From Planctomycetota bacterium (GTDB lineage: Bacteria; Planctomycetota; B15-G4; SIAN01), in assembly GCA_016795285.1 (NCBI GenBank), contig JAEUIC010000030.1, forward strand, positions 47,112-111,111: a stretch of 64,000 bases of DNA, read 5' to 3'. Positions 1 to 64,000 of this stretch are shown one piece after another; within the stretch, counting starts at the first letter, position 1; each line of letters begins with the position of its first letter. Below the pieces are notes generated by a model. The model made no database searches and was not told the origin of the DNA. It worked only from the letters and a program-made list of their open reading frames with translations. Both the position numbers and the translations under genes were made by a program.

Positions 1-1
1 G

Positions 2-3000
2 GATCGCACCCACGTCGAGGAGAGCGGCTCCTCGACCCTCTTCCTGGCGCTCGGCTTCCTCGAGTGGTACGAGTCGCCCTCGAGCCAGCTCCCGCGCCTC
101 GCGCCGCTCCTGCTGCTGCCGGTGGTGCTCGAGCGGCGCGGCGTCGCCCGCCGCTTCACGCTCAAGCTGCGCGACGACGAGCCGCGCCTGAACGACGCGC
201 TCCTCGAGAAGCTGAAGAGCGAGCTCTCGATCGACCCCGAGCCGCTGCGCGCGCTGCCGCAGGACGACCACGGCGTCGACGTCGCGGCGCTGCTCGAGCG
301 CTTCCGGCAGCTGGTCGCCCGCGTGCCGCGCTTCACCGTGGTTGAGGAGGCGCGGCTCGGCTTCTTCTCGTTCGCCAAGTACCTGTTGTGGCGCGATCTC
401 GAGGAGCACGCCGAGGCGCTGCTCGAGAGCGAGCTGGTCCGCCACCTCGTGAAGCGCGCAGACGGCGGCGCCCTGCCCGATCCCGCCTTCGTCGAGGCGC
501 GCCGCCTGGACGAGGTGCTGCCGCCGACGAAGGCGCGCGTCGTGCTGGACGCCGACTCGAGCCAGCTGGTCGCCATCGAGGCGGCGGTGCGCGGCGCCAC
601 CTTCGTGCTGCAGGGGCCGCCCGGCACCGGCAAGTCGCAGACGATCGCCAACGTCATCGCCGGCTGCATCGCGGCCGGCAAGCGGGTGCTCTTCGTCGCC
701 GAGAAGCGCGCGGCGCTGGAAGTGGTGGCGAACCGCCTGAAGCGCGCCGGGCTCGGCAGCGCCTGCCTCGAGCTCCATTCGCAGCGCGCCGCCAAGCACG
801 AAGTGATCGGCGAGCTGGCGCGCACGCTCGAGGAGGCGCCGACCGCGCGGCGCGAGGACGACCCGCTGCTGGTCGAGCGGACCGAGCAGCTGATGCGGGA
901 GCTCGACGGCTATGCAGCGGCGCTCCATCGCCGCGGGCCGCTCGGCTTCAACCTCTACGAGTGCCTCGGCCGCATGGCGCGCGAACGCGGCGCGGCGTCG
1001 CTGCCGCCGTTGCCGTTGCGGGCGCCGCTCGAGGTCGATCGACGCGGCTACGAGCAGCGGCGCGCGGCGGTGGCGGAGCTCGCCGACGCAGCGGCGGCGG
1101 CGACGGCCGGCCACGACGGCGCGCTGGCGAACCACCCCTTCGCGCTCTGCCGTGCCATCGACCACACCCCGCTCGAAGCGCGCGAGCGCGAGCAGCAGCT
1201 GCGCGAACTGGTGACGCGCCTCGCGGACGCGAAGGGGGCGCTCGCCGCCGCCGCCAGCGCGCTCGGCCTCCCGCTGCCGAGCGGCCTCCCCGCGGCGCGC
1301 GCCGCCGTCGCGACGCTGCGACTGCTCGCCGAGCCGCTGCCCGGTCGCGCGGCGGAGTTCGTCCTCCGCAGCGACTTCGCAGAGGCGATCGAGCCGCTGC
1401 GGGACCTCGCGCGCGATCTCGAAGCCGATGCCGCCGCGCGCGCGACGCTCGCGCCGCGCTGGAACGAGACGCTCTTCACGCTCGACCTCGCCGCGCTCGA
1501 GCGGGAGTTCGCGCAGCACGGCGACTCCTTCGCGCCGCTGCGCTGGCTCAAGCTCCGCAGCGCGTGGGCGACGCTGACGCCGGCGCTGCGCGGCAAGGCG
1601 CCCGACGTGGCGCAGACGCGCGCCGACCTCGCGCTGGCGTCGGCCGTCGCCGCGCGCGCGCGCCGCTTCGCCGACGAGGCGTCGTTCCTCGACATGACGA
1701 TCGGCGCCGCCGCGCGCGGAGTCGCGACCGACCGCGCCGCGTTGCTGCGAACCGCGGCGTTCCTCGAGCGGTGGCAGGCGTTGCGCAACGACTGGAGCGG
1801 CGCGGGCGTGACGCAACCGCCGGCCGCGCGGCCGCTCGGTCCTGCGGGCGAGGCGGCGGCGCAAGCGCTCGATGCGGCGCTCGCGGCACTCGATGCAGCG
1901 CTGGCGACGGTGGCGACGGCGCTTTCGGTGGTGCCGGCGTGGCGCGATGGCCTCGCGGCGGCGCGCGACGGCCTCGGCCTGGCGACGACGACCGCGCAGC
2001 GCTGGCTGGAAGCGCTGCCGCTCTTGCGCGCCCATGCTCGCTACGTGCGGGCGGAGGAGGCGGCGCGCGCGCTCGAGCTGGCGCCGCTGGTCGACGCGGT
2101 GCGCCGCGATGCGTTGCCGCCCGCGGCCGCGCCGGCCGCCTTCGAGCGCGCCTTCTTCACGACGGTCGCCGAGCACGCGATCGGCGCGCTGCCGCCGCTG
2201 CGCAACTTCGACGGCACCCGCCACCACGCGCGCGCGCTGCAGTTCCGCGTCGAGGATGCGCGGCTGATCGCGGCGGGCGGGCGGCGGGTCGTCGCCGAGT
2301 GGAGCGGCCGGCGGACGCTGCGCTCCGACGCCGCCTTCGCCGGCTCCGAGGTCGAGACGCTGCAGCGCGAGGCGAAGAAGAAGCGACGGCAGAAGTCGGT
2401 GCGCCGGCTGCTCGGCGAGATCCCGACGCTGCTGCGCCAGCTGAAGCCGTGCCTCCTGATGAGCCCGCAGTCGATCGCGCAGTACCTGCCCGTCTCGAAG
2501 GAGCTCTTCGACCTGGTGCTCTTCGACGAGGCGTCGCAGATCCCGACGCATGACGCGATCGGCGCGTTGGCGCGCGGCCGCCACGTGGTGGTGGTCGGCG
2601 ACGAGAAGCAGCTGCCGCCCACCTCCTTCTTCGAGCGCGCGCTGGCCGACGACGAGGAGGAGAGCGACGACGCGCCCGACGGCGGCCTCGTGCGCGATCT
2701 CGAGAGCATCCTCGAGGAGGCGCAGGCGGCCGGCGTGCCGTCGCTGCCGCTGCGCTGGCACTACCGCAGCCGCGACGAGAGCCTGATCGCGTTCAGCAAT
2801 CGCCACTACTACGGCAGCCGCCTCCACACCTTCCCGGCCGCGGCGGGCGGCGCGCAGGGGCTCGGGGTCGCGCGCATCGATGTCGGCGGCACCTACGACA
2901 AGGCGGGCCAGCGCACCAACGAAGCCGAGGCGCGCGCGGTGGTGGCGTGGATCGTCGCGGCGCTCGCCGACCCGGCGCGGCGCGGCAAGTCGATCGGCGT

Positions 3001-4531
3001 CGTCACCTTCAACCAGCCGCAGCAGCTGTTGATCGAGGACCTGCTCGATGCGGCGCTGCTGGCGCAGCCCGAGCTCGAGCCGTTCGCCTCCGCGCCCGCG
3101 CACGGCGAGCCGCTCTTCATCAAGAACCTGGAGAACGTGCAGGGCGACGAGCGCGACACGATGCTCTTCTCGGTCACCTACGGGAAGGACGCGCAGGGCC
3201 GCCTCTCGATGAACTTCGGGCCGCTCAACAAGCGCGGCGGCGAGCGGCGGCTGAACGTCGCCATCACGCGCGCGCGCGAGCGGCTGGTGGTCTTCACGTC
3301 GCTGCGCCCCGACGAGATCGACCTGGCGAAGACGACGGCGCCGGGCGTGCGCCACCTGCGCGACTACCTCGACTATGCGGCGCGCGGGCCGCAGGCGCTG
3401 GCCGCCGCGGTCACCGTCGATCCTGAGGCGGAGTGCGAGTCGGAGCTCGAGGCCGACATCGCGCGGGCGCTCGAGGCGCGCGGCCACCTCGTCGACCGGC
3501 AGGTCGGCTGCTCCGGCTACCGGATCGACCTGGCGATCCGCGATGCCGACGCGCGCGGCCGCCACTGGCTCGGCATCGAGTGCGACGGCGCCGCGTACCA
3601 CTCGGGCGCGACGGCGCGCGATCGCGATCGGCTGCGCCAGTCGGTGCTCGAAGGGCTCGGCTGGCGGATCCACCGCATCTGGTCGTCCGACTGGCTCGAG
3701 CGGCGCGAGCAGGAACTCGACCGCGTCGAGCAGGCGCTGCGCGACGCGCGCGAAGCGGCCGCGCAGGCGGCGGCGCAGGCGGCGGCGAGCGCGGCGAGCG
3801 CGGCGAGCGCGGCGTCGGTCGCGGAGGCGAAGTCGGCGCCGCCGGTGATGGCGGCGGCGGTGACCGCGCCGGTGATTCCGCCGCCGCCGCTCGATGCGGC
3901 CACGAATGCCGCGCTGCCGGTGCCGAGCGCCGCTGCGAGTGCACCGTCAGCGGTCGCGCCGACGGCCGTCGAGCCGCCGCTCTACCGCTCCTTCGAGGTG
4001 GTGGTGGTCGGCTCGCGCGACGATCTCGACGACCCGGGCGCGGCCTTGCGACTCGAGGAGCTGCTGCTGCGGATCGTCGACGTCGAGGCGCCGCTCCACC
4101 AGAAGCCGCTGCTGCAGCGCGCGGCGCGCTGCCTCGGCATCGGCCGAATGAGCGCCACCATCGAGGAGCAGCTCGAGGCGCTCCTCGTCGCATTGGCGAT
4201 GGCTGGCCGCCTCTTGCGGCGCGGCGAGTTCGTCTGGGCCGCCGGCGTCGATCCGCTCCGCTACGACACGGTGCGCACGGCGGCGCCTGACGACGGCCCG
4301 CGTCCCGCCGAGCAGATCGCGCCCGAGGAGCGCGCCGCGGCGCTGCGCCGCGTGCTGGCGGCCGGCGGCGGGGGTGCAGCAGAAGACGTCGCCGCCGCCG
4401 CGGCGCGCCTCTTCGGCTTCAAAGCGGTGCAGCAGAAGACGCGCGCCCTCTTCCGCGAGACGCTCGAGCAGCTGGCCGCGGCCGGCGAGTGCGAGCGGGT
4501 CGGCGACGTGGTGCGGCCGCGGTCGAAGTGA
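2..4531 (+). CDS. Giant DUF4011 / SF1 (Upf1-like) helicase / DUF3320 / DUF559 (Vsr-like REase) protein, 5'-partial. Resembles the Hhe helicase-nuclease defense family.
   Basis: The frame is open to the window edge. An 'LFLALGFLEWYE' DUF4011-like segment lies upstream of the first Met. Walker A is 'GPPGTGKSQTIAN'. AAA_12-like helicase C-terminal motifs include 'LNVAITRARERLVVF'. The C-terminal 'RIDLAI...ECDGAAYHSGATARDRDRLRQSVLEGLGWRIHRIWSSDW' is a DUF559/Vsr-like endonuclease fold. The 'LLRIVDVEAPLHQKPL' tail is DUF3320-like. Confidence 0.85.
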   Translation, partial: DRTHVEESGSSTLFLALGFLEWYESPSSQLPRLAPLLLLPVVLERRGVARRFTLKLRDDEPRLNDALLEKLKSELSIDPEPLRALPQDDHGVDVAALLERFRQLVARVPRFTVVEEARLGFFSFAKYLLWRDLEEHAEALLESELVRHLVKRADGGALPDPAFVEARRLDEVLPPTKARVVLDADSSQLVAIEAAVRGATFVLQGPPGTGKSQTIANVIAGCIAAGKRVLFVAEKRAALEVVANRLKRAGLGSACLELHSQRAAKHEVIGELARTLEEAPTARREDDPLLVERTEQLMRELDGYAAALHRRGPLGFNLYECLGRMARERGAASLPPLPLRAPLEVDRRGYEQRRAAVAELADAAAAATAGHDGALANHPFALCRAIDHTPLEAREREQQLRELVTRLADAKGALAAAASALGLPLPSGLPAARAAVATLRLLAEPLPGRAAEFVLRSDFAEAIEPLRDLARDLEADAAARATLAPRWNETLFTLDLAALEREFAQHGDSFAPLRWLKLRSAWATLTPALRGKAPDVAQTRADLALASAVAARARRFADEASFLDMTIGAAARGVATDRAALLRTAAFLERWQALRNDWSGAGVTQPPAARPLGPAGEAAAQALDAALAALDAALATVATALSVVPAWRDGLAAARDGLGLATTTAQRWLEALPLLRAHARYVRAEEAARALELAPLVDAVRRDALPPAAAPAAFERAFFTTVAEHAIGALPPLRNFDGTRHHARALQFRVEDARLIAAGGRRVVAEWSGRRTLRSDAAFAGSEVETLQREAKKKRRQKSVRRLLGEIPTLLRQLKPCLLMSPQSIAQYLPVSKELFDLVLFDEASQIPTHDAIGALARGRHVVVVGDEKQLPPTSFFERALADDEEESDDAPDGGLVRDLESILEEAQAAGVPSLPLRWHYRSRDESLIAFSNRHYYGSRLHTFPAAAGGAQGLGVARIDVGGTYDKAGQRTNEAEARAVVAWIVAALADPARRGKSIGVVTFNQPQQLLIEDLLDAALLAQPELEPFASAPAHGEPLFIKNLENVQGDERDTMLFSVTYGKDAQGRLSMNFGPLNKRGGERRLNVAITRARERLVVFTSLRPDEIDLAKTTAPGVRHLRDYLDYAARGPQALAAAVTVDPEAECESELEADIARALEARGHLVDRQVGCSGYRIDLAIRDADARGRHWLGIECDGAAYHSGATARDRDRLRQSVLEGLGWRIHRIWSSDWLERREQELDRVEQALRDAREAAAQAAAQAAASAASAASAASVAEAKSAPPVMAAAVTAPVIPPPPLDAATNAALPVPSAAASAPSAVAPTAVEPPLYRSFEVVVVGSRDDLDDPGAALRLEELLLRIVDVEAPLHQKPLLQRAARCLGIGRMSATIEEQLEALLVALAMAGRLLRRGEFVWAAGVDPLRYDTVRTAAPDDGPRPAEQIAPEERAAALRRVLAAGGGGAAEDVAAAAARLFGFKAVQQKTRALFRETLEQLAAAGECERVGDVVRPRSK

Positions 4532-4552
4532 TTGCGCCGCGCGGCGGTGCCG

Positions 4553-5563
4553 TCAACCGCCGGGCGGGAGGTTGCGTTGCGGGAGGACGGGACGCGCCGG
4601 GCCGGTCGGCGCCTCCTCTTCTTCGAGCGTCGGCTGCGGCGTGCTGCTCGGCGCGAGATCGAAGAGCGAGAGCGTTCCCCAGAAGAGCGCCGCCGCGGCG
4701 GCGAGCGCGAAGAGGAGCGCGACGACGCGGGCAGCGGGGCCGCGCTGGTCGAGCTCGTCGCGCAGGAAGGCGAAGGGACCGCGCGTGCGCGGCGGCTTCG
4801 CGATCGGCGGCGGGACGTGGGCGGTCTGCGCCTTCGGCGAGCTCGCGGGGATCGGCTGCGCGCTCGAGCGGGAGGCGAAGTGGCGCGCCGTCTCGCCGCG
4901 CAGCTCGATCGAGGGGGCGCTGCTGGCGGCGGCGGGCTTGGCGGCCCCCGCGGTGGTGGAGCTGCTCGGCGCGGTCGTCTCTTCGGCGAAGGGGTCCTCG
5001 CCATCGACGGTGAGCGAGCGGCGCTCGCGGACGGGCGGCAGCTGCTCGGGCGGTACGCGGCCGGGAGGCGGCGGCGAAGAGGTGTTCGAGGGCGCCGTCG
5101 CGGCAGGGCGCGGGGCCGGCCTCGGCACCTCGGCGTCGGGCAACTCGAGCTCGAACGAACCGGTGCGTGGTTCGGCCGGGAAGACGGCCGGCGGAGCGGC
5201 GGGTCGCGGTGGCGGCGCGACCGGCGGAGGCGCGCTCGGCGGCGCGGCGCGCTTGCCCGAGGCGTGGTAGCGCAGCACCGTCGTGCCGAGCCGCACTTCG
5301 TCGCCGTCGGTGAGCGTCTGCAGCGTCACCTTCGCGCCGTTCACGAAGGTGCCGTGGCTCGAGTTGAGGTCGGCGATCCAGTGGCGGCCGTCGCGCAGGA
5401 AGACCTTCGCGTGCTGGCGCGAGACGGTCGCGTCGCCGACCACGTGGCTGTTGCCGGCGACGCGCCCGAGCGTCGTGTTGCCCGTCGCGAGCGGGAGCAT
5501 GCGACCGCTCTCCGGACCTTTCGTGATCTCGAGGGCGGCGGCGGCGAGGTCGGGCTCGTTCAT
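4553..5563 (-). CDS. FHA-domain protein with a Pro-rich linker and a C-terminal TM anchor
   Basis: The FHA core is 'TLGRVAGNSHVVGDATVSRQHAKVF...DLNSSHGTFVNGAKV'. The ATG lies at complement(5561..5563). A C-terminal hydrophobic helix reads 'VVALLFALAAAAALFWGTL'. The longer 693-aa ORF call is an upstream read-through artifact. Confidence 0.75.
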   Translation of the reverse strand: MNEPDLAAAALEITKGPESGRMLPLATGNTTLGRVAGNSHVVGDATVSRQHAKVFLRDGRHWIADLNSSHGTFVNGAKVTLQTLTDGDEVRLGTTVLRYHASGKRAAPPSAPPPVAPPPRPAAPPAVFPAEPRTGSFELELPDAEVPRPAPRPAATAPSNTSSPPPPGRVPPEQLPPVRERRSLTVDGEDPFAEETTAPSSSTTAGAAKPAAASSAPSIELRGETARHFASRSSAQPIPASSPKAQTAHVPPPIAKPPRTRGPFAFLRDELDQRGPAARVVALLFALAAAAALFWGTLSLFDLAPSSTPQPTLEEEEAPTGPARPVLPQRNLPPGG

Positions 5564-5704
5564 CGCGGGTTCCGAGGCGCGGCGGAAGGCCGCGCTGCGA
5601 CGCCTGCACGGTGCAGCGCGTAGGTTGACGCCTCTGGCGAGGCGCGGGAGTGTACGCCGCGCGATGGAGGTGGCCAAGGTGCGCGTGGCCGCTCGTGGCC
5701 GCTC

Positions 5705-8700
5705 GTGGCCGCGCGGGGTCGAGTGGAGACGGCGATGGTCCCGATCGATGCGGGGGTCGTTCCGCTGCTGGTGGCCCTGTTCACGGCAATGCAGGGCGCG
5801 CCGCCGCCGATCGCGCCGTCGCGGGGCGCGCCGCCCGCTGGCGCGATCGGAGCGGCGGGCGCGGCGCCGACGAGCGCGATGCTCGACGCGCTCACCTTCG
5901 CGGCGACCTTCGATCGCGGCCTCGATGCCGAGGTCGCGCGCGGCGATGGCCGACTCCACCACGGCCCGTCGTGGGGACCGCCACGCCACGGCGAACCGGG
6001 CCTCGTGCCGAGCGGCGCCGTGACGCGCGAACGGCGCGGCGCGCTGCGCGGCCAAGCGCTGCGCTTCCAGCGCCGCACCGACGAGCTGCTCTTCTTCCAC
6101 GGCGCCGGCAACACGCCGTGGCGCGCGCGCGACTGGAGCGGGACGCTCTCCTTCTGGCTCTGCGCCGAGCCGCAGGGCGAGCTGCCGGACGGCTTCTGCG
6201 ATCCGGTCACCGTCACTTCGAAGGACTGGAACGACGCCGGCCTCTTCTGCGAGTTCGAGAAGCGGGAGATGTTCCGCCACTTCCGCATGGGCGCCTACGC
6301 CGACCTCGCGGTCTGGAACGCGACGAGCAAGCCGTGGGGCGAGCTCTCCTTCGAGGAGAAGTCGCTGGCGCAGGTCGAAGCGGAGGACCACTTCGGCGGC
6401 CGCTGGACGCACGTGGCGATGGCGTTCGAGCGGTTCAACAGCGGTGCCGCCGACGGCGTCGCGCGCCTCTACCTCGACGGCCAACTCGCGGCGACGCTCT
6501 CGCCGCGCCTGCAGACGTGGACGTGGGAGGAGGCGGCGCAACGGATCGTGCTCGGCCTCAACTACGTCGGCTGGCTCGATGAGCTCGCCTGGTTCGATCG
6601 AGCGCTGACCGAAGGAGAGATCGCGGCGCTCCACGCGTTGCCGGGCGGGCTCGCCGATCTCTGGCGGCCGCGCGTGGCGGTGGGGGCGGCGAAGGTCGAC
6701 GTCACGCCGCGCTTCCCGATCCGCTTATGCGGCTACGCCTCGCGGGAGAAGGAGGCGACCTCCGCCGTGCAGCCGCTCTTCGCTCGCGCGCTCGCCGTCG
6801 GCGAAGGGGACGACCTCGCGCTGCTGCTGGCGCTCGACAACACGGCGGTGCCGCAGCGGATGACCGACGAGGTGGCGGTGCGGCTCGCCGAGCGGTTCGG
6901 TCTCCAGCCGGAACGGTTCACGCTCAGCGTCACCCACACGCACGCCGCGCCGGTTCTGGACGGCGGCATCGACTGCATGTTCGGGCGGCCCATTCCGGCC
7001 GACCAGTGGCAGCGGATCGAGCAGTACAGCCGCGAGCTCGTCGATCGGCTGGAGGAGGCGGGCGCGGCCGCGATCGCGGCGCGCGCACCGGCGCTGCTGT
7101 CGTGGAGCGAGGGGCAGGTCGACTTCGCGCGCAATCGGCGGACGGCGGGCGGGCCGGTCGATCGGGCGCTGCCGCTGCTGGCGGTGTTCCGCGAGGATGG
7201 GACGCTCGCCGCGACGGTGCAGAACTACGCCTGCCACTGCACCGCGTGCGACGGCAGCGTGAACCAGCACTGCGGCGACTGGGCCGGCTACGCGTCGGAG
7301 GGGATCGAGGCGGCGCACGGCGGCGCGGTGGCGCTGACCGTCATCGGTTGCGGCGCCGACGCCAATCCGGCCGACGGGCCGAGCGGCGACCTGCGCGTCG
7401 CGCAGCGCCACGGCGCGAGCGTCGCCGCCGAAGTCGCGCGGCTGCTGCGCGGGCCGCTCGTGCCGCTGCTGACCGATCGAGCGCGCGACGGCGGCGCGCC
7501 GCAGATCGCGCTCGAGCGGCTCGAACTGCCCTACGCCCCCTTCCCGACGCGCGAGCAGTGGGCGGCGCGCGTGAAGGCAGGCGGCGCGGTCGGCTTCCAT
7601 GCGGCGCAGTGGCTCGCGCGCCTCGATCGCGGCGAGGCGTTGCCCGCCGCGCTGCCCTACTCGGTGCAGGCGTGGCAGTGGGGCGACGACCTCGTGCAGC
7701 TCTTCCTGCCGGGCGAGGTGGTGGTCGACTACGCGCTGCGCTTGAAGCGCGAGCTCGATCGCGCGCGCCTCTGGGTCACCGCCTACAGCAACGACGTGCC
7801 GTGCTACATCCCGAGCGAACGGATCCTCCGCGAAGGGGGCTACGAGGCGGGCGGCGCGATGACCTACTACGGACGGCCGGGGCCGCTCGCGGCGGGCGTC
7901 GAGCAGCGCATCGTCGACGCGGTCCATCGGCTGGTGCCGCCCGCGTTCGCCGCTCCGCCCGACGATCCGCGCTTCCCGACGGCGAAGAGCGCGGCCGAGT
8001 CGCGCGAGCAGTTCGAGCTGTCGCGTGACGACCTCGCCGTCGAGCTGGTCGCGTGCGAGCCGCAGGTGCAGAGTCCGGTCGCGATCGACTTCGCCGCCGA
8101 TGGCACGGTCTACGTCTGCGAGATGAACGACTACCCGACCGGCCTCGATGGCAACTACCAGCCGGGCGGCCGCGTCACCTGGTTGCGCGATCGCGACGGC
8201 GACGGCCGCTTCGAGCAGAGCGGCGTCTTCGTCGACGGCCTGCCCTTCCCGACCGGCGTGATGAGCTGGCGGCGCGGCGCGCTGATCTGCGCGGCGCCCG
8301 ACATCCTCTACGCCGAGGACCGCGACGGCGACGGTCGCGCCGACGTGAAGCAGGTGCTCTTCACCGGCTTCTCGACCGAGAACTACCAGGCGCGCGTCAA
8401 TTCGCTGACGTGGGGGCTCGACGGCTGGATCTACGGCAGCTGCGGGCTGTTCGGCGGCGTCATTACGGGCTTCGCGCACGACGCACTCGGTCGCGCGAGC
8501 GGTGCGGCTCCGCAGGCACTGCCGCCCGTCGACTGCCGCGGCCGCGACTTCCGCCTCGATCCGGCGCGCGGCGTCATCGAGGCGATCGAGGGGACGAGCC
8601 AGCAGGGCCGCGTGCGCGACGACTTCGGCCGCTGGTTTGGCTGCGATTCGGGCTGGCTCGTCTTCGAGTTCCCGCTCGCCGATCGCGTCTTGCGCCGCAA

Positions 8701-11653
8701 TCCGTTCGTCGTGCCGCTCGATCCGCGCTCGAACGTGCTGGCCGACGCCGATCCGCGCCAGCTCTTCCAGGTCAGCACGGTGCTCGAGCGGTTCAACGAG
8801 GCGGGCGATGCGAGCCGCGTGACCGGCGCGTGCGGGATCGGGATCTACCGCGACGAGTGGCTCGGCACGGAGCTGTACGGCAACGCGTTCACTTGCGAGC
8901 CGGTGGCGAACGTCGTGCGGCGCACCGTGCTCGACACTCGCGGCAGCGCGGCGATCGGAAGGCGGGCGCCCGAGGAGGCGTCGCGCGAGTTCCTGGCCAG
9001 CCGCGATCCGTGGTTCCGGCCGGTGCAAGCGACCACCGGCCCCGACGGCGCGCTCTGGATCGTCGACATGTACCGCTTCGTGATCGAGCACCCGCGCTGG
9101 ATCCCCGCCGCGAAGCTCGCCGAGCTCGACGTGCGCGCCGGCGCGACGATGGGGCGGCTCTGGCGAGTGGTGAAGAAGGGGGCAGAGCGGCGCAACGTGG
9201 CGGACCTCGCGAACGCCGACGTCGCGCAACTGCGCGAACCGCTGGCGAGCCGCAACGGCGTGGTGCGCGACCTCGCGCATCGGGAGCTGCTGGCGCGGGT
9301 CGAGCCGCGCGCGCCGCGCTCGGTCGCCGAATCGGTCACCGAGTCGATCGCGAGCGGCGCGCCGAGCGGGGTCGAGGCGATCGCTGGCCGCATGCGCGCG
9401 ACCGCTCCGGCGGCGAAGGTGCAGGAGGCGTGGTGCTTCGCGCAGCTCGGCTGGCTCGAGGAAGGGGACGTGAGCGAGTTGCTGGCGTTGAACCAGCTGC
9501 CCGAGGTGCGCGCCGCCTGCATGCCGCTGGCGGAAGAGTGGTTGTCGAGGTTGACCGAGGAGTCGAGCGCTGCGAGCTGGCGCGGCGGTTCGCTGGCCCC
9601 GCCCCATCCGGTGACGGAGTGGAGCGTCTGGACGCCGGCGGACTGGAAGAGCCTCGAGAGCGATCGGGGTGGCGAAGGGGGCGGTCGCGCGCCGCGCCGC
9701 TCCTTCGAGCCGACCGGTCGCGAGCGGTTGCAGTCAGCGCTGGCGTTGAGCGAGTGCGCGACGACCTCCTCGGGGCGGCTGCTCGGCGAGCTGCTGGCGT
9801 TGCATGGCGACGATCCGTGGCTGCGCGCCGCGGTGGTGAGCGCTGCGCCGCGCCATGCCGGCGCGCTGCTCGAGGCGCTGCTCGATGCGCGACTCGCGGG
9901 GGCGACGCGCAGCCTGGCGCAACAGGAGGCGCTCGAAGCGGTGGTGACGACCGTCGGCGCGCTGCCGGCCGAGGCGCAGGCGGTGAAGCGCGCGGCGCTG
10001 GTTCCACTGCTCGGGGAAGGCGACGCGGCGAGTCGCGAGCCGTGGCGCTGGCGGGCGCTCGCGCGGTTGCTTGGCCCGGTTAGCGGCGGCAGCGGCGGCA
10101 GCGGCGGCAGCGGCGAGCCGAGCGGCGGCGGGGCGGACTTGCCGGCGTCGCTCGCGGCGCAGCTCGAGCGCCATCGGAGTGCCGCTCGCGAGGCGCTGCA
10201 GCGCGCGGACGTCGGGGGCGGCGCGGAGGAGGCCGACGCGGAGGAGTCCGACGCGGAGGAGTCCGACGCGGCGCCGGTCGCGGCGCTCGAGCTCTTATGC
10301 AGCGAGGCCACGCTGTCCAATTCGGCGGCGCTGCCGCTCGCCGAGCTCGCCGCGTTCGTCGAGCCGCGCCACTCGGCGCCGCTCGCCGGGGCGGCGCTCT
10401 CCGCGCTGGCGCGACGGGGTGATCGCGGCACGGCGGCCGAGCTGCTGCCGCGGTTGCCGCGCCTGCTGCCGGAGCGGCTCGGTGCCGCGCTGGCGCTGCT
10501 GCTGTCGCGCCCCGAATGGCGCCACGAGCTGCTCGCGGCGCTCGAGGCGGGGACGCTGTCGCGCGCGCTGCTCGATGCGGCGGCGCGCGAGCGGCTCTTG
10601 GCCGACGACGATGCGGCGCTGCGCGAGCGGGCGGCGAAGTTGCTGGCGCGCGGCGGCACCCCGAAGCGCGCGCAGGTGATCGCGCAGTTCCAGCCGGCGC
10701 TGTCGCTGGCGGGCGACCACGCGCACGGCAAGGCGCTCTTCGCGAAGCTCTGCGCGAGCTGCCATGCGTTCCGCGGCGTCGGCCACGAGGTGGGGCCCGA
10801 CCTCGCGGCGCTCGGCGATCGCAGCGCGCCGCGGCTGCTCGAGTCGCTGCTCGACCCGAACGGGGCGGTGAACGGCGAGTTCGTCAACTACCGCGTGGTG
10901 CTGAAGGACGGCAGCGATCTGTCGGGGCTGATCCGCGGCGAGTCGAGCGGCGGCTTCACGCTGGTGCAGGCGAACGACCAACGGCGCACGCTGCGTCGCG
11001 CCGAGGTCGCCGAGGTGAAGGCGTCGAAGCTGTCGCTGATGCCGGAAGGGCTCGAGGAGGGGCTTTCGGCGCAGGATCTCGCTGACTTGATCGCGTGGCT
11101 GCAGAGCGGGCCGCTGCGTCTCGGTGCGTTGTCGGCCGAATCGATCGCGGCGGCGCGCGCGGAGCTGGCGGCGGCGCCGCTGAACGGCTACGCGCAACTG
11201 CTCGAGCGGTTCGACGACTTCGCGCAGCCGAGCTGGCTCGGCGTGGTGCCGATGCGCTACTGCCGGCAGCAGGACGGCACGCAGCGGGTGCGCTGGCGCA
11301 GCGGGCCCGCGGAAGCGGTGGCGGGCGACCCGGCGCGCGTGCAGCTGCGCTTCGCCGTCGCGATGGGGCTCGTGTCGCAGCCGACGGCGGGCTTCGCGCT
11401 CGCGATCGACGGCGTCGAGCGGCTCCTCTTCGATGCGGTGGTGACCGATGCGAGCTGGAGCGCGGCGGCCGAGGCGGGCGAGCTGCCGATCGAACTCGCC
11501 TTCGAGTGCCGCGCCGCCCACTCCGAGGACGCGACCGGCGTCATGACCCTGACGCTCCCCGCCGAGCGCTTCCCCGCCGGCTCCACCGTCGAACTGACCG
11601 TCACCGGCCGCGCGGCCCCAAGCCTGCGCTGGTTCGGCCTCCTCGTCCCCTAG
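5705..11653 (+). CDS. Multidomain secreted/membrane protein. Domain order is LamG-like jellyroll, neutral/alkaline-ceramidase-like, TIGR02604-type membrane-bound dehydrogenase beta-propeller, HEAT repeats, then a C-terminal TIGR02603-type cytochrome c (CxxCH).
   Basis: An N-terminal hydrophobic stretch 'MVPIDAGVVPLLVALFTAM' means the true start may be about 5735. The ceramidase motif is 'SVTHTHAAP' with flanking conservation. The dehydrogenase domain reads 'VAIDFAADGTVYVCEMNDYP'. HEAT-like repeats follow. The heme site is 'CASCHAFRGVGHEVGPDLAAL'. Low-complexity GGS and EESDA linkers occur near 10081-10270. The stop TAG at 11651-11653 is contributed by the adjacent repeat element. Confidence 0.8.
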   Translation: MAARGRVETAMVPIDAGVVPLLVALFTAMQGAPPPIAPSRGAPPAGAIGAAGAAPTSAMLDALTFAATFDRGLDAEVARGDGRLHHGPSWGPPRHGEPGLVPSGAVTRERRGALRGQALRFQRRTDELLFFHGAGNTPWRARDWSGTLSFWLCAEPQGELPDGFCDPVTVTSKDWNDAGLFCEFEKREMFRHFRMGAYADLAVWNATSKPWGELSFEEKSLAQVEAEDHFGGRWTHVAMAFERFNSGAADGVARLYLDGQLAATLSPRLQTWTWEEAAQRIVLGLNYVGWLDELAWFDRALTEGEIAALHALPGGLADLWRPRVAVGAAKVDVTPRFPIRLCGYASREKEATSAVQPLFARALAVGEGDDLALLLALDNTAVPQRMTDEVAVRLAERFGLQPERFTLSVTHTHAAPVLDGGIDCMFGRPIPADQWQRIEQYSRELVDRLEEAGAAAIAARAPALLSWSEGQVDFARNRRTAGGPVDRALPLLAVFREDGTLAATVQNYACHCTACDGSVNQHCGDWAGYASEGIEAAHGGAVALTVIGCGADANPADGPSGDLRVAQRHGASVAAEVARLLRGPLVPLLTDRARDGGAPQIALERLELPYAPFPTREQWAARVKAGGAVGFHAAQWLARLDRGEALPAALPYSVQAWQWGDDLVQLFLPGEVVVDYALRLKRELDRARLWVTAYSNDVPCYIPSERILREGGYEAGGAMTYYGRPGPLAAGVEQRIVDAVHRLVPPAFAAPPDDPRFPTAKSAAESREQFELSRDDLAVELVACEPQVQSPVAIDFAADGTVYVCEMNDYPTGLDGNYQPGGRVTWLRDRDGDGRFEQSGVFVDGLPFPTGVMSWRRGALICAAPDILYAEDRDGDGRADVKQVLFTGFSTENYQARVNSLTWGLDGWIYGSCGLFGGVITGFAHDALGRASGAAPQALPPVDCRGRDFRLDPARGVIEAIEGTSQQGRVRDDFGRWFGCDSGWLVFEFPLADRVLRRNPFVVPLDPRSNVLADADPRQLFQVSTVLERFNEAGDASRVTGACGIGIYRDEWLGTELYGNAFTCEPVANVVRRTVLDTRGSAAIGRRAPEEASREFLASRDPWFRPVQATTGPDGALWIVDMYRFVIEHPRWIPAAKLAELDVRAGATMGRLWRVVKKGAERRNVADLANADVAQLREPLASRNGVVRDLAHRELLARVEPRAPRSVAESVTESIASGAPSGVEAIAGRMRATAPAAKVQEAWCFAQLGWLEEGDVSELLALNQLPEVRAACMPLAEEWLSRLTEESSAASWRGGSLAPPHPVTEWSVWTPADWKSLESDRGGEGGGRAPRRSFEPTGRERLQSALALSECATTSSGRLLGELLALHGDDPWLRAAVVSAAPRHAGALLEALLDARLAGATRSLAQQEALEAVVTTVGALPAEAQAVKRAALVPLLGEGDAASREPWRWRALARLLGPVSGGSGGSGGSGEPSGGGADLPASLAAQLERHRSAAREALQRADVGGGAEEADAEESDAEESDAAPVAALELLCSEATLSNSAALPLAELAAFVEPRHSAPLAGAALSALARRGDRGTAAELLPRLPRLLPERLGAALALLLSRPEWRHELLAALEAGTLSRALLDAAARERLLADDDAALRERAAKLLARGGTPKRAQVIAQFQPALSLAGDHAHGKALFAKLCASCHAFRGVGHEVGPDLAALGDRSAPRLLESLLDPNGAVNGEFVNYRVVLKDGSDLSGLIRGESSGGFTLVQANDQRRTLRRAEVAEVKASKLSLMPEGLEEGLSAQDLADLIAWLQSGPLRLGALSAESIAAARAELAAAPLNGYAQLLERFDDFAQPSWLGVVPMRYCRQQDGTQRVRWRSGPAEAVAGDPARVQLRFAVAMGLVSQPTAGFALAIDGVERLLFDAVVTDASWSAAAEAGELPIELAFECRAAHSEDATGVMTLTLPAERFPAGSTVELTVTGRAAPSLRWFGLLVP

Positions 11654-11787
11654 GTGGCGGGGAGAAAACGGCGGTCAGATCCGCACCTCGGAGGGTGCGA
11701 CGGCGGCGAATGCGGTTGCGGGCTTAGGGGCGTGGCGTGGTGACGTCGGTGAAGTGCGGATTCGACCGCCGTTTTCCCCCCGCCACC
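11653..11787. repeat. REP/MITE-like element, locus 1. Two inverted 34-nt units (11653-11686 and 11754-11787) flank a 67-nt spacer and form a long potential hairpin.
   Basis: GGTGGCGGGGAGAAAACGGCGGTCAGATCCGCAC ... GTGCGGATTCGACCGCCGTTTTCCCCCCGCCACC. The same unit recurs at 50794-50910 and 63239-63307. Confidence 0.85.
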
Positions 11788-11884
11788 TTGGCGGAAGCGG
11801 CACTACCGGCGCGAGCCGGATAACAGGTCTTCGGCTCGTGGCTCTGGCGAGGGGCTGCCGCAAGGGCGGCGCGAGGAGCCGAGC

Positions 11885-12886
11885 ATGGAGCGGACGAGGG
11901 CGGAACGGTCGAGCGGCGCCGGCGGCGGAGTCGTGCGCGAGCGCTGTCGCTGGTCGAGGGCGGGCGCGCTGCTCGGGCTGTTGGCGGCGGTGGTCGCCGG
12001 CGGCTGCACGAAGGCGCGCGCGCTCAGCCCCGACGAGCAGCAGGCGCAGGTGGCGCCGGCCAAGCCGGGGACGGCGGCGACCGTCTACACCGTGAAGGTG
12101 CCGGGCGTCGGCTGAAGCGGCGGCCCCAAGGTCCGTGCGGCCTTGCTGAAGCTGAAGGGGATCGCCGAGTTCGCGTTCGACTGCAAGACGGCGACGCTGA
12201 CGATGGAGGCGGGCGCCACGCTGCGCGAGAGCGACGTGCTCGAGGCGCTGAAGAAGGACGGCTTCACCGGCGAGTCGTTCTCCGCGAGCGCGCCGCCGCC
12301 GATCGCCATCGTCGAAGCGAGCGTCGAGTTGCTCGCTCGCGGGGCGCGTTTCGATGCCGCGACCTGCCGCACCGTCGCCGAGCAGCTCGCCGCCGCGCTG
12401 CCGATGACGAGCGACTGGCAGGTCGGTGCCGATGGCCGCGCGCGCGGCCGCTTCACCGCGACGCCGCCCGCGCCCGCGGCGCTCGAAGCGCTGTTGCTCG
12501 ACGCGCTGGCGAAGCCGCGCAGCGCGCCGCCCGCGGCCGACGGTGCGACTGGTGGTGCGACTGGTACTGCGCCCGCTGCGGCGCCAGCTCCTGCCCCTGC
12601 CGCCGCCCCGCTCGAGTGGCGCCTCGTCCGTTCGAGCGCGCAGCTGCTCGAGTGGCCCGCGAGCGTCGCTCGCGCGAACGTGACGCTGGCGGCGCCGCTC
12701 GCGCCGTCGAGCTGGCCGGCGCTGCGCACCGCGCTCGCGTCGCTCGAGCAGATCGTCGCGTGGTCGCCGGGCGGCGACGGTGCGACGCTCGTGGTCTGGA
12801 CCAAGGAGCCGTGCGCCAACCTCGCGACGCGACTCGCCGGCGCACTCGCGCCGCTCGCGATCACGGTGGCGCGCGTCGATTCTTGA
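11885..12886 (+). CDS. HMA (heavy-metal-associated) domain lipoprotein, with an in-frame TGA at 12113-12115 at the first metal-binding Cys position. Either a selenoprotein candidate or a disrupted gene.
   Basis: The signal and lipobox read 'LLGLLAAVVAGGC'. A ferredoxin-like HMA fold reads straight through the TGA as 'TVYTVKVPGVG[TGA]SGGPKVRAALLKLKGIAEFAFDCKTATLTMEAG..SDVLEALKKDGF'. ORFs 11885..12115 and 12143..12886 are in the same frame. The true start may be GTG/ATG within 11885-11960. Confidence 0.5.
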
Positions 12887-12926
12887 AGCTCTCGAATCGC
12901 CCCGCCGAGGGCACACGGAGGGATCC

Positions 12927-13778
12927 ATGCTCGCGACACCATTCGCCACGATCCGTCGACTTGCCGCCTGCGCGGCGACCGGCGGCGCCCTGCTCGCGCT
13001 CTGCCACCCGCTCCCCGCCGCCGAGCCCGGCCACGCCGCGCTCGCCTGCCCCGCTCCCGCTGCCCTCGCCGCGCCCCCCGCATCGCTCGGCGCGCCGCTG
13101 ATCTGCTTCCCGCTCGAGGTCGCCGACGAGGCGCTGCTGCCGTTCGAGCCGGGGAGCGAGACGCGGCCCACCGTCGCGCCCGCCGAGCTGCCGGCCGCGC
13201 TCGCGACGCTCTTCGCCGCCCACGCCGATCCGCTGCTCCACATGGAGGCGCTGCGGCGCACCGTGATGACGCTCACCCACGATCCGGTCGCGCAGCCGTC
13301 GAGCCGCGCCGCCGCGCAGCCGACCCACTTCGCGCGCCTCCTCGCGGCGCTCGAAGCGGCCGTCGTCGCTGCCGAGCTGCTCCCCGCCGACGATCCCGCC
13401 GCGCCCGCGCGCCGCGCGCTCGCTTGGTTCGACCTCGGCTATGCGCGCGAGACGGGCGCCACGATGGGGCTCACCCGCGAGCGCGGCGGCGGCTGTCTCG
13501 CGAAGGCGTGCCGCCTGCAGCCCGACGCGCCGCTCCTGCGCTTCGGCACCGCGCTGGTCGCCTTCCAGGAGGAGCGCATCGAGCGGGCGGTCGACGGCAC
13601 CGGCGCTCCTATCAGCGCGGGCGACTGGCGCGACCACCTGCGCCATGCGATGGTCGGCACGCCGTCACCGCTGCTCACCCGCAACCTGCTCTCGACCTTC
13701 GGAGCTTTCTTGGATCACCGCACCTTCGAGGCCCTCCGTGCTGCTGTCGCCGGTGGCGCTGACTCCCGCGATCGCTGA
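12927..13778 (+). CDS. Hypothetical secreted protein
   Basis: The ATG at 12927 is followed by the signal-like 'MLATPFATIRRLAACAATGGALLAL'. Its 3' end overlaps the start of the ECF sigma gene. No domain was recognised. Confidence 0.5.
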   Translation: MLATPFATIRRLAACAATGGALLALCHPLPAAEPGHAALACPAPAALAAPPASLGAPLICFPLEVADEALLPFEPGSETRPTVAPAELPAALATLFAAHADPLLHMEALRRTVMTLTHDPVAQPSSRAAAQPTHFARLLAALEAAVVAAELLPADDPAAPARRALAWFDLGYARETGATMGLTRERGGGCLAKACRLQPDAPLLRFGTALVAFQEERIERAVDGTGAPISAGDWRDHLRHAMVGTPSPLLTRNLLSTFGAFLDHRTFEALRAAVAGGADSRDR

Positions 13779-14301
13779 CGACGGCGCGGTCGCCGGCCTG
13801 GCGCGCGCCGCCAGCGCCGGCGATCGCGGCGCGTTCGCGCAACTGCACGCTCGCTTCGCGCGAGCGGTGCGGGCGCTGCTGCTCGCCCATGCGCCGTTGC
13901 GCGAGGTCGACGACCTCCTGCAGGAGACCTTCCTGCAGGCGTGGCGCGCGCGCGCCGCGTTGCGCGAGCCGGACCGCTTCGGCGCGTGGCTCTTCGCGAT
14001 CGGCCGCTCGCTGGCCGGTCGCGCGCGCCGCCGCGCGCCGCGCGAGGAGCTGCCCGAGTCGCTGCCCGCGCCGGGCGCCGAGCGCCACGCGCAGCTCGCG
14101 GCCGAAGGGGCCGAGGCGCTCGCCGCGCTGCGCGAGCTGCCGGAGGCGTACCGCGAGACGCTCGCGATGCGGTTGATCGAGGGGCTGTCGGGGCCGGAGA
14201 TCGCGGCGGCGACCGGCCTCACGCACGGTTCGGTGCGCGTCAATCTCCACCGCGGCATGGAGCTGTTGCGCGAACGACTGCACGCGGGAGTGAAGCGATG
14301 A
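13753..14301 (+). CDS. ECF-type RNA polymerase sigma factor
   Basis: Region 2 reads 'LLQETFLQAWRA'. Region 4 reads 'LSGPEIAAATGLTHGSVRVNLHRGMELLRERL'. The GTG start at 13753 is inferred. The stop overlaps the anti-sigma start as ATGA. Confidence 0.8.
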   Translation: MALTPAIADDGAVAGLARAASAGDRGAFAQLHARFARAVRALLLAHAPLREVDDLLQETFLQAWRARAALREPDRFGAWLFAIGRSLAGRARRRAPREELPESLPAPGAERHAQLAAEGAEALAALRELPEAYRETLAMRLIEGLSGPEIAAATGLTHGSVRVNLHRGMELLRERLHAGVKR

Positions 14302-15455
14302 ACGACCCGCACGACGATCCGCTCTTCGATCCCGCGCTGCCGGCCGACGCCGAGCTCGGCGCGCTCGAGCGCCGCTTCGCGCCGCTGCGCGAGCGACCGT
14401 TGCCACCGTTGCCGCCGCTCACCGACGCGGCGCCCGAAGGGGTCGCGCCGCGGCTGCGCTTGCTGCGGGGCGGGCGAGCGGCGGCGGCGGCCGTGCTGCT
14501 GCTCGCGGCCGCCGCAGGAGCGTGGCGCCTCTCGATCGGCGCGGGCGGCGCTGCGGGTGGCGGCGCAAGCGGCGGCGACGCGAGCGGCGGCGCGAGCGAG
14601 CGCGAGCCGCGGGCGCCGGTGGCGAGCGCGGTCGAGGGCGCGGCGCTCGACGTTTCGCTGGCGCGGCGCGACGGCGCGGTGCGCGTCGAGCCGGCCGCGG
14701 GCGGCGCGGCGCGCGACGGCACCGACCCCGATGCGCTGCAGCTCGGCGACCGGATCGTCTGCGAGCCGGGCGGCGGCGCGCGCGTGCGCGTCGGCGCCAT
14801 CGGCTGGCTCGAACTCGCCGAGCGGACCGAGCTGCGCGTCGCGGCCGGCCATGGCGATCGCACCCGCGAAGGGGGGTGGCATCTCGAGCTCGAGCGCGGC
14901 ACGGTCGACGCGACGATCTTCGCGGCGCCGCGCGTCTTCGCGCTCGGCACGCCGGCCGGCATCGCGGTCGACCTCGGCTGCATCTACCGGACCACGGTCG
15001 ACGGCGAGGGACGCGTCTTCCTGTCGGTCGTCGCGGGCAGCGTCTCGTTCGAGAGCGGCGGACGCAAAGTGCACGTGCCAGCGGGTGCCGGCTGCCGCGC
15101 GTGGCCGATGGTCGGTCCCGGCGTTCCGTCGTGGGACGACGACGCGCCGGAGCTGAAGGAGCTGCTGCGGCTCTACGACGAGTCGCGCCTCTGCGGCGAT
15201 GGCGTCACCGCGGAAGAGCGGATCGAGCAGCTGCTCGCGCTGCTCGGGCCGAAGCCGGCGCCGCGCGCCTCGCTGTCGTTGTGGCACCTGCTCGCCGGGC
15301 TCGCGCCCGACGCGCCGCCGGCGTTGCGCACGCAGCTGGCCGATCGGCTCGCCGCGCTGGTGCCACCGCCCGAGAAGGCACCGCTCGAGCGCTGCCGCAG
15401 CGGCGATGCCGAGGCGCTCGCCGAGTGGCGCGAGGCGCTCGAACTCCACTGGTGA
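14298..15455 (+). CDS. Anti-sigma factor, FecR-domain, single TM
   Basis: The ATG at 14298 overlaps the sigma stop. The TM helix reads 'AAAAVLLLAAAAGAW'. The FecR-like beta domain reads 'GDRIVCEPGGGARVRVGAIGWLELAERTELRV...GTVDATI'. Confidence 0.75.
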   Translation: MNDPHDDPLFDPALPADAELGALERRFAPLRERPLPPLPPLTDAAPEGVAPRLRLLRGGRAAAAAVLLLAAAAGAWRLSIGAGGAAGGGASGGDASGGASEREPRAPVASAVEGAALDVSLARRDGAVRVEPAAGGAARDGTDPDALQLGDRIVCEPGGGARVRVGAIGWLELAERTELRVAAGHGDRTREGGWHLELERGTVDATIFAAPRVFALGTPAGIAVDLGCIYRTTVDGEGRVFLSVVAGSVSFESGGRKVHVPAGAGCRAWPMVGPGVPSWDDDAPELKELLRLYDESRLCGDGVTAEERIEQLLALLGPKPAPRASLSLWHLLAGLAPDAPPALRTQLADRLAALVPPPEKAPLERCRSGDAEALAEWREALELHW

Positions 15456-15493
15456 GCGGTGCGACTGGTGAGCGGCGCTGCTGGTGAGCGGCG

Positions 15494-16921
15494 CTACCAG
15501 CCGCGCGTGAACCAGGTGTGGCCGGGCCCGTTGTAGTTGGCCCCTTCGCCCCAGATCACGTGGTTGGTGCCGAACTGATCGACCGCGAGCCCGAGGTAGT
15601 CGCCGAAGACGAAGTCGTAGCCGAGCGAGCTCTTGTAGACGACCGGCACGTCGAGCTGCGACAGGCGCACGTCGTTCGACCAGGTGGCGCCGCCGTCGCG
15701 CGTCTCCTTGAACCAGGTGTTCCACGTGCCCGCCATGCGCGTGTCCTGCCAGACGATGCGGAAGTCGCCGGGCGTCGAGCTGGTGGCGACGGCGGGGAAG
15801 CCGTTGTGCACCGCGTTCGGGGCCACCGAGATCTGCTGGCGCGCGCTCCAGTTGACGCCGTCCGTCGAGGTGGAGAACCAGAGCTTCTGCGGTCGGCGCC
15901 GCCCGACGCCGGCGTTCCAGACGTACATCAAGGTGCCGGCCGAATCGCAGGCGATCGACGACTGCGGACCGAGGAAGCCGAAGTAGCAGCCGGGCACGCT
16001 GCCGCAGCCGGGCATCTCGTCGGAGGTGTCGATGCGGACGGTGCTCCAGGTGGCGCCGTTGTCGGTGGAGCTGGTCACGTTCACGTAGGTGGGGCCGCCG
16101 AAGTCGAAGCGGTAGTCGGCGGTGGCGAAGTGGACGTCGCCGTTGGGCGCGACGCAGCCGCCGGTGTGGTACCAGTAGCGGCCGTTGCTGGCGGTCTGGA
16201 TCGGCGCGGTCCAAGTCGCGCCGCCGTCGTGCGAGACGACGACGTAGGGATCGGAGGAGTTGAAGCCGACGAAGAGGTCCTGGCCGTTCGGATGGACCAC
16301 CAGCCACGGCTTGTCCGACCAGCCCGACGGGAAGGCGCTGCTCTTCGGCGCCAGCGCGATCGGCGCGGTCCAGGTGCGGCCGTGGTCGCTCGACTTCTTG
16401 AAGCTGACGCCTGGCGTGAAGAGGCTCAACCAGACCACGAAGACGGTCCCGTCGTCGGAGACGGCGATCTGCGGATCGGCCTCCCACCGGCGCGTGTTCT
16501 CGATGTACTGGTCGGGCTGCCACGTCTGCCCGCCGTCGGTCGAGATGCGCAGCGGCAGGTGGGGCTGCGAGAAGGCGTTCGGGTCGCCGTAGCGCGTGGT
16601 CGACTGGTAGACGTACTTGCCGTCGCGGCTGCAGGCGACCGCCGGCTCCCAGTCGGAGAAGTAGCTCATCGGCAACTCGCCGTCGAAGGTCGACGCGGTG
16701 CCGGTCGGCGGCGGAGTGCTGGCGGGCGTCGTGGCGCTCGGTCGCTTGCTCGACATCGATTGCGCAAGCGCCTGCGAGAGGAGCGCGCCGCTCATCGAGT
16801 CGAGGTGCGCCTTCGGGCGCCGCTCGTGCTCCTCTTCGCCGTGCTCCGCGTCGTCGGTGGCGGCGCACGCGGTGACCAGCAGCGGAACGAGCGCGAGCAG
16901 CAGTCGATGCGGGAGGGGCAT
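15494..16921 (-). CDS. BNR/Asp-box repeat glycosidase-like (sialidase family) lipoprotein
   Basis: The lipobox is 'LLVTAC'. At least six S-x-D-x-G-x-T-W Asp-box repeats are present: 'STDGGQTW', 'SSDHGRTW', 'SHDGGATW', 'STDNGATW', 'STDGVNW' and 'TRDGGATW'. The 1833-aa ORF call is an artifact. Confidence 0.8.
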   Translation of the reverse strand: MPLPHRLLLALVPLLVTACAATDDAEHGEEEHERRPKAHLDSMSGALLSQALAQSMSSKRPSATTPASTPPPTGTASTFDGELPMSYFSDWEPAVACSRDGKYVYQSTTRYGDPNAFSQPHLPLRISTDGGQTWQPDQYIENTRRWEADPQIAVSDDGTVFVVWLSLFTPGVSFKKSSDHGRTWTAPIALAPKSSAFPSGWSDKPWLVVHPNGQDLFVGFNSSDPYVVVSHDGGATWTAPIQTASNGRYWYHTGGCVAPNGDVHFATADYRFDFGGPTYVNVTSSTDNGATWSTVRIDTSDEMPGCGSVPGCYFGFLGPQSSIACDSAGTLMYVWNAGVGRRRPQKLWFSTSTDGVNWSARQQISVAPNAVHNGFPAVATSSTPGDFRIVWQDTRMAGTWNTWFKETRDGGATWSNDVRLSQLDVPVVYKSSLGYDFVFGDYLGLAVDQFGTNHVIWGEGANYNGPGHTWFTRGW

Positions 16922-16992
16922 GCGCAGATCCTCGAAGAAGACGCGAGCGGTGGACGACGGCGCCGCGACGATGCAGCCGTCGGGGCGAGCCG

Positions 16993-17742
16993 TCAATTCC
17001 ACGCCAGCTCGAGCGTCGCGCCCGGCGCCAGCGTGAGGTCGTCGACGTGGCCGACCACGTCGCCGAGCAGCGTGCGCAGATGGAGATGGAGCGGCGGGCT
17101 CGCGATCGGGCAGGTGCTCTGGCCAGGCGGCGCGAGGAAGCCGAGCAGCTGCACCGGCGCCTCCTTCAGCTCGAGCGGCCGGCCGGCGGCGGCGAGCGAG
17201 TCGGGATCGAGCGGCGTGCCGGGCGCCAAGTCGACCACGTGGAGCCGCGCCGTCTTCGCCACGCCGAAGAGGCGCAGCGCGTAGAGGCGGTCGTCGCCGA
17301 GGCGGTTCTTCTCGAGCAGCCGCGGCAGCCACGCGGTCAGCTCGGCGAGGTCGTTCACGTCGGCCGGCACGGCGAAGTCGCGCCATTGGCGGACGTGGCT
17401 CGCGAGCAGGAAGGCGGCGCGCACGCCCGGCTCGACGCGCACTTGCGCGGTGCCGTCGACGATGCGGCTGTGGAAGGGCGTGCCATCCCAGACGAAGAGC
17501 TCGCCGCGCAGTCCCGCGAGCGGCCCGATCGCGTAGGCGTGCGGCTTCGCCAGCACGTCGGCGAGCGCGACGCCTTCGGAAGGCGCGCCGGCCATCATCT
17601 GCTCCTGCATCGAGCCGAGCTGCACCACCGGCGGCGGCACGTGCGGGCGCGCTGCGGGCGCGGAGCTGCAGGCGGAGAAGCAGGCGAGCAGCGCGAGCGC
17701 AGCGCCGGAGAGCGGAGTTCGCGGGCGCGCCACGCGGCTCAC
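16993..17742 (-). CDS. Alpha-acetolactate decarboxylase (ALDC) family protein with a lipoprotein-type signal
   Basis: Blocks 'LADVLAKPHAYAIGPLAGLRGELFVWDG', 'LYALRLFGVAKTARLHVV' and 'HLHLRTLLGDVVGHVDDL' match conserved ALDC blocks. The signal is 'ALALLACFSACSS'. The GTG start is inferred. Confidence 0.65.
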   Translation of the reverse strand: MSRVARPRTPLSGAALALLACFSACSSAPAARPHVPPPVVQLGSMQEQMMAGAPSEGVALADVLAKPHAYAIGPLAGLRGELFVWDGTPFHSRIVDGTAQVRVEPGVRAAFLLASHVRQWRDFAVPADVNDLAELTAWLPRLLEKNRLGDDRLYALRLFGVAKTARLHVVDLAPGTPLDPDSLAAAGRPLELKEAPVQLLGFLAPPGQSTCPIASPPLHLHLRTLLGDVVGHVDDLTLAPGATLELAWN

Positions 17743-17957
17743 GCCCCCGACTTCGAGGTCGGCTGCGCCGGCGGCAACGGCTTCTTCGCGCCGCCGCTGG
17801 TGCAGAGCGCGAGGCCGAGCAGCAAGCCGCCGCCCGCGAGCATCGCCGCGTCGACCAGCAGGATGTTGCCCCACGCGCGCAGGAAGCCGGCGGCGAGCAA
17901 GCCGAGCGCGAGGAGGAAGAGGGCCGTGCGCAACTTCTGGAGCATCGCGGGGAGCAC
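17739..17957 (-). CDS. Small two-TM membrane protein (72 aa)
   Basis: Two hydrophobic helices are present. The stop overlaps the start of the ALDC-like gene as GTGA. Confidence 0.35.
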   Translation of the reverse strand: MLPAMLQKLRTALFLLALGLLAAGFLRAWGNILLVDAAMLAGGGLLLGLALCTSGGAKKPLPPAQPTSKSGA

Positions 17958-18094
17958 TCCTTCGTCGGCGCCGAGCGAGGCGGCCGAAGAGGCGGGTGAG
18001 TGTAGCGGTGCGGAGGCCGGGCGCAGTTGCGTGGTGGGCGGCGCGAGCTACAGGCCAGCATCGATCGCCTTCGCGGTGCACGAGGAGTGGGACG

Positions 18095-20110
18095 ATGCAC
18101 GGCACGACCTGGAAGTGGCTCTCGGTCTCGATCGTCGCGTGGTGCGCAGCGGTCGGGGCCGCCGTCGCGCAGGAGCGGTCCGAGGAACCGCCGACCATCG
18201 ACGGCGTCTCGCTCGAGGACTGGGCGGATCGCATCATCCAGGCGAAGCCCGAGGAGCAGTCGGCGCTGCTCGATCGCCTCCTGCCGCTGGTGAAGAGCGG
18301 GCCGTCGCTCGCGCGGGCCGAGGCAGCGGCGCTCCTGTCGAGCTTCGCGTCGGAGCTCGAGCGGCATGGTCCGCGCTTCGAACTCGCCATCGTGACGCTC
18401 CTCGAACTCGCGGGCGGCGACGACCTGCCCGCGGCACGCACAGCGATGCAAGCGCTCTCGTTTTCCGCTCGCGTCGAGCCGCGCGTGGTCGATGCGGCGG
18501 TCGCGCGGCTCACCAGCAGCGACGTCGAACTGCGTCGGGCCGCGACGTGGGCGCTCGCCAGCGCGCTGCCGAGCGATTCGCGCTGCGAGCAGTGGCTCCG
18601 CGAACGACTCGCCGATCGCGACGCCCAGGTTCGCTGCGCGGCGGTCACCGCGTTGATCGCCGAGGGGGCGAAGGATGACGTCGTCGCGGGCGTCTTCGTC
18701 GAACTCGCCGGGTGCGATGACGCCTACGCGCGATCGAGTGTGCTGGCCCACTTCGGGTGGCTCGGCAACGACTTCCTGAGCGCGCAGCTGCCGCTGCTGC
18801 TGGAGAAGCTGCGGAGCGACTCGTCGACCGATCGCGGCAACGCGGCTCTCTGGATCGGCACGCTCGGCGAAGCGGGCTACGACGTTCCCGATGCGGTTCC
18901 GCCGCTGCTCGAGCTGGCGCGCGATTCGAATCGTGGGGCGCGCGAGGCGGCGGCGCGAGCGCTCGGCGTCGTCGGCGCCACGACGGAGCAGGCGGTGCCG
19001 GCGCTCGCTGCGTTGCTGGCCGACGCAAGCTCGGAGGTGCGCTACTCGGCGCTCGCCTCGCTGGCGCAGGCGGGCGAAGAGGTCGTCCTCGCGCTGCCGG
19101 AGCTGATCGCGGCGCTCGACCACGTCGATGCGCAGCAGCGCGCGGCGGTGGCGAACCTGATCGCGCTCGGCGGCGCCCAATCGGCGGCTGCGGTCGAGGC
19201 GCTGCAGCGGCGGCTCGCCGATCCGGTCGCGAACGTCCGCACCTGGAGCGCCTTCGCGCTGCGCTCGATCGGCGCGGCCTCGCTGCCGGCGCTGCCGCTG
19301 TTCGAGCGGATGGTTCGCGGAGAGCCCGATGCGAAGGCGCGCCTCGAGGCGGTGCGCGCGATCGCGGCGCTCGGCTCCCTCGCCGGTGGCGTCGCGGAGC
19401 CGGTCGCGGCGGCGTGCCGCGATCCCGATCGCGACGTGCAACTCTGGTCGCTCTTCGCGCTCGGCGAGCTCGGCGTGGTGACCGAGGCGACGCGCGCGGC
19501 GCTGCAGACGGCGCTCGCGAGCGGCGACGCGGCGCTGATCGAGGAAGCGGCGAAGGCGGCGGCGAAGCTCGGGCTCGGTGAAGAGGCGGGCGGCGCGGCG
19601 AAAGACGCTGCGGCCACTGCGGCGGCCGGCGCCGGTGGCACGCCGCAGCCGCGCAGCGCGCCGCGCTCCGCTCCGGTCGTCTACGAGAAACTCGCGCTCG
19701 TGCTGGTCGATGCGCGCGGCGCGGCCATCGTCGACTTCGAGGCGCCCTACACCACCGTCGACGACGGGATCGAGCGCTGCGGCATCACGGTTCGCTGGCG
19801 CTACCTCGCGCGCGGGCAATCCAAGGCGACCGAAGGGAGCGACGACGCCTTCGAGCGCCGCTGGGTCAGTGGCAACAGCACCAACACGAAGAGCGACCTC
19901 GCGCCGGGGCAAGTCGACAGCAGTGCAGCGTGGCTCGACGCGGGACCGCTGCGCCTGCAGTGGTCGAACCGCGGCAACGACACCGGTTGGATCTACTGGC
20001 GCCGCGACGAACTGCGGGTCGAGCTCGCGAGCGAAGGCGACTTCGAGACGCTCGACTTGTCGCGATGGCTGCACGACTCGCCCCTCGCGGCGCCGCCTGA
20101 CCGGCGCTGA
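18095..20110 (+). CDS. HEAT / PBS-lyase-like repeat protein, secreted
   Basis: A GAGGAG Shine-Dalgarno lies 8 nt upstream of the ATG at 18095. The signal is 'WLSVSIVAWCAAVGAAVA'. HEAT-like units repeat, for example 'DRDAQVRCAAVTALIAEG' and 'DRDVQLWSLFALGELG'. Confidence 0.7.
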   Translation: MHGTTWKWLSVSIVAWCAAVGAAVAQERSEEPPTIDGVSLEDWADRIIQAKPEEQSALLDRLLPLVKSGPSLARAEAAALLSSFASELERHGPRFELAIVTLLELAGGDDLPAARTAMQALSFSARVEPRVVDAAVARLTSSDVELRRAATWALASALPSDSRCEQWLRERLADRDAQVRCAAVTALIAEGAKDDVVAGVFVELAGCDDAYARSSVLAHFGWLGNDFLSAQLPLLLEKLRSDSSTDRGNAALWIGTLGEAGYDVPDAVPPLLELARDSNRGAREAAARALGVVGATTEQAVPALAALLADASSEVRYSALASLAQAGEEVVLALPELIAALDHVDAQQRAAVANLIALGGAQSAAAVEALQRRLADPVANVRTWSAFALRSIGAASLPALPLFERMVRGEPDAKARLEAVRAIAALGSLAGGVAEPVAAACRDPDRDVQLWSLFALGELGVVTEATRAALQTALASGDAALIEEAAKAAAKLGLGEEAGGAAKDAAATAAAGAGGTPQPRSAPRSAPVVYEKLALVLVDARGAAIVDFEAPYTTVDDGIERCGITVRWRYLARGQSKATEGSDDAFERRWVSGNSTNTKSDLAPGQVDSSAAWLDAGPLRLQWSNRGNDTGWIYWRRDELRVELASEGDFETLDLSRWLHDSPLAAPPDRR

Positions 20111-20161
20111 GCCGATCGCGCCGAGCGCGAGTAGGCTTGCCGGTCCCTCGAGGAGCGGTCC

Positions 20162-21022
20162 ATGCTCGACTCGTGCATCGGTCGGTTCGGCGTCATCCGT
20201 GCGCTCGTCGTCGCGGTCGCGGCGTTCGGCGGCGGGCAAGGGACGGCGACTCCGCCGTCGAGCACCACTGCGGTCGCGGTGCCGCAGCAGAAGGAAGCCG
20301 CGGTCGACGAGAACGGCATCCCGGCGCGCGACCTGCTGGCCGACGGCGACGCGATGAAGCGCTACTTCCTGATCGGGCCGCGCGAGAAGAAGAAGGCGCC
20401 GAAGGAGGGGTGGGCGTGCCTGGTGGTGATGCCGGGCGGGCCGGGCGGGCCCGAGTTCCACGGCTTCGTGAAGAACCTCTGGGACAGCTGCTGCCCCGAG
20501 GAGTTCGTCGTCGTGCAGCTCGTCGCCCCGAAGTGGGTCGAGCAACCGAAGGTGATCTGGCCGAGCGAGCCGGGCGATCAGCAGGGGATGAAGTTCACCA
20601 CGCGCGAGCAGATCGATGCGACGCTCGCCGACGTCGAGAAGGTGCAGAAGGTGAAGCTCGATCGCAAGCGGCTCTACCAGCTGGCGTGGTCGTCGAGCGG
20701 CCCCAACGCCTACCGCTTCGCGCTCGAGGAGAAGCCGCTCTTCGCGGCGAGCTACATCGCGATGTCGGTGTTCAAGGAGAACGGGCTGCAGCTCTCGCGC
20801 GCGAAGGGGCGCGCCTTCTTCCTCGACCATTCGCCCGAGGACACCACCTGCAAGTTCGCCGAGGCGGAGCGCGCGAAGGAGAAGCTCGCGAAGGAGGGGG
20901 CGACGGTCGAGCTGGTCACCTACAAGGGCGGCCACGGCTGGAGCGACGACCCGATGGCGCGCCTGAAGAAGGGCATCGCCTGGATGGAGGAGCACCGGGC
21001 GGGCGCGAAGCGCGGGAAGTGA
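20162..21022 (+). CDS. Alpha/beta-hydrolase (carboxylesterase/phospholipase-like)
   Basis: The nucleophile elbow is 'AWSSSGP'. An N-terminal signal-like segment is present. A C-terminal 'GGHGW' is typical of esterases. Confidence 0.65.
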   Translation: MLDSCIGRFGVIRALVVAVAAFGGGQGTATPPSSTTAVAVPQQKEAAVDENGIPARDLLADGDAMKRYFLIGPREKKKAPKEGWACLVVMPGGPGGPEFHGFVKNLWDSCCPEEFVVVQLVAPKWVEQPKVIWPSEPGDQQGMKFTTREQIDATLADVEKVQKVKLDRKRLYQLAWSSSGPNAYRFALEEKPLFAASYIAMSVFKENGLQLSRAKGRAFFLDHSPEDTTCKFAEAERAKEKLAKEGATVELVTYKGGHGWSDDPMARLKKGIAWMEEHRAGAKRGK

Positions 21023-21065
21023 GGCGCGGCGAGCGAGGCTCGCGAAGGGAGGCGCGGGCGGATGC

Positions 21066-22088
21066 TCAGGCCTCCGCGAGCGCCTCCGACAGCGAGCGAG
21101 CGTCGAGGATGCGCAGCGCCCAGACCTCGATCTGCTCGGACGGTGCGGCGCGCACGCGGGCCACGACGGCTTCCGACAGCTCCCCGAACCGGCGGCGCAA
21201 CTGCTTCAGCAAGAGGTCGCGCTGCCCGAGATCGTGCCCTTCGGCGATCAACTCCTCGCCCATCGTCATGGTCGTCTCCTTCGCTCCAGGGTCGATGAGA
21301 CGCGGCGCGATCTCGTCGCGCAGGAAGGCGCGTCCGATCCGTTCTCCAGTGATCGAAAGATAGCGCAGCACCAGCATCAGTGCCGCCCGGCCGCCCGGGG
21401 CGCGCGCCGTCGCGTTCATCAGCTCGACCCAATCGATCACCCGCTCGCGCAGGTCGGGGGCGGTGCGCGCGTGCTTCAGCGCGAGCAGCGCCAGCAGCGC
21501 GGCGGCGTCGAGGACGGTGCTCCGCAGCTCGCCGTCGCGGACCTGCGTCAAGTCGGTCAAGTGGAAGAGGAAGTCGAGCGAGCCGGCCTGCTCCTCGGGA
21601 TGCGCGTCGACGAGGTGGGCGAAATCGGCGGGAGCGGGCCACGCGTTTCCGCCGTGGTAGAGCACCGCCGGCACGATCAGCGGCAGCTCGCGGGTGTCGG
21701 CGTGTTCGCGACGCCAGCGCTCCCAGATCGCGCGCTGGTAGTCGAGCAGGCGCAGCGGAAGCCAGCGATCGATCGAGCTCTGATGCTCGATCAGCAGGTG
21801 GATCAGGCGCGGCGTGGATTCGTCAGCTTCGCCGGAAGGCTGGCCGGCAGGCGGCGGCCCGAAGCTCGCACGCGTGCGCGCCGTCGTTCGCGGCTCCACG
21901 GTGAAGAGCAGGTCGGCAGCCCGTCCGCGCAGCTCCGGATCGACGAAGCTGCCCGGCACGGCCTGCAATGTCGCGAGGTCGAGCTGCAGGAGGAGCCGCT
22001 GCGGGAGCATGCTCCGCAGCAGCGCCGCCGCTCGCGCAGGGTCGCCGAAGACGGCGCGGACGAGGTGATCGTGGGGGTGCGAGAGCAT
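21066..22088 (-). mobile_element. Rpn/YhgA-like recombination-promoting nuclease (PD-(D/E)XK transposase-like)
   Basis: The N-terminal 'HDHLVRAVFGDPARAAALLRSMLP' is characteristic of the family. A C-terminal DUF4351-like tail is present. Confidence 0.75.
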
Positions 22089-22165
22089 GTCGAGCGCGAT
22101 GACGTCGCTCGCGCGGCGCGGTGACGCGCCGTTTCCCCTTCACGCGCCGCCGCTATGACTCCGCC

Positions 22166-22906
22166 ATGCGACGCATCTACATCGGCGACCTGCAGGGCTG
22201 TCGCGAGGAGCTCGAGCGGCTGCTCGAGGCGGTGAAGTTCGATCCGGCGCGCGATCGGCTCCACTCGGTCGGCGATGCCATCAACCGTGGCCCCGACTCG
22301 GCCGGCTGCGTGCGGCTGCTGAAGCAGCTCGACGCCGTGATGGTGCTCGGCAACCACGAGCTCCACTGGTTCGACGTCGCGGCCGGCTGGCGCAAGGCGG
22401 GCAAGCGCGACACGCTGCAGTCGCTCGAGCAGGCGCCCGATCGCGACGAGCTCGACGCGTGGCTGCGCGCGCGGCCGCTGCTGCACGTCGAGCGCGACGT
22501 GGTGCTGGTCCACGCCGGCCTTGATCCGCGCTGGAGCGACCTCGAGGCGACGGCGGCGCGGCTGCGCGCGGCGCTCGACGGGGCGCTCGCGACCGGCCAC
22601 TCGCCGTGGGAGCTCGCCGAGGTCGCCTTCGCGACGTCGGTGCGCTACTGCGACTCCGAGGGGCGCGAGCCGGAGGGCGACTGGCCGCCGCCGCCCGCGC
22701 CCTACGAGCCGTGGGACCACTGGTACCGCGGGGCACGCATCGTCGTCTGCGGCCACTGGGCGCGCCGCGGCGTGGTGGTGGCGGAGAAGCTGCGCGCGCT
22801 CGACTCGGGCTGCGTCTACGGCAAGCAGCTCACCGCCTGGATCGCCGAGGAGCAGCGCCTCGTGCAGGTGCCGGCCAAGCGCGCCTGGTCGCCGGTCACG
22901 GCGTGA
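22166..22906 (+). CDS. apaH: Bis(5'-nucleosyl)-tetraphosphatase (symmetrical), ApaH-like metallophosphoesterase
   Basis: Motifs are 'IYIGDLQGC', 'GDAINRGPDS' and 'LGNHE'. Start ATG at 22166. Confidence 0.7.
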   Translation: MRRIYIGDLQGCREELERLLEAVKFDPARDRLHSVGDAINRGPDSAGCVRLLKQLDAVMVLGNHELHWFDVAAGWRKAGKRDTLQSLEQAPDRDELDAWLRARPLLHVERDVVLVHAGLDPRWSDLEATAARLRAALDGALATGHSPWELAEVAFATSVRYCDSEGREPEGDWPPPPAPYEPWDHWYRGARIVVCGHWARRGVVVAEKLRALDSGCVYGKQLTAWIAEEQRLVQVPAKRAWSPVTA

Positions 22907-25604
22907 CCTCGATCACCACCCGCTCGCCCTCGACGGCGAGGAAGCGGACCGGCCCGCCGTGGTGGCGCGGCGAGAGCAGCTCGACGGTGTAGGCGCCCGG
23001 CGCGACGTCGAGCGCCTGCTGCTCGCCAGCGCACATGCTCCATTGCTCCGGCCGCGCGCCGTCGATCACGAGGTCGCCGTCGGCGTTGCGCACGCGCATC
23101 AGGTAGAGCGGGAGGACGCCCTTCGGGAAGCGGACGTCGAGCGTCACGTGCACCGGCGCCTGCAGCACGACGCGCACGTCGTCCTCTCCGGTTCGCGCGC
23201 GCACCACCGCGGGCGCGGGCCGGCGCCCTTCGAGGCGCGCCGGCGGCTGCACGCCGACGAGGTAGTCGCCGCTCGGCACGTTCCGGAAGGCGAACGCACC
23301 CGCCGCATTGGTGGTGACGCGGTAGTCGGGATGGGGGAGCGCCACCGTGCCGTCGCGCTGCAGCAAATCGACGAAGACGCCCGCCTGCGGCGTCCCATCC
23401 TCGGCGACCACGCTGCCGGAGAGCGCGGCGTCGCCGATGGCGAGCGCGATCACCTGCGGCAGCGGCGGCGGCTCGAGCGGCGCCGTCAGCAACGCGATGC
23501 GCGGCGCGAAGCCGTCCGCGCGCACGACCACTTCGTAGAGCCCCGGCGTGAGCCCTTCGAGCGTGACGCGCCCGTCGGCCGCCTCGACCGTGCGCCGCTG
23601 CGACGGCTCGCGCGACTCCATCGCCTCGTGGAAGGTGCGCGCGACCTGCAGCGCGTAGGCGGCGACCGGCGCTCCGCTCGCTCCGTCGACCACCTCGAGC
23701 GCGAGGCGCGTCGTGCGCGGCGGCTCCGGCAGGTCCGACAGGTCGACGACGAGGTCGGGGTTCGGCTGCGCTTCCGTCACTGCCGCCCTGCCGAGGAGCT
23801 TCCGCTCGCACCAGAGGGAGACCCAGCGCGCGTGCTCCCAGGTGAACGACCAGCGATCGTTCGCGAGGTCGAGCTCGCCGCCGCCGAGCATCTTCGGGTC
23901 GCCCGCCTGCTCGGTCGGCTCGAGGTTCGAAGCGCAGAAGTGGAACGTGCGCGCGAGGGTGCGCAGCTTCGCCGGCGACCCGTCCGCCAGCACGATCGCC
24001 CCTTCGTGGCGCACCGCGCGCTCGAGCGTGAAGTCCTCGCGATGGTCGCGCTCGTCGGCGTGCACGACGAGCAGCGCGCGCTCTTGCGCCGCGTAGCCGT
24101 CGGCGAAGCAGGTCATGCCGAGGTCGCGCCACGGCCACGGCAGCGTCCGGTAGCGCCCGTTCGCGTCGCTGGTCGCGGAGCCGATCGAGAAGCCGCTGCG
24201 CTTCTCCCCTTCGCCCTGCCAGACCATCGGCCGGAGGATCGCGCCCGCGATCGGCTGCCCGTCGCGATCGCGCACCTCGCCGTGCAGCACGAGGCCGCCC
24301 GGCAGCACCAGCTCGTGCGGCGGTGGCGGCGTGGCGGGGTTGACGACCAGTCCCACTGCGACGGCGATCCCTTCGCGCTCGTGCAGCGCGACCAAGTGGG
24401 TGGCAGCGCTCTTCTCGACGCCCTCGAAGGCGAAGCGGCCGGCGGCGTCGCTCTGCGCGTGGCGCAGCGGTGCGGCCTTGGCGGGCGGCGCAACGCCCGC
24501 GGGATCACGCGCCTCCGCCAGCAGTTCCTCCGCGCGATCGCACACCGCGATCAGCGAACCGCAGCGTGCGCTCCCCGTGTCGGCACGCTCGAGCAGCACG
24601 AAGGCGCCCTCGACCGGTCGTCCGCCCGCGTCGACGACCCGCCCCTCGAAGGTGCAACGGAGCGGAGCGACGTCTGCGGCGCCACCCGCGGCTTCGCCCG
24701 CGCCCCGCCCGCTCGTCTCGAGCGCGACCCGTTCCGCCTCCGCCGCTGCGGCGAGCGGCGCCACGCTCTCCGCCGGTGCCGCGAGCGCTTCGGGTTCGCG
24801 CGCGGCGGCCGCTGCTCGATCGGGAGCCGGCAGCGTCGGCGCCTCGAGCAGCTTCGCCACTGCGAACGAGCCGCCCACCAAGAGCACCGTCGCCACCGCG
24901 AGCTTCAGCTTGGTCGACACGAAGAGTGCTCCCGAAAGGGCGAGCGCTGCTGCGCCCGCCGCCGCGGCACTGCCACTGGCACCACCCGCTGCGCTGCCAC
25001 CGGCACCGCTCGCGACGCGCGCCACCTCGCGCCGCACCACCCGCCGCAACCCGCCGTCGAGCAGCCCGAGCAGCGCCGGTGCCCAGGTCCGCGGCGGCGC
25101 GCCGCGCGTGGCGGTGAGCCGCTCGCGCAGCAGCTCGAGTCCGCGCTTCGTCCGCGTGCGCACCGTCTCGACCGGCACGCCGGTGCGCGCCGCGATGGTG
25201 CGCGGCGGCAGGGCGTCGACGAAGCGCAGCAGCAGCGTCGTGCGGTAGGGCTCGGCCAGCGCGAGGAGCGCGGCGGAGACGGCGTGCTGCAGCTCGGCGC
25301 GCGCCACCACCTCGTCGGCGGCCGGTTGCGCCTCGCGCGCGGCGGCCTGCTGCTCGCGCTGGGTCCGGCTCGCGCCGGCGAGGCCGAGGCGGCGCGCCAC
25401 GCTGCGCGCCACCGTCGCGAGCCACGCCCGCGGATGGCGCGTGTCGCGCGGCGGCTGCTCGAGCGCGATGCGCAGCGTCTCCTGCGCGACGTCGTCGGCC
25501 GCCGCCGCGTCGACCACCAGCGTCGCCGCGAGACGACGCAGCCACCGCTGCTGGTCGAGCAGCGGGGCGATGCGGTCGGAGGAGTCGCGCGCGGGGCGGG
25601 CCAT
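22896..25604 (-). CDS. One-component ECF sigma factor, fused to a TM helix and extracytoplasmic carboxypeptidase-regulatory-like (Ig-like) domains
   Basis: Sigma region 2 reads 'DDVAQETLRIALEQ'. Region 4 reads 'LPPRTIAARTGVPVETVRTRTKRGLELLRERL'. The TM helix reads 'AAALALSGALFVSTKLKLAVATVLLVGG'. Repeated units such as 'GRVVDAGGRPVEGAFV', 'GEVRDRDGQPIAGAIL' and 'GSVVAEDGTPQAGVFV' are CarboxypepD_reg-like. Confidence 0.75.
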   Translation of the reverse strand: MARPARDSSDRIAPLLDQQRWLRRLAATLVVDAAAADDVAQETLRIALEQPPRDTRHPRAWLATVARSVARRLGLAGASRTQREQQAAAREAQPAADEVVARAELQHAVSAALLALAEPYRTTLLLRFVDALPPRTIAARTGVPVETVRTRTKRGLELLRERLTATRGAPPRTWAPALLGLLDGGLRRVVRREVARVASGAGGSAAGGASGSAAAAGAAALALSGALFVSTKLKLAVATVLLVGGSFAVAKLLEAPTLPAPDRAAAAAREPEALAAPAESVAPLAAAAEAERVALETSGRGAGEAAGGAADVAPLRCTFEGRVVDAGGRPVEGAFVLLERADTGSARCGSLIAVCDRAEELLAEARDPAGVAPPAKAAPLRHAQSDAAGRFAFEGVEKSAATHLVALHEREGIAVAVGLVVNPATPPPPHELVLPGGLVLHGEVRDRDGQPIAGAILRPMVWQGEGEKRSGFSIGSATSDANGRYRTLPWPWRDLGMTCFADGYAAQERALLVVHADERDHREDFTLERAVRHEGAIVLADGSPAKLRTLARTFHFCASNLEPTEQAGDPKMLGGGELDLANDRWSFTWEHARWVSLWCERKLLGRAAVTEAQPNPDLVVDLSDLPEPPRTTRLALEVVDGASGAPVAAYALQVARTFHEAMESREPSQRRTVEAADGRVTLEGLTPGLYEVVVRADGFAPRIALLTAPLEPPPLPQVIALAIGDAALSGSVVAEDGTPQAGVFVDLLQRDGTVALPHPDYRVTTNAAGAFAFRNVPSGDYLVGVQPPARLEGRRPAPAVVRARTGEDDVRVVLQAPVHVTLDVRFPKGVLPLYLMRVRNADGDLVIDGARPEQWSMCAGEQQALDVAPGAYTVELLSPRHHGGPVRFLAVEGERVVIEVTP

Positions 25605-25646
25605 GCCGATGGAAGCATGCCGCCCCGCGAATCGGTTCAGGCGTCG

Positions 25647-27638
25647 TCAGGCGACCCGGCCGCGCCCCTTGCCCTTCGCGTCGTAGAGCGCCTCGTCGGC
25701 CAGCGCGACCAGCGCCGCGGCGTCCTTCACGTCGGGGCCGAGCGTGGCGACGCCGAGGCTCGCGCGCACCGGGAGGCGCTCGCCGCCGGCGGTGGCGATG
25801 CCCGGGTCGTCGTGGAACGCGCGCAGCACGCGGGCGGCGGCGCGCCGCGCGTCGTCGAGGTCGGTCTGCGGCATCACCACCACGAACTCGTCGCCGCCGA
25901 TGCGGCCGGCGAGGTCGGTCTCGCGCAGCGACTTGCGCAGCAGCGTCCCGAGCCGGCGCAACAGCTCGTCGCCGGTGCCGTGGCCGTGCTGGTCGTTCAC
26001 CTCCTTGAAGCGGTCGAGGTCGAGCACCGCCAGCGACAGCGGCGAGCCGTACCGCTTGGCGCGGCGGATCTCGAGGCCGAGCCGCTCGAAGAGGGCGCGG
26101 CGCGTCAGCACGTTGGTGAGCGGGTCGATGGTGGCGCGCCGCTCGAGCTCGGCGAGCGTCTGGCGCTGCTCGGTCACGTCGCGCGCGACGGCGTGGATCG
26201 CGTCGCTCGACTCGTCGGGGGCGACGCTCCACTGGAACCAGCGCCAGCGGCCGGCGCCGTTGCGCAGCCGCGCGTCGAACTGGAGCGTCCCCGCTCCCTT
26301 CTGCAGCTTGCCGATCAGCGCGAGGGTGGCAGGGCGATCCTCCGGATGGACGAGGTCGGCGAGCGAGCGGCCGACCACCTCCTCCTCGCCGCGACCGAGC
26401 AGCGTCGCCCACGCCGGGTTGCAGCGGCGCAGCACGCCATGCCGATCGGCGACCGCCAGCATCTCGGCCGAGAGGCGCCAGAACTGCCGCACCTCGTGCG
26501 AGAGGCGGCGCCGCTCGCCCGAGACGCGTGCCGCGGCGTTGGTGGCGGCCGCGGTCAGGAAGAGCCCCGACAGCAGCGCGAGCCAGCTCCAGCGCAGGCC
26601 GTCGCGATCGCGCGAGGTCGCGACCGGCACCGCGATCGCGCGCCACTGCAGCCCGCACAGCTCCCAGTCGTGGAGGTAGACCTGCGGATCGCTCTCGAGC
26701 TGCGCCAGCGTCGGCAGCGACTCGGGAGGTTCCGGCGAGGTGGTGAAGACCGGTTGCGGAGCGCGCCGAGAATCGCCGCCGGCCCAGACGAAGAGGCGGA
26801 TGCCGGTCAGGTCGTCGCTCGCCAGCGCGCGCTGCAGCATCGGCGCGATCGGCAGCACCGCGGCGGCGAATCCCTCGAGGCGCACCTCGCGCTGCGCTTC
26901 GTCGGTCGGCACGTCGTCGCCGGCATAGAGCGGCTGGAAGAGCCAGAGCGACGGTGCGCCGTCGCGCTCGGCCGGCAGCGGGCCGGCGGCGAGCAGGGTG
27001 CCGCTCCGCGCCGCGCGCTCGAGCGCCTCGCGCCGCTCGGGGAACGCCGCGTAGTCGAGGCCGAGGTCGGCGCCCTGCGCCGCGTCCCCTTCGCGCGAGA
27101 CGCAGTAGACGACCGGGTAGTGCTCCTCGCGGCGCGCCGCGGCGACCGGGCGGCCCTCTCCGTCGAGCTCATGCAGCGCGCGCGCCGCATCGCCCGGCGA
27201 GAGCGTCCCCGCCTCGAACGCCGCGCGCTCGAGCCCGCGCACGCGGCGCAGCCAGGCGATCGAACGGAAGTCGCTGACCTCGCCGAGGCCGCGCTCGACC
27301 ACCCGCTCGAAGAGCGGCGCGCTGGCCGCCTCGCTGGCGTCGAGCACCGCCGCGACCGCGCGCAGCAGCTCGACCTCGTGCTCGAGCGAGCGGCGCAGGT
27401 CGCCGACCCGTTCGCTCGCGCGGCGATGGAAGCGGTGGGTGAAGCGATCGGCCTCCGCCTGGCGCAGCAGCAGGAAGAGGAGCGCGGTGAGGCCGAGGCC
27501 GCAGACGGCGATGGCGACCGCCAGCGAGAGATTGCGGGTGAGACCGTTCGAGAGGAGCACGAACCAGCGCGGCGCGCGACCGGGCGCGCCGCCGGGCGGC
27601 AGAGGCGTGAGGGGCTTCTGGAGTGGGGGGCGAGCCAT
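25647..27638 (-). CDS. CHASE-type sensor / PAS / GGDEF diguanylate cyclase
   Basis: A TM segment is followed by a periplasmic sensor domain. The PAS region reads 'RQFWRLSAEMLAVADRHGVLRRCNPAW'. The GGDEF motif is 'GRIGGDEF', with the 'RFKEVND' region upstream. Confidence 0.85.
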   Translation of the reverse strand: MARPPLQKPLTPLPPGGAPGRAPRWFVLLSNGLTRNLSLAVAIAVCGLGLTALLFLLLRQAEADRFTHRFHRRASERVGDLRRSLEHEVELLRAVAAVLDASEAASAPLFERVVERGLGEVSDFRSIAWLRRVRGLERAAFEAGTLSPGDAARALHELDGEGRPVAAARREEHYPVVYCVSREGDAAQGADLGLDYAAFPERREALERAARSGTLLAAGPLPAERDGAPSLWLFQPLYAGDDVPTDEAQREVRLEGFAAAVLPIAPMLQRALASDDLTGIRLFVWAGGDSRRAPQPVFTTSPEPPESLPTLAQLESDPQVYLHDWELCGLQWRAIAVPVATSRDRDGLRWSWLALLSGLFLTAAATNAAARVSGERRRLSHEVRQFWRLSAEMLAVADRHGVLRRCNPAWATLLGRGEEEVVGRSLADLVHPEDRPATLALIGKLQKGAGTLQFDARLRNGAGRWRWFQWSVAPDESSDAIHAVARDVTEQRQTLAELERRATIDPLTNVLTRRALFERLGLEIRRAKRYGSPLSLAVLDLDRFKEVNDQHGHGTGDELLRRLGTLLRKSLRETDLAGRIGGDEFVVVMPQTDLDDARRAAARVLRAFHDDPGIATAGGERLPVRASLGVATLGPDVKDAAALVALADEALYDAKGKGRGRVA

Positions 27639-27770
27639 TCGTGTCACCGCTCGGGACGGCGCGTCTGGCGCGTGCCAGACCGTACTCCTGCGACCGTCGC
27701 CATGGGGGGATGGATTCGATCCGCACTGCAAGCGCCATGCGGAACGCGCCGTCACCGAGCGGTGGAGAGA

Positions 27771-28357
27771 CTACTTGCGGCGGGCGTAGCGGATGGTGAG
27801 CGCTGCGAATTCCTTTCCGTCCGGCCCCTTCATCCACATCGTCCAGGTGCGATGGTCGTCATCGCTCCAGACGTCCGTGCCGTGGAACTCGCTCGGCGCC
27901 CCCATCGCGTCCTTGCCACTCACCCAGCTGTGCATCGTCTTGGTCGCGGCGTCGTACTCGGCGGTGCCGGTCGACGCGGTCGGCGTCATCGAGTCGAACC
28001 AGCTCAACACGTACTTCTTGGTGAGCGGGTCGTAACCAGTCACCTCGTGGCCGAGGAACGGCGCGCCCATGAGCGCCCCTTCGAAGTCGGTGATGAGCCA
28101 GAGGCCGCCGAGCCCGAGCTTGCAGGTCGCCTTCGCCTTGCTCTTCTCCGCCGGCATCCCTTCGCCGGCCGGCGCCATCTCCATCTCGGCATCCCAGTTC
28201 CCGACGTAGCGCGCGAGCGCCTTGTGCTGGTCGCTCGGGCCGGGCGGCGCGCCGCCCTCTTGCGGGGCGACGGGCGTGGCGGGAGCGGGGCGCGCGATCC
28301 AGCCGAACGAGCCGGCGGCGAGCGCGAGAAGCAGGGCAGCAGACTTCCAGGTGGCCA
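27771..28357 (-). CDS. DUF1579-family secreted protein
   Basis: The signal is 'MATWKSAALLLALAAGSFG'. The core 'ARYVGNWDAEMEM...KYVLSWFDS' is DUF1579-like. Confidence 0.65.
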
Positions 28358-28500
28358 TGTCGGTCCTTGTTGCGTAAGGGAGGCGCCGTTCGCGCGGACG
28401 CAGGTCCGCACGGCGAGCGACGCGAATGCAGGCGCTATTACGCCTCGCCGTGCGGTCCGTTGCGAGTTCCTGCTGGAGTGGCCGCGGATCATGGAGCGGG

Positions 28501-30380
28501 CGACGAACTTCCTGGCGGGACTTGCGCTGCTCGGCGCCGACGAGGCGCCCTTCGATCGGCTCGCGCCGCTGGTCGAGCAGCACTGCGTCGCCTGCCATCG
28601 CGGCGCCGGCGCGAAGGGGGGGCTCGACCTCGCGGCGGCGTGGGACGGCCGGTCGCTCCGCGCGGCGGGGCGCGGCTGGAGCAAGGCGCTCGCGCGCGTC
28701 GCGGCGGGCACGATGCCGCCGACGAGCGAGACGCCGCTCGCGCCCGAGTCGCGCGCCGAGTTCACCGCAGCACTGCGCGCCGTGCTGGCGCAACGCGAGC
28801 CGGGCGAGGTCGACGATCCGGGCCGCGTCACGCTGCGCCGCCTGAGCCGCGTCGAGTACGACCGCAGCGTCCACGACCTGCTCGGCGTCGCGTGGGATTC
28901 GAGCGCGCTCTTCCCGGCCGACCTGATCGCGCACGGCGTCGACAACCTGGGCGACGTGATGGCGCTGCCGCCGATGCTCTTCGAGAAGTACGTCGAGGCG
29001 AGCCGCGTCGTGGTGGAACGCCTCTTCGCCGACGACGCGCTGCGCGAGCGGCTCCTGGCGCCGGCGCTCGCGCGCGGCGGCGTGGTCGACGACGCGGCGG
29101 TGCGCGCCATCGTCGCGCCGCTGCAGGAGCGCGCGTTCCGGCGGCCGATCGGCGCGGAGGAACTCGAGTCGCGCGTGGCGCTCTTCCGCGCGCAGCTCGC
29201 GGCGGGGAGTCCCGCGGTCGAGGCGTTGCGCGCGGTGGTCCGCTCGCTGCTGCTGGCGCCCGACTTCCTCTTCCGGCCCGAGACGGGCGATCCGGCGCGC
29301 GAGGTCGACGGCGTGCGCCCGCTCACCGACTTCGAGCTCGCCACGCGCCTCGCCTACTTCCTCACCGCGACGCTGCCCGACGAGCCGCTGCTCGAGGCGG
29401 CGCGCGCCGGCCAGCTCGCCGATCCGGAGCAGCTCGTCGCGCACGCTCGCCGCCTGCTGGCGACGCCGGGCGCGCGCACGCTCGCCGACCACTTCGCGAC
29501 CGGGTGGCTCGGCTTCGCGGCGATCCGCGACGTGGCGGTCGACATCCGCCGCTTCGGCCGCTTCTTCGCCGGTGGACTGCGCGAGTCGCTCTACGAGCAG
29601 GTGGCCGGCTTCTTCGCGGCGATCGTCGCCGAGGATCGCAGCGTCACCGAGCTGCTCGACAGCGACTGGACGTTGCTCGACGCGCGCCTCGCCGAGCTCT
29701 ACGGCCTGCCCGCGCCGAGCGGCCCCGGCCTGCAGCGCGTCGCGCTCCCCGATCGGCGGCGCGGCGGGCTGCTCGGCATGGGGGCGGTGCTGACGGTCAC
29801 CTCGTTCCCGCTGCGCACCAGCCCGGTGCTGCGCGGCAAGTGGATCCTCGAGACGCTGCTCGACGAGCCGCCGCCGCCGCCGCCCGCCAACGTGCCGCAG
29901 CTGCCGAAGGACGATCGGCAGGACGACGCGCTGACGCTGCGCCAGCGGTTGGAGCAGCACCGCGCGGCGCCCGCCTGCGCCGGCTGCCACGCGACGATGG
30001 ACCCGCTCGGCTTCGCGCTCGAGAACTTCGACGCGATCGGCGGCTGGCGCGAGCAGCACGACGCGCCGCCCGACGCGCCCGGCGCACAGCCGACGCCGCT
30101 CGATGCGCGCGCGGTGCTGCCGGACGGGACGCTGCTCGACGGGCCGGCGGGGCTGAAGGAGTGGCTCGGCGCGCGCGAACTCGACTTCCTGCGCACCTTC
30201 ACGCGGCGGCTCTTCACCTATGCGGTGGGGCGGCCGCCCGAGTTCCTCGACGACGCGACCATCGACGCCATCGCGCTGGCGGCGCAGGCCGACGGCGCCC
30301 GCTTCAGCGCGTTCGTCGAAGGGATCGTGAGGAGCCGGCCGTTCCGCTACCTTCGCGCGGCCGAAGGAGGCACGCGATGA
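28501..30380 (+). CDS. DUF1592/DUF1587/DUF1595-type protein with an N-terminal PSCyt/PSD-like CxxCH heme motif. It is the partner of the DUF1552 gene.
   Basis: The heme motif is 'HCVACHRG'. Conserved blocks include 'RRLSRVEYDRSVHDLLGV' and 'LGFALENFDAIGGWR'. The stop overlaps the next start as ATGA. Confidence 0.85.
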
Positions 30381-31789
30381 ACCTGCCGCACTCGCCCGAT
30401 CGACGCGCCGTTCGCCGCGGCCGACGCGCCTTCCTGCGCGGGGCGGGGGCGTGCGTGGCGCTGCCGTGGCTCGAGTCGTTGGCGCGGGCGGCGACGCGGT
30501 TGCAGCTGCCGGGCGCTCGCGACGAGGCGGAGCGCGCTGCGGAGGGCAGCAGCGTGCCGCCGAACCGGCTGGTCGTCCTCTACATGGCGAACGGCGCGTT
30601 GCCGGCCGCCTGGAATCCGGTCGACGAGGGGCGCGGCTACACGCTGAGCCCGACGCTCGAGCCGCTGGCGCCCGTGCGCGACGACGTGCTGGTGCTGACC
30701 GGGCTGTGGAACAAGAACAGCCTCGGCGGTGACGGCCACTACGCGAAGACGGCGCCCTTCCTCACCGGCGCGCGCATCCGTCGCACCGGCGGGCGCGACC
30801 TCTGGAACGGCATCTCGATCGACCAGCTCGCCGCCCACGCGCAGGGCGGCGCGACGCCGCTCCCCTCGCTCGAGCTCGGCTGCGAACCGGTGCGGCCCGC
30901 CGAGGACATGGGCTACACGACCGTCTACGGCGGCCACATCAGCTGGCGCGGACCGGCGACGCCGTGCACCAAGGAGATCGTGCCGCGCCACCTCTTCGAC
31001 CGCCTCTTCCGCGCCGGCGAGCTGCGCGCCTCCAGTCGCGAGAAGAGCGTGCTCGACGTGGTGCGTGCCGATGCGCGGCGGCTCGAGGCGCAGGTCGCCG
31101 CGGCCGATCGCGCCAAGCTCGGCGAGTACTTCGATGCCGTGCGCGACCTCGAGCGGCGCATCGAGCGCGTCGCCGCGGCCGAGGCGCAAGGTGGGCTCGC
31201 TGGCGGGCCGCGCTCGCCGGCCGCCTCCGCCGCAGCACTGCCGCCGCCCGAACCGGGCGTGCCGAGCGACCATCCGACCCACGTCGCGCTGATGCTCGAG
31301 CTGATGGCGCTGGCGCTGCAGCAGGACGCGACGCGCGTGATCACCTTCATGTTCGGCAACGCCGTCTCGGGCCGCGACATGAGCTTCCTGCCGGGCGTGA
31401 AGGGGGGCCACCACGAGCTCTCCCACCACGAAGGGCGCGAGGAGAAGACGGCGCAGTACCAGCGGATCAACCGCTGGCACGTCGAGCAGTTCGTCGCCTT
31501 CGTGCGGCGCCTCGCGGCGATCGACGTGGGCGGCGCGCGGCTGCTCGACCAGAGCCTCGTGCTGTTCGGCTCGGCGCTGAAGGATGGCAACAGCCACGAC
31601 CCTGCCGACCTGCCGCTGCTGCTGGCGGGGCGCGGCGCCGGCAACGGCTTCGCCCCGCTCGCGAGCGGGGCCCACGTGAAGAGCCCGGCCGGCACGCCGC
31701 TCTGCAACCTCCACCTCTCGCTGCTGCGGCGGATGGGCGTCGCCGCCGAATCGTTCGCCGACAGCAACGGCAGCCTGCTCGACGCCTGA
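30377..31789 (+). CDS. DUF1552-family protein (Tat signal)
   Basis: The Tat-like signal is 'RRAVRRGRRAFLRGAGA'. DUF1552 blocks include 'LSHHEGREEKTAQYQRINRWHVEQF'. Confidence 0.85.
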   Translation: MNLPHSPDRRAVRRGRRAFLRGAGACVALPWLESLARAATRLQLPGARDEAERAAEGSSVPPNRLVVLYMANGALPAAWNPVDEGRGYTLSPTLEPLAPVRDDVLVLTGLWNKNSLGGDGHYAKTAPFLTGARIRRTGGRDLWNGISIDQLAAHAQGGATPLPSLELGCEPVRPAEDMGYTTVYGGHISWRGPATPCTKEIVPRHLFDRLFRAGELRASSREKSVLDVVRADARRLEAQVAAADRAKLGEYFDAVRDLERRIERVAAAEAQGGLAGGPRSPAASAAALPPPEPGVPSDHPTHVALMLELMALALQQDATRVITFMFGNAVSGRDMSFLPGVKGGHHELSHHEGREEKTAQYQRINRWHVEQFVAFVRRLAAIDVGGARLLDQSLVLFGSALKDGNSHDPADLPLLLAGRGAGNGFAPLASGAHVKSPAGTPLCNLHLSLLRRMGVAAESFADSNGSLLDA

Positions 31790-31792
31790 GCG

Positions 31793-33247
31793 TCACTCGA
31801 GCGGCAGCGGTCCCGCGATGCCGCGCACCAGCAGGTCGGGGCCGCCGATCCGCAGGTCGTGCAGCACCGCCAGCGCGATGAAGCGCGCCTCGGCCGCGTA
31901 GTCGGCCGGCAGCGTGAAGGTGGCGCGCCCCGCGGCATCGAACTGCCCCTCGCACCGCTCGTCGTCGCCGCTCTTCGCGAAGAGCGCGTCGGCCGCCATC
32001 GCCAGCTCGAGCGCTCCGAACCGCTGCGCCGGCGCGTCAGCCGCCGCCAGCACCACCTTCCAGTGCGCCGCCGGCGGCCCCGTCAGCACGAACCGCGGTG
32101 CCGGGGAGTTTCCGTCCACGTGCGGTGCCGGGGAGTTTCCGTCCGGCTCCGCGCGCGTCAGCGTGACCGGATGGAGCTGCTCCGGCAGCGGCGCGACCGC
32201 GTAGCCGTTCCCCACCGCGTCGCGCAGCGCCGTCGCCAGCGGCGGCGCGGGCGTCCACGTCCCGCGTTCCGCGAGCGCCTGCGCCACGCGCACCGCCATC
32301 CGCCAGTAGCCGCGATCGGTCGGGTGGCGATCGCCCGGGATCAGCAGCTCGTCGTAGCGGTGGCGCGCGAGCTCGGCGGCGAACGCGGCGCGCAGGTCGA
32401 CGAACGGCAGGCCGCGCTCGGCGGCGACGGTCGCGGCGGCGCGCGACGGCGGCTCGTAGAGCGCCTCGGGCGAGGGGTAGGAGCAGAGCAGCGGCAGCGC
32501 CCCCGCCGCTTCGATCACCGCGACGACGGCGCGCAGCCGCTCCGCGACGGCGCTGTAGTGGGCGTCGTCGACGAGGCGGGTCGCCCCCTCCTCGATGGTG
32601 ATCGCCGCCCCGGCGTCGTCGCCCGCGAGCTCGATCCGGTCCATCGCGAAGTGGCGGAAGCGGCTGCCCCCGTCGAGCGGCTCGCCCGCGCCCTCGTCCG
32701 CCGCGCTGCGCGCCGCCGCGAGGCGCGCCAGCTTGACGATCACCCGATCGGCGAACCACGCCGCCAAGCCGCGCGCCTCGCCCGTCCGCGCGCCGTCCGG
32801 CGTCGCGAAGTTCCAGCGATCGTTGAAGCCGGCGAGGATCACCACCGCGACCGGGCGCAACCGCGCGAGCTGCTCGGGCAGCCGTGCCGCGACCTGCGCG
32901 AGGTTCTGCGCCGGGATGCCGCTGTTCTCGACGCGCCAACGCGCCCCTTCGCCGGGCGGCGCGGGATCGCCGGCGCGCAGCAGCTGCTCGAGCCGGCCGG
33001 GGTACGCCTCCTCGGCGCGGTAGTAGAGGCCGAAGGTGTAGGAGTCGCCGACGCAGAGCACGGTGCGCGCATCGGGGGCGGCGTCGCTCGCCCGCGACGC
33101 GAGCAGCTGCTCGACGAAGCGGCGCGAGGCGAGGTGCAGCACCAGCTCGAGCGCGCAGAGCGTCAGGAGCGCGCTCGCGACGGCGAGCGCGAGGCGGCGG
33201 AGGCCGCGGGCGCGGCGAGCGGGGGCGCGGGTCGGCGCGGCGGCCAT
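31793..33247 (-). CDS. SGNH/GDSL-family hydrolase (secreted or membrane-anchored)
   Basis: An N-terminal hydrophobic anchor is followed by the GDS(x) motif 'VLCVGDSYTFG' and the 'LAGFNDRW' block. A 24-nt in-frame tandem duplication is present (PDGNSPAP x2, 32098-32145). Confidence 0.7.
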   Translation of the reverse strand: MAAAPTRAPARRARGLRRLALAVASALLTLCALELVLHLASRRFVEQLLASRASDAAPDARTVLCVGDSYTFGLYYRAEEAYPGRLEQLLRAGDPAPPGEGARWRVENSGIPAQNLAQVAARLPEQLARLRPVAVVILAGFNDRWNFATPDGARTGEARGLAAWFADRVIVKLARLAAARSAADEGAGEPLDGGSRFRHFAMDRIELAGDDAGAAITIEEGATRLVDDAHYSAVAERLRAVVAVIEAAGALPLLCSYPSPEALYEPPSRAAATVAAERGLPFVDLRAAFAAELARHRYDELLIPGDRHPTDRGYWRMAVRVAQALAERGTWTPAPPLATALRDAVGNGYAVAPLPEQLHPVTLTRAEPDGNSPAPHVDGNSPAPRFVLTGPPAAHWKVVLAAADAPAQRFGALELAMAADALFAKSGDDERCEGQFDAAGRATFTLPADYAAEARFIALAVLHDLRIGGPDLLVRGIAGPLPLE

Positions 33248-33297
33248 GGCGCGGGAGGATGCCGCGCTGCGCGGCGACCCGCAAACGGCGGGGAACG

Positions 33298-33327
33298 AAA
33301 CCGGGGAGGCCGCGTGGCCTCCCCGGT
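33298..33327 (-). terminator. GC-rich hairpin CCGGGGAGGCC-GCGT-GGCCTCCCCGG downstream of the redoxin gene
   Basis: A perfect 11-bp stem lies between convergent-free genes on the minus strand. On the transcribed strand it is followed by TTTCGTT. Confidence 0.35.
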
Positions 33328-33392
33328 GCGATCGATCTCGATTCGTTGGCTCTAGAGGAGCTGCCGACCGGCAGCTCTCACATCTTGATGCC

Positions 33393-34015
33393 TCAGCCAA
33401 AGACCTTGCCGGTGGTCTTCGTCACGGCCTTGCCCGCGAGCACCTCCTCGAGCGCGGCGGCGACGTACTTCTCCTTCGCCTTGGTCGCGTCGTTCAGGTT
33501 GTCATCGATGCCGCCGCGGTAGACGACCTTGCCGTCCTTGTCGGTGATGATCACCTCGCCCGTCTTGCCGGCCTTGAGCGCCTTGGCGAAGGCGGAGCCC
33601 TCGTCGTTCCAGAAGGCGCCGGTCCACTTGCACTCCTTGTGGAACTTCGCCTTGTCGGCGGCCGACTCGGGCTTGTTGACGTAGGCGTAGACGAAGTCGA
33701 CCCCCTTCGGTCCGTAGGCCGCCTCGAGCGCGGCGAGGCGCTCGGCGTACGGCTTGGTCGCCGGGCAGGTGACGCCGACCAGGACGTAGGCGGTCACCTT
33801 GCCGTTCTTCTGGGTGTCGAGCGTCGCCTCCTTGCCGTCGCGCATCACCTTGGCGGTGAGCGCCGGGATCAGCTCGCCGACCTTGCCGGTCGTCTCCTTC
33901 TTCTCCTGCCCGGCGGCGGCCGCAGGGGCCTGCGCCAGCGCGAGCTGGGGGGCGACGATTCCGCCGGTCAGCGCGGCGAGCAGCAGCGCGCCCGCGAGGT
34001 TCTTCATCTGCATCG
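33393..34015 (-). CDS. Thioredoxin-fold redoxin/peroxiredoxin-like secreted protein
   Basis: The signal is 'MQMKNLAGALLLAALTGG'. The motif 'VGVTCPATKPY' resembles the peroxiredoxin VCP(T) active-site context. Confidence 0.6.
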
Positions 34016-34366
34016 GAGCTCTCCATCTTCGAGGGACGCGACTCCCGGCCACCGCTCGGCCGAGCCGTACCGCGCCGTTTCGTACGAACGGGGCGGGATT
34101 ATGGAGCCGCCGAAGCCACTTTCGACGGAGCCGCCTGCTCAGCTCGCGCGTCGGACCGATGGCTCGCATGGCGCGCGCCGATGAGGGGCGAGCAGGCGGT
34201 GGCGGGCTCCGCTGGGCGGCTTCGACGGAACGGCGCCCCCCGGGGATCGTGCTCTCCTGCGCAGCGGCGGGACCGCGGCCGCCCCGGGACGCCCGGGGGC
34301 GCCCCGCCGCGCTGCTACCCTGACGCCCCGCTCGCGGGTGACCCCCGCACCCGACTCGGAGGAGCC

Positions 34367-37303
34367 ATGCGCTCGATCCTCGCCGTCCTGCCCTCGCTCG
34401 CTCTCGTCCTCACGGGCGTCCTCGCTGGCGCGCCCGCCCCCGCCGCGCAGACCAAGCCGAAGGCGAAGCCCGCCGAGGAGCAGGTCGAAGTCGAGCCGAA
34501 GGAGTGGGAGCACGACGACTCCGACCTCGCGCCCGACCCGAAGTTCAACTTCGGGGCGCTGAAGAACGGGATGCGCTACGTCTGGGTCAACAGCCGCAAC
34601 CCGCCGAAGCAGCTCTTCCTGCGCCTGCACGTCGACATCGGCAGCCTCGTCGAGGACGAGACCGAGCTCGGCATGGCGCACTTCGTCGAGCACATGGCCT
34701 TCAACGGCACGGCGAAGTTCAAGGCGGGCACGCTCGTCGAGACGTTCAACAAGCAGGGCATCAAGTTCGGCTCCGACGTGAACGCCCACACCGGCATGGA
34801 GGAGACGGTCTACGAGCTCGACCTCCCCGACGACGAGCCGGCGCGCCTGAAGGTCGCCTTCCAGTGGATGCGCGACGTCGCGTGCGGGCTCAAGATGGAC
34901 GACAAGGAAGTGCAGGCCGAGAAGGGGGTCATCGACTCCGAGCAGCGCGATCGCGACAGCCCCGGCTTCCGCCTCTTCGTCGACCAGATGAAGAAGATCG
35001 GCGACGGCTTGCGCCTCACGCAGCGCCTCCCGATCGGCGTGAAGGAGGTGCGCGCCAAGTTCACCGGCAAGAGCTGCATGGCGTTCTACAAGCGCTGGTA
35101 CCGGCCGGAGCACATGACCTTCATGATCGTCGGCGACCTCGGCGATCTCGACCCGACCGCGCTGATCGAGGAGCACTTGGGCTCGATCCCGGCCGCGAAG
35201 GGCGAGACGCCCGACCGCCCCGACCTGGGCGAGCCGACCTTCAAGCACAAGGGCTTCGCCATCGAGCAGGGCGGCGGCGGCGGGGTGGTCAACATCCTGA
35301 AGCTGCGCAAGTTCAAGGCGAAGCGCGACGACAGCGCGAACGTCGCCGCCAACATCCCGATCCAGATCGCGATGCTGGTCCTCGAGCAGCGGCTGAACGA
35401 CCGGCAGGAGAAGGAGAAGCTCCCCTTCACCGCCGCCAGCGCCGACATGTTCGAGTTCGAGAGCCAGCTGTGGGGCCCGAGCCTCGCGATCCACTGCGAG
35501 CCGGCCAAGTGGCGCGACGCGCTCACCGCCGGCGAGCGCGAGCTGCGCCGCCTGCTCGAGCAGGGCTGCAGCGAGGACGAGGTGAAGAAGGCGTGGACGT
35601 CCTTCCAGCAGCAGCTCGTCCCGCGGCCGATCTCGCCGCCGCCCCACTCGCTCGAGTACGTGAACGAGCTGATGGCGGCATGCAACGGCCGCTACGTGCC
35701 GATGGAGGACCGCGCCCGCAAGGAGGCGATGCGGCCCGGCACCAAGGGGCTCTCCGCCGACTCGCTGATGAAGGTGCTGCGCGAGGAGTGGGCGCAGGGG
35801 CAGCTCGTGCTCTTCACGCAGGGCGGCATCGACCTCGGCGCCGATCCCGAGGCGGAGCTGATGGAGGTGTGGAACGCCGCGAAGGCGTCCGACCTCGCCA
35901 CGCCGATGGTGCTCGCCGCCGCCGATCCGCCGAAGGAGGGCGACGCGAAGGAAGGCGAAGCGGACCAGGAGGGCGACGCGAAGAAGGTCGACCCGAGCAG
36001 CTTCGCCTACGCGAAGCCCGACGTGGTGCGCGACGCCACGGCGACCGTGCAGCGCCATGACGACTTGAAGGCCGCCTCGATCGCGCTCAAGAACGGCGTG
36101 AAGGCGCTCTACCGCAAGGCCGACGGGGACGTGCGCGGCTTCGGCCGCTGGGAGGTGCGCGTCGGCGAGGGGGAGTCGGCGCTCGAGCCGGGCCAGCACG
36201 CCATCGCCTACGCGGCGGCGCGCTGGTTCCTGCAGGGCGGCCTCGGCAAGAACGATTGGGAGACGGTGCGGGCGGCGGGCGGCGGCGTCAGCTTCGACGT
36301 CGAGGCCGACGCGCTGGTCTTCTCCGGCAACGTGATCTTCGGCGCCGACCCGAAGCGCGACTTCGAGTCGATCTGCGCCTACCTCACCGATCCCGGCTTC
36401 CGGCAGGAGGCGTGGGACGAGTGGAAGAAGAAGCTCGACGACGAGTTCAAGCCACCCGAGGGCAAGGAAGGGCTCGGCACCCTGCTCAACAAGTTCCACG
36501 AGGAGGTGCGCTCGACCGAGCCGCGCCTCGCCCGCCCGAGCAAGGAGGCGGTCGCCGCGGTGACGATCGAGCAGGCGCGCGCCTTCCTGCAGTCGCAGCT
36601 CGACGGCCCGATCGCGATCACCGCGGCGGGCGTCGACGCCGGCAAGTTCGAGAAGGCGCTCTACTCCACCTTCGCCACGCTGCCGCAGCGCCGCGGCGCC
36701 CGCGCCGACGAGAAGCGCCGCACCATCGCGCCGCTCAAGACCGGCCTCAAGGTGCGCTACGAGGTCGACACCGGCGACCAGAGCGCGCTGATCCACGTGC
36801 TCTACCCGTGCCCCGATGCCATCGATGCCGCCGCGGCGCGCAAGCTCGACCTGCTGCAGGACATCCTCGGCGACCGGCTGCGCGTCGAGATCCGCGAGAA
36901 GCGCGGCGGCGCCTACTCGCCGAACGCACAGGTGTGGGGCAGCGAGGAGTGGCGCGGGCTCGGCTGGGCGACGCTCGACGTGCAGGTCGATCCGGCCAAG
37001 GTCGACGACATGACCAAGGCGTGCGTCACCGTGATGGAGTCGATCAGCAGCAAGGGGATCACGCAGGGCGAGCTCGATCGCATGCGCACCGCGCGGCTCG
37101 GCAGCATGGAGACGACGCTCAAGGACTACGGCACCTGGTTCACGGCGCTGCGCGCCGCGCACAAGAACCCGGCCGTCATCGACGAGATGCGCGCCTACAA
37201 GGCGACCTTCGAGAAGATCACGCTGGCCGAGATGAACGCGCTGGCGAAGCCGATCTTCGCGAAGGGCAAGGAGAACGTCTTCGTCGCCGTGCCGAAGCCG
37301 TGA
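34367..37303 (+). CDS. M16-family zinc metallopeptidase (pitrilysin/insulinase-like, duplicated M16 modules), secreted
   Basis: A GGAGG Shine-Dalgarno precedes the ATG at 34367. A signal peptide is present. The inverted zinc motif is 'HFVEHMAF' (HxxEH). Confidence 0.85.
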   Translation: MRSILAVLPSLALVLTGVLAGAPAPAAQTKPKAKPAEEQVEVEPKEWEHDDSDLAPDPKFNFGALKNGMRYVWVNSRNPPKQLFLRLHVDIGSLVEDETELGMAHFVEHMAFNGTAKFKAGTLVETFNKQGIKFGSDVNAHTGMEETVYELDLPDDEPARLKVAFQWMRDVACGLKMDDKEVQAEKGVIDSEQRDRDSPGFRLFVDQMKKIGDGLRLTQRLPIGVKEVRAKFTGKSCMAFYKRWYRPEHMTFMIVGDLGDLDPTALIEEHLGSIPAAKGETPDRPDLGEPTFKHKGFAIEQGGGGGVVNILKLRKFKAKRDDSANVAANIPIQIAMLVLEQRLNDRQEKEKLPFTAASADMFEFESQLWGPSLAIHCEPAKWRDALTAGERELRRLLEQGCSEDEVKKAWTSFQQQLVPRPISPPPHSLEYVNELMAACNGRYVPMEDRARKEAMRPGTKGLSADSLMKVLREEWAQGQLVLFTQGGIDLGADPEAELMEVWNAAKASDLATPMVLAAADPPKEGDAKEGEADQEGDAKKVDPSSFAYAKPDVVRDATATVQRHDDLKAASIALKNGVKALYRKADGDVRGFGRWEVRVGEGESALEPGQHAIAYAAARWFLQGGLGKNDWETVRAAGGGVSFDVEADALVFSGNVIFGADPKRDFESICAYLTDPGFRQEAWDEWKKKLDDEFKPPEGKEGLGTLLNKFHEEVRSTEPRLARPSKEAVAAVTIEQARAFLQSQLDGPIAITAAGVDAGKFEKALYSTFATLPQRRGARADEKRRTIAPLKTGLKVRYEVDTGDQSALIHVLYPCPDAIDAAAARKLDLLQDILGDRLRVEIREKRGGAYSPNAQVWGSEEWRGLGWATLDVQVDPAKVDDMTKACVTVMESISSKGITQGELDRMRTARLGSMETTLKDYGTWFTALRAAHKNPAVIDEMRAYKATFEKITLAEMNALAKPIFAKGKENVFVAVPKP

Positions 37304-37313
37304 GCGGCCCGCG

Positions 37314-38021
37314 TTGACGCAGGGCGGGCCCTCGACCTGTTGGACGGTGATCCGCGCCGCGGCGGCCGGCGCGGCGCCGGAGCGCGACGCCTTCGCGCGC
37401 CGCTACGCCGAGCCGCTCGCCGCCTACTTCGCGGCGCGCTGGCGCGGCGGGCCGCTCGCGCAGGAGTGCGACGACGCGGTGCAGGAGGTCTTCGTCGAGT
37501 GCCTGCGCGACGGCGGCGCGCTCGAGCGGGCGCGGCCGGCCGAGGCGGCGACGCCGGGTGCCGGGGGCTTCCAGCCGTTCCTCTACGGCGTCGCGCGCAA
37601 CGTCGCGCGCCGCTTCGAGGAGCGGCGCGCGGCGCGCAAGGGGGCGCCCGCCGAGTCGGTCGAGCTCGACCGCCTGCCGATCGACGAGCCGAGCCTGTCG
37701 CGCGCCTTCGATCGCGCTTTCGCGCAGGCGCTGCTGCGCGAGGCGGCCGCGCTGCAGCGGGCGCGGGCGGTCGCCGCCGGCGAGAAAGCGGTGCGCCGCG
37801 TCGACCTGCTGGCGCGCCGCTTCGGCGACGACCTCGCGATCCGCGAGGTCGCACGCGAGTGGGGCGTCGATGCCGCGACGCTCCACCACGAGTTCGCCAC
37901 CGCGCGCAAGGAGTTCGTGCTGGCATTGCAGGAAGTGGTCGCGTTCCATGATCCGCGCGCGACGCCGGGCGAGGTGGCGCGCCGCTGCGCCGAGCTCGCC
38001 CGCCTCGTGGCCGCCGGATAG
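37314..38021 (+). CDS. ECF-like sigma factor of the type that is genomically paired with Ser/Thr kinases
   Basis: The N-terminal 'CWTVIRAAAAG' and the C-terminal region-4-like helix are typical of this group. A TTG start is inferred. The gene lies immediately upstream of the kinase. Confidence 0.75.
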   Translation: MTQGGPSTCWTVIRAAAAGAAPERDAFARRYAEPLAAYFAARWRGGPLAQECDDAVQEVFVECLRDGGALERARPAEAATPGAGGFQPFLYGVARNVARRFEERRAARKGAPAESVELDRLPIDEPSLSRAFDRAFAQALLREAAALQRARAVAAGEKAVRRVDLLARRFGDDLAIREVAREWGVDAATLHHEFATARKEFVLALQEVVAFHDPRATPGEVARRCAELARLVAAG

Positions 38022-38057
38022 CCGCGCAGAGCGACCTCGCGAACGACGGAGCCCGCC

Positions 38058-41000
38058 ATGGCGAACCGCGACGAACCGCCGATCCCGAGCGAGAGCGTGC
38101 TCGACGCGCTGCTCGGCGCCGCCTTCGCGAAGGGCGAGGCGACTCCGCCGCGCCCGCCCGCCGCCGAGGAGCTGCCGGCGCAGCTCTCGGCGCGCTACCG
38201 CATCGAGGGGGAGATCGGCCGCGGCGGCGTCGGCATCGTGCTGCGCGGTCGCGACCTCGAGCTGAACCGCGTGGTCGCGTTGAAGGTGCTGCGGCCCGAG
38301 CACGTCGCGCACGAGGGGCTCACGCGCCGCTTCGTCGAGGAGGCGCAGATCGGCGGCCAGCTCGAGCATCCGGGCATCGTGCCGGTGCACGAGATGGGGC
38401 GCGCGCCCGACGGCCGCCCCTTCTTCGTGATGAAGCTGATCCAGGGGCGCACCCTCGCCGACCTGCTCGCCGCGCGCGGCGACACGCCGGCCGAGCGCGC
38501 CCGCTTCCTCGCCATCTTCGAGCAGGTCTGCCTCACCGTCGCCTACGCGCATGCGCGCGGCGTGATCCATCGCGACCTGAAGCCGGCCAACGTGATGGTC
38601 GGCGCGTTCGGCGAGGTGCAGGTCGCCGATTGGGGGCTCGCCAAGGTGGTCGGACGGCCGGAGCCGCCGCACGCGCCCGCCGCTCCGACGCCACCCGCCG
38701 CGACCCGCTCTGCGCGCGACTCCTCGGCGCAGGCCGCCGCCGCGGCCGGCCCGGTCTCGACCGATCGCACCAGCTCCTCCGCGCTCCTCTCGCAGGCCGG
38801 CGCCGTGCTCGGCACGCTCGCCTACATGGCGCCCGAGCAGGCGCGCGGCGAGAGCGAGTCGATCGACGCGCGCGCCGACGTCTTCGCGCTCGGCGCGATG
38901 CTGCTCGAGCTCCTGACCGGCAAGCCGCCCTACACGGGCGACTCGGGCGAGCAGTTCGACGCGGCGCGCGAGGCGGCGCTCGGCCCGGCGTTCGAGCGGC
39001 TCGCCGCGCCGACCATCCACCCGACGCTCGCCGCATTGGCGCGCCGCTGCCTCGCCGCCGATCGCGCCGAGCGGCCGGCCGACGCCGCTGCGCTGGCGCA
39101 GGAGCTCGCCGCGTGGCGCAGCGGCCAGGAAGAGCGCGCCCATGCGGCGGTGCTGGCCGCGACCGCGGCGCAAGCGAAGGCGGGCGAGGAGCGGCGCGCG
39201 CGGCGCCTCACCGTGGCGCTCGCGGGCGTCGTGCTGCTGGCGGCGCTCGGCGGCGGCGGCGCTTGGCTCGCGAAGGAGCAGGGCGAGCGGACGCGGCGCG
39301 AGACGGCGGCCGAGCCGGTCCGCGCGGCGCTCGCTCGCGCGCGGGCGCTGGCGAAGCAGGCCGACGCCGAGCCGCTCCATCGGGTCGAGCCGCGCGAGGC
39401 GGCGCTGGCGGCCGTCGATGCGGCGGTGGCTGCGCTGCACGCCGCCGATCCGGGCGCCGAGCTGCGCCGCGAGGTGGAGACGCTGCACGGCGAACTCGCG
39501 GCCGCCGTCGCGGCCAGCCGCGCGCAGGTCGCCGAGCGGCAGCGCGACCGCGCGACGCTCACCGAGCTCACCTCGCTGCTCGGGCGCTGGTTCATCTGGC
39601 CGTGGGACGAGATCGACCGCGCGATCGAGGAGACGCTGCGGGCGTGGGGCTTCGACCTCGCGACGATGGACGACGCGGCACTGGTCGCGCGCGTCGCGCG
39701 GAGCAGCGATCCGCTCGAGTTCTGCGACCACCTGCTCGGCTGGATCCAGGTGCGCGCGCAGATCGCCGGCAACGCGCAGGCGCCGCGCGACTTCGAGCGG
39801 CTGCGCGACCTCGTGCAGGCCGCCGATCCCGATCCGTGGCGGGTGCGCCTGCGCGCCGCGATCCCCGACGGCCGCGAGGTGTGGACCGCGGCCGTCCTCG
39901 ATCCCGACCTCTGGAAGCAGTCGCCGCGCACCATCGCCTTCCTCGGCTACCTGCTGAACCACTTCGGCGCGCGCGACGCCGCGCTGCCGCTCTTCGAGAA
40001 GGCGGCCGCCCTCTGGCCGCGCGAGTACAGCTTCCGGTCCGACCTCGCCATCTGGAACCGCAGCGCCAACCCGCCGCGCTGGGAAGCGGCGCTCGACCAC
40101 GCCAGCGCCGCCGTGACGCTCGCGCCCGACATGACGTCGACCTGGCTGCTGCTCGGCGTCGTGCGCAGCGCTCTCTGCGATTTCCGCGGCGCGGTGGCGG
40201 CCTACCAACGAGTCCTCGAGCTCGACCCGGGCAATCGCGACGCCGCCCCAGCCGCCGCCGTCGCGCATCTCTTCGCCGAGCAGTTCGACGCGGCGCAAGC
40301 GGCCATCGCGGAGGGGCTCGCGCGCCGGCCGAACAGCGGCGAGCTGCTGCAGGTGCGTGCCGCCGTCGAGATGGCGCAGGGCGACGTCGCGGCGGCGCGC
40401 GCCACGCTGCGCGCGCTGCTCGACGGGAAGCCCGAGCTGGCGCTGGTGCCGCAGGCAGCGTTGAACCTGCTCTTCGCCGAGGACGCGGCCGGCGCCCTCG
40501 CTGGCCTGCGCGCCGCGCTGCAGCGCGTGAACCTCTTCGCGCCGCTCACGCTGGTGATGGCGCTGCACGAGACGCTCGTGACCGCGCTCGAGTCGAGCTG
40601 CGACTACGCCGCCGCGCAGGCGCACCTGCAGCTGATGCGGCAGATCGTGCTGCAGCGGCTCCCCGACGGCGCCGAGCGGCGCGGTGCGCTGCTGCGCATC
40701 GATCGGCGCGAGGCGCAGCTCGCCGAGTCGCTCCGCCTCGATGCGCTGCTGCCCGATTTCGAGGGGGGCGCGCTGGCGCCGGCCGATGCGGCGGAGGCGG
40801 CGCGCGTCGCCGTGCTGCTGGTGCGGCGCGCGAAGATGGCGGCTGCGTTCGATGCGTGGGAGGCGCTGCTCGCCGATCGGGATGCGGCGGAGCAGGCGCT
40901 CGCGGTCGAGCCGGGCTGCTGGATCGCGGCCGCGCAATCGGCGGCGGCGGTGGCCGCGGCGCCCGCGACGCCGGCCCCGCTGCGCAGCCGCGCCGTCGCG

Positions 41001-41225
41001 CGCCTCGCCGACTGGGTGACGGCCGAAGCGACGGCGGCGCTCGAGGCGCAGGGGCGCGATGCGCGGACGCCGGCGCGCTCACGCGTCCACCGCCTGCTGG
41101 TCGATCCGCTGCTGCTGCTGGTGCGCGAGCCGAAGCAGCAGGCGCTGCAGAGCGAGTCGGAGCGCGCCATGCTCCTCGCCGCGGCGGCCAAGGTGCGGGC
41201 GGCGTTGCAGCGCTCGCGGCCGTAG
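38058..41225 (+). CDS. Ser/Thr protein kinase with a C-terminal TPR-repeat domain
   Basis: Kinase motifs are 'IGRGGVGIVLRG', 'VALKVL', 'HRDLKPANVMV' and 'VADWGLAK', followed by 'APE'. A TM segment is followed by long TPR-like helical repeats. Confidence 0.9.
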   Translation: MANRDEPPIPSESVLDALLGAAFAKGEATPPRPPAAEELPAQLSARYRIEGEIGRGGVGIVLRGRDLELNRVVALKVLRPEHVAHEGLTRRFVEEAQIGGQLEHPGIVPVHEMGRAPDGRPFFVMKLIQGRTLADLLAARGDTPAERARFLAIFEQVCLTVAYAHARGVIHRDLKPANVMVGAFGEVQVADWGLAKVVGRPEPPHAPAAPTPPAATRSARDSSAQAAAAAGPVSTDRTSSSALLSQAGAVLGTLAYMAPEQARGESESIDARADVFALGAMLLELLTGKPPYTGDSGEQFDAAREAALGPAFERLAAPTIHPTLAALARRCLAADRAERPADAAALAQELAAWRSGQEERAHAAVLAATAAQAKAGEERRARRLTVALAGVVLLAALGGGGAWLAKEQGERTRRETAAEPVRAALARARALAKQADAEPLHRVEPREAALAAVDAAVAALHAADPGAELRREVETLHGELAAAVAASRAQVAERQRDRATLTELTSLLGRWFIWPWDEIDRAIEETLRAWGFDLATMDDAALVARVARSSDPLEFCDHLLGWIQVRAQIAGNAQAPRDFERLRDLVQAADPDPWRVRLRAAIPDGREVWTAAVLDPDLWKQSPRTIAFLGYLLNHFGARDAALPLFEKAAALWPREYSFRSDLAIWNRSANPPRWEAALDHASAAVTLAPDMTSTWLLLGVVRSALCDFRGAVAAYQRVLELDPGNRDAAPAAAVAHLFAEQFDAAQAAIAEGLARRPNSGELLQVRAAVEMAQGDVAAARATLRALLDGKPELALVPQAALNLLFAEDAAGALAGLRAALQRVNLFAPLTLVMALHETLVTALESSCDYAAAQAHLQLMRQIVLQRLPDGAERRGALLRIDRREAQLAESLRLDALLPDFEGGALAPADAAEAARVAVLLVRRAKMAAAFDAWEALLADRDAAEQALAVEPGCWIAAAQSAAAVAAAPATPAPLRSRAVARLADWVTAEATAALEAQGRDARTPARSRVHRLLVDPLLLLVREPKQQALQSESERAMLLAAAAKVRAALQRSRP

Positions 41226-41347
41226 TGCGCCGGGCAACCGGGGCCGGTGGCGGCCGCGATTTTCCGGCCGCGAAATCGACGCGAGCCCGGAACCAGGGAC
41301 GTGCGCCGCGCGGGATCGTCCGCCGCGGCCCTCCCTGGAGATCGCCG

Positions 41348-41989
41348 ATGACGCTCGCTCGCCTGCTCCTCTGCGGAGCTGCCCTCGCCGCCGCGCCGCT
41401 GCTGACCGCCCCCTCGTTCCTCGCCGCGCAGGACGCGCCGCCGGCCGGCGCGCCGCAGGGTGGACCGCCCGCCGGAGGGGCGGCGCGCCGCGGGCCGCCG
41501 GGCAGCGATGCGGGCAACGAGATGGTCGCGGAGTTGAAGGCGACCAAGGGGTGCCTCGGCGTCGAGACCGCGTTCACCTCGTCGCGCAAGTCGGTGATCT
41601 TCGCCTGGTTCGAGGACAAGGCGGCGACCCTGCGCTGGTACGAGAGCGACTACCACCAGACGATGATGATGGGCATGCAGGAGGCGAATGCCCCTGCGAG
41701 CGGCGATGCGGCGAGCGACGCGACACCGAGCGCTGAACGGATCCCGCTCGAGCACGTGCCGGACGGCGTGCCGGTGATGTGCATCGCGACCATCACCCCC
41801 TCGATGAAGCCGGCGATTCCCGGCTTCCCGATGCCGATCTCGCAGGTCTCGATCGAGCTCTACACGCCGCTGCCGGGCGGCCTCGCGCTGAACGGCAAGT
41901 TCGCGCCGGCCGCGTTGAAGGTGCGCGACATGGTCGAGGCGACGCTGCCGGCGGCGGGCGGCGGCGCGGGCGGCAGCGGCGGGCGCTGA
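41348..41989 (+). CDS. Hypothetical secreted protein
   Basis: The signal is 'MTLARLLLCGAALAAAPLL'. There is no confident domain. A weak ABM/Dabb-like segment reads 'VIFAWFEDKAATLRWYESDYHQ'. Confidence 0.5.
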   Translation: MTLARLLLCGAALAAAPLLTAPSFLAAQDAPPAGAPQGGPPAGGAARRGPPGSDAGNEMVAELKATKGCLGVETAFTSSRKSVIFAWFEDKAATLRWYESDYHQTMMMGMQEANAPASGDAASDATPSAERIPLEHVPDGVPVMCIATITPSMKPAIPGFPMPISQVSIELYTPLPGGLALNGKFAPAALKVRDMVEATLPAAGGGAGGSGGR

Positions 41990-42085
41990 GGGCGCTGCGC
42001 CACGCAGCGCGCGGACGAGTGACCCTCGGCGGTCGCATCGCTACTGCGCTCGCCGGGGGGCCGCTCGCTGCTGCGTCAGCGGGGC

Positions 42086-43327
42086 GTGGAGCATCCGATG
42101 TCGATGGTGCCCGTGGTCGGCGCGCTCGTGCTCGCCGGGTTCGCTGCTGGCGAGCCGCTCCTGCGCCTCGCGGTCGAGGAACGCCACTCGATCGCGGCGG
42201 ACGAGCGGCACGCGCTGTTCCTCGACGCGAAGCAGCGCGTCGTAGTGGTCGACCTGCACGCGGCGCGCGTCGTCGCGCTGCCGTCCGCGCGCGGCGGGGG
42301 GCCGTGGCGTGCCGGCTGCTTCACGGCAGACGGCGGCGCGCTCTGGCTGCTCGAGGAGGCGGGCACGGCGCAGCGCTTCGAGCTGCGGCAACCACCGCAA
42401 CCGCAGCAATCCGCGCCGTTCCTGCCGAGCGCGACCGTCGCGCTTCCCGCCGGCGGCGGCTGGCACGATCTCGTCGCGGCGCCCGATGGCCGCTCGCTCG
42501 CGTGGAGCGCGACGCGCGCCGGCCAGCGCTGTGCGGGCGTCGTCGCGGTGACCGATGGGCGTGAGCTGGCGCGCTTCGACGCCGTCGGCGCGGCGGCGAG
42601 GTCGCACGACGTGCTGCCGTGGATCGCCTTCGTCGGCGAGGGCGCCCACGTGGTGGTCTGCATCGAGCCGAAGGGCGACGGGCTGCGCGTCCTCGGCCAT
42701 GGCGATGGTTCGTTGCAGCTGTGGAACCTCGCCGAGCAGCGCGCCGCGGCGCACCTGCATCCCTACGTCGCCCACCGGTCGCCGGGCTACGCGCTGCTCC
42801 CCGACGGAGTCGCCTTCGCGACACGCAGCGAGCGCGACTTCCCGGTCCTGTGCCAGCGGCTCGGCGAGCCACGGCCGATCGTGCTGCTGCCCGATGCGCG
42901 CGGCGGCCACTTCACCGACCTCTTCGTCGAGCCGAACGGCGAGTGGCTCTGCGAGCAGGACTTCGAGGATGACGACGGCATCACCGTGATCGACGTCGTA
43001 GGCACGCGGCCGCCGCGCACGGTCGCACCGGGTCGACGCTTCGTCGGCTTCGGCAGCGCGCCGCGCCAAGAGGAGATCCCCGCCGCCGGCGTCGCGCTGG
43101 CGCCGGGAGTGGTGGCGTGCGGTCGCGACGGGACGCTCGAGCGGTTCGCGCTGCTCGACGGCTCGCTGCAGCAGCGGTTCACGCCCGAGGCGGGCTTCAC
43201 GACGACGGCGGCGCGCTGGTGCTGCCGCGTCCCGCGCCTGCTGCTGGTCGGCTACCACCTCGCGGCCGACGGCAAGAGCGGCGACTTCGAGGCGCAACTC
43301 CACTCGCTACGGCCCGATGGCAAGTGA
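42086..43327 (+). CDS. Hypothetical secreted protein (possibly beta-propeller-like)
   Basis: An N-terminal signal-like segment is present. Segments resembling WD/TolB-propeller strands include 'DGSLQLWNL'. No firm assignment can be made. Confidence 0.45.
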   Translation: MEHPMSMVPVVGALVLAGFAAGEPLLRLAVEERHSIAADERHALFLDAKQRVVVVDLHAARVVALPSARGGGPWRAGCFTADGGALWLLEEAGTAQRFELRQPPQPQQSAPFLPSATVALPAGGGWHDLVAAPDGRSLAWSATRAGQRCAGVVAVTDGRELARFDAVGAAARSHDVLPWIAFVGEGAHVVVCIEPKGDGLRVLGHGDGSLQLWNLAEQRAAAHLHPYVAHRSPGYALLPDGVAFATRSERDFPVLCQRLGEPRPIVLLPDARGGHFTDLFVEPNGEWLCEQDFEDDDGITVIDVVGTRPPRTVAPGRRFVGFGSAPRQEEIPAAGVALAPGVVACGRDGTLERFALLDGSLQQRFTPEAGFTTTAARWCCRVPRLLLVGYHLAADGKSGDFEAQLHSLRPDGK

Positions 43328-43353
43328 TCGCGCGCGCGCGGCGTCGCGCGCGG

Positions 43354-43815
43354 TCACTGCCCGCCGCGCAGCTCCTTGCGCCAGACGAACTTGTGGCCCG
43401 ACCAGTCGGCGTCGACCGCGCAGACCGTCACGTCGACCAAGCCGCTCGGCAGGACGAGTTCCCGGACGCCGTTCTCGTCGAGGTCGGCCGCGAGGGGCGA
43501 TGTCTTCTTCGGCCACGAGATCCAGAGCGTGCCGGCCGGGAAGATGCTCTTCGCCAGGTTCGGCAGCAGCTTCGAGAGCTCGGCGCGCGAGGCAGTGAAG
43601 CAGTGGACGAAGGGCGCGGCGCCGCTGCCCCGTTCGCGGAAGGTGACGCCGGGCGGCAGCTCGCCGAGCAGCGTGCGGTAGTGGGGCGGCGCGCCGTGGA
43701 GCGCCACGACGTCGCCCGCCTTGATGCCGAGCTTCTTCACCAGCGGCGTGCCGGAGTAGCCGGCCGCTGCCGTGCTCGCGCCGCTGGCCGCTTTCGCTGT
43801 CGCCTTCTTCGCCAT
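43354..43815 (-). CDS. DUF3052-family protein
   Basis: The 'YSGTPLVKKLGIKAGD' block is present. The start overlaps the stop of the upstream gene as TGATG. Confidence 0.55.
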   Translation of the reverse strand: MAKKATAKAASGASTAAAGYSGTPLVKKLGIKAGDVVALHGAPPHYRTLLGELPPGVTFRERGSGAAPFVHCFTASRAELSKLLPNLAKSIFPAGTLWISWPKKTSPLAADLDENGVRELVLPSGLVDVTVCAVDADWSGHKFVWRKELRGGQ

Positions 43816-46775
43816 CACTTCGCCTCCGCTTCGCGCACGACGCGCAGCCCGATCGCCGTCGCCGGCGGCGCACGATTCGGATCGCCCGCATCGCTGGCCA
43901 TCAGCGCGCAACCGCCGATGGCGCGCGCCTCCTTCGCGGGCCGCCGCGCGCGCATCCCCGCATGGTTCGCGTCGGAGTCGCTCGCCACTGCGTCCTCGTC
44001 GTCGGCCCGCGCGAGCGCCCACTCGGCGACGTTCCCGCCGAGGTCGTAGAGCGCCGCGCGCTGGCCCGGCGCGCCGCGCACCAGCGGCGCTCCCGAGCCG
44101 ACCGGCCAGAGCAGCGCCGAGCAGCCCTTCGCCCGCTCGCCGAGCTCGCGACGCGCCCGCTCCTGCAGCGCCGCCTCCTCTTCGGGGCGCGGCGCGAAGC
44201 CGAGCCACCGCTCGAAGGTGTTCTCGCCGGCGAGCGCCGCGGCCGCTTGCGCCAGCGGCTCGAGCTCGTCGAGCCACGGCAGCCGCCAGCGCTCGCCCGT
44301 CGTCTCCGAGAGCCACGCGACGTAGCCCTGCGCCTCCTCGAGCGCGATCCCCGCGATCGGCAGGTTCTCGTCGCCGGCGGCCACCTCGGTGTCGGGCCGG
44401 AAGGCGCGCCACTGCGCGCGCGTCACCTCGAAGCGGCCGATCGAGAGCCCGTCGACCTCGACCACCTCGGGCAGCGGCAGCGCGCGCTCCTTGGTCGGCC
44501 AGTTCATGCGCGCGGTGGCGAGCGGCTCGCCGAACGCGTCGCCGACCCGCGCGAACTCCTCGGCCTGCAGCGCGCTCCAGAGCGGCGACCCTTCGCGCAG
44601 CGCGCGGGCCGCGAGCTCCTCGCCGGCGGCGTCCGTTGCGTCCTCCGCCGCCGCGCCGAACAGGTGGCGATCGACGAAGGCGAACTCCTCCTCGAGCTTG
44701 CGCCGCTGCGAGGTGAGGCGCTGCAGCCCGTGCGGCTCGTCGGGGAAGAGGACGAAGCGGACCGGCGCCTTGCCGATCTGTTGCAGCGCGCGGTACCACT
44801 CCCACCCTTGCGAGGTCGGCACGTGGGTGTCGGCGCCGCCGAACTGGATCAGCGTCGGCGTCGTGACCCGCTCGGCGTGGAAGAGCGGCGACTTCGCGAG
44901 GTAGGTGGCGCTCTCCCGCCACGGCGGGCCGCCGAGGTAGTAGTCGTCGAAGGCGGGGCCGAAGCGGCAGTTGCCGTAGTCGGAGGTCCAGTTGACGTCG
45001 CCGGCGCCCGCCACGCAGACCTTGAAGGAGAGGCGCGCGTCGGGAACGACGTCGGGCAGCAGCGCGGTGAGGCCGATCGAGAGGATCGCGCCGTTGCTCC
45101 AGCCGAGGCAGCCGAGCCGCTCGCGATCGACCGGGTAGCGCGCGGCGACCTGCTCGATCCCCTTCACGAGGTCGACCAGTTCGAGCTCGTAGTAGCGCCC
45201 CTTGATCGACTCGGCGAAGGCGCGCCCGTAGCCCGAGCTGCCGTGGTAGTTGACCGCCAGCACGTAGCAGCCGCGCGCCGCGTAGCGGTGGTAGGGGTAG
45301 CTCCAGCGGTCGGAGAAGCGGTCGAGGTCGTTCGCGTGCGGGCCGCCGTGCGTCAGCAGCAGGAGCGGCCGCTTCGTGCCGTCGGCGGGCGCGATCGGAT
45401 GCCAGAGCAGCGCCTCGACCTCGTCGCCGTTCGCGCCGGCGAAGCGGAGCGTCTCCACCTTCGCGAGCGGCCGATGCGCCGCGCGCGGCGGCACCAGCGC
45501 CACCGGCCGCTCGTCGCGCAGCTCCTGGTCGACGAGGCTCGCGACGCACCAGCGGCCCGGGTCGGCGGCGCTCGACGCGTGGTAGAGGACCGTGTCGATG
45601 CCGGGCCGCGCCGCGAAGCGCGCGAGCCGGGCCGCATCGCTGCCGACCAGCCACTCGCGCACGAACCGGCCGTCGGCGCCGCGCGTGAAGCGGGCGAAGC
45701 GCGGCGCGACGCCGTCGGCGAGCGCGGCGACGAAGCCGCCGGTGACCGGCACGACGCGCTCCTGCTGCAGGCCGCGCTCCCACGCGAGGTCGATCGAGCG
45801 CTCGAAGCCGCTCGCCCGCTCGACCTCCCACAAGAGCGTCACGCCCGCCATGTTCTCGCCGTCGACCGTCGGCGCGATCCCTGCGGCGTAGAGCCAGTCG
45901 CCCTCGGCCGACCAGGCGAACGCGCTCGGCTTGCTCTTCTTCGCCGCGAAGAGCTCTCGCTCGGCGCCGGTCGCCACGTCGAGCAGGAAGGCGCGCGGCG
46001 GCACGCGGCCGTCGACCTCCTCCTGCGGCGAGCGCGAGGCGAGCGCCGCGACCGCGTCGCCATCGGGCGCCACCGCGAAGGTGGTGATGGTGTCGACGTT
46101 GGTGGTGAGGCGGCGCACGGTCGCGACGTCGCCCGCGCCGAGCGTCACCTCGAAGAGACGCACGGCGGCGGCCGCGAAGTCGCGCGGCTCCTCGACGACG
46201 ACGCTGCGATCCTTCGCGTCGCGGCGCGTGCGCTCCTCCTGCGTGAGCCGCTCGCGCGCGGCGACGACGAGGCGCGTCTTGCTGGCCCACTGCACGCCGA
46301 CCACCCCCTCCGGCAGCGCGGTGATCGCGGTCGGCTCGCCGCCATCCATGCGCAGCAGCCAGACCTGCGCGCGCGCGGCGGGATCGTCGCTGCTGCCGCT
46401 CGCGCCGCTGCCGTCGTCACCGGCCGCTGGCGGACGCGTCGAGAGGAAGGCGAGCTGCTTGCCGTCCTCGTTGAAGCAGGGGGAGAACTCCTCGTGCGCG
46501 CCGCTGGTGAGCGGCCGCTCCTCGCGCAACGCGAGATCGGCGAGCCAGAGCCGCGAGATGCGCCGATCGCGCTTCGCATCGGGCACGAGGCGCGTGTAGA
46601 TCGCCTTCATGCCATCGGGCGCGATCTCGAGCGTGCCGACGTCGGTCACGTCGACGAGGTCCTCGACGCGCCACGGCGACGTCGCGCGGGGCGGCGCCGG
46701 CGGCGCGTCGCGATCGGCCTCCTGCAGCGGCAGCGCCGCGAACGGGAGGAGCAGCGACAGCAGCAGGGCGTTCAT
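43815..46775 (-). CDS. S9-family serine peptidase (prolyl oligopeptidase / acylaminoacyl-peptidase-like) fused to a C-terminal FGE/SUMF1 (formylglycine-generating enzyme-like) domain, secreted
   Basis: The signal is 'MNALLLSLLLPFAALPL'. The S9 nucleophile is 'GWSNG', with 'LIQFGGADTHVP' also present. The C-terminal 'RWRLPWLDELEP...LYDLGGNVAEWAL' is FGE-sulfatase-like. The 978-aa and 1223-aa ORF calls are frame and extension artifacts. Confidence 0.8.
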   Translation of the reverse strand: MNALLLSLLLPFAALPLQEADRDAPPAPPRATSPWRVEDLVDVTDVGTLEIAPDGMKAIYTRLVPDAKRDRRISRLWLADLALREERPLTSGAHEEFSPCFNEDGKQLAFLSTRPPAAGDDGSGASGSSDDPAARAQVWLLRMDGGEPTAITALPEGVVGVQWASKTRLVVAARERLTQEERTRRDAKDRSVVVEEPRDFAAAAVRLFEVTLGAGDVATVRRLTTNVDTITTFAVAPDGDAVAALASRSPQEEVDGRVPPRAFLLDVATGAERELFAAKKSKPSAFAWSAEGDWLYAAGIAPTVDGENMAGVTLLWEVERASGFERSIDLAWERGLQQERVVPVTGGFVAALADGVAPRFARFTRGADGRFVREWLVGSDAARLARFAARPGIDTVLYHASSAADPGRWCVASLVDQELRDERPVALVPPRAAHRPLAKVETLRFAGANGDEVEALLWHPIAPADGTKRPLLLLTHGGPHANDLDRFSDRWSYPYHRYAARGCYVLAVNYHGSSGYGRAFAESIKGRYYELELVDLVKGIEQVAARYPVDRERLGCLGWSNGAILSIGLTALLPDVVPDARLSFKVCVAGAGDVNWTSDYGNCRFGPAFDDYYLGGPPWRESATYLAKSPLFHAERVTTPTLIQFGGADTHVPTSQGWEWYRALQQIGKAPVRFVLFPDEPHGLQRLTSQRRKLEEEFAFVDRHLFGAAAEDATDAAGEELAARALREGSPLWSALQAEEFARVGDAFGEPLATARMNWPTKERALPLPEVVEVDGLSIGRFEVTRAQWRAFRPDTEVAAGDENLPIAGIALEEAQGYVAWLSETTGERWRLPWLDELEPLAQAAAALAGENTFERWLGFAPRPEEEAALQERARRELGERAKGCSALLWPVGSGAPLVRGAPGQRAALYDLGGNVAEWALARADDEDAVASDSDANHAGMRARRPAKEARAIGGCALMASDAGDPNRAPPATAIGLRVVREAEAK

Positions 46776-47608
46776 CACGTTTCCTTGGCGAGCGGCGCGA
46801 CGATCGCGCCGTAGCAATCGGGGCGGCGATGGGCGATCCGATCGAGCTCGTACTCGCCCGGCACGATCACCAGGCGGTTTAGGTCGGCGGCCGGCAGGTC
46901 GAGATCGGCAATCAGGCGCTCCGCCCCTTCGCCCGCATGCGCGGCGACGCGGCCGTCGCAGTCGACGATCTGGCTGCCGCCGAGGAAGTCGAAGCCGCCT
47001 TCGCGGCCGATCCGGTTGCAGGCGACGTAGTGCACGTGGTTCTCGAAGGCGCGCACGATCGACTGGTAGGCGCGCGAGATGCGGGCGGCGGCCGGCCAGT
47101 TGGTGGGCAGCACGATCAGCTGCGCGCCGGCGAGCTTCAGCACGCGCGCCGTCTCCGGGAAGCTGCCGTCGTAGCAGATCGAGAGGCCGACGGTGCCGAA
47201 CGGGGTCGTCGCGACGCAAAGCGGCCGATCGCCCGGCGTGACGAAACGATCGCAGCCGAGGAACGGCAGGTGGAGCTTGCGGTAGTGGAGCGCGATGCCG
47301 TGCGGGCCGAGCAGCAGCGCCGCGTTGTAGAGCCGCTCGCCCGCTCGCTCGAGCAGTCCGACCACGAGCCACGTGCCGCGCCGCTGCACCGCCGCCACCA
47401 GCGCGTCGATCGGCGCGCTGCAGAGCTCCACGGCGGCGCGCTGCGCGGCGGCGAAGGTCGGGAAGGCGTAGCCGGTGAGCGCGCACTCGGGCACGACGGC
47501 GAGTTGCGCGCCGGCGTCGGCGGCCGCGGCGAGTTCGCGCTCGATCGCGGCCTGGTTGGCGGGAACGTCGCCGAACGCGACGTCGATCTGGCAGGCGGCG
47601 AGCTTCAT
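46776..47608 (-). CDS. Carbon-nitrogen hydrolase (nitrilase superfamily)
   Basis: Blocks 'MKLAACQIDVAFGDVPANQ', 'VVPECALTGY' (catalytic Glu), 'HYRKLHLP' (Lys) and 'GLSICYDGSFPE' (Cys) are present. The stop is followed immediately by the start of the next gene. Confidence 0.8.
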
Positions 47609-48774
47609 CGCGTCGCTCCGATGGCGGCGGTGCGGCCGGTGCCGCTGGCGCCCGCGAGTTCGAGCGCGGCGCGCGCCACGTCGTAGGCGGCTTGCGGTCG
47701 GCCGAGCGCCTTGGCGTTGGCGCGCAGCCGTTTCAAGCGCGCCGGATCGGCGAGCAGCGCGCCGACCTTGCCGGCGAGCGTCGCGACGTGGTGCACCTTG
47801 ATCGCCGCGCCGTTCTCGAGCAGGAAGTCGGAGTTGCGGCTCTCCTGGCCCGGGATCGGGTTCACGATCGCCATCGGGACGCCGCGCGCCAGCGCTTCCG
47901 AGGTGGTGAGTCCGCCCGGCTTGCTGACCAGCAGGTCGGCGACCGCGAAGAGCTCGTCGATCTGGTCGGTGAAGCCCAGCACGTGGGCGCGATGGCGCGC
48001 CGGCACCGCGATCCGCTCGAGCTTCTTCTTCGCCGCCTCGTTGCGGCCGGCGACGACCACCAGCTCGAGCCCCATCGGCAGCGCCAGCAGCTCGCGCCAG
48101 ATCTCCTCGAGCGGGCCGACGCCGAAGCCGCCGGCGAGTTGCACGACGATCGGCCGATCGCCCGCGAGCCCGAGCCGCTCGAGGCAGCCGGCGCGCCCCT
48201 TCTTCTGCGCGAAGAGCGGGTGGATCGGGATGCCGCTCACCGTGATCCGCTCGCGCGCCACGCCGCAGGCGGCGAGCCACGCGGCGCCGTCGGCGGTGGC
48301 GGTGAAGTAGCGCTCGCACGGCTCGTTCACCCAGAGGCGGTGGGTGTCGAAGTCGGTGGTGACGGTGAGCTGCGGCGCGGCGAGGCGGCGCCTCTTCTTC
48401 GCGGCGGCGATCATCTCGGCCGGCAGGAAGTGGGTGGAGACGAAGGCGTCCCACGGTCCGCGCTTCAGGAGCGCGAGCAACGGCGCGAGGTTCAGCTTCT
48501 GCACGAGGTAGCGCAGCCGATCGGCGTGCGGCGCGCCGTGCTGCCGATCGAGGTGGTCGTACATCCAGCCGAGCGCGTGCGGCGCGTGGTCGACCAGCTC
48601 GAGGTAGGCCTTGCCGTAGAGGCGGCGGAAGGCGGCGTTGGTGAGCTGCAGGACGTCGTGGTTCTCGACCTGCGCGTCGGGCGCGAGCTCGCGCAGCGCC
48701 AGCTCGACCGCCTGCGCCGCGCGCAGGTGGCCGGCGCCGGCCGATGCGGAGAGGACGAGGAGGCGAGGGGCCAT
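47605..48774 (-). CDS. GT28-family glycosyltransferase (MGDG-synthase / UgtP-like diacylglycerol glycosyltransferase)
   Basis: The N-terminal 'LLVLSASAGAGHLRAAQA' and the C-terminal 'GGLTTSEALARGVPMAI' blocks are present. The stop overlaps the nitrilase start as ATGA. Confidence 0.7.
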   Translation of the reverse strand: MAPRLLVLSASAGAGHLRAAQAVELALRELAPDAQVENHDVLQLTNAAFRRLYGKAYLELVDHAPHALGWMYDHLDRQHGAPHADRLRYLVQKLNLAPLLALLKRGPWDAFVSTHFLPAEMIAAAKKRRRLAAPQLTVTTDFDTHRLWVNEPCERYFTATADGAAWLAACGVARERITVSGIPIHPLFAQKKGRAGCLERLGLAGDRPIVVQLAGGFGVGPLEEIWRELLALPMGLELVVVAGRNEAAKKKLERIAVPARHRAHVLGFTDQIDELFAVADLLVSKPGGLTTSEALARGVPMAIVNPIPGQESRNSDFLLENGAAIKVHHVATLAGKVGALLADPARLKRLRANAKALGRPQAAYDVARAALELAGASGTGRTAAIGATR

Positions 48775-48937
48775 CGGCGACTCCGGAAGCGGACGGGAAG
48801 CCGGTGCAGCGCGGCGGGGAGCGGAGTTGTACCGAAGAGTGGTACACCAGAGTGGTACCGCGGGGCACCGCAAGAGCTGCAGCAGCGAGCTGCCGAGCGA
48901 GTGGACCCGCGTTTCGATCGGCACGGCAGGGCGGGCG

Positions 48938-50794
48938 ATGGCACGAGCGGCAGCACGACGGACGGCGCTTCGGTGGGCTCGAGTGGCGGCGCCGAGCGCC
49001 CTGCTGTTTTGCAGCGGTTGCGGGGAGGAGGCGGCTCCACCGAAGCGGGCGCGCGAGGCGCCGGCGGCGCTCGTGTTACCGCCGCGCGAAGGGCCGTCGC
49101 CGGTTCGCTTCGTCGATGCCACCGCCGAAGCGGGCCTCACCTTCGTCCACGACTTCGGGGTTGCCGCGCAGGAGTGGCGCTACGTCGAGACGCTCGGCTC
49201 CGGCGTGGTCGCCTTCGACGGCGACGGCGACGGCGATGTCGACCTGCTCTTCCTGAACGGCCGCGGCTTCGGCCCGAAGGCGGAGCCGGCGCGCGGCAAC
49301 TCCTACTGGCGCAACGAAGGCGGTTGGCGCTTCATCGATGCGACCGCGGAGGCGGGACTCGCGGCGCTCGAGGGCGGCGGCGCGTTCGCGCTCGGCGGCT
49401 GTGCGGCGGACTACGACAACGACGGCGACGCCGACCTCTACGTGGTGAACTTCGACGGCGCGAACTCGTTGTGGCGCAACGACGGCCGCGGCCGCTTCGT
49501 CGACGTCGCGGCGGCGGCCGGCGTGGCGGGGCGGCTCGCGACGCTCGACAGCGCCTGCGCGTTCGGCGACGTGGACGGCGACGGCTGGCTCGACCTCCTC
49601 GTCGCGGGCTCCATGGAGCAGCCGCTCGCGAAGGAGCGCGAGTGCTTCGACAGCGAGTGGGAGGTGCCCGACTCGCGGCTGCGCCGCTACTGCCACCCGA
49701 CCGACTTCGAGCCGAGCCGCCTGTCGCTGTTCCGGGCGAACGGCGACGGGACCTTCCGCGAGGCGACCGAGGCGGCGGGGTTGGCGACGTTCCGCGGTCG
49801 GACGCTCGGCGCCCGTTTCGTCGACGTCGACGACGATCGCGATGCCGACCTCTTCGTCGTCTGCGACCGCACCGCCAACGCGCTCTGGATCAACGATGGC
49901 GCCGGCCGCTTCACCGACGTCGCGCTGCGCGCCGGCGTCGCCTACGACGGCAGCGGCCGCGCGAAGGGCGGGATGGGGCTCGCGGCGGGCGACTACGACG
50001 GCGACGGGCGGATCGACCTGCTCGCGACCTACTTCGAGCGCGAGAGCAACGGCCTCTATCGGCAGCTGCCGGGCGACGGCGCGGCCGAGTCGCGCGACGC
50101 GAACGGCGGCGGCGGAGCGGGGACGAGCGCGGCGAGCCGCGGCGTCGCGTTCACCGATGCCGCGGTCGAGTCCAACACGGCGAACGCGTCGTTCGCGACG
50201 ATCGGCTGGGGGACGGAGCTGCTCGACGCCGACCTCGACGGGCAGCTCGATTGGGTGGTGGTCAACGGCCACGTGAACCCGGGGATCGAGCGGATGCGGC
50301 GGCCCGGCTCGACGCTCGGGTGGGAGCAGCCGCTGCTCTTCTTCCTCAATCGCGGCGGCGGGAAGTTCGAGAGCCTCGGCGCCGAGGCGGGGCCGCCGTT
50401 CACGCTCGAGCTGCCGGCGCGCGGGCTCGCCGTCGCCGACTTCGATGACGATGGCGACCTCGACCTCGCGATCGGCACCAACGGCGCCGCCGCCCTGCTG
50501 CTGCGCAACGACTCGCCGCGCGCCGATCGCCATTGGCTCTGCGTGCGGACGGTCGGCACGAAGGGCAACCGCGACGGCCTCGGCGCGCGGGTGGTCGTCG
50601 AGGCGGGCGGTCGCCGGCAGCTGCGCGAGATCCACTGCGGCGGCTCCTACCTCTCGAACCACGACCGCCGCGCCCACTTCGGCCTCGGCCCCGCCACCCT
50701 CGTCGACCGCCTCGACGTCCTCTGGCCCTCCGGCCAGACCACCACCCTGACCGCCGTCGCCGCCGACCAGCAGCTCACCGTCACCGAACCGTAG
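48938..50794 (+). CDS. CRTAC1-family lipoprotein (FG-GAP/VCBS repeats plus a C-terminal ASPIC/UnbV domain)
   Basis: The lipobox is 'LLFCSGC'. FG-GAP repeats include 'FDGDGDGDVDLLF'. The ASPIC/UnbV block is 'NRDGLGARVVVEAGGRRQLREIHCGGSYLSNHD'. The stop TAG at 50792-50794 is supplied by the repeat element. Confidence 0.8.
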   Translation: MARAAARRTALRWARVAAPSALLFCSGCGEEAAPPKRAREAPAALVLPPREGPSPVRFVDATAEAGLTFVHDFGVAAQEWRYVETLGSGVVAFDGDGDGDVDLLFLNGRGFGPKAEPARGNSYWRNEGGWRFIDATAEAGLAALEGGGAFALGGCAADYDNDGDADLYVVNFDGANSLWRNDGRGRFVDVAAAAGVAGRLATLDSACAFGDVDGDGWLDLLVAGSMEQPLAKERECFDSEWEVPDSRLRRYCHPTDFEPSRLSLFRANGDGTFREATEAAGLATFRGRTLGARFVDVDDDRDADLFVVCDRTANALWINDGAGRFTDVALRAGVAYDGSGRAKGGMGLAAGDYDGDGRIDLLATYFERESNGLYRQLPGDGAAESRDANGGGGAGTSAASRGVAFTDAAVESNTANASFATIGWGTELLDADLDGQLDWVVVNGHVNPGIERMRRPGSTLGWEQPLLFFLNRGGGKFESLGAEAGPPFTLELPARGLAVADFDDDGDLDLAIGTNGAAALLLRNDSPRADRHWLCVRTVGTKGNRDGLGARVVVEAGGRRQLREIHCGGSYLSNHDRRAHFGLGPATLVDRLDVLWPSGQTTTLTAVAADQQLTVTEP

Positions 50795-50910
50795 GTGGCG
50801 GGGAGAAAACGGCGGTCAAATCCGCACAGGTGGCGGGGGGAAAACGGCGGTCAGTTCCGCACCTCCGAGTCGAAGAGTGCGGTTCTGACCGCCGTTTTCT
50901 CCCCGCCACC
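50794..50910. repeat. REP/MITE-like element, locus 2. Three 34-35-nt units are present, two direct (50794-50827, 50829-50863) and one inverted (50877-50910).
   Basis: GGTGGCGGGGAGAAAACGGCGGTCAAATCCGCAC / GGTGGCGGGGGGAAAACGGCGGTCAGTTCCGCAC ... GTGCGGTTCTGACCGCCGTTTTCTCCCCGCCACC. Confidence 0.85.
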
Positions 50911-50960
50911 TAGACGAAACGGCGGGCGGAGCGCGTTCAGGGCGGTGGAGAACGCAGCGA

Positions 50961-51515
50961 GTGGCAGACGACGGTGAAGGGTGGGACCGCGCACGAGCGG
51001 GGACGGCGGGCGATCGGCTCGCCGGCCTCTACGTCGCGCTGCGCCACGACCTCTTCACGATCGCCTGCCACCTGACGAGCGACCGCGCGGCCGCCGAGGA
51101 CGTGGTGCACGACCTCTTCGCCGCGCTCGCCGCCCGTCCACGCGAGCTGCCGCCGTTCGCGACCCTCGCCGACGCCCGTCGCTACCTCGCCACCGCGTGC
51201 GCCCATCGCGCCCGCGATCGCGAGCGGCGCCGCCGTCCCGAGCTCGCGAGCGACGATCGGCTCGCCGCCCGCGTCGCGCCCGACGATCCGCTCCGCAGCG
51301 CGGCCACCGCTGACGAGGCCGGCCGCGTGCGCGTCGCGCTCGGCCAACTGCCGGCCGAGCAACGCGCCGTCGTGACGCTCCATCTCCACGGCGGCCTGAC
51401 CTTCCGCGCGATCGCGACGACGCTCGCGATCCCGCCCGACACGGCGATGTCGCGCTACCGCTACGCGCTCGCGAAGCTGTCGCGCCTCCTCGCCGGGACG
51501 CGCATCGAGGAGTGA
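50961..51515 (+). CDS. ECF-type sigma factor
   Basis: Region 2 reads 'DVVHDLFAAL'. Region 4 reads 'GLTFRAIATTLAIPPDTAMSRYRYALAKL'. A GTG start is inferred. The stop overlaps the next gene. Confidence 0.7.
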   Translation: MADDGEGWDRARAGTAGDRLAGLYVALRHDLFTIACHLTSDRAAAEDVVHDLFAALAARPRELPPFATLADARRYLATACAHRARDRERRRRPELASDDRLAARVAPDDPLRSAATADEAGRVRVALGQLPAEQRAVVTLHLHGGLTFRAIATTLAIPPDTAMSRYRYALAKLSRLLAGTRIEE

Positions 51516-53668
51516 CCGCGATGGACCGCATCCCGAACGACGACCCGGCCGCGCTCGATCCCGCCGCGCAGCGCGAGCTCGAGGCGCTGTTGAGCGGCGC
51601 GCGCGAGTCGGCTCCCGCGACGCTCGACGCCCGCGTCACCGCGACGCTCGCCGCGGCGAAAGCGGCCTCCGCCGCAGCGTCCGCCACGACCTCCGCCACC
51701 GCCACCGCCACCGCCGCACCGCGCCTCCTGCGCTCGCTCTCGCCGCGCCGTCGCATCGCTGCCGCTGCCGCAGTGCTGCTTGGCGCCACGGCGCTCACCT
51801 TCGCCGCGGTCCGCGCGCTCGGCGGATTCGACTCCACCGCGCCGGAGCTCGGCGAGCCGCCGCTCGCCCTGCGCGACGGTCCGCGCGCGGAGGGCGTCGC
51901 GCCGCAGCCGATCGACGTCGCCGCCGGCCGCGAACCGCTGGTGCAGATCACCGCCGAGAAGCCGGAGGGCGGCGGCGAGCCGGGCGGCAACCTCAGCGCC
52001 GCGTCGCCGCTCGAAGAAGACGATTGGGATCCGCCAGCCGACACCACCTTCCGCAGCGGCTTCCCGCGCAACCTCGACGCCCACGCCACCGTCGCCCGCG
52101 CGGCGATCGTCGCGCGGGTCCGCACCTTCGGCGGCCGCTCGGCCCTTCGGCGACTCGACGACGGCACGGTGAAGAGCTTCGACCGTCCGCTCGCGGTGAT
52201 CGAGCGCGTCTACCACGGCGACCGCTCGCTGGTCGGTCGCCGCATCGAACTGCACGCGCGCATCGGCCAGGAGTCGGAGCGCAGCTTCCTCGCCTGGGGC
52301 AGCTCGATCTTCGACGCGGGCAAGACCCGGCCCTGGATCACCACCTTCGAGCTCATCGACAAGGCGGCGCTGCCCGACGGCACGCTCCACGCGCAGCAGC
52401 TCTTCGCCGAGCTGTGGGGCGGGACGATCGTCACCGCCGAGCTGCCGCCGCAGCCGACCACGCCGATCGGTCCCGGCGAGGAGGTGGCGCAGCTGCTGTC
52501 CGATCTCGTGGCGAGCCTCGCCGCCGCCCCCTTGCGCGGCCGCGCCGACGAGGAGCTCGCCGCGGTCGTCGCGTTGCGCCACTTCGACGGCGGTGCATCG
52601 CCGCTGCCGCAGCCCGACTCGAGCGTCTGGCACGATCCCGCGGCGCGCACGGCGCTGTTCGCTGCCGCCGCCAGCCCGAACGCGACCGTGCGCTGGAACA
52701 TCGCCTGGATGAATCCGGCGGCGGCGGGCCCGGAAGGAGTGGCGCGTCTCTTCGAGCTCGCGTTCGATCGCGATCCGCTGGTGCGCCAGCCGGCGCTCCA
52801 CTGGTTGGCGCGCCCGGCAGAGGCCGGCTTCGGCGGCGACGCGGCGTTGGCCGTGGCCGCTCGCGAGCTGGTCGAGCTGGCGACGCCGCGCGCCGACACG
52901 GCGTTCGACGAGCTGCTGACCGAGGCGCTCGAGGGCCACGGCGAGCTGTTCGACGACGACTCGCTCGCTCGCCACCTCGAGCAGCTGCGCGCCGAGCGCG
53001 ATCCCGAGTCGCGGCGGCGTGCCGTGCTGGCGCTCACCGCGGTGCAACAGCGCGACGCGGTGCAGCAGCTGCTGGCGTCGCTCGCCGACGAGGAGACCGG
53101 CGTGCGCCAAGCGGCGGCGCTGGTGCTGGCCGGCGCCGGCTTCGACCACGCCTCGGAGGTGATGGAGCGGTTGCGCGCTGTCCCCGACGACGCCGAGCCG
53201 AACTTGCAGGCGCTGGTCGGCTACGCCGAGATCGCGCACGGCAGCATCTACGGCTACGACCGGATGGAGCGGTTGCTCGAGAGCGACGCGCCGGCGGTGC
53301 GCGAGCAGGTGGTGCAGCTGCTGGCGCGCGCGGCGGCGCGGCCGCGCGGTCGCGACGATGCCGTGCTGGTGGGGGAGAGCGGGCGCGGTCTCGCCGGCCT
53401 GCTGCTGCGTGCCGCCGACGATGCCGATCCGCTGGTGCGCTCGCACGCACTCGTCGCGCTCGGGCGGTTGCGCGGGAACTTCCTCGAGGGGGAGTCGCTC
53501 GCGGCGGAGTGGGAGGCTGCGCTGGAGCGAGCGGCGGCCGACAGCTCGTCGCTGGTGCGTGCCGCGGTGGAGCTGGCGCGCAGGGCGCGGGACGCGATGG
53601 CGGACTGGGAGAGCCGAGTGCAGCTCGAGTCGCTCGGCTACGTAGATGACGAGGACGACGGCAACTGA
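51512..53668 (+). CDS. Anti-sigma factor: single-pass membrane protein with a periplasmic HEAT-repeat domain
   Basis: The short cytoplasmic N-terminus is 'LDPAAQRELEALLSG'. The TM helix reads 'IAAAAAVLLGATALTFAAV'. C-terminal HEAT-like repeats include 'VRQAAALVLAGAG' and 'LVRSHALVALGRL'. The start is GTG at 51512 or ATG at 51521. Confidence 0.6.
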   Translation: MTAMDRIPNDDPAALDPAAQRELEALLSGARESAPATLDARVTATLAAAKAASAAASATTSATATATAAPRLLRSLSPRRRIAAAAAVLLGATALTFAAVRALGGFDSTAPELGEPPLALRDGPRAEGVAPQPIDVAAGREPLVQITAEKPEGGGEPGGNLSAASPLEEDDWDPPADTTFRSGFPRNLDAHATVARAAIVARVRTFGGRSALRRLDDGTVKSFDRPLAVIERVYHGDRSLVGRRIELHARIGQESERSFLAWGSSIFDAGKTRPWITTFELIDKAALPDGTLHAQQLFAELWGGTIVTAELPPQPTTPIGPGEEVAQLLSDLVASLAAAPLRGRADEELAAVVALRHFDGGASPLPQPDSSVWHDPAARTALFAAAASPNATVRWNIAWMNPAAAGPEGVARLFELAFDRDPLVRQPALHWLARPAEAGFGGDAALAVAARELVELATPRADTAFDELLTEALEGHGELFDDDSLARHLEQLRAERDPESRRRAVLALTAVQQRDAVQQLLASLADEETGVRQAAALVLAGAGFDHASEVMERLRAVPDDAEPNLQALVGYAEIAHGSIYGYDRMERLLESDAPAVREQVVQLLARAAARPRGRDDAVLVGESGRGLAGLLLRAADDADPLVRSHALVALGRLRGNFLEGESLAAEWEAALERAAADSSSLVRAAVELARRARDAMADWESRVQLESLGYVDDEDDGN

Positions 53669-53720
53669 CCGCCGACGAGCCGCTTCCCTCGCGCCGGTCG
53701 CGCCGCCAACATCGCGCGCC

Positions 53721-54554
53721 ATGAACCTCACCCGCTCGACGGCGCGCTCGCGTGCGCGCGCTCGTCTCCGCTTCGCCGTGGCGCCTTGCCTGCTGCTCGC
53801 GGCTCTTTCCGCCTGTCGCAGTGAACCGGTGCAGTCGCTCGTCGTCGCTGCGCCGCCGATCGCCGCACCGCCGCTCGCTGCGCCGGTGACGTCGCGCGAG
53901 CGCTCGACGCGGGAGATCACGGTGAAGAGCGAGCTCGCCTACCTGCTCACGCTGCCGCGCGGCTACGTCGACGCCGGCGTGGCGGGCGCGCCGCGCTGGC
54001 CGCTCGTCGTCTTTTTGCACGGGATGGGCGAGCGCGGCAGCGACCTCGCGATGGTGGCGCGCCACGGTCCGCCGAAGCTGATCGCCGCGGGGCGCGAGTT
54101 CCCGGCGATCGTCGTCTCGCCGCAATGCCCGCTGCAGCCGCAGTTCGGCTGGTCGACGACCGCGGTGCTGGCGCTGCTCGAGGACGTCTGCGAGCGCTAT
54201 GCGGTCGACGCGTCGCGCGTCTACCTCACCGGGCTCAGCATGGGCGGCTACGGGACGTGGGCGATCGCGTGCGAGCAGCCGCAGCGCTTCGCCGCCATCG
54301 CGCCGATCTGCGGCGGCGGCGATCCGGCCAAGGCGGCCGCGCTGGTCGGCCTGCCGACCTGGGTCTTCCACGGCGGCGCCGATCCGGTGGTGCCGCTGGC
54401 GCAGAGCGAGTCGATGGTGAAGGCGATCGAGGCGGCGGGCGGCCACCCGAAGGTCACCGTCTACGACGGCGTCGGCCACGACAGCTGGAGCGCTGCGTAC
54501 GACGACGCGGCGTTCTGGGAGTGGCTCTTCGAGCAGCGGCGCGAGGCGCGCTAA
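53721..54554 (+). CDS. Alpha/beta-hydrolase esterase lipoprotein (PHB-depolymerase / carboxylesterase-like)
   Basis: The lipobox is 'LLAALSAC'. The nucleophile elbow is 'GLSMGGYGTW'. 'VFLHGMGERGSD' and 'VFHGGADPVVP' are also present. Confidence 0.75.
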   Translation: MNLTRSTARSRARARLRFAVAPCLLLAALSACRSEPVQSLVVAAPPIAAPPLAAPVTSRERSTREITVKSELAYLLTLPRGYVDAGVAGAPRWPLVVFLHGMGERGSDLAMVARHGPPKLIAAGREFPAIVVSPQCPLQPQFGWSTTAVLALLEDVCERYAVDASRVYLTGLSMGGYGTWAIACEQPQRFAAIAPICGGGDPAKAAALVGLPTWVFHGGADPVVPLAQSESMVKAIEAAGGHPKVTVYDGVGHDSWSAAYDDAAFWEWLFEQRREAR

Positions 54555-54603
54555 CGTCTCGCCTCGTTGGCATTCATCCACGGGTCGAGCTGGAGGAGTC
54601 GCG

Positions 54604-54849
54604 ATGGATCCCCGAACGGCGATGGCGCCGATCGAGTCCGACGCTGGCGTGATTCCAGTTCCTCCGCTGCCGACCTACGGCGCCAGCGGTCACGATCTCA
54701 CGCTCGTGCGGATGATGCTCGAATGCACCCCCATCGAACGGATCCGCCAGATCGAGAGTGCTGCGCAGTCCCTACTGGAGCTGCGCCGTGCCTTTGAGCA
54801 GACCCGAGTTCCTGCCGATCCTCCGCGCGTTCCTCCGCGCCAAGGTTGA
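54604..54849 (+). CDS. Small hypothetical ORF (81 aa) overlapping the 5' end of the nucleotidyltransferase gene. It may be an antitoxin-like partner or an artifact.
   Basis: The ORF is present in the six-frame track. No motif was found. It overlaps the next gene by up to 92 nt. Confidence 0.2.
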   Translation: MDPRTAMAPIESDAGVIPVPPLPTYGASGHDLTLVRMMLECTPIERIRQIESAAQSLLELRRAFEQTRVPADPPRVPPRQG

Positions 54850-55303
54850 GTTCATCGTCATCGGCGGCGTCGCGGCGAACCTGCACGGCTCGCCGATGAT
54901 CACGTTCGACGTCGATTTGGTGCCGCGACGCTCGCTCGAGAACTTCGCGCGCACGATCGAGGCGCTCACGTCCCTCGATGCTTGGTATCGCGAGCATGGC
55001 GACAAGCGATTGCGCCCGACCGTTGAACGACTGCAGCACTACCCCGGCACCCACCTGCTCGAGACGCGTCACGGGAGGCTCGATCTCCTCGGTGCCGTCA
55101 GCGGCGGAGCCGGCTACGACGAGCTGCTCGAGCGAACCGTGTGGTTCGAACTCGATCCAGGCGAGCGGCTCCGAACGATCGATCTCGAGGCGCTGATCGA
55201 GCTGAAGCGGTCCATCGGCCGCGAGAAGGACCGTTCCGCGCTCCTCCTGCTCGAAGAGGTCCTCGCCGAGCGGCGCCGGCTCGGCATGCCGCGCGACGGG
55301 TGA
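54758..55303 (+). CDS. Nucleotidyltransferase-fold protein (MNT/AbiEii-like minimal NTase)
   Basis: 'KVEFIVIGGVAANLHGSPMITFDVDLV' fits the hG[GS]...h[DE]hDh NTase signature. The start is uncertain, with a later GTG or TTG near 54791-54797 possible. Confidence 0.5.
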   Translation: MLRSPYWSCAVPLSRPEFLPILRAFLRAKVEFIVIGGVAANLHGSPMITFDVDLVPRRSLENFARTIEALTSLDAWYREHGDKRLRPTVERLQHYPGTHLLETRHGRLDLLGAVSGGAGYDELLERTVWFELDPGERLRTIDLEALIELKRSIGREKDRSALLLLEEVLAERRRLGMPRDG

Positions 55304-55380
55304 CGGCAGCGTTCTCCGACGGGAACGTTCTTCCGCACGGCTCGACCTCGCCCGGCTGAATCGCCGCTTCAGGTGCCCAC

Positions 55381-55413
55381 CGTCCTAGCTCGATAGGACG
55401 GTGCATGTCCTAC
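55381..55413. promoter_or_regulatory. Palindromic operator array GTCCTA-N6-TAGGAC-N7-GTCCTA overlapping the start codon of the GntR gene
   Basis: CGTCCTAGCTCGATAGGACGGTGCATGTCCTA. Two overlapping perfect inverted repeats share the central half-site. The ATG lies at 55405-55407. Confidence 0.5.
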
Positions 55414-55821
55414 CGAGTCGACCCTTCGAGCGACGTCCCGCCTTCGCGGCAGCTGCAGGAGCAGCTGCTCGACGCGATGGCGCGCGGCGCGCTGCCGCCG
55501 GGTGCCCAGCTGCCGAGCGTCCGCGCGCTCGCCGCCGAGGCGCTGGTCAACCCCAACACGGTCGCCAAGGCGATCCGCGACCTCGAGATCGCCGGCCTGC
55601 TGATCGGCCGGAACGGGCTCGGCGTCTTCGTCAGCGCCGCCGCGCCGCGCCTCGCCATCGAGCGGCGCCGCGCCGTCACGCTCGCCACCTTCGAACGCGC
55701 GCTGCACGAAGCACTGCGCGCCGGCCATGAACCGCACCGCCTCGCCGAACTCGTCGAGCGCGCCGTCCCCGTCGACCCCATCGCGAGCGCTGCCCCGCTC
55801 GCGCCCGGAGAACTCCGATGA
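55405..55821 (+). CDS. GntR-family transcriptional regulator, short YtrA-like subfamily
   Basis: The winged helix-turn-helix reads 'LPSVRALAAEALVNPNTVAKAIRDLEIAGLL'. The stop overlaps the ABC ATPase start as ATGA. Confidence 0.8.
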   Translation: MSYRVDPSSDVPPSRQLQEQLLDAMARGALPPGAQLPSVRALAAEALVNPNTVAKAIRDLEIAGLLIGRNGLGVFVSAAAPRLAIERRRAVTLATFERALHEALRAGHEPHRLAELVERAVPVDPIASAAPLAPGELR

Positions 55822-56639
55822 ATCCGACTGCCCCCGTCTTCGCTGCGCGCGGCCTCTCCATGCGATTCGGCAAGCGCCGCGTGCTCGACGGCCTCGACCT
55901 CGAACTCGCGCCCGGCCAGGTCACCGCGCTGCTCGGCGAGAACGGCGCCGGCAAGTCGACGCTGATCAAGCTCGCGTTGGGCGTCTTGAAGGCGCAGCGC
56001 GGCACGCTCACGGTGGCCGGCTGCTGTCCGCTGAAGCAAAGCGGGCTCGTGCGCCAGCGCGTCGGCTTCGTGCCCGATGTGCCCGACGCCTACCCGTGGA
56101 TGACCGCGCGCGAGCTCTTCCGCTTCCTCGCGCCGCACTGGCCGAGCTGGGATGCGGCGCTGGCCGAGTCGCTGCTCGAGTCGCTTTGCGTCCCGACCGC
56201 GACGCCGTTCAAGTCGATGAGCCGCGGCGAGGGGATGAAGGCGATGCTGGTCGCCGCGCTCGCGCCGCGCCCGTCGCTGCTGCTGCTGGACGAGCCGTTC
56301 GCCGGCCTCGATCCGCTGGTGCGCGAGGAGGTGTTGCGCAGCGTGATCGGCGAGCTGCGCAGCGATCCGAACGGCGGCGAGCGCACCGTGCTGGTCGCCA
56401 CGCACGACCTCGACGTCGTCGCGCGCATCGCCGACCGCGTCGCGATCCTCGCGCACGGCAAGATCGCGCAGCACGGCGCGGTGGGCGAGGTCTTGGGCGC
56501 GAAGTCTCTCGATGACGGCAACGGCGCCGGCGACGGCTCCAACGCGCTCCTCGATGACGGCGCCGGCGTCGGCGCGGCGACCTTCAAGCTGCGCGACGTG
56601 CTGGCGGCGACGCGTTCCACCGAGACGGCCGTCCGATGA
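55818..56639 (+). CDS. ABC transporter ATP-binding protein
   Basis: Walker A is 'GENGAGKST'. The signature is 'MSRGEGMK'. Walker B is 'LLLLDEPFAGLD'. The stop overlaps the next start as ATGA. Confidence 0.9.
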   Translation: MNPTAPVFAARGLSMRFGKRRVLDGLDLELAPGQVTALLGENGAGKSTLIKLALGVLKAQRGTLTVAGCCPLKQSGLVRQRVGFVPDVPDAYPWMTARELFRFLAPHWPSWDAALAESLLESLCVPTATPFKSMSRGEGMKAMLVAALAPRPSLLLLDEPFAGLDPLVREEVLRSVIGELRSDPNGGERTVLVATHDLDVVARIADRVAILAHGKIAQHGAVGEVLGAKSLDDGNGAGDGSNALLDDGAGVGAATFKLRDVLAATRSTETAVR

Positions 56640-58723
56640 CCCCCTTCGCTGCCCTCGTCTGGAAGGAGTGGCGCGGCGAGCGGCGCTCGATCGCGACGTT
56701 GGCGGGAGCGGCGGCGCTGCTGCCGCTGCTCGGGCTGCTCGGCGCGCGCGAGTTCGCGGGGCGGTTCGGGTTGCAGCGCTACGCCTACGACGGCGGCACG
56801 GCGACGATCGTCGCGCAAGCGGCGCTGCTGGCGGTGGCGCTCTCGCTCGGCGCGGAGCTGCTGCCGAGCGAGTCGCGGCGCGGCTCGATTGCGTTGCTGC
56901 GGCGGCTCCCGTGCGGGCTGCTGCGGCCGTTCCTGGCGAAGTTCATGTTGCTGATCGTGGCGTCGCTGGCGACAGCGTTGGTGGCTTGGGCGTCCGCGTG
57001 CGCAGCGGTGCGCGCGACGGGCGGCGCCTGGTTCCCGCCGCTCGATTTCGGCGTGAGCCTGCTGCGCGGCGCGCCGAACCTGCTGTTGATCGTGGTGGTC
57101 GGACTGCTCGCCTTCATGGCCTCCGCCTGGATCGGTCGCGCGACGCTGGCGCTGCCGGTGGCGCTGTTGGCGGTGGCGCTCGCGCTGACGCCGTTCTGGC
57201 TCGCTCGCGACGACGACCCGCTGCTGGCGAGCGTGTCCACCCTCGTGCCGCTCCTGTGGGGCGCGGCCCTGCTCGCGCCATGCGTCGGCGCGCTCTCGTT
57301 CGTGCTCGGTCGGCGACGCGGCGGCGGCGAGTGGCGGAGCTTCGCGATCGGCGGCGCGGCGGTCGGCGCGCTCGCGCTCCCCGCAGGTGCTTGGCGCAGC
57401 GAACGAGCCGCCGAGTGGAATCGCGTCGATCCGCCGCTCGACAGCTTCCGCGTGACCGCGCTGCGGCAGCCCGGAGTGCTTGCCGCCGGGGGGCGCTACG
57501 TCTACCTCACGGCGCATCACCAGTTCGGCGACCTCGTGATCCGCGATGCGCCGCGTTGGGTCCTCGACGAGTTCATGCAGTTCCCGACGTGCGGGCGCTA
57601 CAGCGACGGGCCGCCGCATGTGCTGCAGGTCGATCTCGCGGACGGCTCTTGGCGCGACGTCGGCGGTCCGGGATCGCTGCTCTGGCTGCCGACGCGATTT
57701 GCTCCGCTCGAGGCGGTGCCCTACGTCGGGATCCGTTCCTGCCCGGAAGCGGAGCACGACCGCGCAGGATGGCGAGCGCTCCTCGACGCCAACGACGGCC
57801 GCGAGGTGGCGCGGGCGCCCGACGTGGACGAGCGCAACGCGATCGAGGGGCGTGCGGAGTGGGACGAGCTGGCGCGATCGGAGCACGTCGCCTACCTCGG
57901 CGGAGCGCGCCGCGTCTGGTTCGAACGAGAGGAGTGGTGGACGACCGATCCCGATGGCGGGTCGCGGAGGTTGCCCGACTCCGCCATGAGCCGCACCGCG
58001 CATTGGTGGTGGCGCGGATCGCAGTCGCGCGGCGTCATGGTCCAGGGACGGCGTGATGGCCCGGAGGAGGAGGAGGTCGAGATCTACGACTTCGCGCGCG
58101 AGCGACGCTTCCGGTGGTCGGACGCGTCCGCGAACCCGAGCGTGCGCAAGGGGAAGTGGATCGTCGAACGTTGGGACGCGAGCCCGCCTTCGGGGCGCCG
58201 GCGCTTCCGTTGGGAGCTCTACGACCCCGAACGCGCGGTCTCCCTGCCTGCGCCCGCCGAGGTCGCCGACCATAAGCTGCTCTGGATCGACGACGAGGGG
58301 GCAGCGATCGGCGGACCGTGGGGAGCGCACGACCAGTCGCTCGTGACCCTCGAGTGCTTCGATCCCGAGAGCGGCGTACGGTCGCCCATCGCTCTGCCTG
58401 CGCGGCTCGAGGCGCTCGCTGGCGGGGTCGTCGCGTTCGACGTCGTGGCCCGCACTCGCTTGGGCGCGCCCATCGTGCGGCTCGTCCTGCGCGGACGAGA
58501 CGGAGGCAAGGTCGAGCGCTACGCCCGTTGGGATGCGCGGCGCCGTGAGCTGCGCGTCGCCGAGGAGGCGTCCGCGAAGGAGCTCCCCCTCGTCGGTTGC
58601 CCCGACGAGGAGTCGCTGCTGGTGATCGAGCAGGGGCGCCGCCTGGTGCGGCTGCGCTTCGGCAGCGACGCGCGCGAAGTGGTCTTCCCGAGGCACGATG
58701 CGGCAAGCGGAGCGCCTCGATGA
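56636..58723 (+). CDS. Membrane protein paralog A: an ABC-2-like 6-TM N-terminal domain plus a roughly 430-aa extracytoplasmic C-terminal domain of unknown fold
   Basis: The N-terminus reads 'MTPFAALVWKEWRGERRSIATLAGAAALLP', followed by multiple hydrophobic helices. The C-terminal conserved block is 'GCPDEESLLVIEQGRRLVRLRFGSDAREVVFP'. Coupling to both flanking genes is by ATGA overlap. Confidence 0.8.
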   Translation: MTPFAALVWKEWRGERRSIATLAGAAALLPLLGLLGAREFAGRFGLQRYAYDGGTATIVAQAALLAVALSLGAELLPSESRRGSIALLRRLPCGLLRPFLAKFMLLIVASLATALVAWASACAAVRATGGAWFPPLDFGVSLLRGAPNLLLIVVVGLLAFMASAWIGRATLALPVALLAVALALTPFWLARDDDPLLASVSTLVPLLWGAALLAPCVGALSFVLGRRRGGGEWRSFAIGGAAVGALALPAGAWRSERAAEWNRVDPPLDSFRVTALRQPGVLAAGGRYVYLTAHHQFGDLVIRDAPRWVLDEFMQFPTCGRYSDGPPHVLQVDLADGSWRDVGGPGSLLWLPTRFAPLEAVPYVGIRSCPEAEHDRAGWRALLDANDGREVARAPDVDERNAIEGRAEWDELARSEHVAYLGGARRVWFEREEWWTTDPDGGSRRLPDSAMSRTAHWWWRGSQSRGVMVQGRRDGPEEEEVEIYDFARERRFRWSDASANPSVRKGKWIVERWDASPPSGRRRFRWELYDPERAVSLPAPAEVADHKLLWIDDEGAAIGGPWGAHDQSLVTLECFDPESGVRSPIALPARLEALAGGVVAFDVVARTRLGAPIVRLVLRGRDGGKVERYARWDARRRELRVAEEASAKELPLVGCPDEESLLVIEQGRRLVRLRFGSDAREVVFPRHDAASGAPR

Positions 58724-60795
58724 CTCCCTTCGCTGTCCTCGTCTGGAAGGAGTGGCGCGGCGAGCGGCGCTCGATCGCGACGTTGGCGGGGGCGGCGGCG
58801 CTGCTGCCCGTGATGGGGCTGCTCGGCGCGCGCGAGTTCGCGGGGCGGTTCGGGTTGCAGCACTACGCCTACGACGGCGGCACGGCGACGATCGTCGCGC
58901 AAGCGGCGCTGCTGGCGGTGGCGCTCTCGCTCGGCGCGGAGCTGCTGCCGGGCGAGTCGCGGCGCGGCTCGATCGCGTTGCTGCGGCGGCTCCCGTGCGG
59001 GCTGCTGCGGCCGTACCTGGCGAAGTTTGCGCTGCTGATCGCGGTGGCGCTGGCGACGGCGCTGGTGGCGTGGGCGTCCGCGTGCGCCGCGGTTCGAGCG
59101 ACCGGCGGCGTCTGGTTCCCGCCGCTCGACTTCGGGGTGAGCCTGCTGCGCGGCGTCTCGGATCTGCTGCTGATCGCGGCGGTCGGCGCGCTCGCTTTCA
59201 TGGCGTCCGCCTGGATCGGGCGGGCGACACTGGCGTTGCCGGTGGCGCTGCTGGCGGTCGCGCTCGCGCTGACGCCGTTCTGGCTCATTCACGACGACGG
59301 ACGGTTGCTGGCGAGCGCACCCACCCTCGTCCCGCTCTTGTGGGGCGCGGCGCTGCTCGCGCCATGCGTCGGAGCGCTCTCGTTCGTCGTCGGTCGCCGG
59401 CGCGGCGGAGGCGAGCTGCGGAGCCTCGCGTTCGGCGCGGGCGCGCTGGCGCTCATCGCATTGCCGGTGAACGGCTGGCGCGCGACGCGCGTCGCCGAGT
59501 GGTGCAGCGTCGATCCGCAGGCGGAGAGCTTCCGCATCACCGATGCGATCTTCGGCCACGCGCTCGCAGCGAACGGCCGCTACGCCTACCTCACGGTGCA
59601 CCATGCGTTCGGTGACCTCGTCTGGTCGGAGCGGCGCGCGACGCGCCCGGAGGACTGGAGCTACGCCAGCAACTGGGGCTTCCCGAGCGACGGTCCGAAC
59701 CACGCGCTGCAGATCGACCTCGCCGACGGCTCGTGGCGCGAGGTCGGTCAGCCGGGCGATGGGGTGTTCGTGCCGCAACTCGGCGGGGTCGCGCAGCCGA
59801 CGCCGTTCATCGCGCTCGAGCCGTTCGACTCGAGCAGCGACGCGGCGGCCGAGCGGTGCGTGCTGCTCGACGCGAACGACGGGACGGAACGGTCGCGCGA
59901 GCCGTCACGGAGCCGGCTGCGTCCGTTCACCGATCGGCCGGAGCGGCGCGAGCTCGACCGCATCTTCCAGACGGCATTCCTGCCGGACGGGCGACGCGCT
60001 TGGTTCCACCGCGGCGAGTGGGTGACCGAGACGGCCGACGGGACGTTGCGGACGCTGCCTGACTCGTCGATCGGCGGTGATCGAATCGTGCTGGCGAGCG
60101 GCGTCGGCGTCTGGATGCCGCGGGCGGGCGGGGCGGCGTCGGACGACGAAACGGTCGAGATCTACGACCTCGCGCGCGAGCGGCGTTACGAGCGATCGAC
60201 GCAGGCACCGAAGGTGATCGTGCGTGCGGGGCCGTGGATCGTGGCGGGCGACAGCTCGCAGTCGCCGCTGCAGATGGCCCCGCCGTGGAAGCTTTACGAC
60301 CCCGATCGCGACGTCGCCACGCCGCCACCGGAGGCCGTCGCGAACGACACGCTCCTCTGGATCGACGACGACGGCGCGGCGTTGGGCGGGGTTGCGGACG
60401 GGAACGGCAGGATCGCGCAGCTCTTCCGCATCGATCCGGAGCGCGGTACGCGCGAGGCGATCGCGCTGCCGGCGTGGGTCGACGCGATGGGCAACTGCTT
60501 CTACGCGATGCAAGCCGTGGCACGCACGCGGGCCGGGACGCCCATCGTGCGTCTCCTCTTCTGGACGCGGCACGGCGGCGCAATCCCCCTCTGTGCCCGC
60601 TGGGATCGCGAGCGGCGCGAGTTGCAGTTCGTGGGCGATGCGTCGCTGTCGTCACGCCCCGTCGTCGGCTGCCCCGACGAGGAGTCGCTGCTCGTCATCG
60701 ACGACGAGCGCCGCCTGGTGCGGCTGCGCTTCGGCAGCGACGCGCGCGAGGTGGTCTTCCCGATTCCGACTTCCGAAGGCGAGGCTTCCCGATGA
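58720..60795 (+). CDS. Membrane protein paralog B. It is about 90% identical to A over the N-terminal 270 aa and over the C-terminal 40 aa, and divergent in the middle.
   Basis: The N-terminus reads 'MTPFAVLVWKEWRGERRSIATLAGAAALLP', and the C-terminal block reads 'GCPDEESLLVIDDERRLVRLRFGSDAREVVFP'. Both overlaps are ATGA. Confidence 0.8.
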   Translation: MTPFAVLVWKEWRGERRSIATLAGAAALLPVMGLLGAREFAGRFGLQHYAYDGGTATIVAQAALLAVALSLGAELLPGESRRGSIALLRRLPCGLLRPYLAKFALLIAVALATALVAWASACAAVRATGGVWFPPLDFGVSLLRGVSDLLLIAAVGALAFMASAWIGRATLALPVALLAVALALTPFWLIHDDGRLLASAPTLVPLLWGAALLAPCVGALSFVVGRRRGGGELRSLAFGAGALALIALPVNGWRATRVAEWCSVDPQAESFRITDAIFGHALAANGRYAYLTVHHAFGDLVWSERRATRPEDWSYASNWGFPSDGPNHALQIDLADGSWREVGQPGDGVFVPQLGGVAQPTPFIALEPFDSSSDAAAERCVLLDANDGTERSREPSRSRLRPFTDRPERRELDRIFQTAFLPDGRRAWFHRGEWVTETADGTLRTLPDSSIGGDRIVLASGVGVWMPRAGGAASDDETVEIYDLARERRYERSTQAPKVIVRAGPWIVAGDSSQSPLQMAPPWKLYDPDRDVATPPPEAVANDTLLWIDDDGAALGGVADGNGRIAQLFRIDPERGTREAIALPAWVDAMGNCFYAMQAVARTRAGTPIVRLLFWTRHGGAIPLCARWDRERRELQFVGDASLSSRPVVGCPDEESLLVIDDERRLVRLRFGSDAREVVFPIPTSEGEASR

Positions 60796-62753
60796 ACCTG
60801 CTTCCGACGCTCCTCTGGAAGGAGTGGCGCGACCATCGCGCGGCGCTGATCGGCTACTGCGTCGGCGTGCCGCCGCTGATCGCGTGGGGGCTTTCGGCGC
60901 TGAGCGCGACGCGGCGGGTCGATCCGCTGCTGCCCGCGGCCGCGGCCGTCGGTGGCATCGCGATCGCCGCGCTGACGCTCTTCGGCGACCTCTTCGCCGG
61001 CGAGGAGCAGCGCGGGACGATCAAGCTGCTGCGCCGGCTGCCGAGCGGCCTCTCGAAGATCTTCCTCGCCAAGCTGCTCTTCCTGCTGATGGCGACCGCG
61101 CTGATGGGCGGCGTCGCGTGGCTCGCGACGACGACGGCGGCCGCGGCGCTCTACGGCGCCCCGTTCGCGCCTCGGCTCTCGCTGCCTGCGCGCGACTGGT
61201 TGGTGCTGCTCTTCCCGCTGATCGCGTGGATCCCGGCCGCGGCGATCTGGCTGTCGCGCGCGACGCTGGCGCTGCCGGCCGCGGCGCTGACGCTGGCGCT
61301 CTTCGCGGCGCCGGTCGGCTTCGCGGTCTGGCTGCAGCCGTGGCTCGCGCCGTCGAAGGGCGAGCTGCTGGTCGCCTACGTCGTCGTCACGGCGGCGGGC
61401 CCGTTCATCGCGGGCGCGTCGTTCGTGCTGGGGCGGCGGCGCAGCACGCGACCGTTCACGCCGGCGGCGGTCGGCTTGCTGGCGACGCTGGCGCTCTTCG
61501 TGCCGGCGTACGGTTGGACGGGCGTTCGGTTCGCGAAGGGGCTCGTGTTGGAGCCGGCGGCCGCGACGTTCCGCATCGCAACCAACTCGGCGGGCGCGGT
61601 GAGCCAGGACGGCCGCTTCGCCTGGATCAACGCCTTCCATGTCGCCGGTTCACGCAACGTCGCGGGCATCACCGACTACGACCCGGAGCGCGACGGCCCG
61701 CTCCACACGGTGCAGGTCGACCTCGCGGACGGTCGTTGGCGCCCGTTCGGCTCGCTCGGCGCGATGGTGCTGGCGCCCGGCTCGTTGAGCGAGCGGCGCA
61801 ACGCCGCGGTGGTGGGGCTCTTCCGCGATTCGGCACTGCGCCGCCGGGACATCAACCACGACGACCACGAGCGCGACGAGACGCTGCTGCTCGATGCGGT
61901 GACCGGCGAGCCGCTCGAAGCGACGGCGCGTGCGGCGCTGCTGGCGAAGCGCGGCGCTGCGGCGGGCGCGCTGCTGCGCGAGGCGTGCGGACTGGTGCTG
62001 CCCGATGGCCGACGCGTCTGGCGGCAGGACGATCAGTTGATGATCGATCCGGGGCGCGTGCTGCCCGACTCGCGCTGCCTCGAGAGCGGTTGGACGTCGA
62101 GCTTCTGGAGCTCGGGCAATGCCGGCTTCGGCGTTCGGGTCGCCGAGCGCGAGCTCTACGACCCGTCGCGCGAGAAGCGTTTCCGCGTGGCGCCGGAGCT
62201 GGCGGTGCTGTTCGTGCGGCCGGGCCACTGGGTGGTGTACGGATGGGATCCGAAGGGCAAGCGTGGGACGCTCGCCTACGACCCGGAGAGTGGTGCGACG
62301 GCGCCGTTGCTAGGCAGCGAGCCGAACGACTTCGTCTCGGCGCTGCTGCCCGATGGGCGCTTGCTGGTGCGGGCACGCCTCGGGAGTGGGCGTGATGCGG
62401 AACCGGCGCTGGTGCTGCTCGATCCCGAGACGGGTGCTCGCGAGGAGCTCGCGCTCGAGTTGCCGCCGGAGGCGCTCGGCATGGTGTGGCAACCGACGGG
62501 CACCGACGACGGCGCGCTGGTGGCGACGCTCTGGGGAGCGAACGTCGCGCGCTTCCTGCGGATCGAGCTGCCGGCCGACCGGCGCTCGGGCGAGCGGGCG
62601 CGCGTGGAGGTGACCGCGCCGCTCGAGCTGCCGTGCGAGTCGATCGGAGTGGTCGGCGCCGACGGCCAGTCGGTGATCGCCATCGAGGCGGGGCGCCGCC
62701 TCGTGCGCGTCCGCTTCGACGGCTCGCCGCCGGAGCAGCTCTTCCCGAAGTAA
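60792..62753 (+). CDS. Membrane protein paralog C, more divergent but with the same architecture
   Basis: The N-terminus reads 'MNLLPTLLWKEWRDHRAALIGY'. Six hydrophobic segments are present. The C-terminal block reads 'GRRLVRVRFDGSPPEQLFP'. The start overlaps the stop of paralog B as ATGA. Confidence 0.75.
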   Translation: MNLLPTLLWKEWRDHRAALIGYCVGVPPLIAWGLSALSATRRVDPLLPAAAAVGGIAIAALTLFGDLFAGEEQRGTIKLLRRLPSGLSKIFLAKLLFLLMATALMGGVAWLATTTAAAALYGAPFAPRLSLPARDWLVLLFPLIAWIPAAAIWLSRATLALPAAALTLALFAAPVGFAVWLQPWLAPSKGELLVAYVVVTAAGPFIAGASFVLGRRRSTRPFTPAAVGLLATLALFVPAYGWTGVRFAKGLVLEPAAATFRIATNSAGAVSQDGRFAWINAFHVAGSRNVAGITDYDPERDGPLHTVQVDLADGRWRPFGSLGAMVLAPGSLSERRNAAVVGLFRDSALRRRDINHDDHERDETLLLDAVTGEPLEATARAALLAKRGAAAGALLREACGLVLPDGRRVWRQDDQLMIDPGRVLPDSRCLESGWTSSFWSSGNAGFGVRVAERELYDPSREKRFRVAPELAVLFVRPGHWVVYGWDPKGKRGTLAYDPESGATAPLLGSEPNDFVSALLPDGRLLVRARLGSGRDAEPALVLLDPETGAREELALELPPEALGMVWQPTGTDDGALVATLWGANVARFLRIELPADRRSGERARVEVTAPLELPCESIGVVGADGQSVIAIEAGRRLVRVRFDGSPPEQLFPK

Positions 62754-62766
62754 GTTGCCCGTCGCG

Positions 62767-63156
62767 ATGGATCGGACGAGCGGTGCGATCGCGCGAAAAG
62801 GGAGACGAGCCTTGGACGAGCTGACGCGACGACAGGCGTTGGGAGCGTTGGTGGTGTTGGGGGCGGCGGGCGGCGCGGCGAACGTCGCGGCTCAGGAAGC
62901 GGGGGGCGAGTCGCCGCACCGCTGGAACGAGAACGAGCGGCGCGACCGGAGCAATTGCATCGCCGCCGGCATGACCGAGGCCGAAGCCGATTGCTGGGAG
63001 CTCTTCGCCCGCGCCGGCGCGGTGTTCTTCGCGCTGCCGAAGTTGCATCCCGCTGCGGACGCGGAGTTCGCCGCTGCGATGCACGTGATCCAGAAGGAGC
63101 TCTTGAGCCGACCGACCTATCGCCGCTACCTCGAGCTGTCGCGCGCCGGGCGGTGA
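62767..63156 (+). CDS. Small hypothetical protein with a Tat-like signal
   Basis: 'TRRQALGALVVLGAAGGAANVAA' is followed by a helical region. There is no domain match. A TTG at 62755 is an alternative start. Confidence 0.4.
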   Translation: MDRTSGAIARKGRRALDELTRRQALGALVVLGAAGGAANVAAQEAGGESPHRWNENERRDRSNCIAAGMTEAEADCWELFARAGAVFFALPKLHPAADAEFAAAMHVIQKELLSRPTYRRYLELSRAGR

Positions 63157-63159
63157 ACG

Positions 63160-63218
63160 CGGAGTCGGTGAGCGCGGAGTCGGTGAGCGCGGAGTCGGTG
63201 AGCGCGGAGCGTCGTGGA
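63160..63218. repeat. Tandem 15-nt repeat (GCGGAGTCGGTGAGC)x3 plus a partial unit, directly abutting repeat locus 3
   Basis: gcggagtcggtgagcgcggagtcggtgagcgcggagtcggtgagcgcggagcgtcg. Confidence 0.7.
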
Positions 63219-63238
63219 GCGAGCGTCGTCGCGGGAGC

Positions 63239-63307
63239 GTGCGGTTCTGACCGCCGTTTTCCCCCCGCCACCTGTGCGGATCTGACCGCCGTTTTCTCCC
63301 CGCCACC
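63239..63307. repeat. REP/MITE-like element, locus 3. Two tandem 34-nt units (63239-63272, 63274-63307) lie in the same orientation.
   Basis: GTGCGGTTCTGACCGCCGTTTTCCCCCCGCCACC T GTGCGGATCTGACCGCCGTTTTCTCCCCGCCACC. Confidence 0.85.
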
Positions 63308-63309
63308 GC

Positions 63310-64000
63310 TCAGGCGAGGAGCAGCACGCCGGCGGTGATCAGCAGGGCGGCGCACCAGCGGGGGGCGTCGACGCGCTCGTGGAAGAGGAGCGTGCCGACG
63401 GCGAGGCTCATCGGGATGCCGAGGTTGCGCGTGGCGACGACCAGGCTCGAGGCGCCCTGCTTCAGCGCCAGCAGGACGAGCCAGTAGCCCGACTGCATCA
63501 GCGCGCCGCCGAGCAGCATGCGCGGCACGAGCGGCACCACGCGGCGCAGGGCGACGAGCGTCAGCTCGCGCCGCACGAGCAGCCAGAGCGACATGAAGCC
63601 CACCAGGAAGAGCTGCATCACGAGGAAGTAGCACCACGTGTCGGGCTGCGACGCGTGGTGGAGCGCGGCGCGATCGGAGAGGTGGTAGCCGGCGACGCCG
63701 CAGGCGCAGAGCGCGGCGAAGCCGACGCCGCGCCAGCGCAGCGCGCTCGAAGTCGTGCTGCTCGATGTCGCGCCGCTCGCCGGCGAGGCGCGCGTGGGCG
63801 CACTCGGGCTCATGAAGGCGAGCCACGTCGCGCCCGCCAGCACCACCGCGACGGCCAGCAGCTCGCCGCCGGCGATCCGCTCGCTGGCGACGAACGTCCC
63901 CGCCGCGGCGGCCAGCACCGGCGCGAGGCCGCGCGAGAGCGGGTAGATCAGCGAGAGGTCGCTCGTCCGGTAGCCGGCGGTCAGCGCGAGGAAGGCGACC
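63310..64000 (-). CDS. EamA/DMT-family transporter, 5'-partial because it runs off the window end
   Basis: Multiple hydrophobic helices are present. The EamA-like C-terminal half reads 'SSLVVATRNLGIPMSLAVGTLLFHE'. The frame is open to position 64000. Confidence 0.55.
   Translation of the reverse strand, partial: VAFLALTAGYRTSDLSLIYPLSRGLAPVLAAAAGTFVASERIAGGELLAVAVVLAGATWLAFMSPSAPTRASPASGATSSSTTSSALRWRGVGFAALCACGVAGYHLSDRAALHHASQPDTWCYFLVMQLFLVGFMSLWLLVRRELTLVALRRVVPLVPRMLLGGALMQSGYWLVLLALKQGASSLVVATRNLGIPMSLAVGTLLFHERVDAPRWCAALLITAGVLLLA

Follow-up and report, generated by a model that had tools for sequence, protein, structure and literature searches.

The five genes at positions 55405-62753 of the window (the whole stretch of 64,000 nucleotides that was analysed) probably form a self-regulating operon that encodes an ABC exporter of type V (ABC-2 type) and in which the membrane blocks of two permeases, A and B, have been homogenised by gene conversion. 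On the predicted structures, each of the three permeases has seven transmembrane (TM) helices, with a cytoplasmic N-terminus and the C-terminus outside, and ends in a roughly 7-bladed periplasmic β-propeller. Comparison of gene content and sequence with related loci shows that the ancestral state of the clade is two permease genes, P1 followed by P2, and that this genome has two P1 copies, A and B. Judged by their synonymous sites and trees, A and B are chimeric, with a membrane block (nt 1 to about 719) of recent shared ancestry and propellers that diverged long ago. The architecture carries no annotation in any of the sources searched and is absent from the literature searched, in line with a preliminary description of 55381-63156, which did not recognise it as characterised.

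Gene chain, regulator and ATPase

Five in-frame open reading frames on the plus strand follow one another in a single chain: a GntR regulator, an ABC ATPase and permeases A, B and C. The chain of ATGA overlaps noted in the preliminary description is exact, all four junctions reading CGATGA (at 55818, 56636, 58720 and 60792), and four related loci have identical overlaps. The limits of 55381-63156 need some adjustment: the GntR gene begins with the ATG at 55405, 55381 itself falls within a palindrome, and the end takes in a sixth, small open reading frame. The features are as follows.

55379-55402 (no strand): perfect palindrome of 24 bp, ACCGTCCTA-GCTCGA-TAGGACGGT, ending 2 nt ahead of the GntR ATG
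55405-55821 (+): GntR-family regulator, short and YtrA-like, 138 aa (Pfam GntR and NCBIfam matches)
55818-56639 (+): ABC ATPase, 273 aa (Pfam ABC_tran, NCBIfam, PDB alignments, motif table of 16 loci)
56634-57354 (+): 5′ homology tract of A, TM1-TM6 plus cytoplasmic loop (identity, breakpoint, four-fold sites)
56636-58723 (+): permease A, 695 aa, seven TM helices and periplasmic β-propeller (weak ABC2_membrane_4 match, AlphaFold model, propeller matches)
58585-58691 (+): C-terminal conserved block of A, VGCPDEESLLVIE..RRLVRLRFGSDAREVVFP, last propeller strands (family-wide conservation, breakpoint)
58718-59438 (+): 5′ homology tract of B, partner of 56634-57354 (repeat finder, breakpoint)
58720-60795 (+): permease B, 691 aa, additional P1-type copy built like A (alignment and trees)
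60657-60763 (+): C-terminal conserved block of B, partner of 58585-58691 (breakpoint and tail comparison)
60792-62753 (+): permease C, 653 aa, P2-type partner (seven TM helices, about 30 β-strands)
62755-63156 (+): small open reading frame, at most 133 aa, start uncertain (twin-arginine-like motif TRRQALGALVVLGAAGGAANVAAQ)

Residues 14-76 of the regulator match the winged-helix DNA-binding domain PF00392 (E = 7.1e-14, 51.7 bits, cut-off 27). In the Rigali classification, proteins of the YtrA subfamily are about 120-140 aa long, with a two-helix C-terminal domain of only about 50-70 aa, and the length of 138 aa fits this range. The best NCBIfam matches are to YtrA-type families, Rv1152 (2.6e-17, 62.8 bits, cut-off 170) and PmtR (9e-9, 35.4 bits, cut-off 200), and both fall below cut-off. 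The earlier assignment as a YtrA-type GntR protein is supported to the extent of a short, YtrA-like regulator.

The window contains a single copy of the palindrome, where shuffled sequence gives an expectation of 0, and its right arm holds an AGGA 6 nt upstream of the GntR ATG. It is found at the equivalent position in every related locus for which there is upstream sequence, and, among 70 palindrome-bearing metagenome contigs, nearly all that leave room for it have the start of a GntR gene no more than 60 nt downstream. It is thus probably the operator of the YtrA-type repressor. As RNA it folds with -20.7 kcal/mol (z = -2.8), and it could act as an RNA hairpin instead of a DNA operator, or in both roles. 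It provides a precise, searchable marker of the module and a handle for reporter or binding assays. The GntR gene adjoins and overlaps the ATPase gene, and we propose that the regulator, bound at the palindrome, keeps the operon repressed until it is released by a substrate or a signal from the envelope, in the manner of PmtR, YtrA and ClnR.

The systems to which these three regulators belong, namely PmtR-PmtABCD (the Staphylococcus aureus phenol-soluble modulin exporter), YtrABCDEF of B. subtilis and ClnRAB of C. difficile, are related modules of a YtrA-type GntR with ABC-2 components, the matches here all being below the curated family cut-offs. They differ in several respects. The present module has one ATPase gene rather than two, and the permeases of Pmt, Ytr and Cln lack the seventh helix and the C-terminal β-propeller of about 400 aa. 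The host in the present case is a diderm planctomycete, and the operator sequence is specific to the family.

The second protein was described as an ABC ATPase, and this holds: it matches Pfam ABC_tran (PF00005) at 1e-22, with DrrA and PmtA as best NCBIfam matches, and the lantibiotic-protection ATPase family at 2.9e-25. Walker A (GENGAGKST), Walker B with the catalytic Glu (LLLLDEP) and the H-loop (THD) are intact, and are conserved in 16 loci. The canonical Q-loop Gln and LSGGQ signature are both replaced, here by Asp and MSRGEG respectively. Across the 16 loci the Q-loop position is D, S or A (GYVPD.PD.Y), and the signature is (M/L)SRG(E/Q)GMKAML in 16/16. This is a family-specific variant of a protein that remains an ABC ATPase by its overall profile, and these substitutions leave open whether it is a classical exporter motor.

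A comparable variant is found in LanFEG, a type V heterotetramer (2F:1E:1G) made from one ATPase gene and two paralogous permeases, in which the Q-loop Gln is replaced family-wide by an acidic residue (the E-loop) that is needed for function, though not for ATP hydrolysis (bioRxiv 10.1101/2025.10.09.681468). The present module resembles LanFEG (NisFEG, NukFEG) in having one ATPase gene with paralogous permeases and a replaced Q-loop Gln, the residue here being Asp, Ser or Ala; a heterodimer is predicted from gene content. LanE and LanG have no ectodomain, and LanFEG occurs in lantibiotic biosynthesis clusters of Firmicutes and is not under GntR control.

Architecture of the permeases

In permease A, the AlphaFold model and fold searches place the seven TM helices within residues 1 to about 255, and the β-propeller at about residues 256-690. 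Permease C has TM7 at residues 223-251, followed by about 30 β-strands in residues 260-651, a number that suggests about seven blades. The propeller is rigidly tied to the last TM helix. The preliminary description had each permease as a six-TM, ABC-2-like domain with a large extracytoplasmic domain. The ABC-2-like character and the large ectodomain stand, but the number of helices is seven; only with an odd number does the C-terminal domain come to lie on the outer side of the membrane.

The membrane domain has the ABC-2 permease fold, with six core helices, an N-terminal interfacial helix and a cytoplasmic coupling helix after TM2. Its closest folds are type V exporters, namely PmtD, Rv1217c, ABCG and KpsM. 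Sequence profiles see this only faintly: ABC2_membrane_4 scores 18.9-26.3 bits against A, B and C, below the gathering cut-off of 27, and 18 of the 62 family members match it at E ≤ 0.01.

The ectodomain is predicted as a circular array of four-stranded antiparallel blades, and is thus a β-propeller. No Pfam propeller family (PD40, DPPIV_N, WD40, Kelch) is found in any of the 62 members, and the earlier remark that the ectodomain shows no known motif is correct at the level of Pfam, where zero models match. It had been suggested that a known ectodomain fold with an assigned function, such as that of FtsX or MacB, together with an invariant copy number, would make this an ordinary transporter. 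The fold is indeed a known one, but it is a generic propeller with no assigned function, it is not that of FtsX or MacB, and the copy number varies. The propellers of TolB and the S9 peptidases (acylaminoacyl peptidase, DPP4) give TM-scores of 0.2-0.35, low enough that the likeness is one of fold class only, and the ectodomain has no peptidase domain.

In MacB and FtsX (type VII), too, the ABC membrane subunit bears a large extracytoplasmic domain, which is inserted between the first and second of four TM helices. Membership of this type is ruled out by the seven TM helices and the C-terminal all-β propeller, in place of four TM helices with Porter and Sabre subdomains; no MacB or FtsX structure is among the fold-search matches listed, and there is no match to Pfam FtsX or MacB_PCD. 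Other ABC machines, such as NosDFY and LptB2FG, couple the membrane domain to a periplasmic β-rich module. NosD is a separate protein, whereas here the propeller is fused to the permease, and LptFG are type VI proteins with a β-jellyroll between TM3 and TM4, whereas here a C-terminal propeller follows an extra seventh helix. The propeller probably binds or passes on the exported molecule, or touches a partner in the envelope. Type V ABC exporters move lipids, peptides, polysaccharides and drugs, and for the Pmt, Nos, ABCA and Wzm/Kps systems the way in which substrates are recognised and handed over outside the membrane is under active study. A propeller fused to the permease would give a compact model of the hand-over step.

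Alternatively, no substrate may cross the membrane: the complex could be a mechanotransducer or sensor of the MacB/FtsEX or BceAB kind, using ATP hydrolysis to drive propeller movements that remodel an envelope component, sense it, or pass a signal to the regulator. We regard this as unlikely. It would suit a large periplasmic domain joined rigidly to the final helix of the membrane domain, the altered Q-loop and signature seen across the whole family, and the LanFEG precedent of a variant loop dispensable for ATP hydrolysis; in addition, no substrate, biosynthetic or partner gene is conserved beside the module. It is opposed by the type V exporters as nearest folds of the membrane domain, by the resemblance of the regulator and ATPase to the PmtR/PmtA and DrrA export systems, and by the module having no histidine kinase or other signalling partner. 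An exporter is therefore preferred.

Mosaic relationship of permeases A and B

Four close relatives (L001, L002, L004 and L005) have two permease genes, with B absent at its position. The nearest is L004, whose P1 (L4_P1 below) is 87% identical to permease A. Permease C had been considered an older, more diverged copy. This is not simply so: C corresponds by orthology to the second permease in the two-gene ancestral operon, and the permeases of single-copy relatives resemble it more closely than they do A or B.

The mosaic conservation of A and B that was noted earlier is clear, and its limits can now be placed. Identity is about 90% over residues 1-240 and in a 35-residue C-terminal block, and about 41% between them. 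In 30-column windows it is 83-97% up to column 240, 9-63% in the middle, and 90% in columns 691-720. The N-terminal block thus ends near residue 240 rather than 270, and the C-terminal block does not run 40 residues to the end but gives way to a divergent tail of about 10 residues. Maximum chi-square puts one breakpoint at nt 719 of gene A, which is position 57354 of the window, and the other at nt 1950, position 58585; a repeat finder independently reports 300 nt at 96% identity (56634-56933 against 58718-59017).

For the 5′ block, gene conversion is supported by synonymous sites, sharp breakpoints and conflicting trees. At four-fold sites of conserved codons, A and B differ at 24/153 (15.7%) in the membrane block and at 60/106 (56.6%) in the propeller (Fisher p=5e-12), whereas the control comparison of A with its ortholog is flat (15.9% against 12.9%, p=0.45). 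The corresponding NG86 dS values for A and B are 0.21 and 0.79. In distant ortholog pairs, four-fold divergence is also somewhat lower in the membrane block (0.31-0.35 against 0.49-0.52, a ratio of about 0.7), so that part of the contrast is a family-wide baseline, but the contrast between A and B is far larger. The membrane partition groups A, B and L4_P1 with 97.5% bootstrap, while the propeller partition groups A with L4_P1 (100%) and B with L1_P1 and L5_P1 (78%). Within nt 1-300, 18 sites unite A and B against L4_P1, and the other two groupings have 9 and 2; this pattern is unlike that of nt 301-715, which suggests more than one exchange event within the membrane block. Recombination in this block is thus well supported by the alignments, and divergence along the gene is not uniform.

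The same data could arise in another way: B may be a recent whole-gene tandem duplicate of A whose propeller (nt ~720-1950) was replaced by homologous recombination with a horizontally acquired, foreign P1 allele, the conserved TM7 region and the C-terminal block serving as flanks, with no homogenising of old paralogs. The propeller of B is 52% identical to L1_P1 and only 41% to A, and its grouping, given above, is with P1 proteins of other genera. The breakpoints fall exactly at the edges of family-conserved blocks, and neither the protein database nor the JGI metagenomes contain a close relative of B. A recent whole-gene duplication would not predict the 3′ tail, where A differs sharply from both B and L4_P1; the two site patterns within the membrane block again suggest more than one exchange, and no donor was identified. 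On balance we doubt this history, and prefer conversion between A and B.

That A and B are simply old duplicates without recombination, under purifying selection on the membrane domain and last blade and relaxed or diversifying selection elsewhere in the propeller, is very improbable: it accommodates the like pattern in all orthologs (membrane domain 0.57-0.77 identical, propeller 0.35-0.61), the like trend in other tandem pairs and the higher dN/dS of the propeller (0.62 against 0.20), but for the 5′ block it is largely refuted by the four-fold sites with their flat control and modest baseline, the 96% identity of the first 300 nt, and the strongly supported conflict between trees.

For the C-terminal block, by contrast, selection without recombination is preferred. 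The block ends with a family-wide motif, ...RF.GS....FP(R/K), and its identity is the same between A and L2_P1 (0.88) as between A and B (0.88). Since it is conserved throughout the family, purifying selection suffices, and the conversion previously proposed for the 3′ end is not needed. Nor is the diversifying selection proposed for the ectodomain shown: measured against their respective orthologs, the propellers of A and C give dN/dS of 0.62 and 0.45, and no value exceeds 1.

The block is nevertheless the likely site of a crossover. L004 has a single P1 that is A-like upstream of the block but has a tail matching that of B (60764-60795; 13/29 sites unite B and L4_P1 against A, and 0 unite A and L4_P1 against B). 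This points to loss of B in L004 by recombination, or, as L004 is a 7.4-kb contig of a metagenome-assembled genome (MAG), to a two-gene state produced by assembly collapse over the repeated blocks.

Proposed mechanism and distribution of the family

On the basis of these observations, we propose that a P1-P2 heterodimer is driven by a pair of ATPase subunits, on the pattern of LanFEG or LptB2FG. Two P1 genes would then give A-C and B-C transporters, having the ATPase and C in common and differing in their propellers. Gene conversion would hold the membrane blocks of A and B nearly identical and, as both should have to fit the same ATPase and the same partner, would also preserve their compatibility. 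The conserved blocks flanking the variable propeller would allow copies to be lost or gained by homologous recombination. Single-copy loci exist, implying that homodimers can work, and A, B and C could therefore each form homodimers as well. The A/B pair is a clean natural case in which concerted evolution affects one half of a protein as the other diverges, and reveals which surfaces must stay compatible in the complex.

A more far-reaching and decidedly speculative idea is that Planctomycetota have their own class of type V machines, with a propeller "receptor" on the seventh helix and tandem paralogs as interchangeable specificity subunits sharing the ATPase and partner. Conversion would keep the membrane halves compatible, and recombination between flanking blocks would add, swap or delete propeller cassettes. 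If true, such cassettes would be a modular way to change periplasmic recognition by a transporter.

The module consists of a GntR, an ATPase and one to four permeases, confirming the earlier suggestion that copy number may vary. It is found in Planctomycetota MAGs and in most of the 70 metagenome contigs that extend far enough. At a threshold of E ≤ 1e-3 the family comprises 494 clusters. Each of the 16 genome loci comes from a MAG, 13 titled Planctomycetota or Planctomycetaceae, one Phycisphaerales, and two untitled as to phylum; the family has so far been found only in Planctomycetota. The cell envelope of this phylum is unusual and poorly studied, and the family members described here are all metagenomic proteins.

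It is worth adding that the small open reading frame at 62755-63156, which has no Pfam or NCBIfam match above curated cut-offs, has a homologue only in the closest relative (89% identical, L004 4365-4763), and may be a sixth gene of the operon.

Organisation of the permease-propeller module

Five overlapping genes and a small ORF are read in the same direction:

55405-55821, + strand: GntR regulator, 138 aa, in-frame ORF
55818-56639, + strand: ABC ATPase, 273 aa, in-frame ORF
56636-58723, + strand: permease A, 695 aa, in-frame ORF
58720-60795, + strand: permease B, 691 aa, in-frame ORF
60792-62753, + strand: permease C, 653 aa, in-frame ORF
62755-63156, + strand: small ORF, in-frame, sixth in the row

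As the preliminary description had proposed, the first five genes are chained by ATGA overlaps: CGATGA occurs at all four junctions, each start overlapping the preceding stop by 4 nt. ATGA overlaps were also found in four related loci. Exact protein matches in the database carry the locus tags JNL90_16555 and JNL90_16560. The operon region has a G+C content of about 73% and a GC3 of 0.88-0.93, and its numerous long antisense ORFs are therefore composition shadows. A sigma-70 promoter scan gave no promoter, and a terminator scan gave a single weak site, within the small ORF.

The three permeases match ABC2_membrane_4 weakly, under the gathering score; across 62 members of the permease family, Pfam gave no match but this one. 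Their C-terminal 410-440 residues have no Pfam or NCBIfam match, and the isolated ectodomains gave nothing up to E=5. The earlier statement that the ectodomain carries no known motif thus holds for sequence families, but AlphaFold models it as a propeller of β-strands. AlphaFold with 7 sequences gave a poor membrane part (pLDDT 66) and was replaced by a 62-sequence alignment, for which the model of C has a pLDDT of 91.4 and a pTM of 0.86. This model has seven long helices, and not the six transmembrane helices first counted; the seventh (aa 223-251) is followed by about 30 β-strands (aa 260-651). The membrane domain gives fold matches to Rv1217c, ABCG1, ABCG2, CcmB and KpsM. An FtsX/MacB identity of the ectodomain was rejected, as the matches listed in fold searches include no such structure. 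The least alignable region of the propeller is a helical insert in blade 2. Positive charge is found mostly in the TM2-TM3 loop, which has a conserved E..RG....L.RLP motif, at the N-terminus and in the loop after TM6. This distribution implies an N-in topology, and the additional helix therefore places the propeller in the periplasm.

The ATPase is DrrA/PmtA-like. Its Walker A motif, its Walker B motif with the catalytic Glu and its H-loop are preserved across the 16 loci examined. None of these loci has the Q-loop Gln, whose place is taken by Asp, Ser or Ala (GYVPD.PD.Y), and in all of them the signature is (M/L)SRG(E/Q)GMKAML in place of LSGGQ. The two variant motifs lie at residues about 84-90 and 133-142 of the window gene (55818-56639). 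The Q-loop replacement has a precedent in LanFEG, a type V system of stoichiometry 2F:1E:1G, whose ATPases have a similar variant, a conserved 'E-loop' where the Q-loop stands, required for function and not for ATP hydrolysis (bioRxiv 10.1101/2025.10.09.681468).

A word-indexed protein search, started from one sequence and then from a profile, retrieved no more than 6 proteins and overlooked even gene C, probably because alanine-rich membrane words saturated its candidate list. When 1.84 billion cluster representatives were searched exhaustively with a profile, 494 proteins were found at E<=1e-3, with 79 at E<=1e-30; the best 150 of the 494 are mostly 540-695 aa long, many with matches over both domains. 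The family proteins looked up are metagenome-derived and either unnamed or called 'hypothetical protein'. GTDB species genomes contain 16 loci, all in MAGs, titled Planctomycetota or Planctomycetaceae (13), Phycisphaerales (1) and 'bacterium' or 'uncultured bacterium' (2), and so far the module family has been seen only in Planctomycetota. GntR and ATPase genes lie immediately upstream at each of these loci whose contig reaches that far. Only GntR, ATPase and permease are conserved across loci, and no shared neighbour gene hinting at a substrate was found among them. One further neighbour family, encoded upstream in L010, L012, L013 and L018 by an ORF of about 230 aa, has only sub-threshold matches to Thioredoxin_7 and DUF6381; the remaining neighbours were rejected as substrate clues, being antisense shadow ORFs and clade-local synteny. 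A literature search found nothing relevant on a permease-β-propeller fusion or a planctomycete GntR-ABC module. The module is probably a new, so far unannotated architectural variant on a known theme, the pairing of type V ABC exporters with YtrA-type regulators.

Copy number and the mosaic of A and B

The four closest relatives (L001, L002, L004 and L005) have exactly two permease genes, an A/B-like first type (P1) and a C-like second type (P2), so that the window has one extra P1. Downstream genes are also kept: hemerythrin in three of the four (L001, L002 and L004) and EamA in two (L002 and L004); the L005 contig ends earlier. Across the family there are one to four permeases, one being the commonest number and two occurring in several loci. 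Three tandem copies are found in L013 and L020; the metagenome contig L048 has three in tandem (3054-9053 in operator-oriented coordinates) and a fourth about 4 kb downstream (12949-14787). C, which is 28-29% identical to A and to B, is slightly but consistently closer than they are to the permeases of single-copy relatives, which marks it as the widespread type and P1 as this clade's derived paralog.

The A and B proteins are 83-97% identical per 30-column window as far as column 240, 9-63% identical in the mid-region and 90% identical in columns 691-720, while the final 10 or so residues differ. The mosaic first described is therefore confirmed, but its N-terminal block covers about 240 rather than 270 aa, and its C-terminal block (C-block) is 35 aa long with a divergent tail. 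A repeat finder pairs 56634-56933 with 58718-59017 (300 nt, 96% identity). The maximum chi-square method places breakpoints in gene A at nt 719 (window 57354), beyond which mismatches go from 9.7% to 43%, and at nt 1950 (window 58585).

Amino acid identity among P1 proteins (L1_P1, L4_P1 and L5_P1 are the P1 genes of L001, L004 and L005)
Membrane block: A-B 0.90; A-L4_P1 0.91; A or B vs other P1 orthologs 0.56-0.62
Propeller: A-B 0.41; A-L4_P1 0.85; B-L1_P1 0.52; B-L5_P1 0.47

Neighbour-joining trees of the two partitions conflict. The membrane tree groups A, B and L4_P1 (97.5% bootstrap), whereas the propeller tree joins A with L4_P1 (100%) and places B with L1_P1 and L5_P1 (78%).

The decisive test used four-fold degenerate sites, taking only codons with a conserved amino acid. 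A and B differ at 24 of 153 sites in the membrane block (15.7%) and at 60 of 106 in the propeller (56.6%; Fisher p=5e-12); uniform divergence along the genes, which had been named as counter-evidence, is thus not found. The control, A against L4_P1, is flat (15.9% vs 12.9%, p=0.45). NG86 dS between A and B is 0.21 in the membrane block and 0.79 in the propeller, falling to 0 in columns 41-80. These sites, together with the conflicting trees, bear out gene conversion or recombination at the 5' end, and point to an ancestry of the A and B membrane halves that is much more recent than that of their propellers. The observations of the preliminary description are confirmed, and its interpretation is supported in part.

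Site patterns along gene A (L4, P1 of L004)
nt 1-300: A+B vs L4, 18; A+L4 vs B, 9; B+L4 vs A, 2
nt 301-715: A+B vs L4, 23; A+L4 vs B, 30; B+L4 vs A, 28
nt 716-1949: A+B vs L4, 33; A+L4 vs B, 459; B+L4 vs A, 22

The patterns in nt 1-300 indicate an exchange that would have taken place inside this genome, later than the split from the L004 lineage. The pattern is star-like in nt 301-715, and nt 716-1949, the propeller, joins A with L4.

A less likely rival account is that a horizontally acquired propeller was swapped into a recent duplicate; no close relatives of B's propeller were found in JGI metagenomes, and the propeller tree groups B with two P1 orthologs. Selection alone as the origin of the mosaic is rejected for the 5' block, since the membrane/propeller four-fold ratio is 0.28 for A-B, against a milder baseline of about 0.7 in distant ortholog pairs, and purifying selection alone cannot explain this.

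In A and B, partial concerted evolution is seen in a clean form, together with a change in copy number that was probably driven by recombination. Copies 2 and 3 of L048 are mosaic in the same direction (identity 0.95 in the membrane domain vs 0.73 in the propeller), and the corresponding values for the L053 pair are 0.69 vs 0.43; the synonymous contrast of both tandem pairs is near the family baseline.

The propeller is the fast-evolving part family-wide. Ortholog comparison gives A a dN/dS of 0.20 for the membrane domain and 0.62 for the propeller, and gives C values of 0.36 and 0.45. All values are below 1, and the diversifying selection originally suggested for the ectodomain is thus not supported, although it is possible at individual sites.

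Conversion had also been proposed for the C-block, which in the AlphaFold models forms the last propeller strands. We do not accept this, because distant orthologs are equally conserved, both in amino acids and at four-fold sites: the A-B identity of 0.88 equals that of A or B with the distant ortholog L2_P1 (0.88), and four-fold divergence is low even in distant ortholog pairs (0.18-0.29). The proteins end in a family-wide motif, ...E(E/D)S..(V/A)I....R.L.R.RF.GS....(L/V)FP(R/K), and family-wide constraint explains the block with no need for conversion, which may nevertheless have taken place. In all P1 and P2 genes (for example at 58585-58691 and 60657-60763), distant orthologs included, four-fold divergence in the C-block is about half that of the remaining propeller; mRNA structure, or the coupling of translation to the following gene, possibly constrains these sites.

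L004, the closest relative, has one P1, which is A-like upstream of the C-block. Its 29-nt tail and the P2 junction are B-like, with 13 sites joining B and L4 against A and none joining A and L4 against B. The join of this chimera lies within the conserved C-block (L004 2266-2466 against window 58560-58760 and 60632-60832). On the simplest reading, the common ancestor would already have had A, B and C, and the L004 lineage would have lost B by a crossover between C-blocks. Because the L004 contig, from a MAG, is 7.4 kb long, B may instead be missing through collapse of the repeat during assembly.

The palindrome and a proposed mechanism

The regulator has a GntR winged-helix domain (7e-14), and in NCBIfam it comes closest to two YtrA-type families, Rv1152 and PmtR, each under the curated cut-off. 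Upstream of its gene lies a perfect 24-bp palindrome, ACCGTCCTA-GCTCGA-TAGGACGGT (55379-55402), ending 2 nt ahead of the ATG and occurring once in the window, against 0 expected by chance. Its family consensus is CCGTmCTA-N3-CGATAGkACGG, and its position is the same in every related locus with upstream sequence. It is likewise present in L001 (7220-7241), L009 (2025-2046), L013 (6902-6923) and the 70 metagenome loci L022-L091. These 70 contigs came from a scan of JGI metagenomes with the palindrome pattern; in nearly all of those with enough downstream sequence a GntR start follows within 60 nt, and in most that are long enough the ATPase and permease-propeller genes come next. The exact pattern thus works as a search key that recovers the module in metagenomes.

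The arms are almost invariant family-wide and covary (GTCCTA...TAGGAC vs GTACTA...TAGTAC). We infer that the palindrome is a putative repressor operator that overlaps either the promoter or the beginning of a short-leader mRNA. As RNA it would form a hairpin of -20.7 kcal/mol (z = -2.8), and burial of the AGGA of the right arm in this hairpin is an alternative or additional role.

The most likely mechanism, inferred as a whole, is as follows. A YtrA-like repressor would occupy the palindrome until released by a substrate or an envelope signal, as with PmtR, YtrA and ClnR. Two ATPase subunits would power a P1-P2 heterodimer, whose propellers, held above the membrane domain by TM7, would bind or pass on the exported molecule, or touch a partner in the envelope. 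A cell that has A as well as B could form A-C and B-C complexes that differ in one propeller only, and conversion of the membrane block would keep both versions of P1 fitted to the common ATPase and partner. A function as mechanotransducer or sensor, and not as exporter, is a less likely alternative to this mechanism.

Flanking genes

Upstream of the module, the interval 50889-54554 contains an ECF sigma factor gene and a gene for a large HEAT-repeat protein. They are likewise upstream in L001 (225-7144) and in the Phycisphaerales locus L008 (2364-4950). Of these three loci, only the window and L001 yielded an esterase/PHB-depolymerase-like gene. This neighbourhood is clade-local synteny. At 54604-55303, after the esterase gene and ahead of the GntR gene, the window has a 181-aa ORF with a weak match to the DUF2204 nucleotidyltransferases (E 1.2e-3), accompanied by a small ORF that overlaps it upstream. 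In L001 GntR directly follows the esterase, so that this pair looks like a local insertion; it is possibly toxin-antitoxin-like.

Downstream, the small ORF starts 1 nt past the stop of C and has a twin-arginine-like signal (TRRQALGALVV...AAQ). It has no family match above a curated cut-off and is found in L004 only (89% identity). Conservation begins only after about 15 codons, which places the true start further downstream. Two tandem repeats (63151-63209, 15 nt x 3.9; 63239-63307, 35 nt x 2.0) sit at its 3' end and in the spacer preceding the convergent neighbour:

63310-63918, - strand: EamA-type transporter gene
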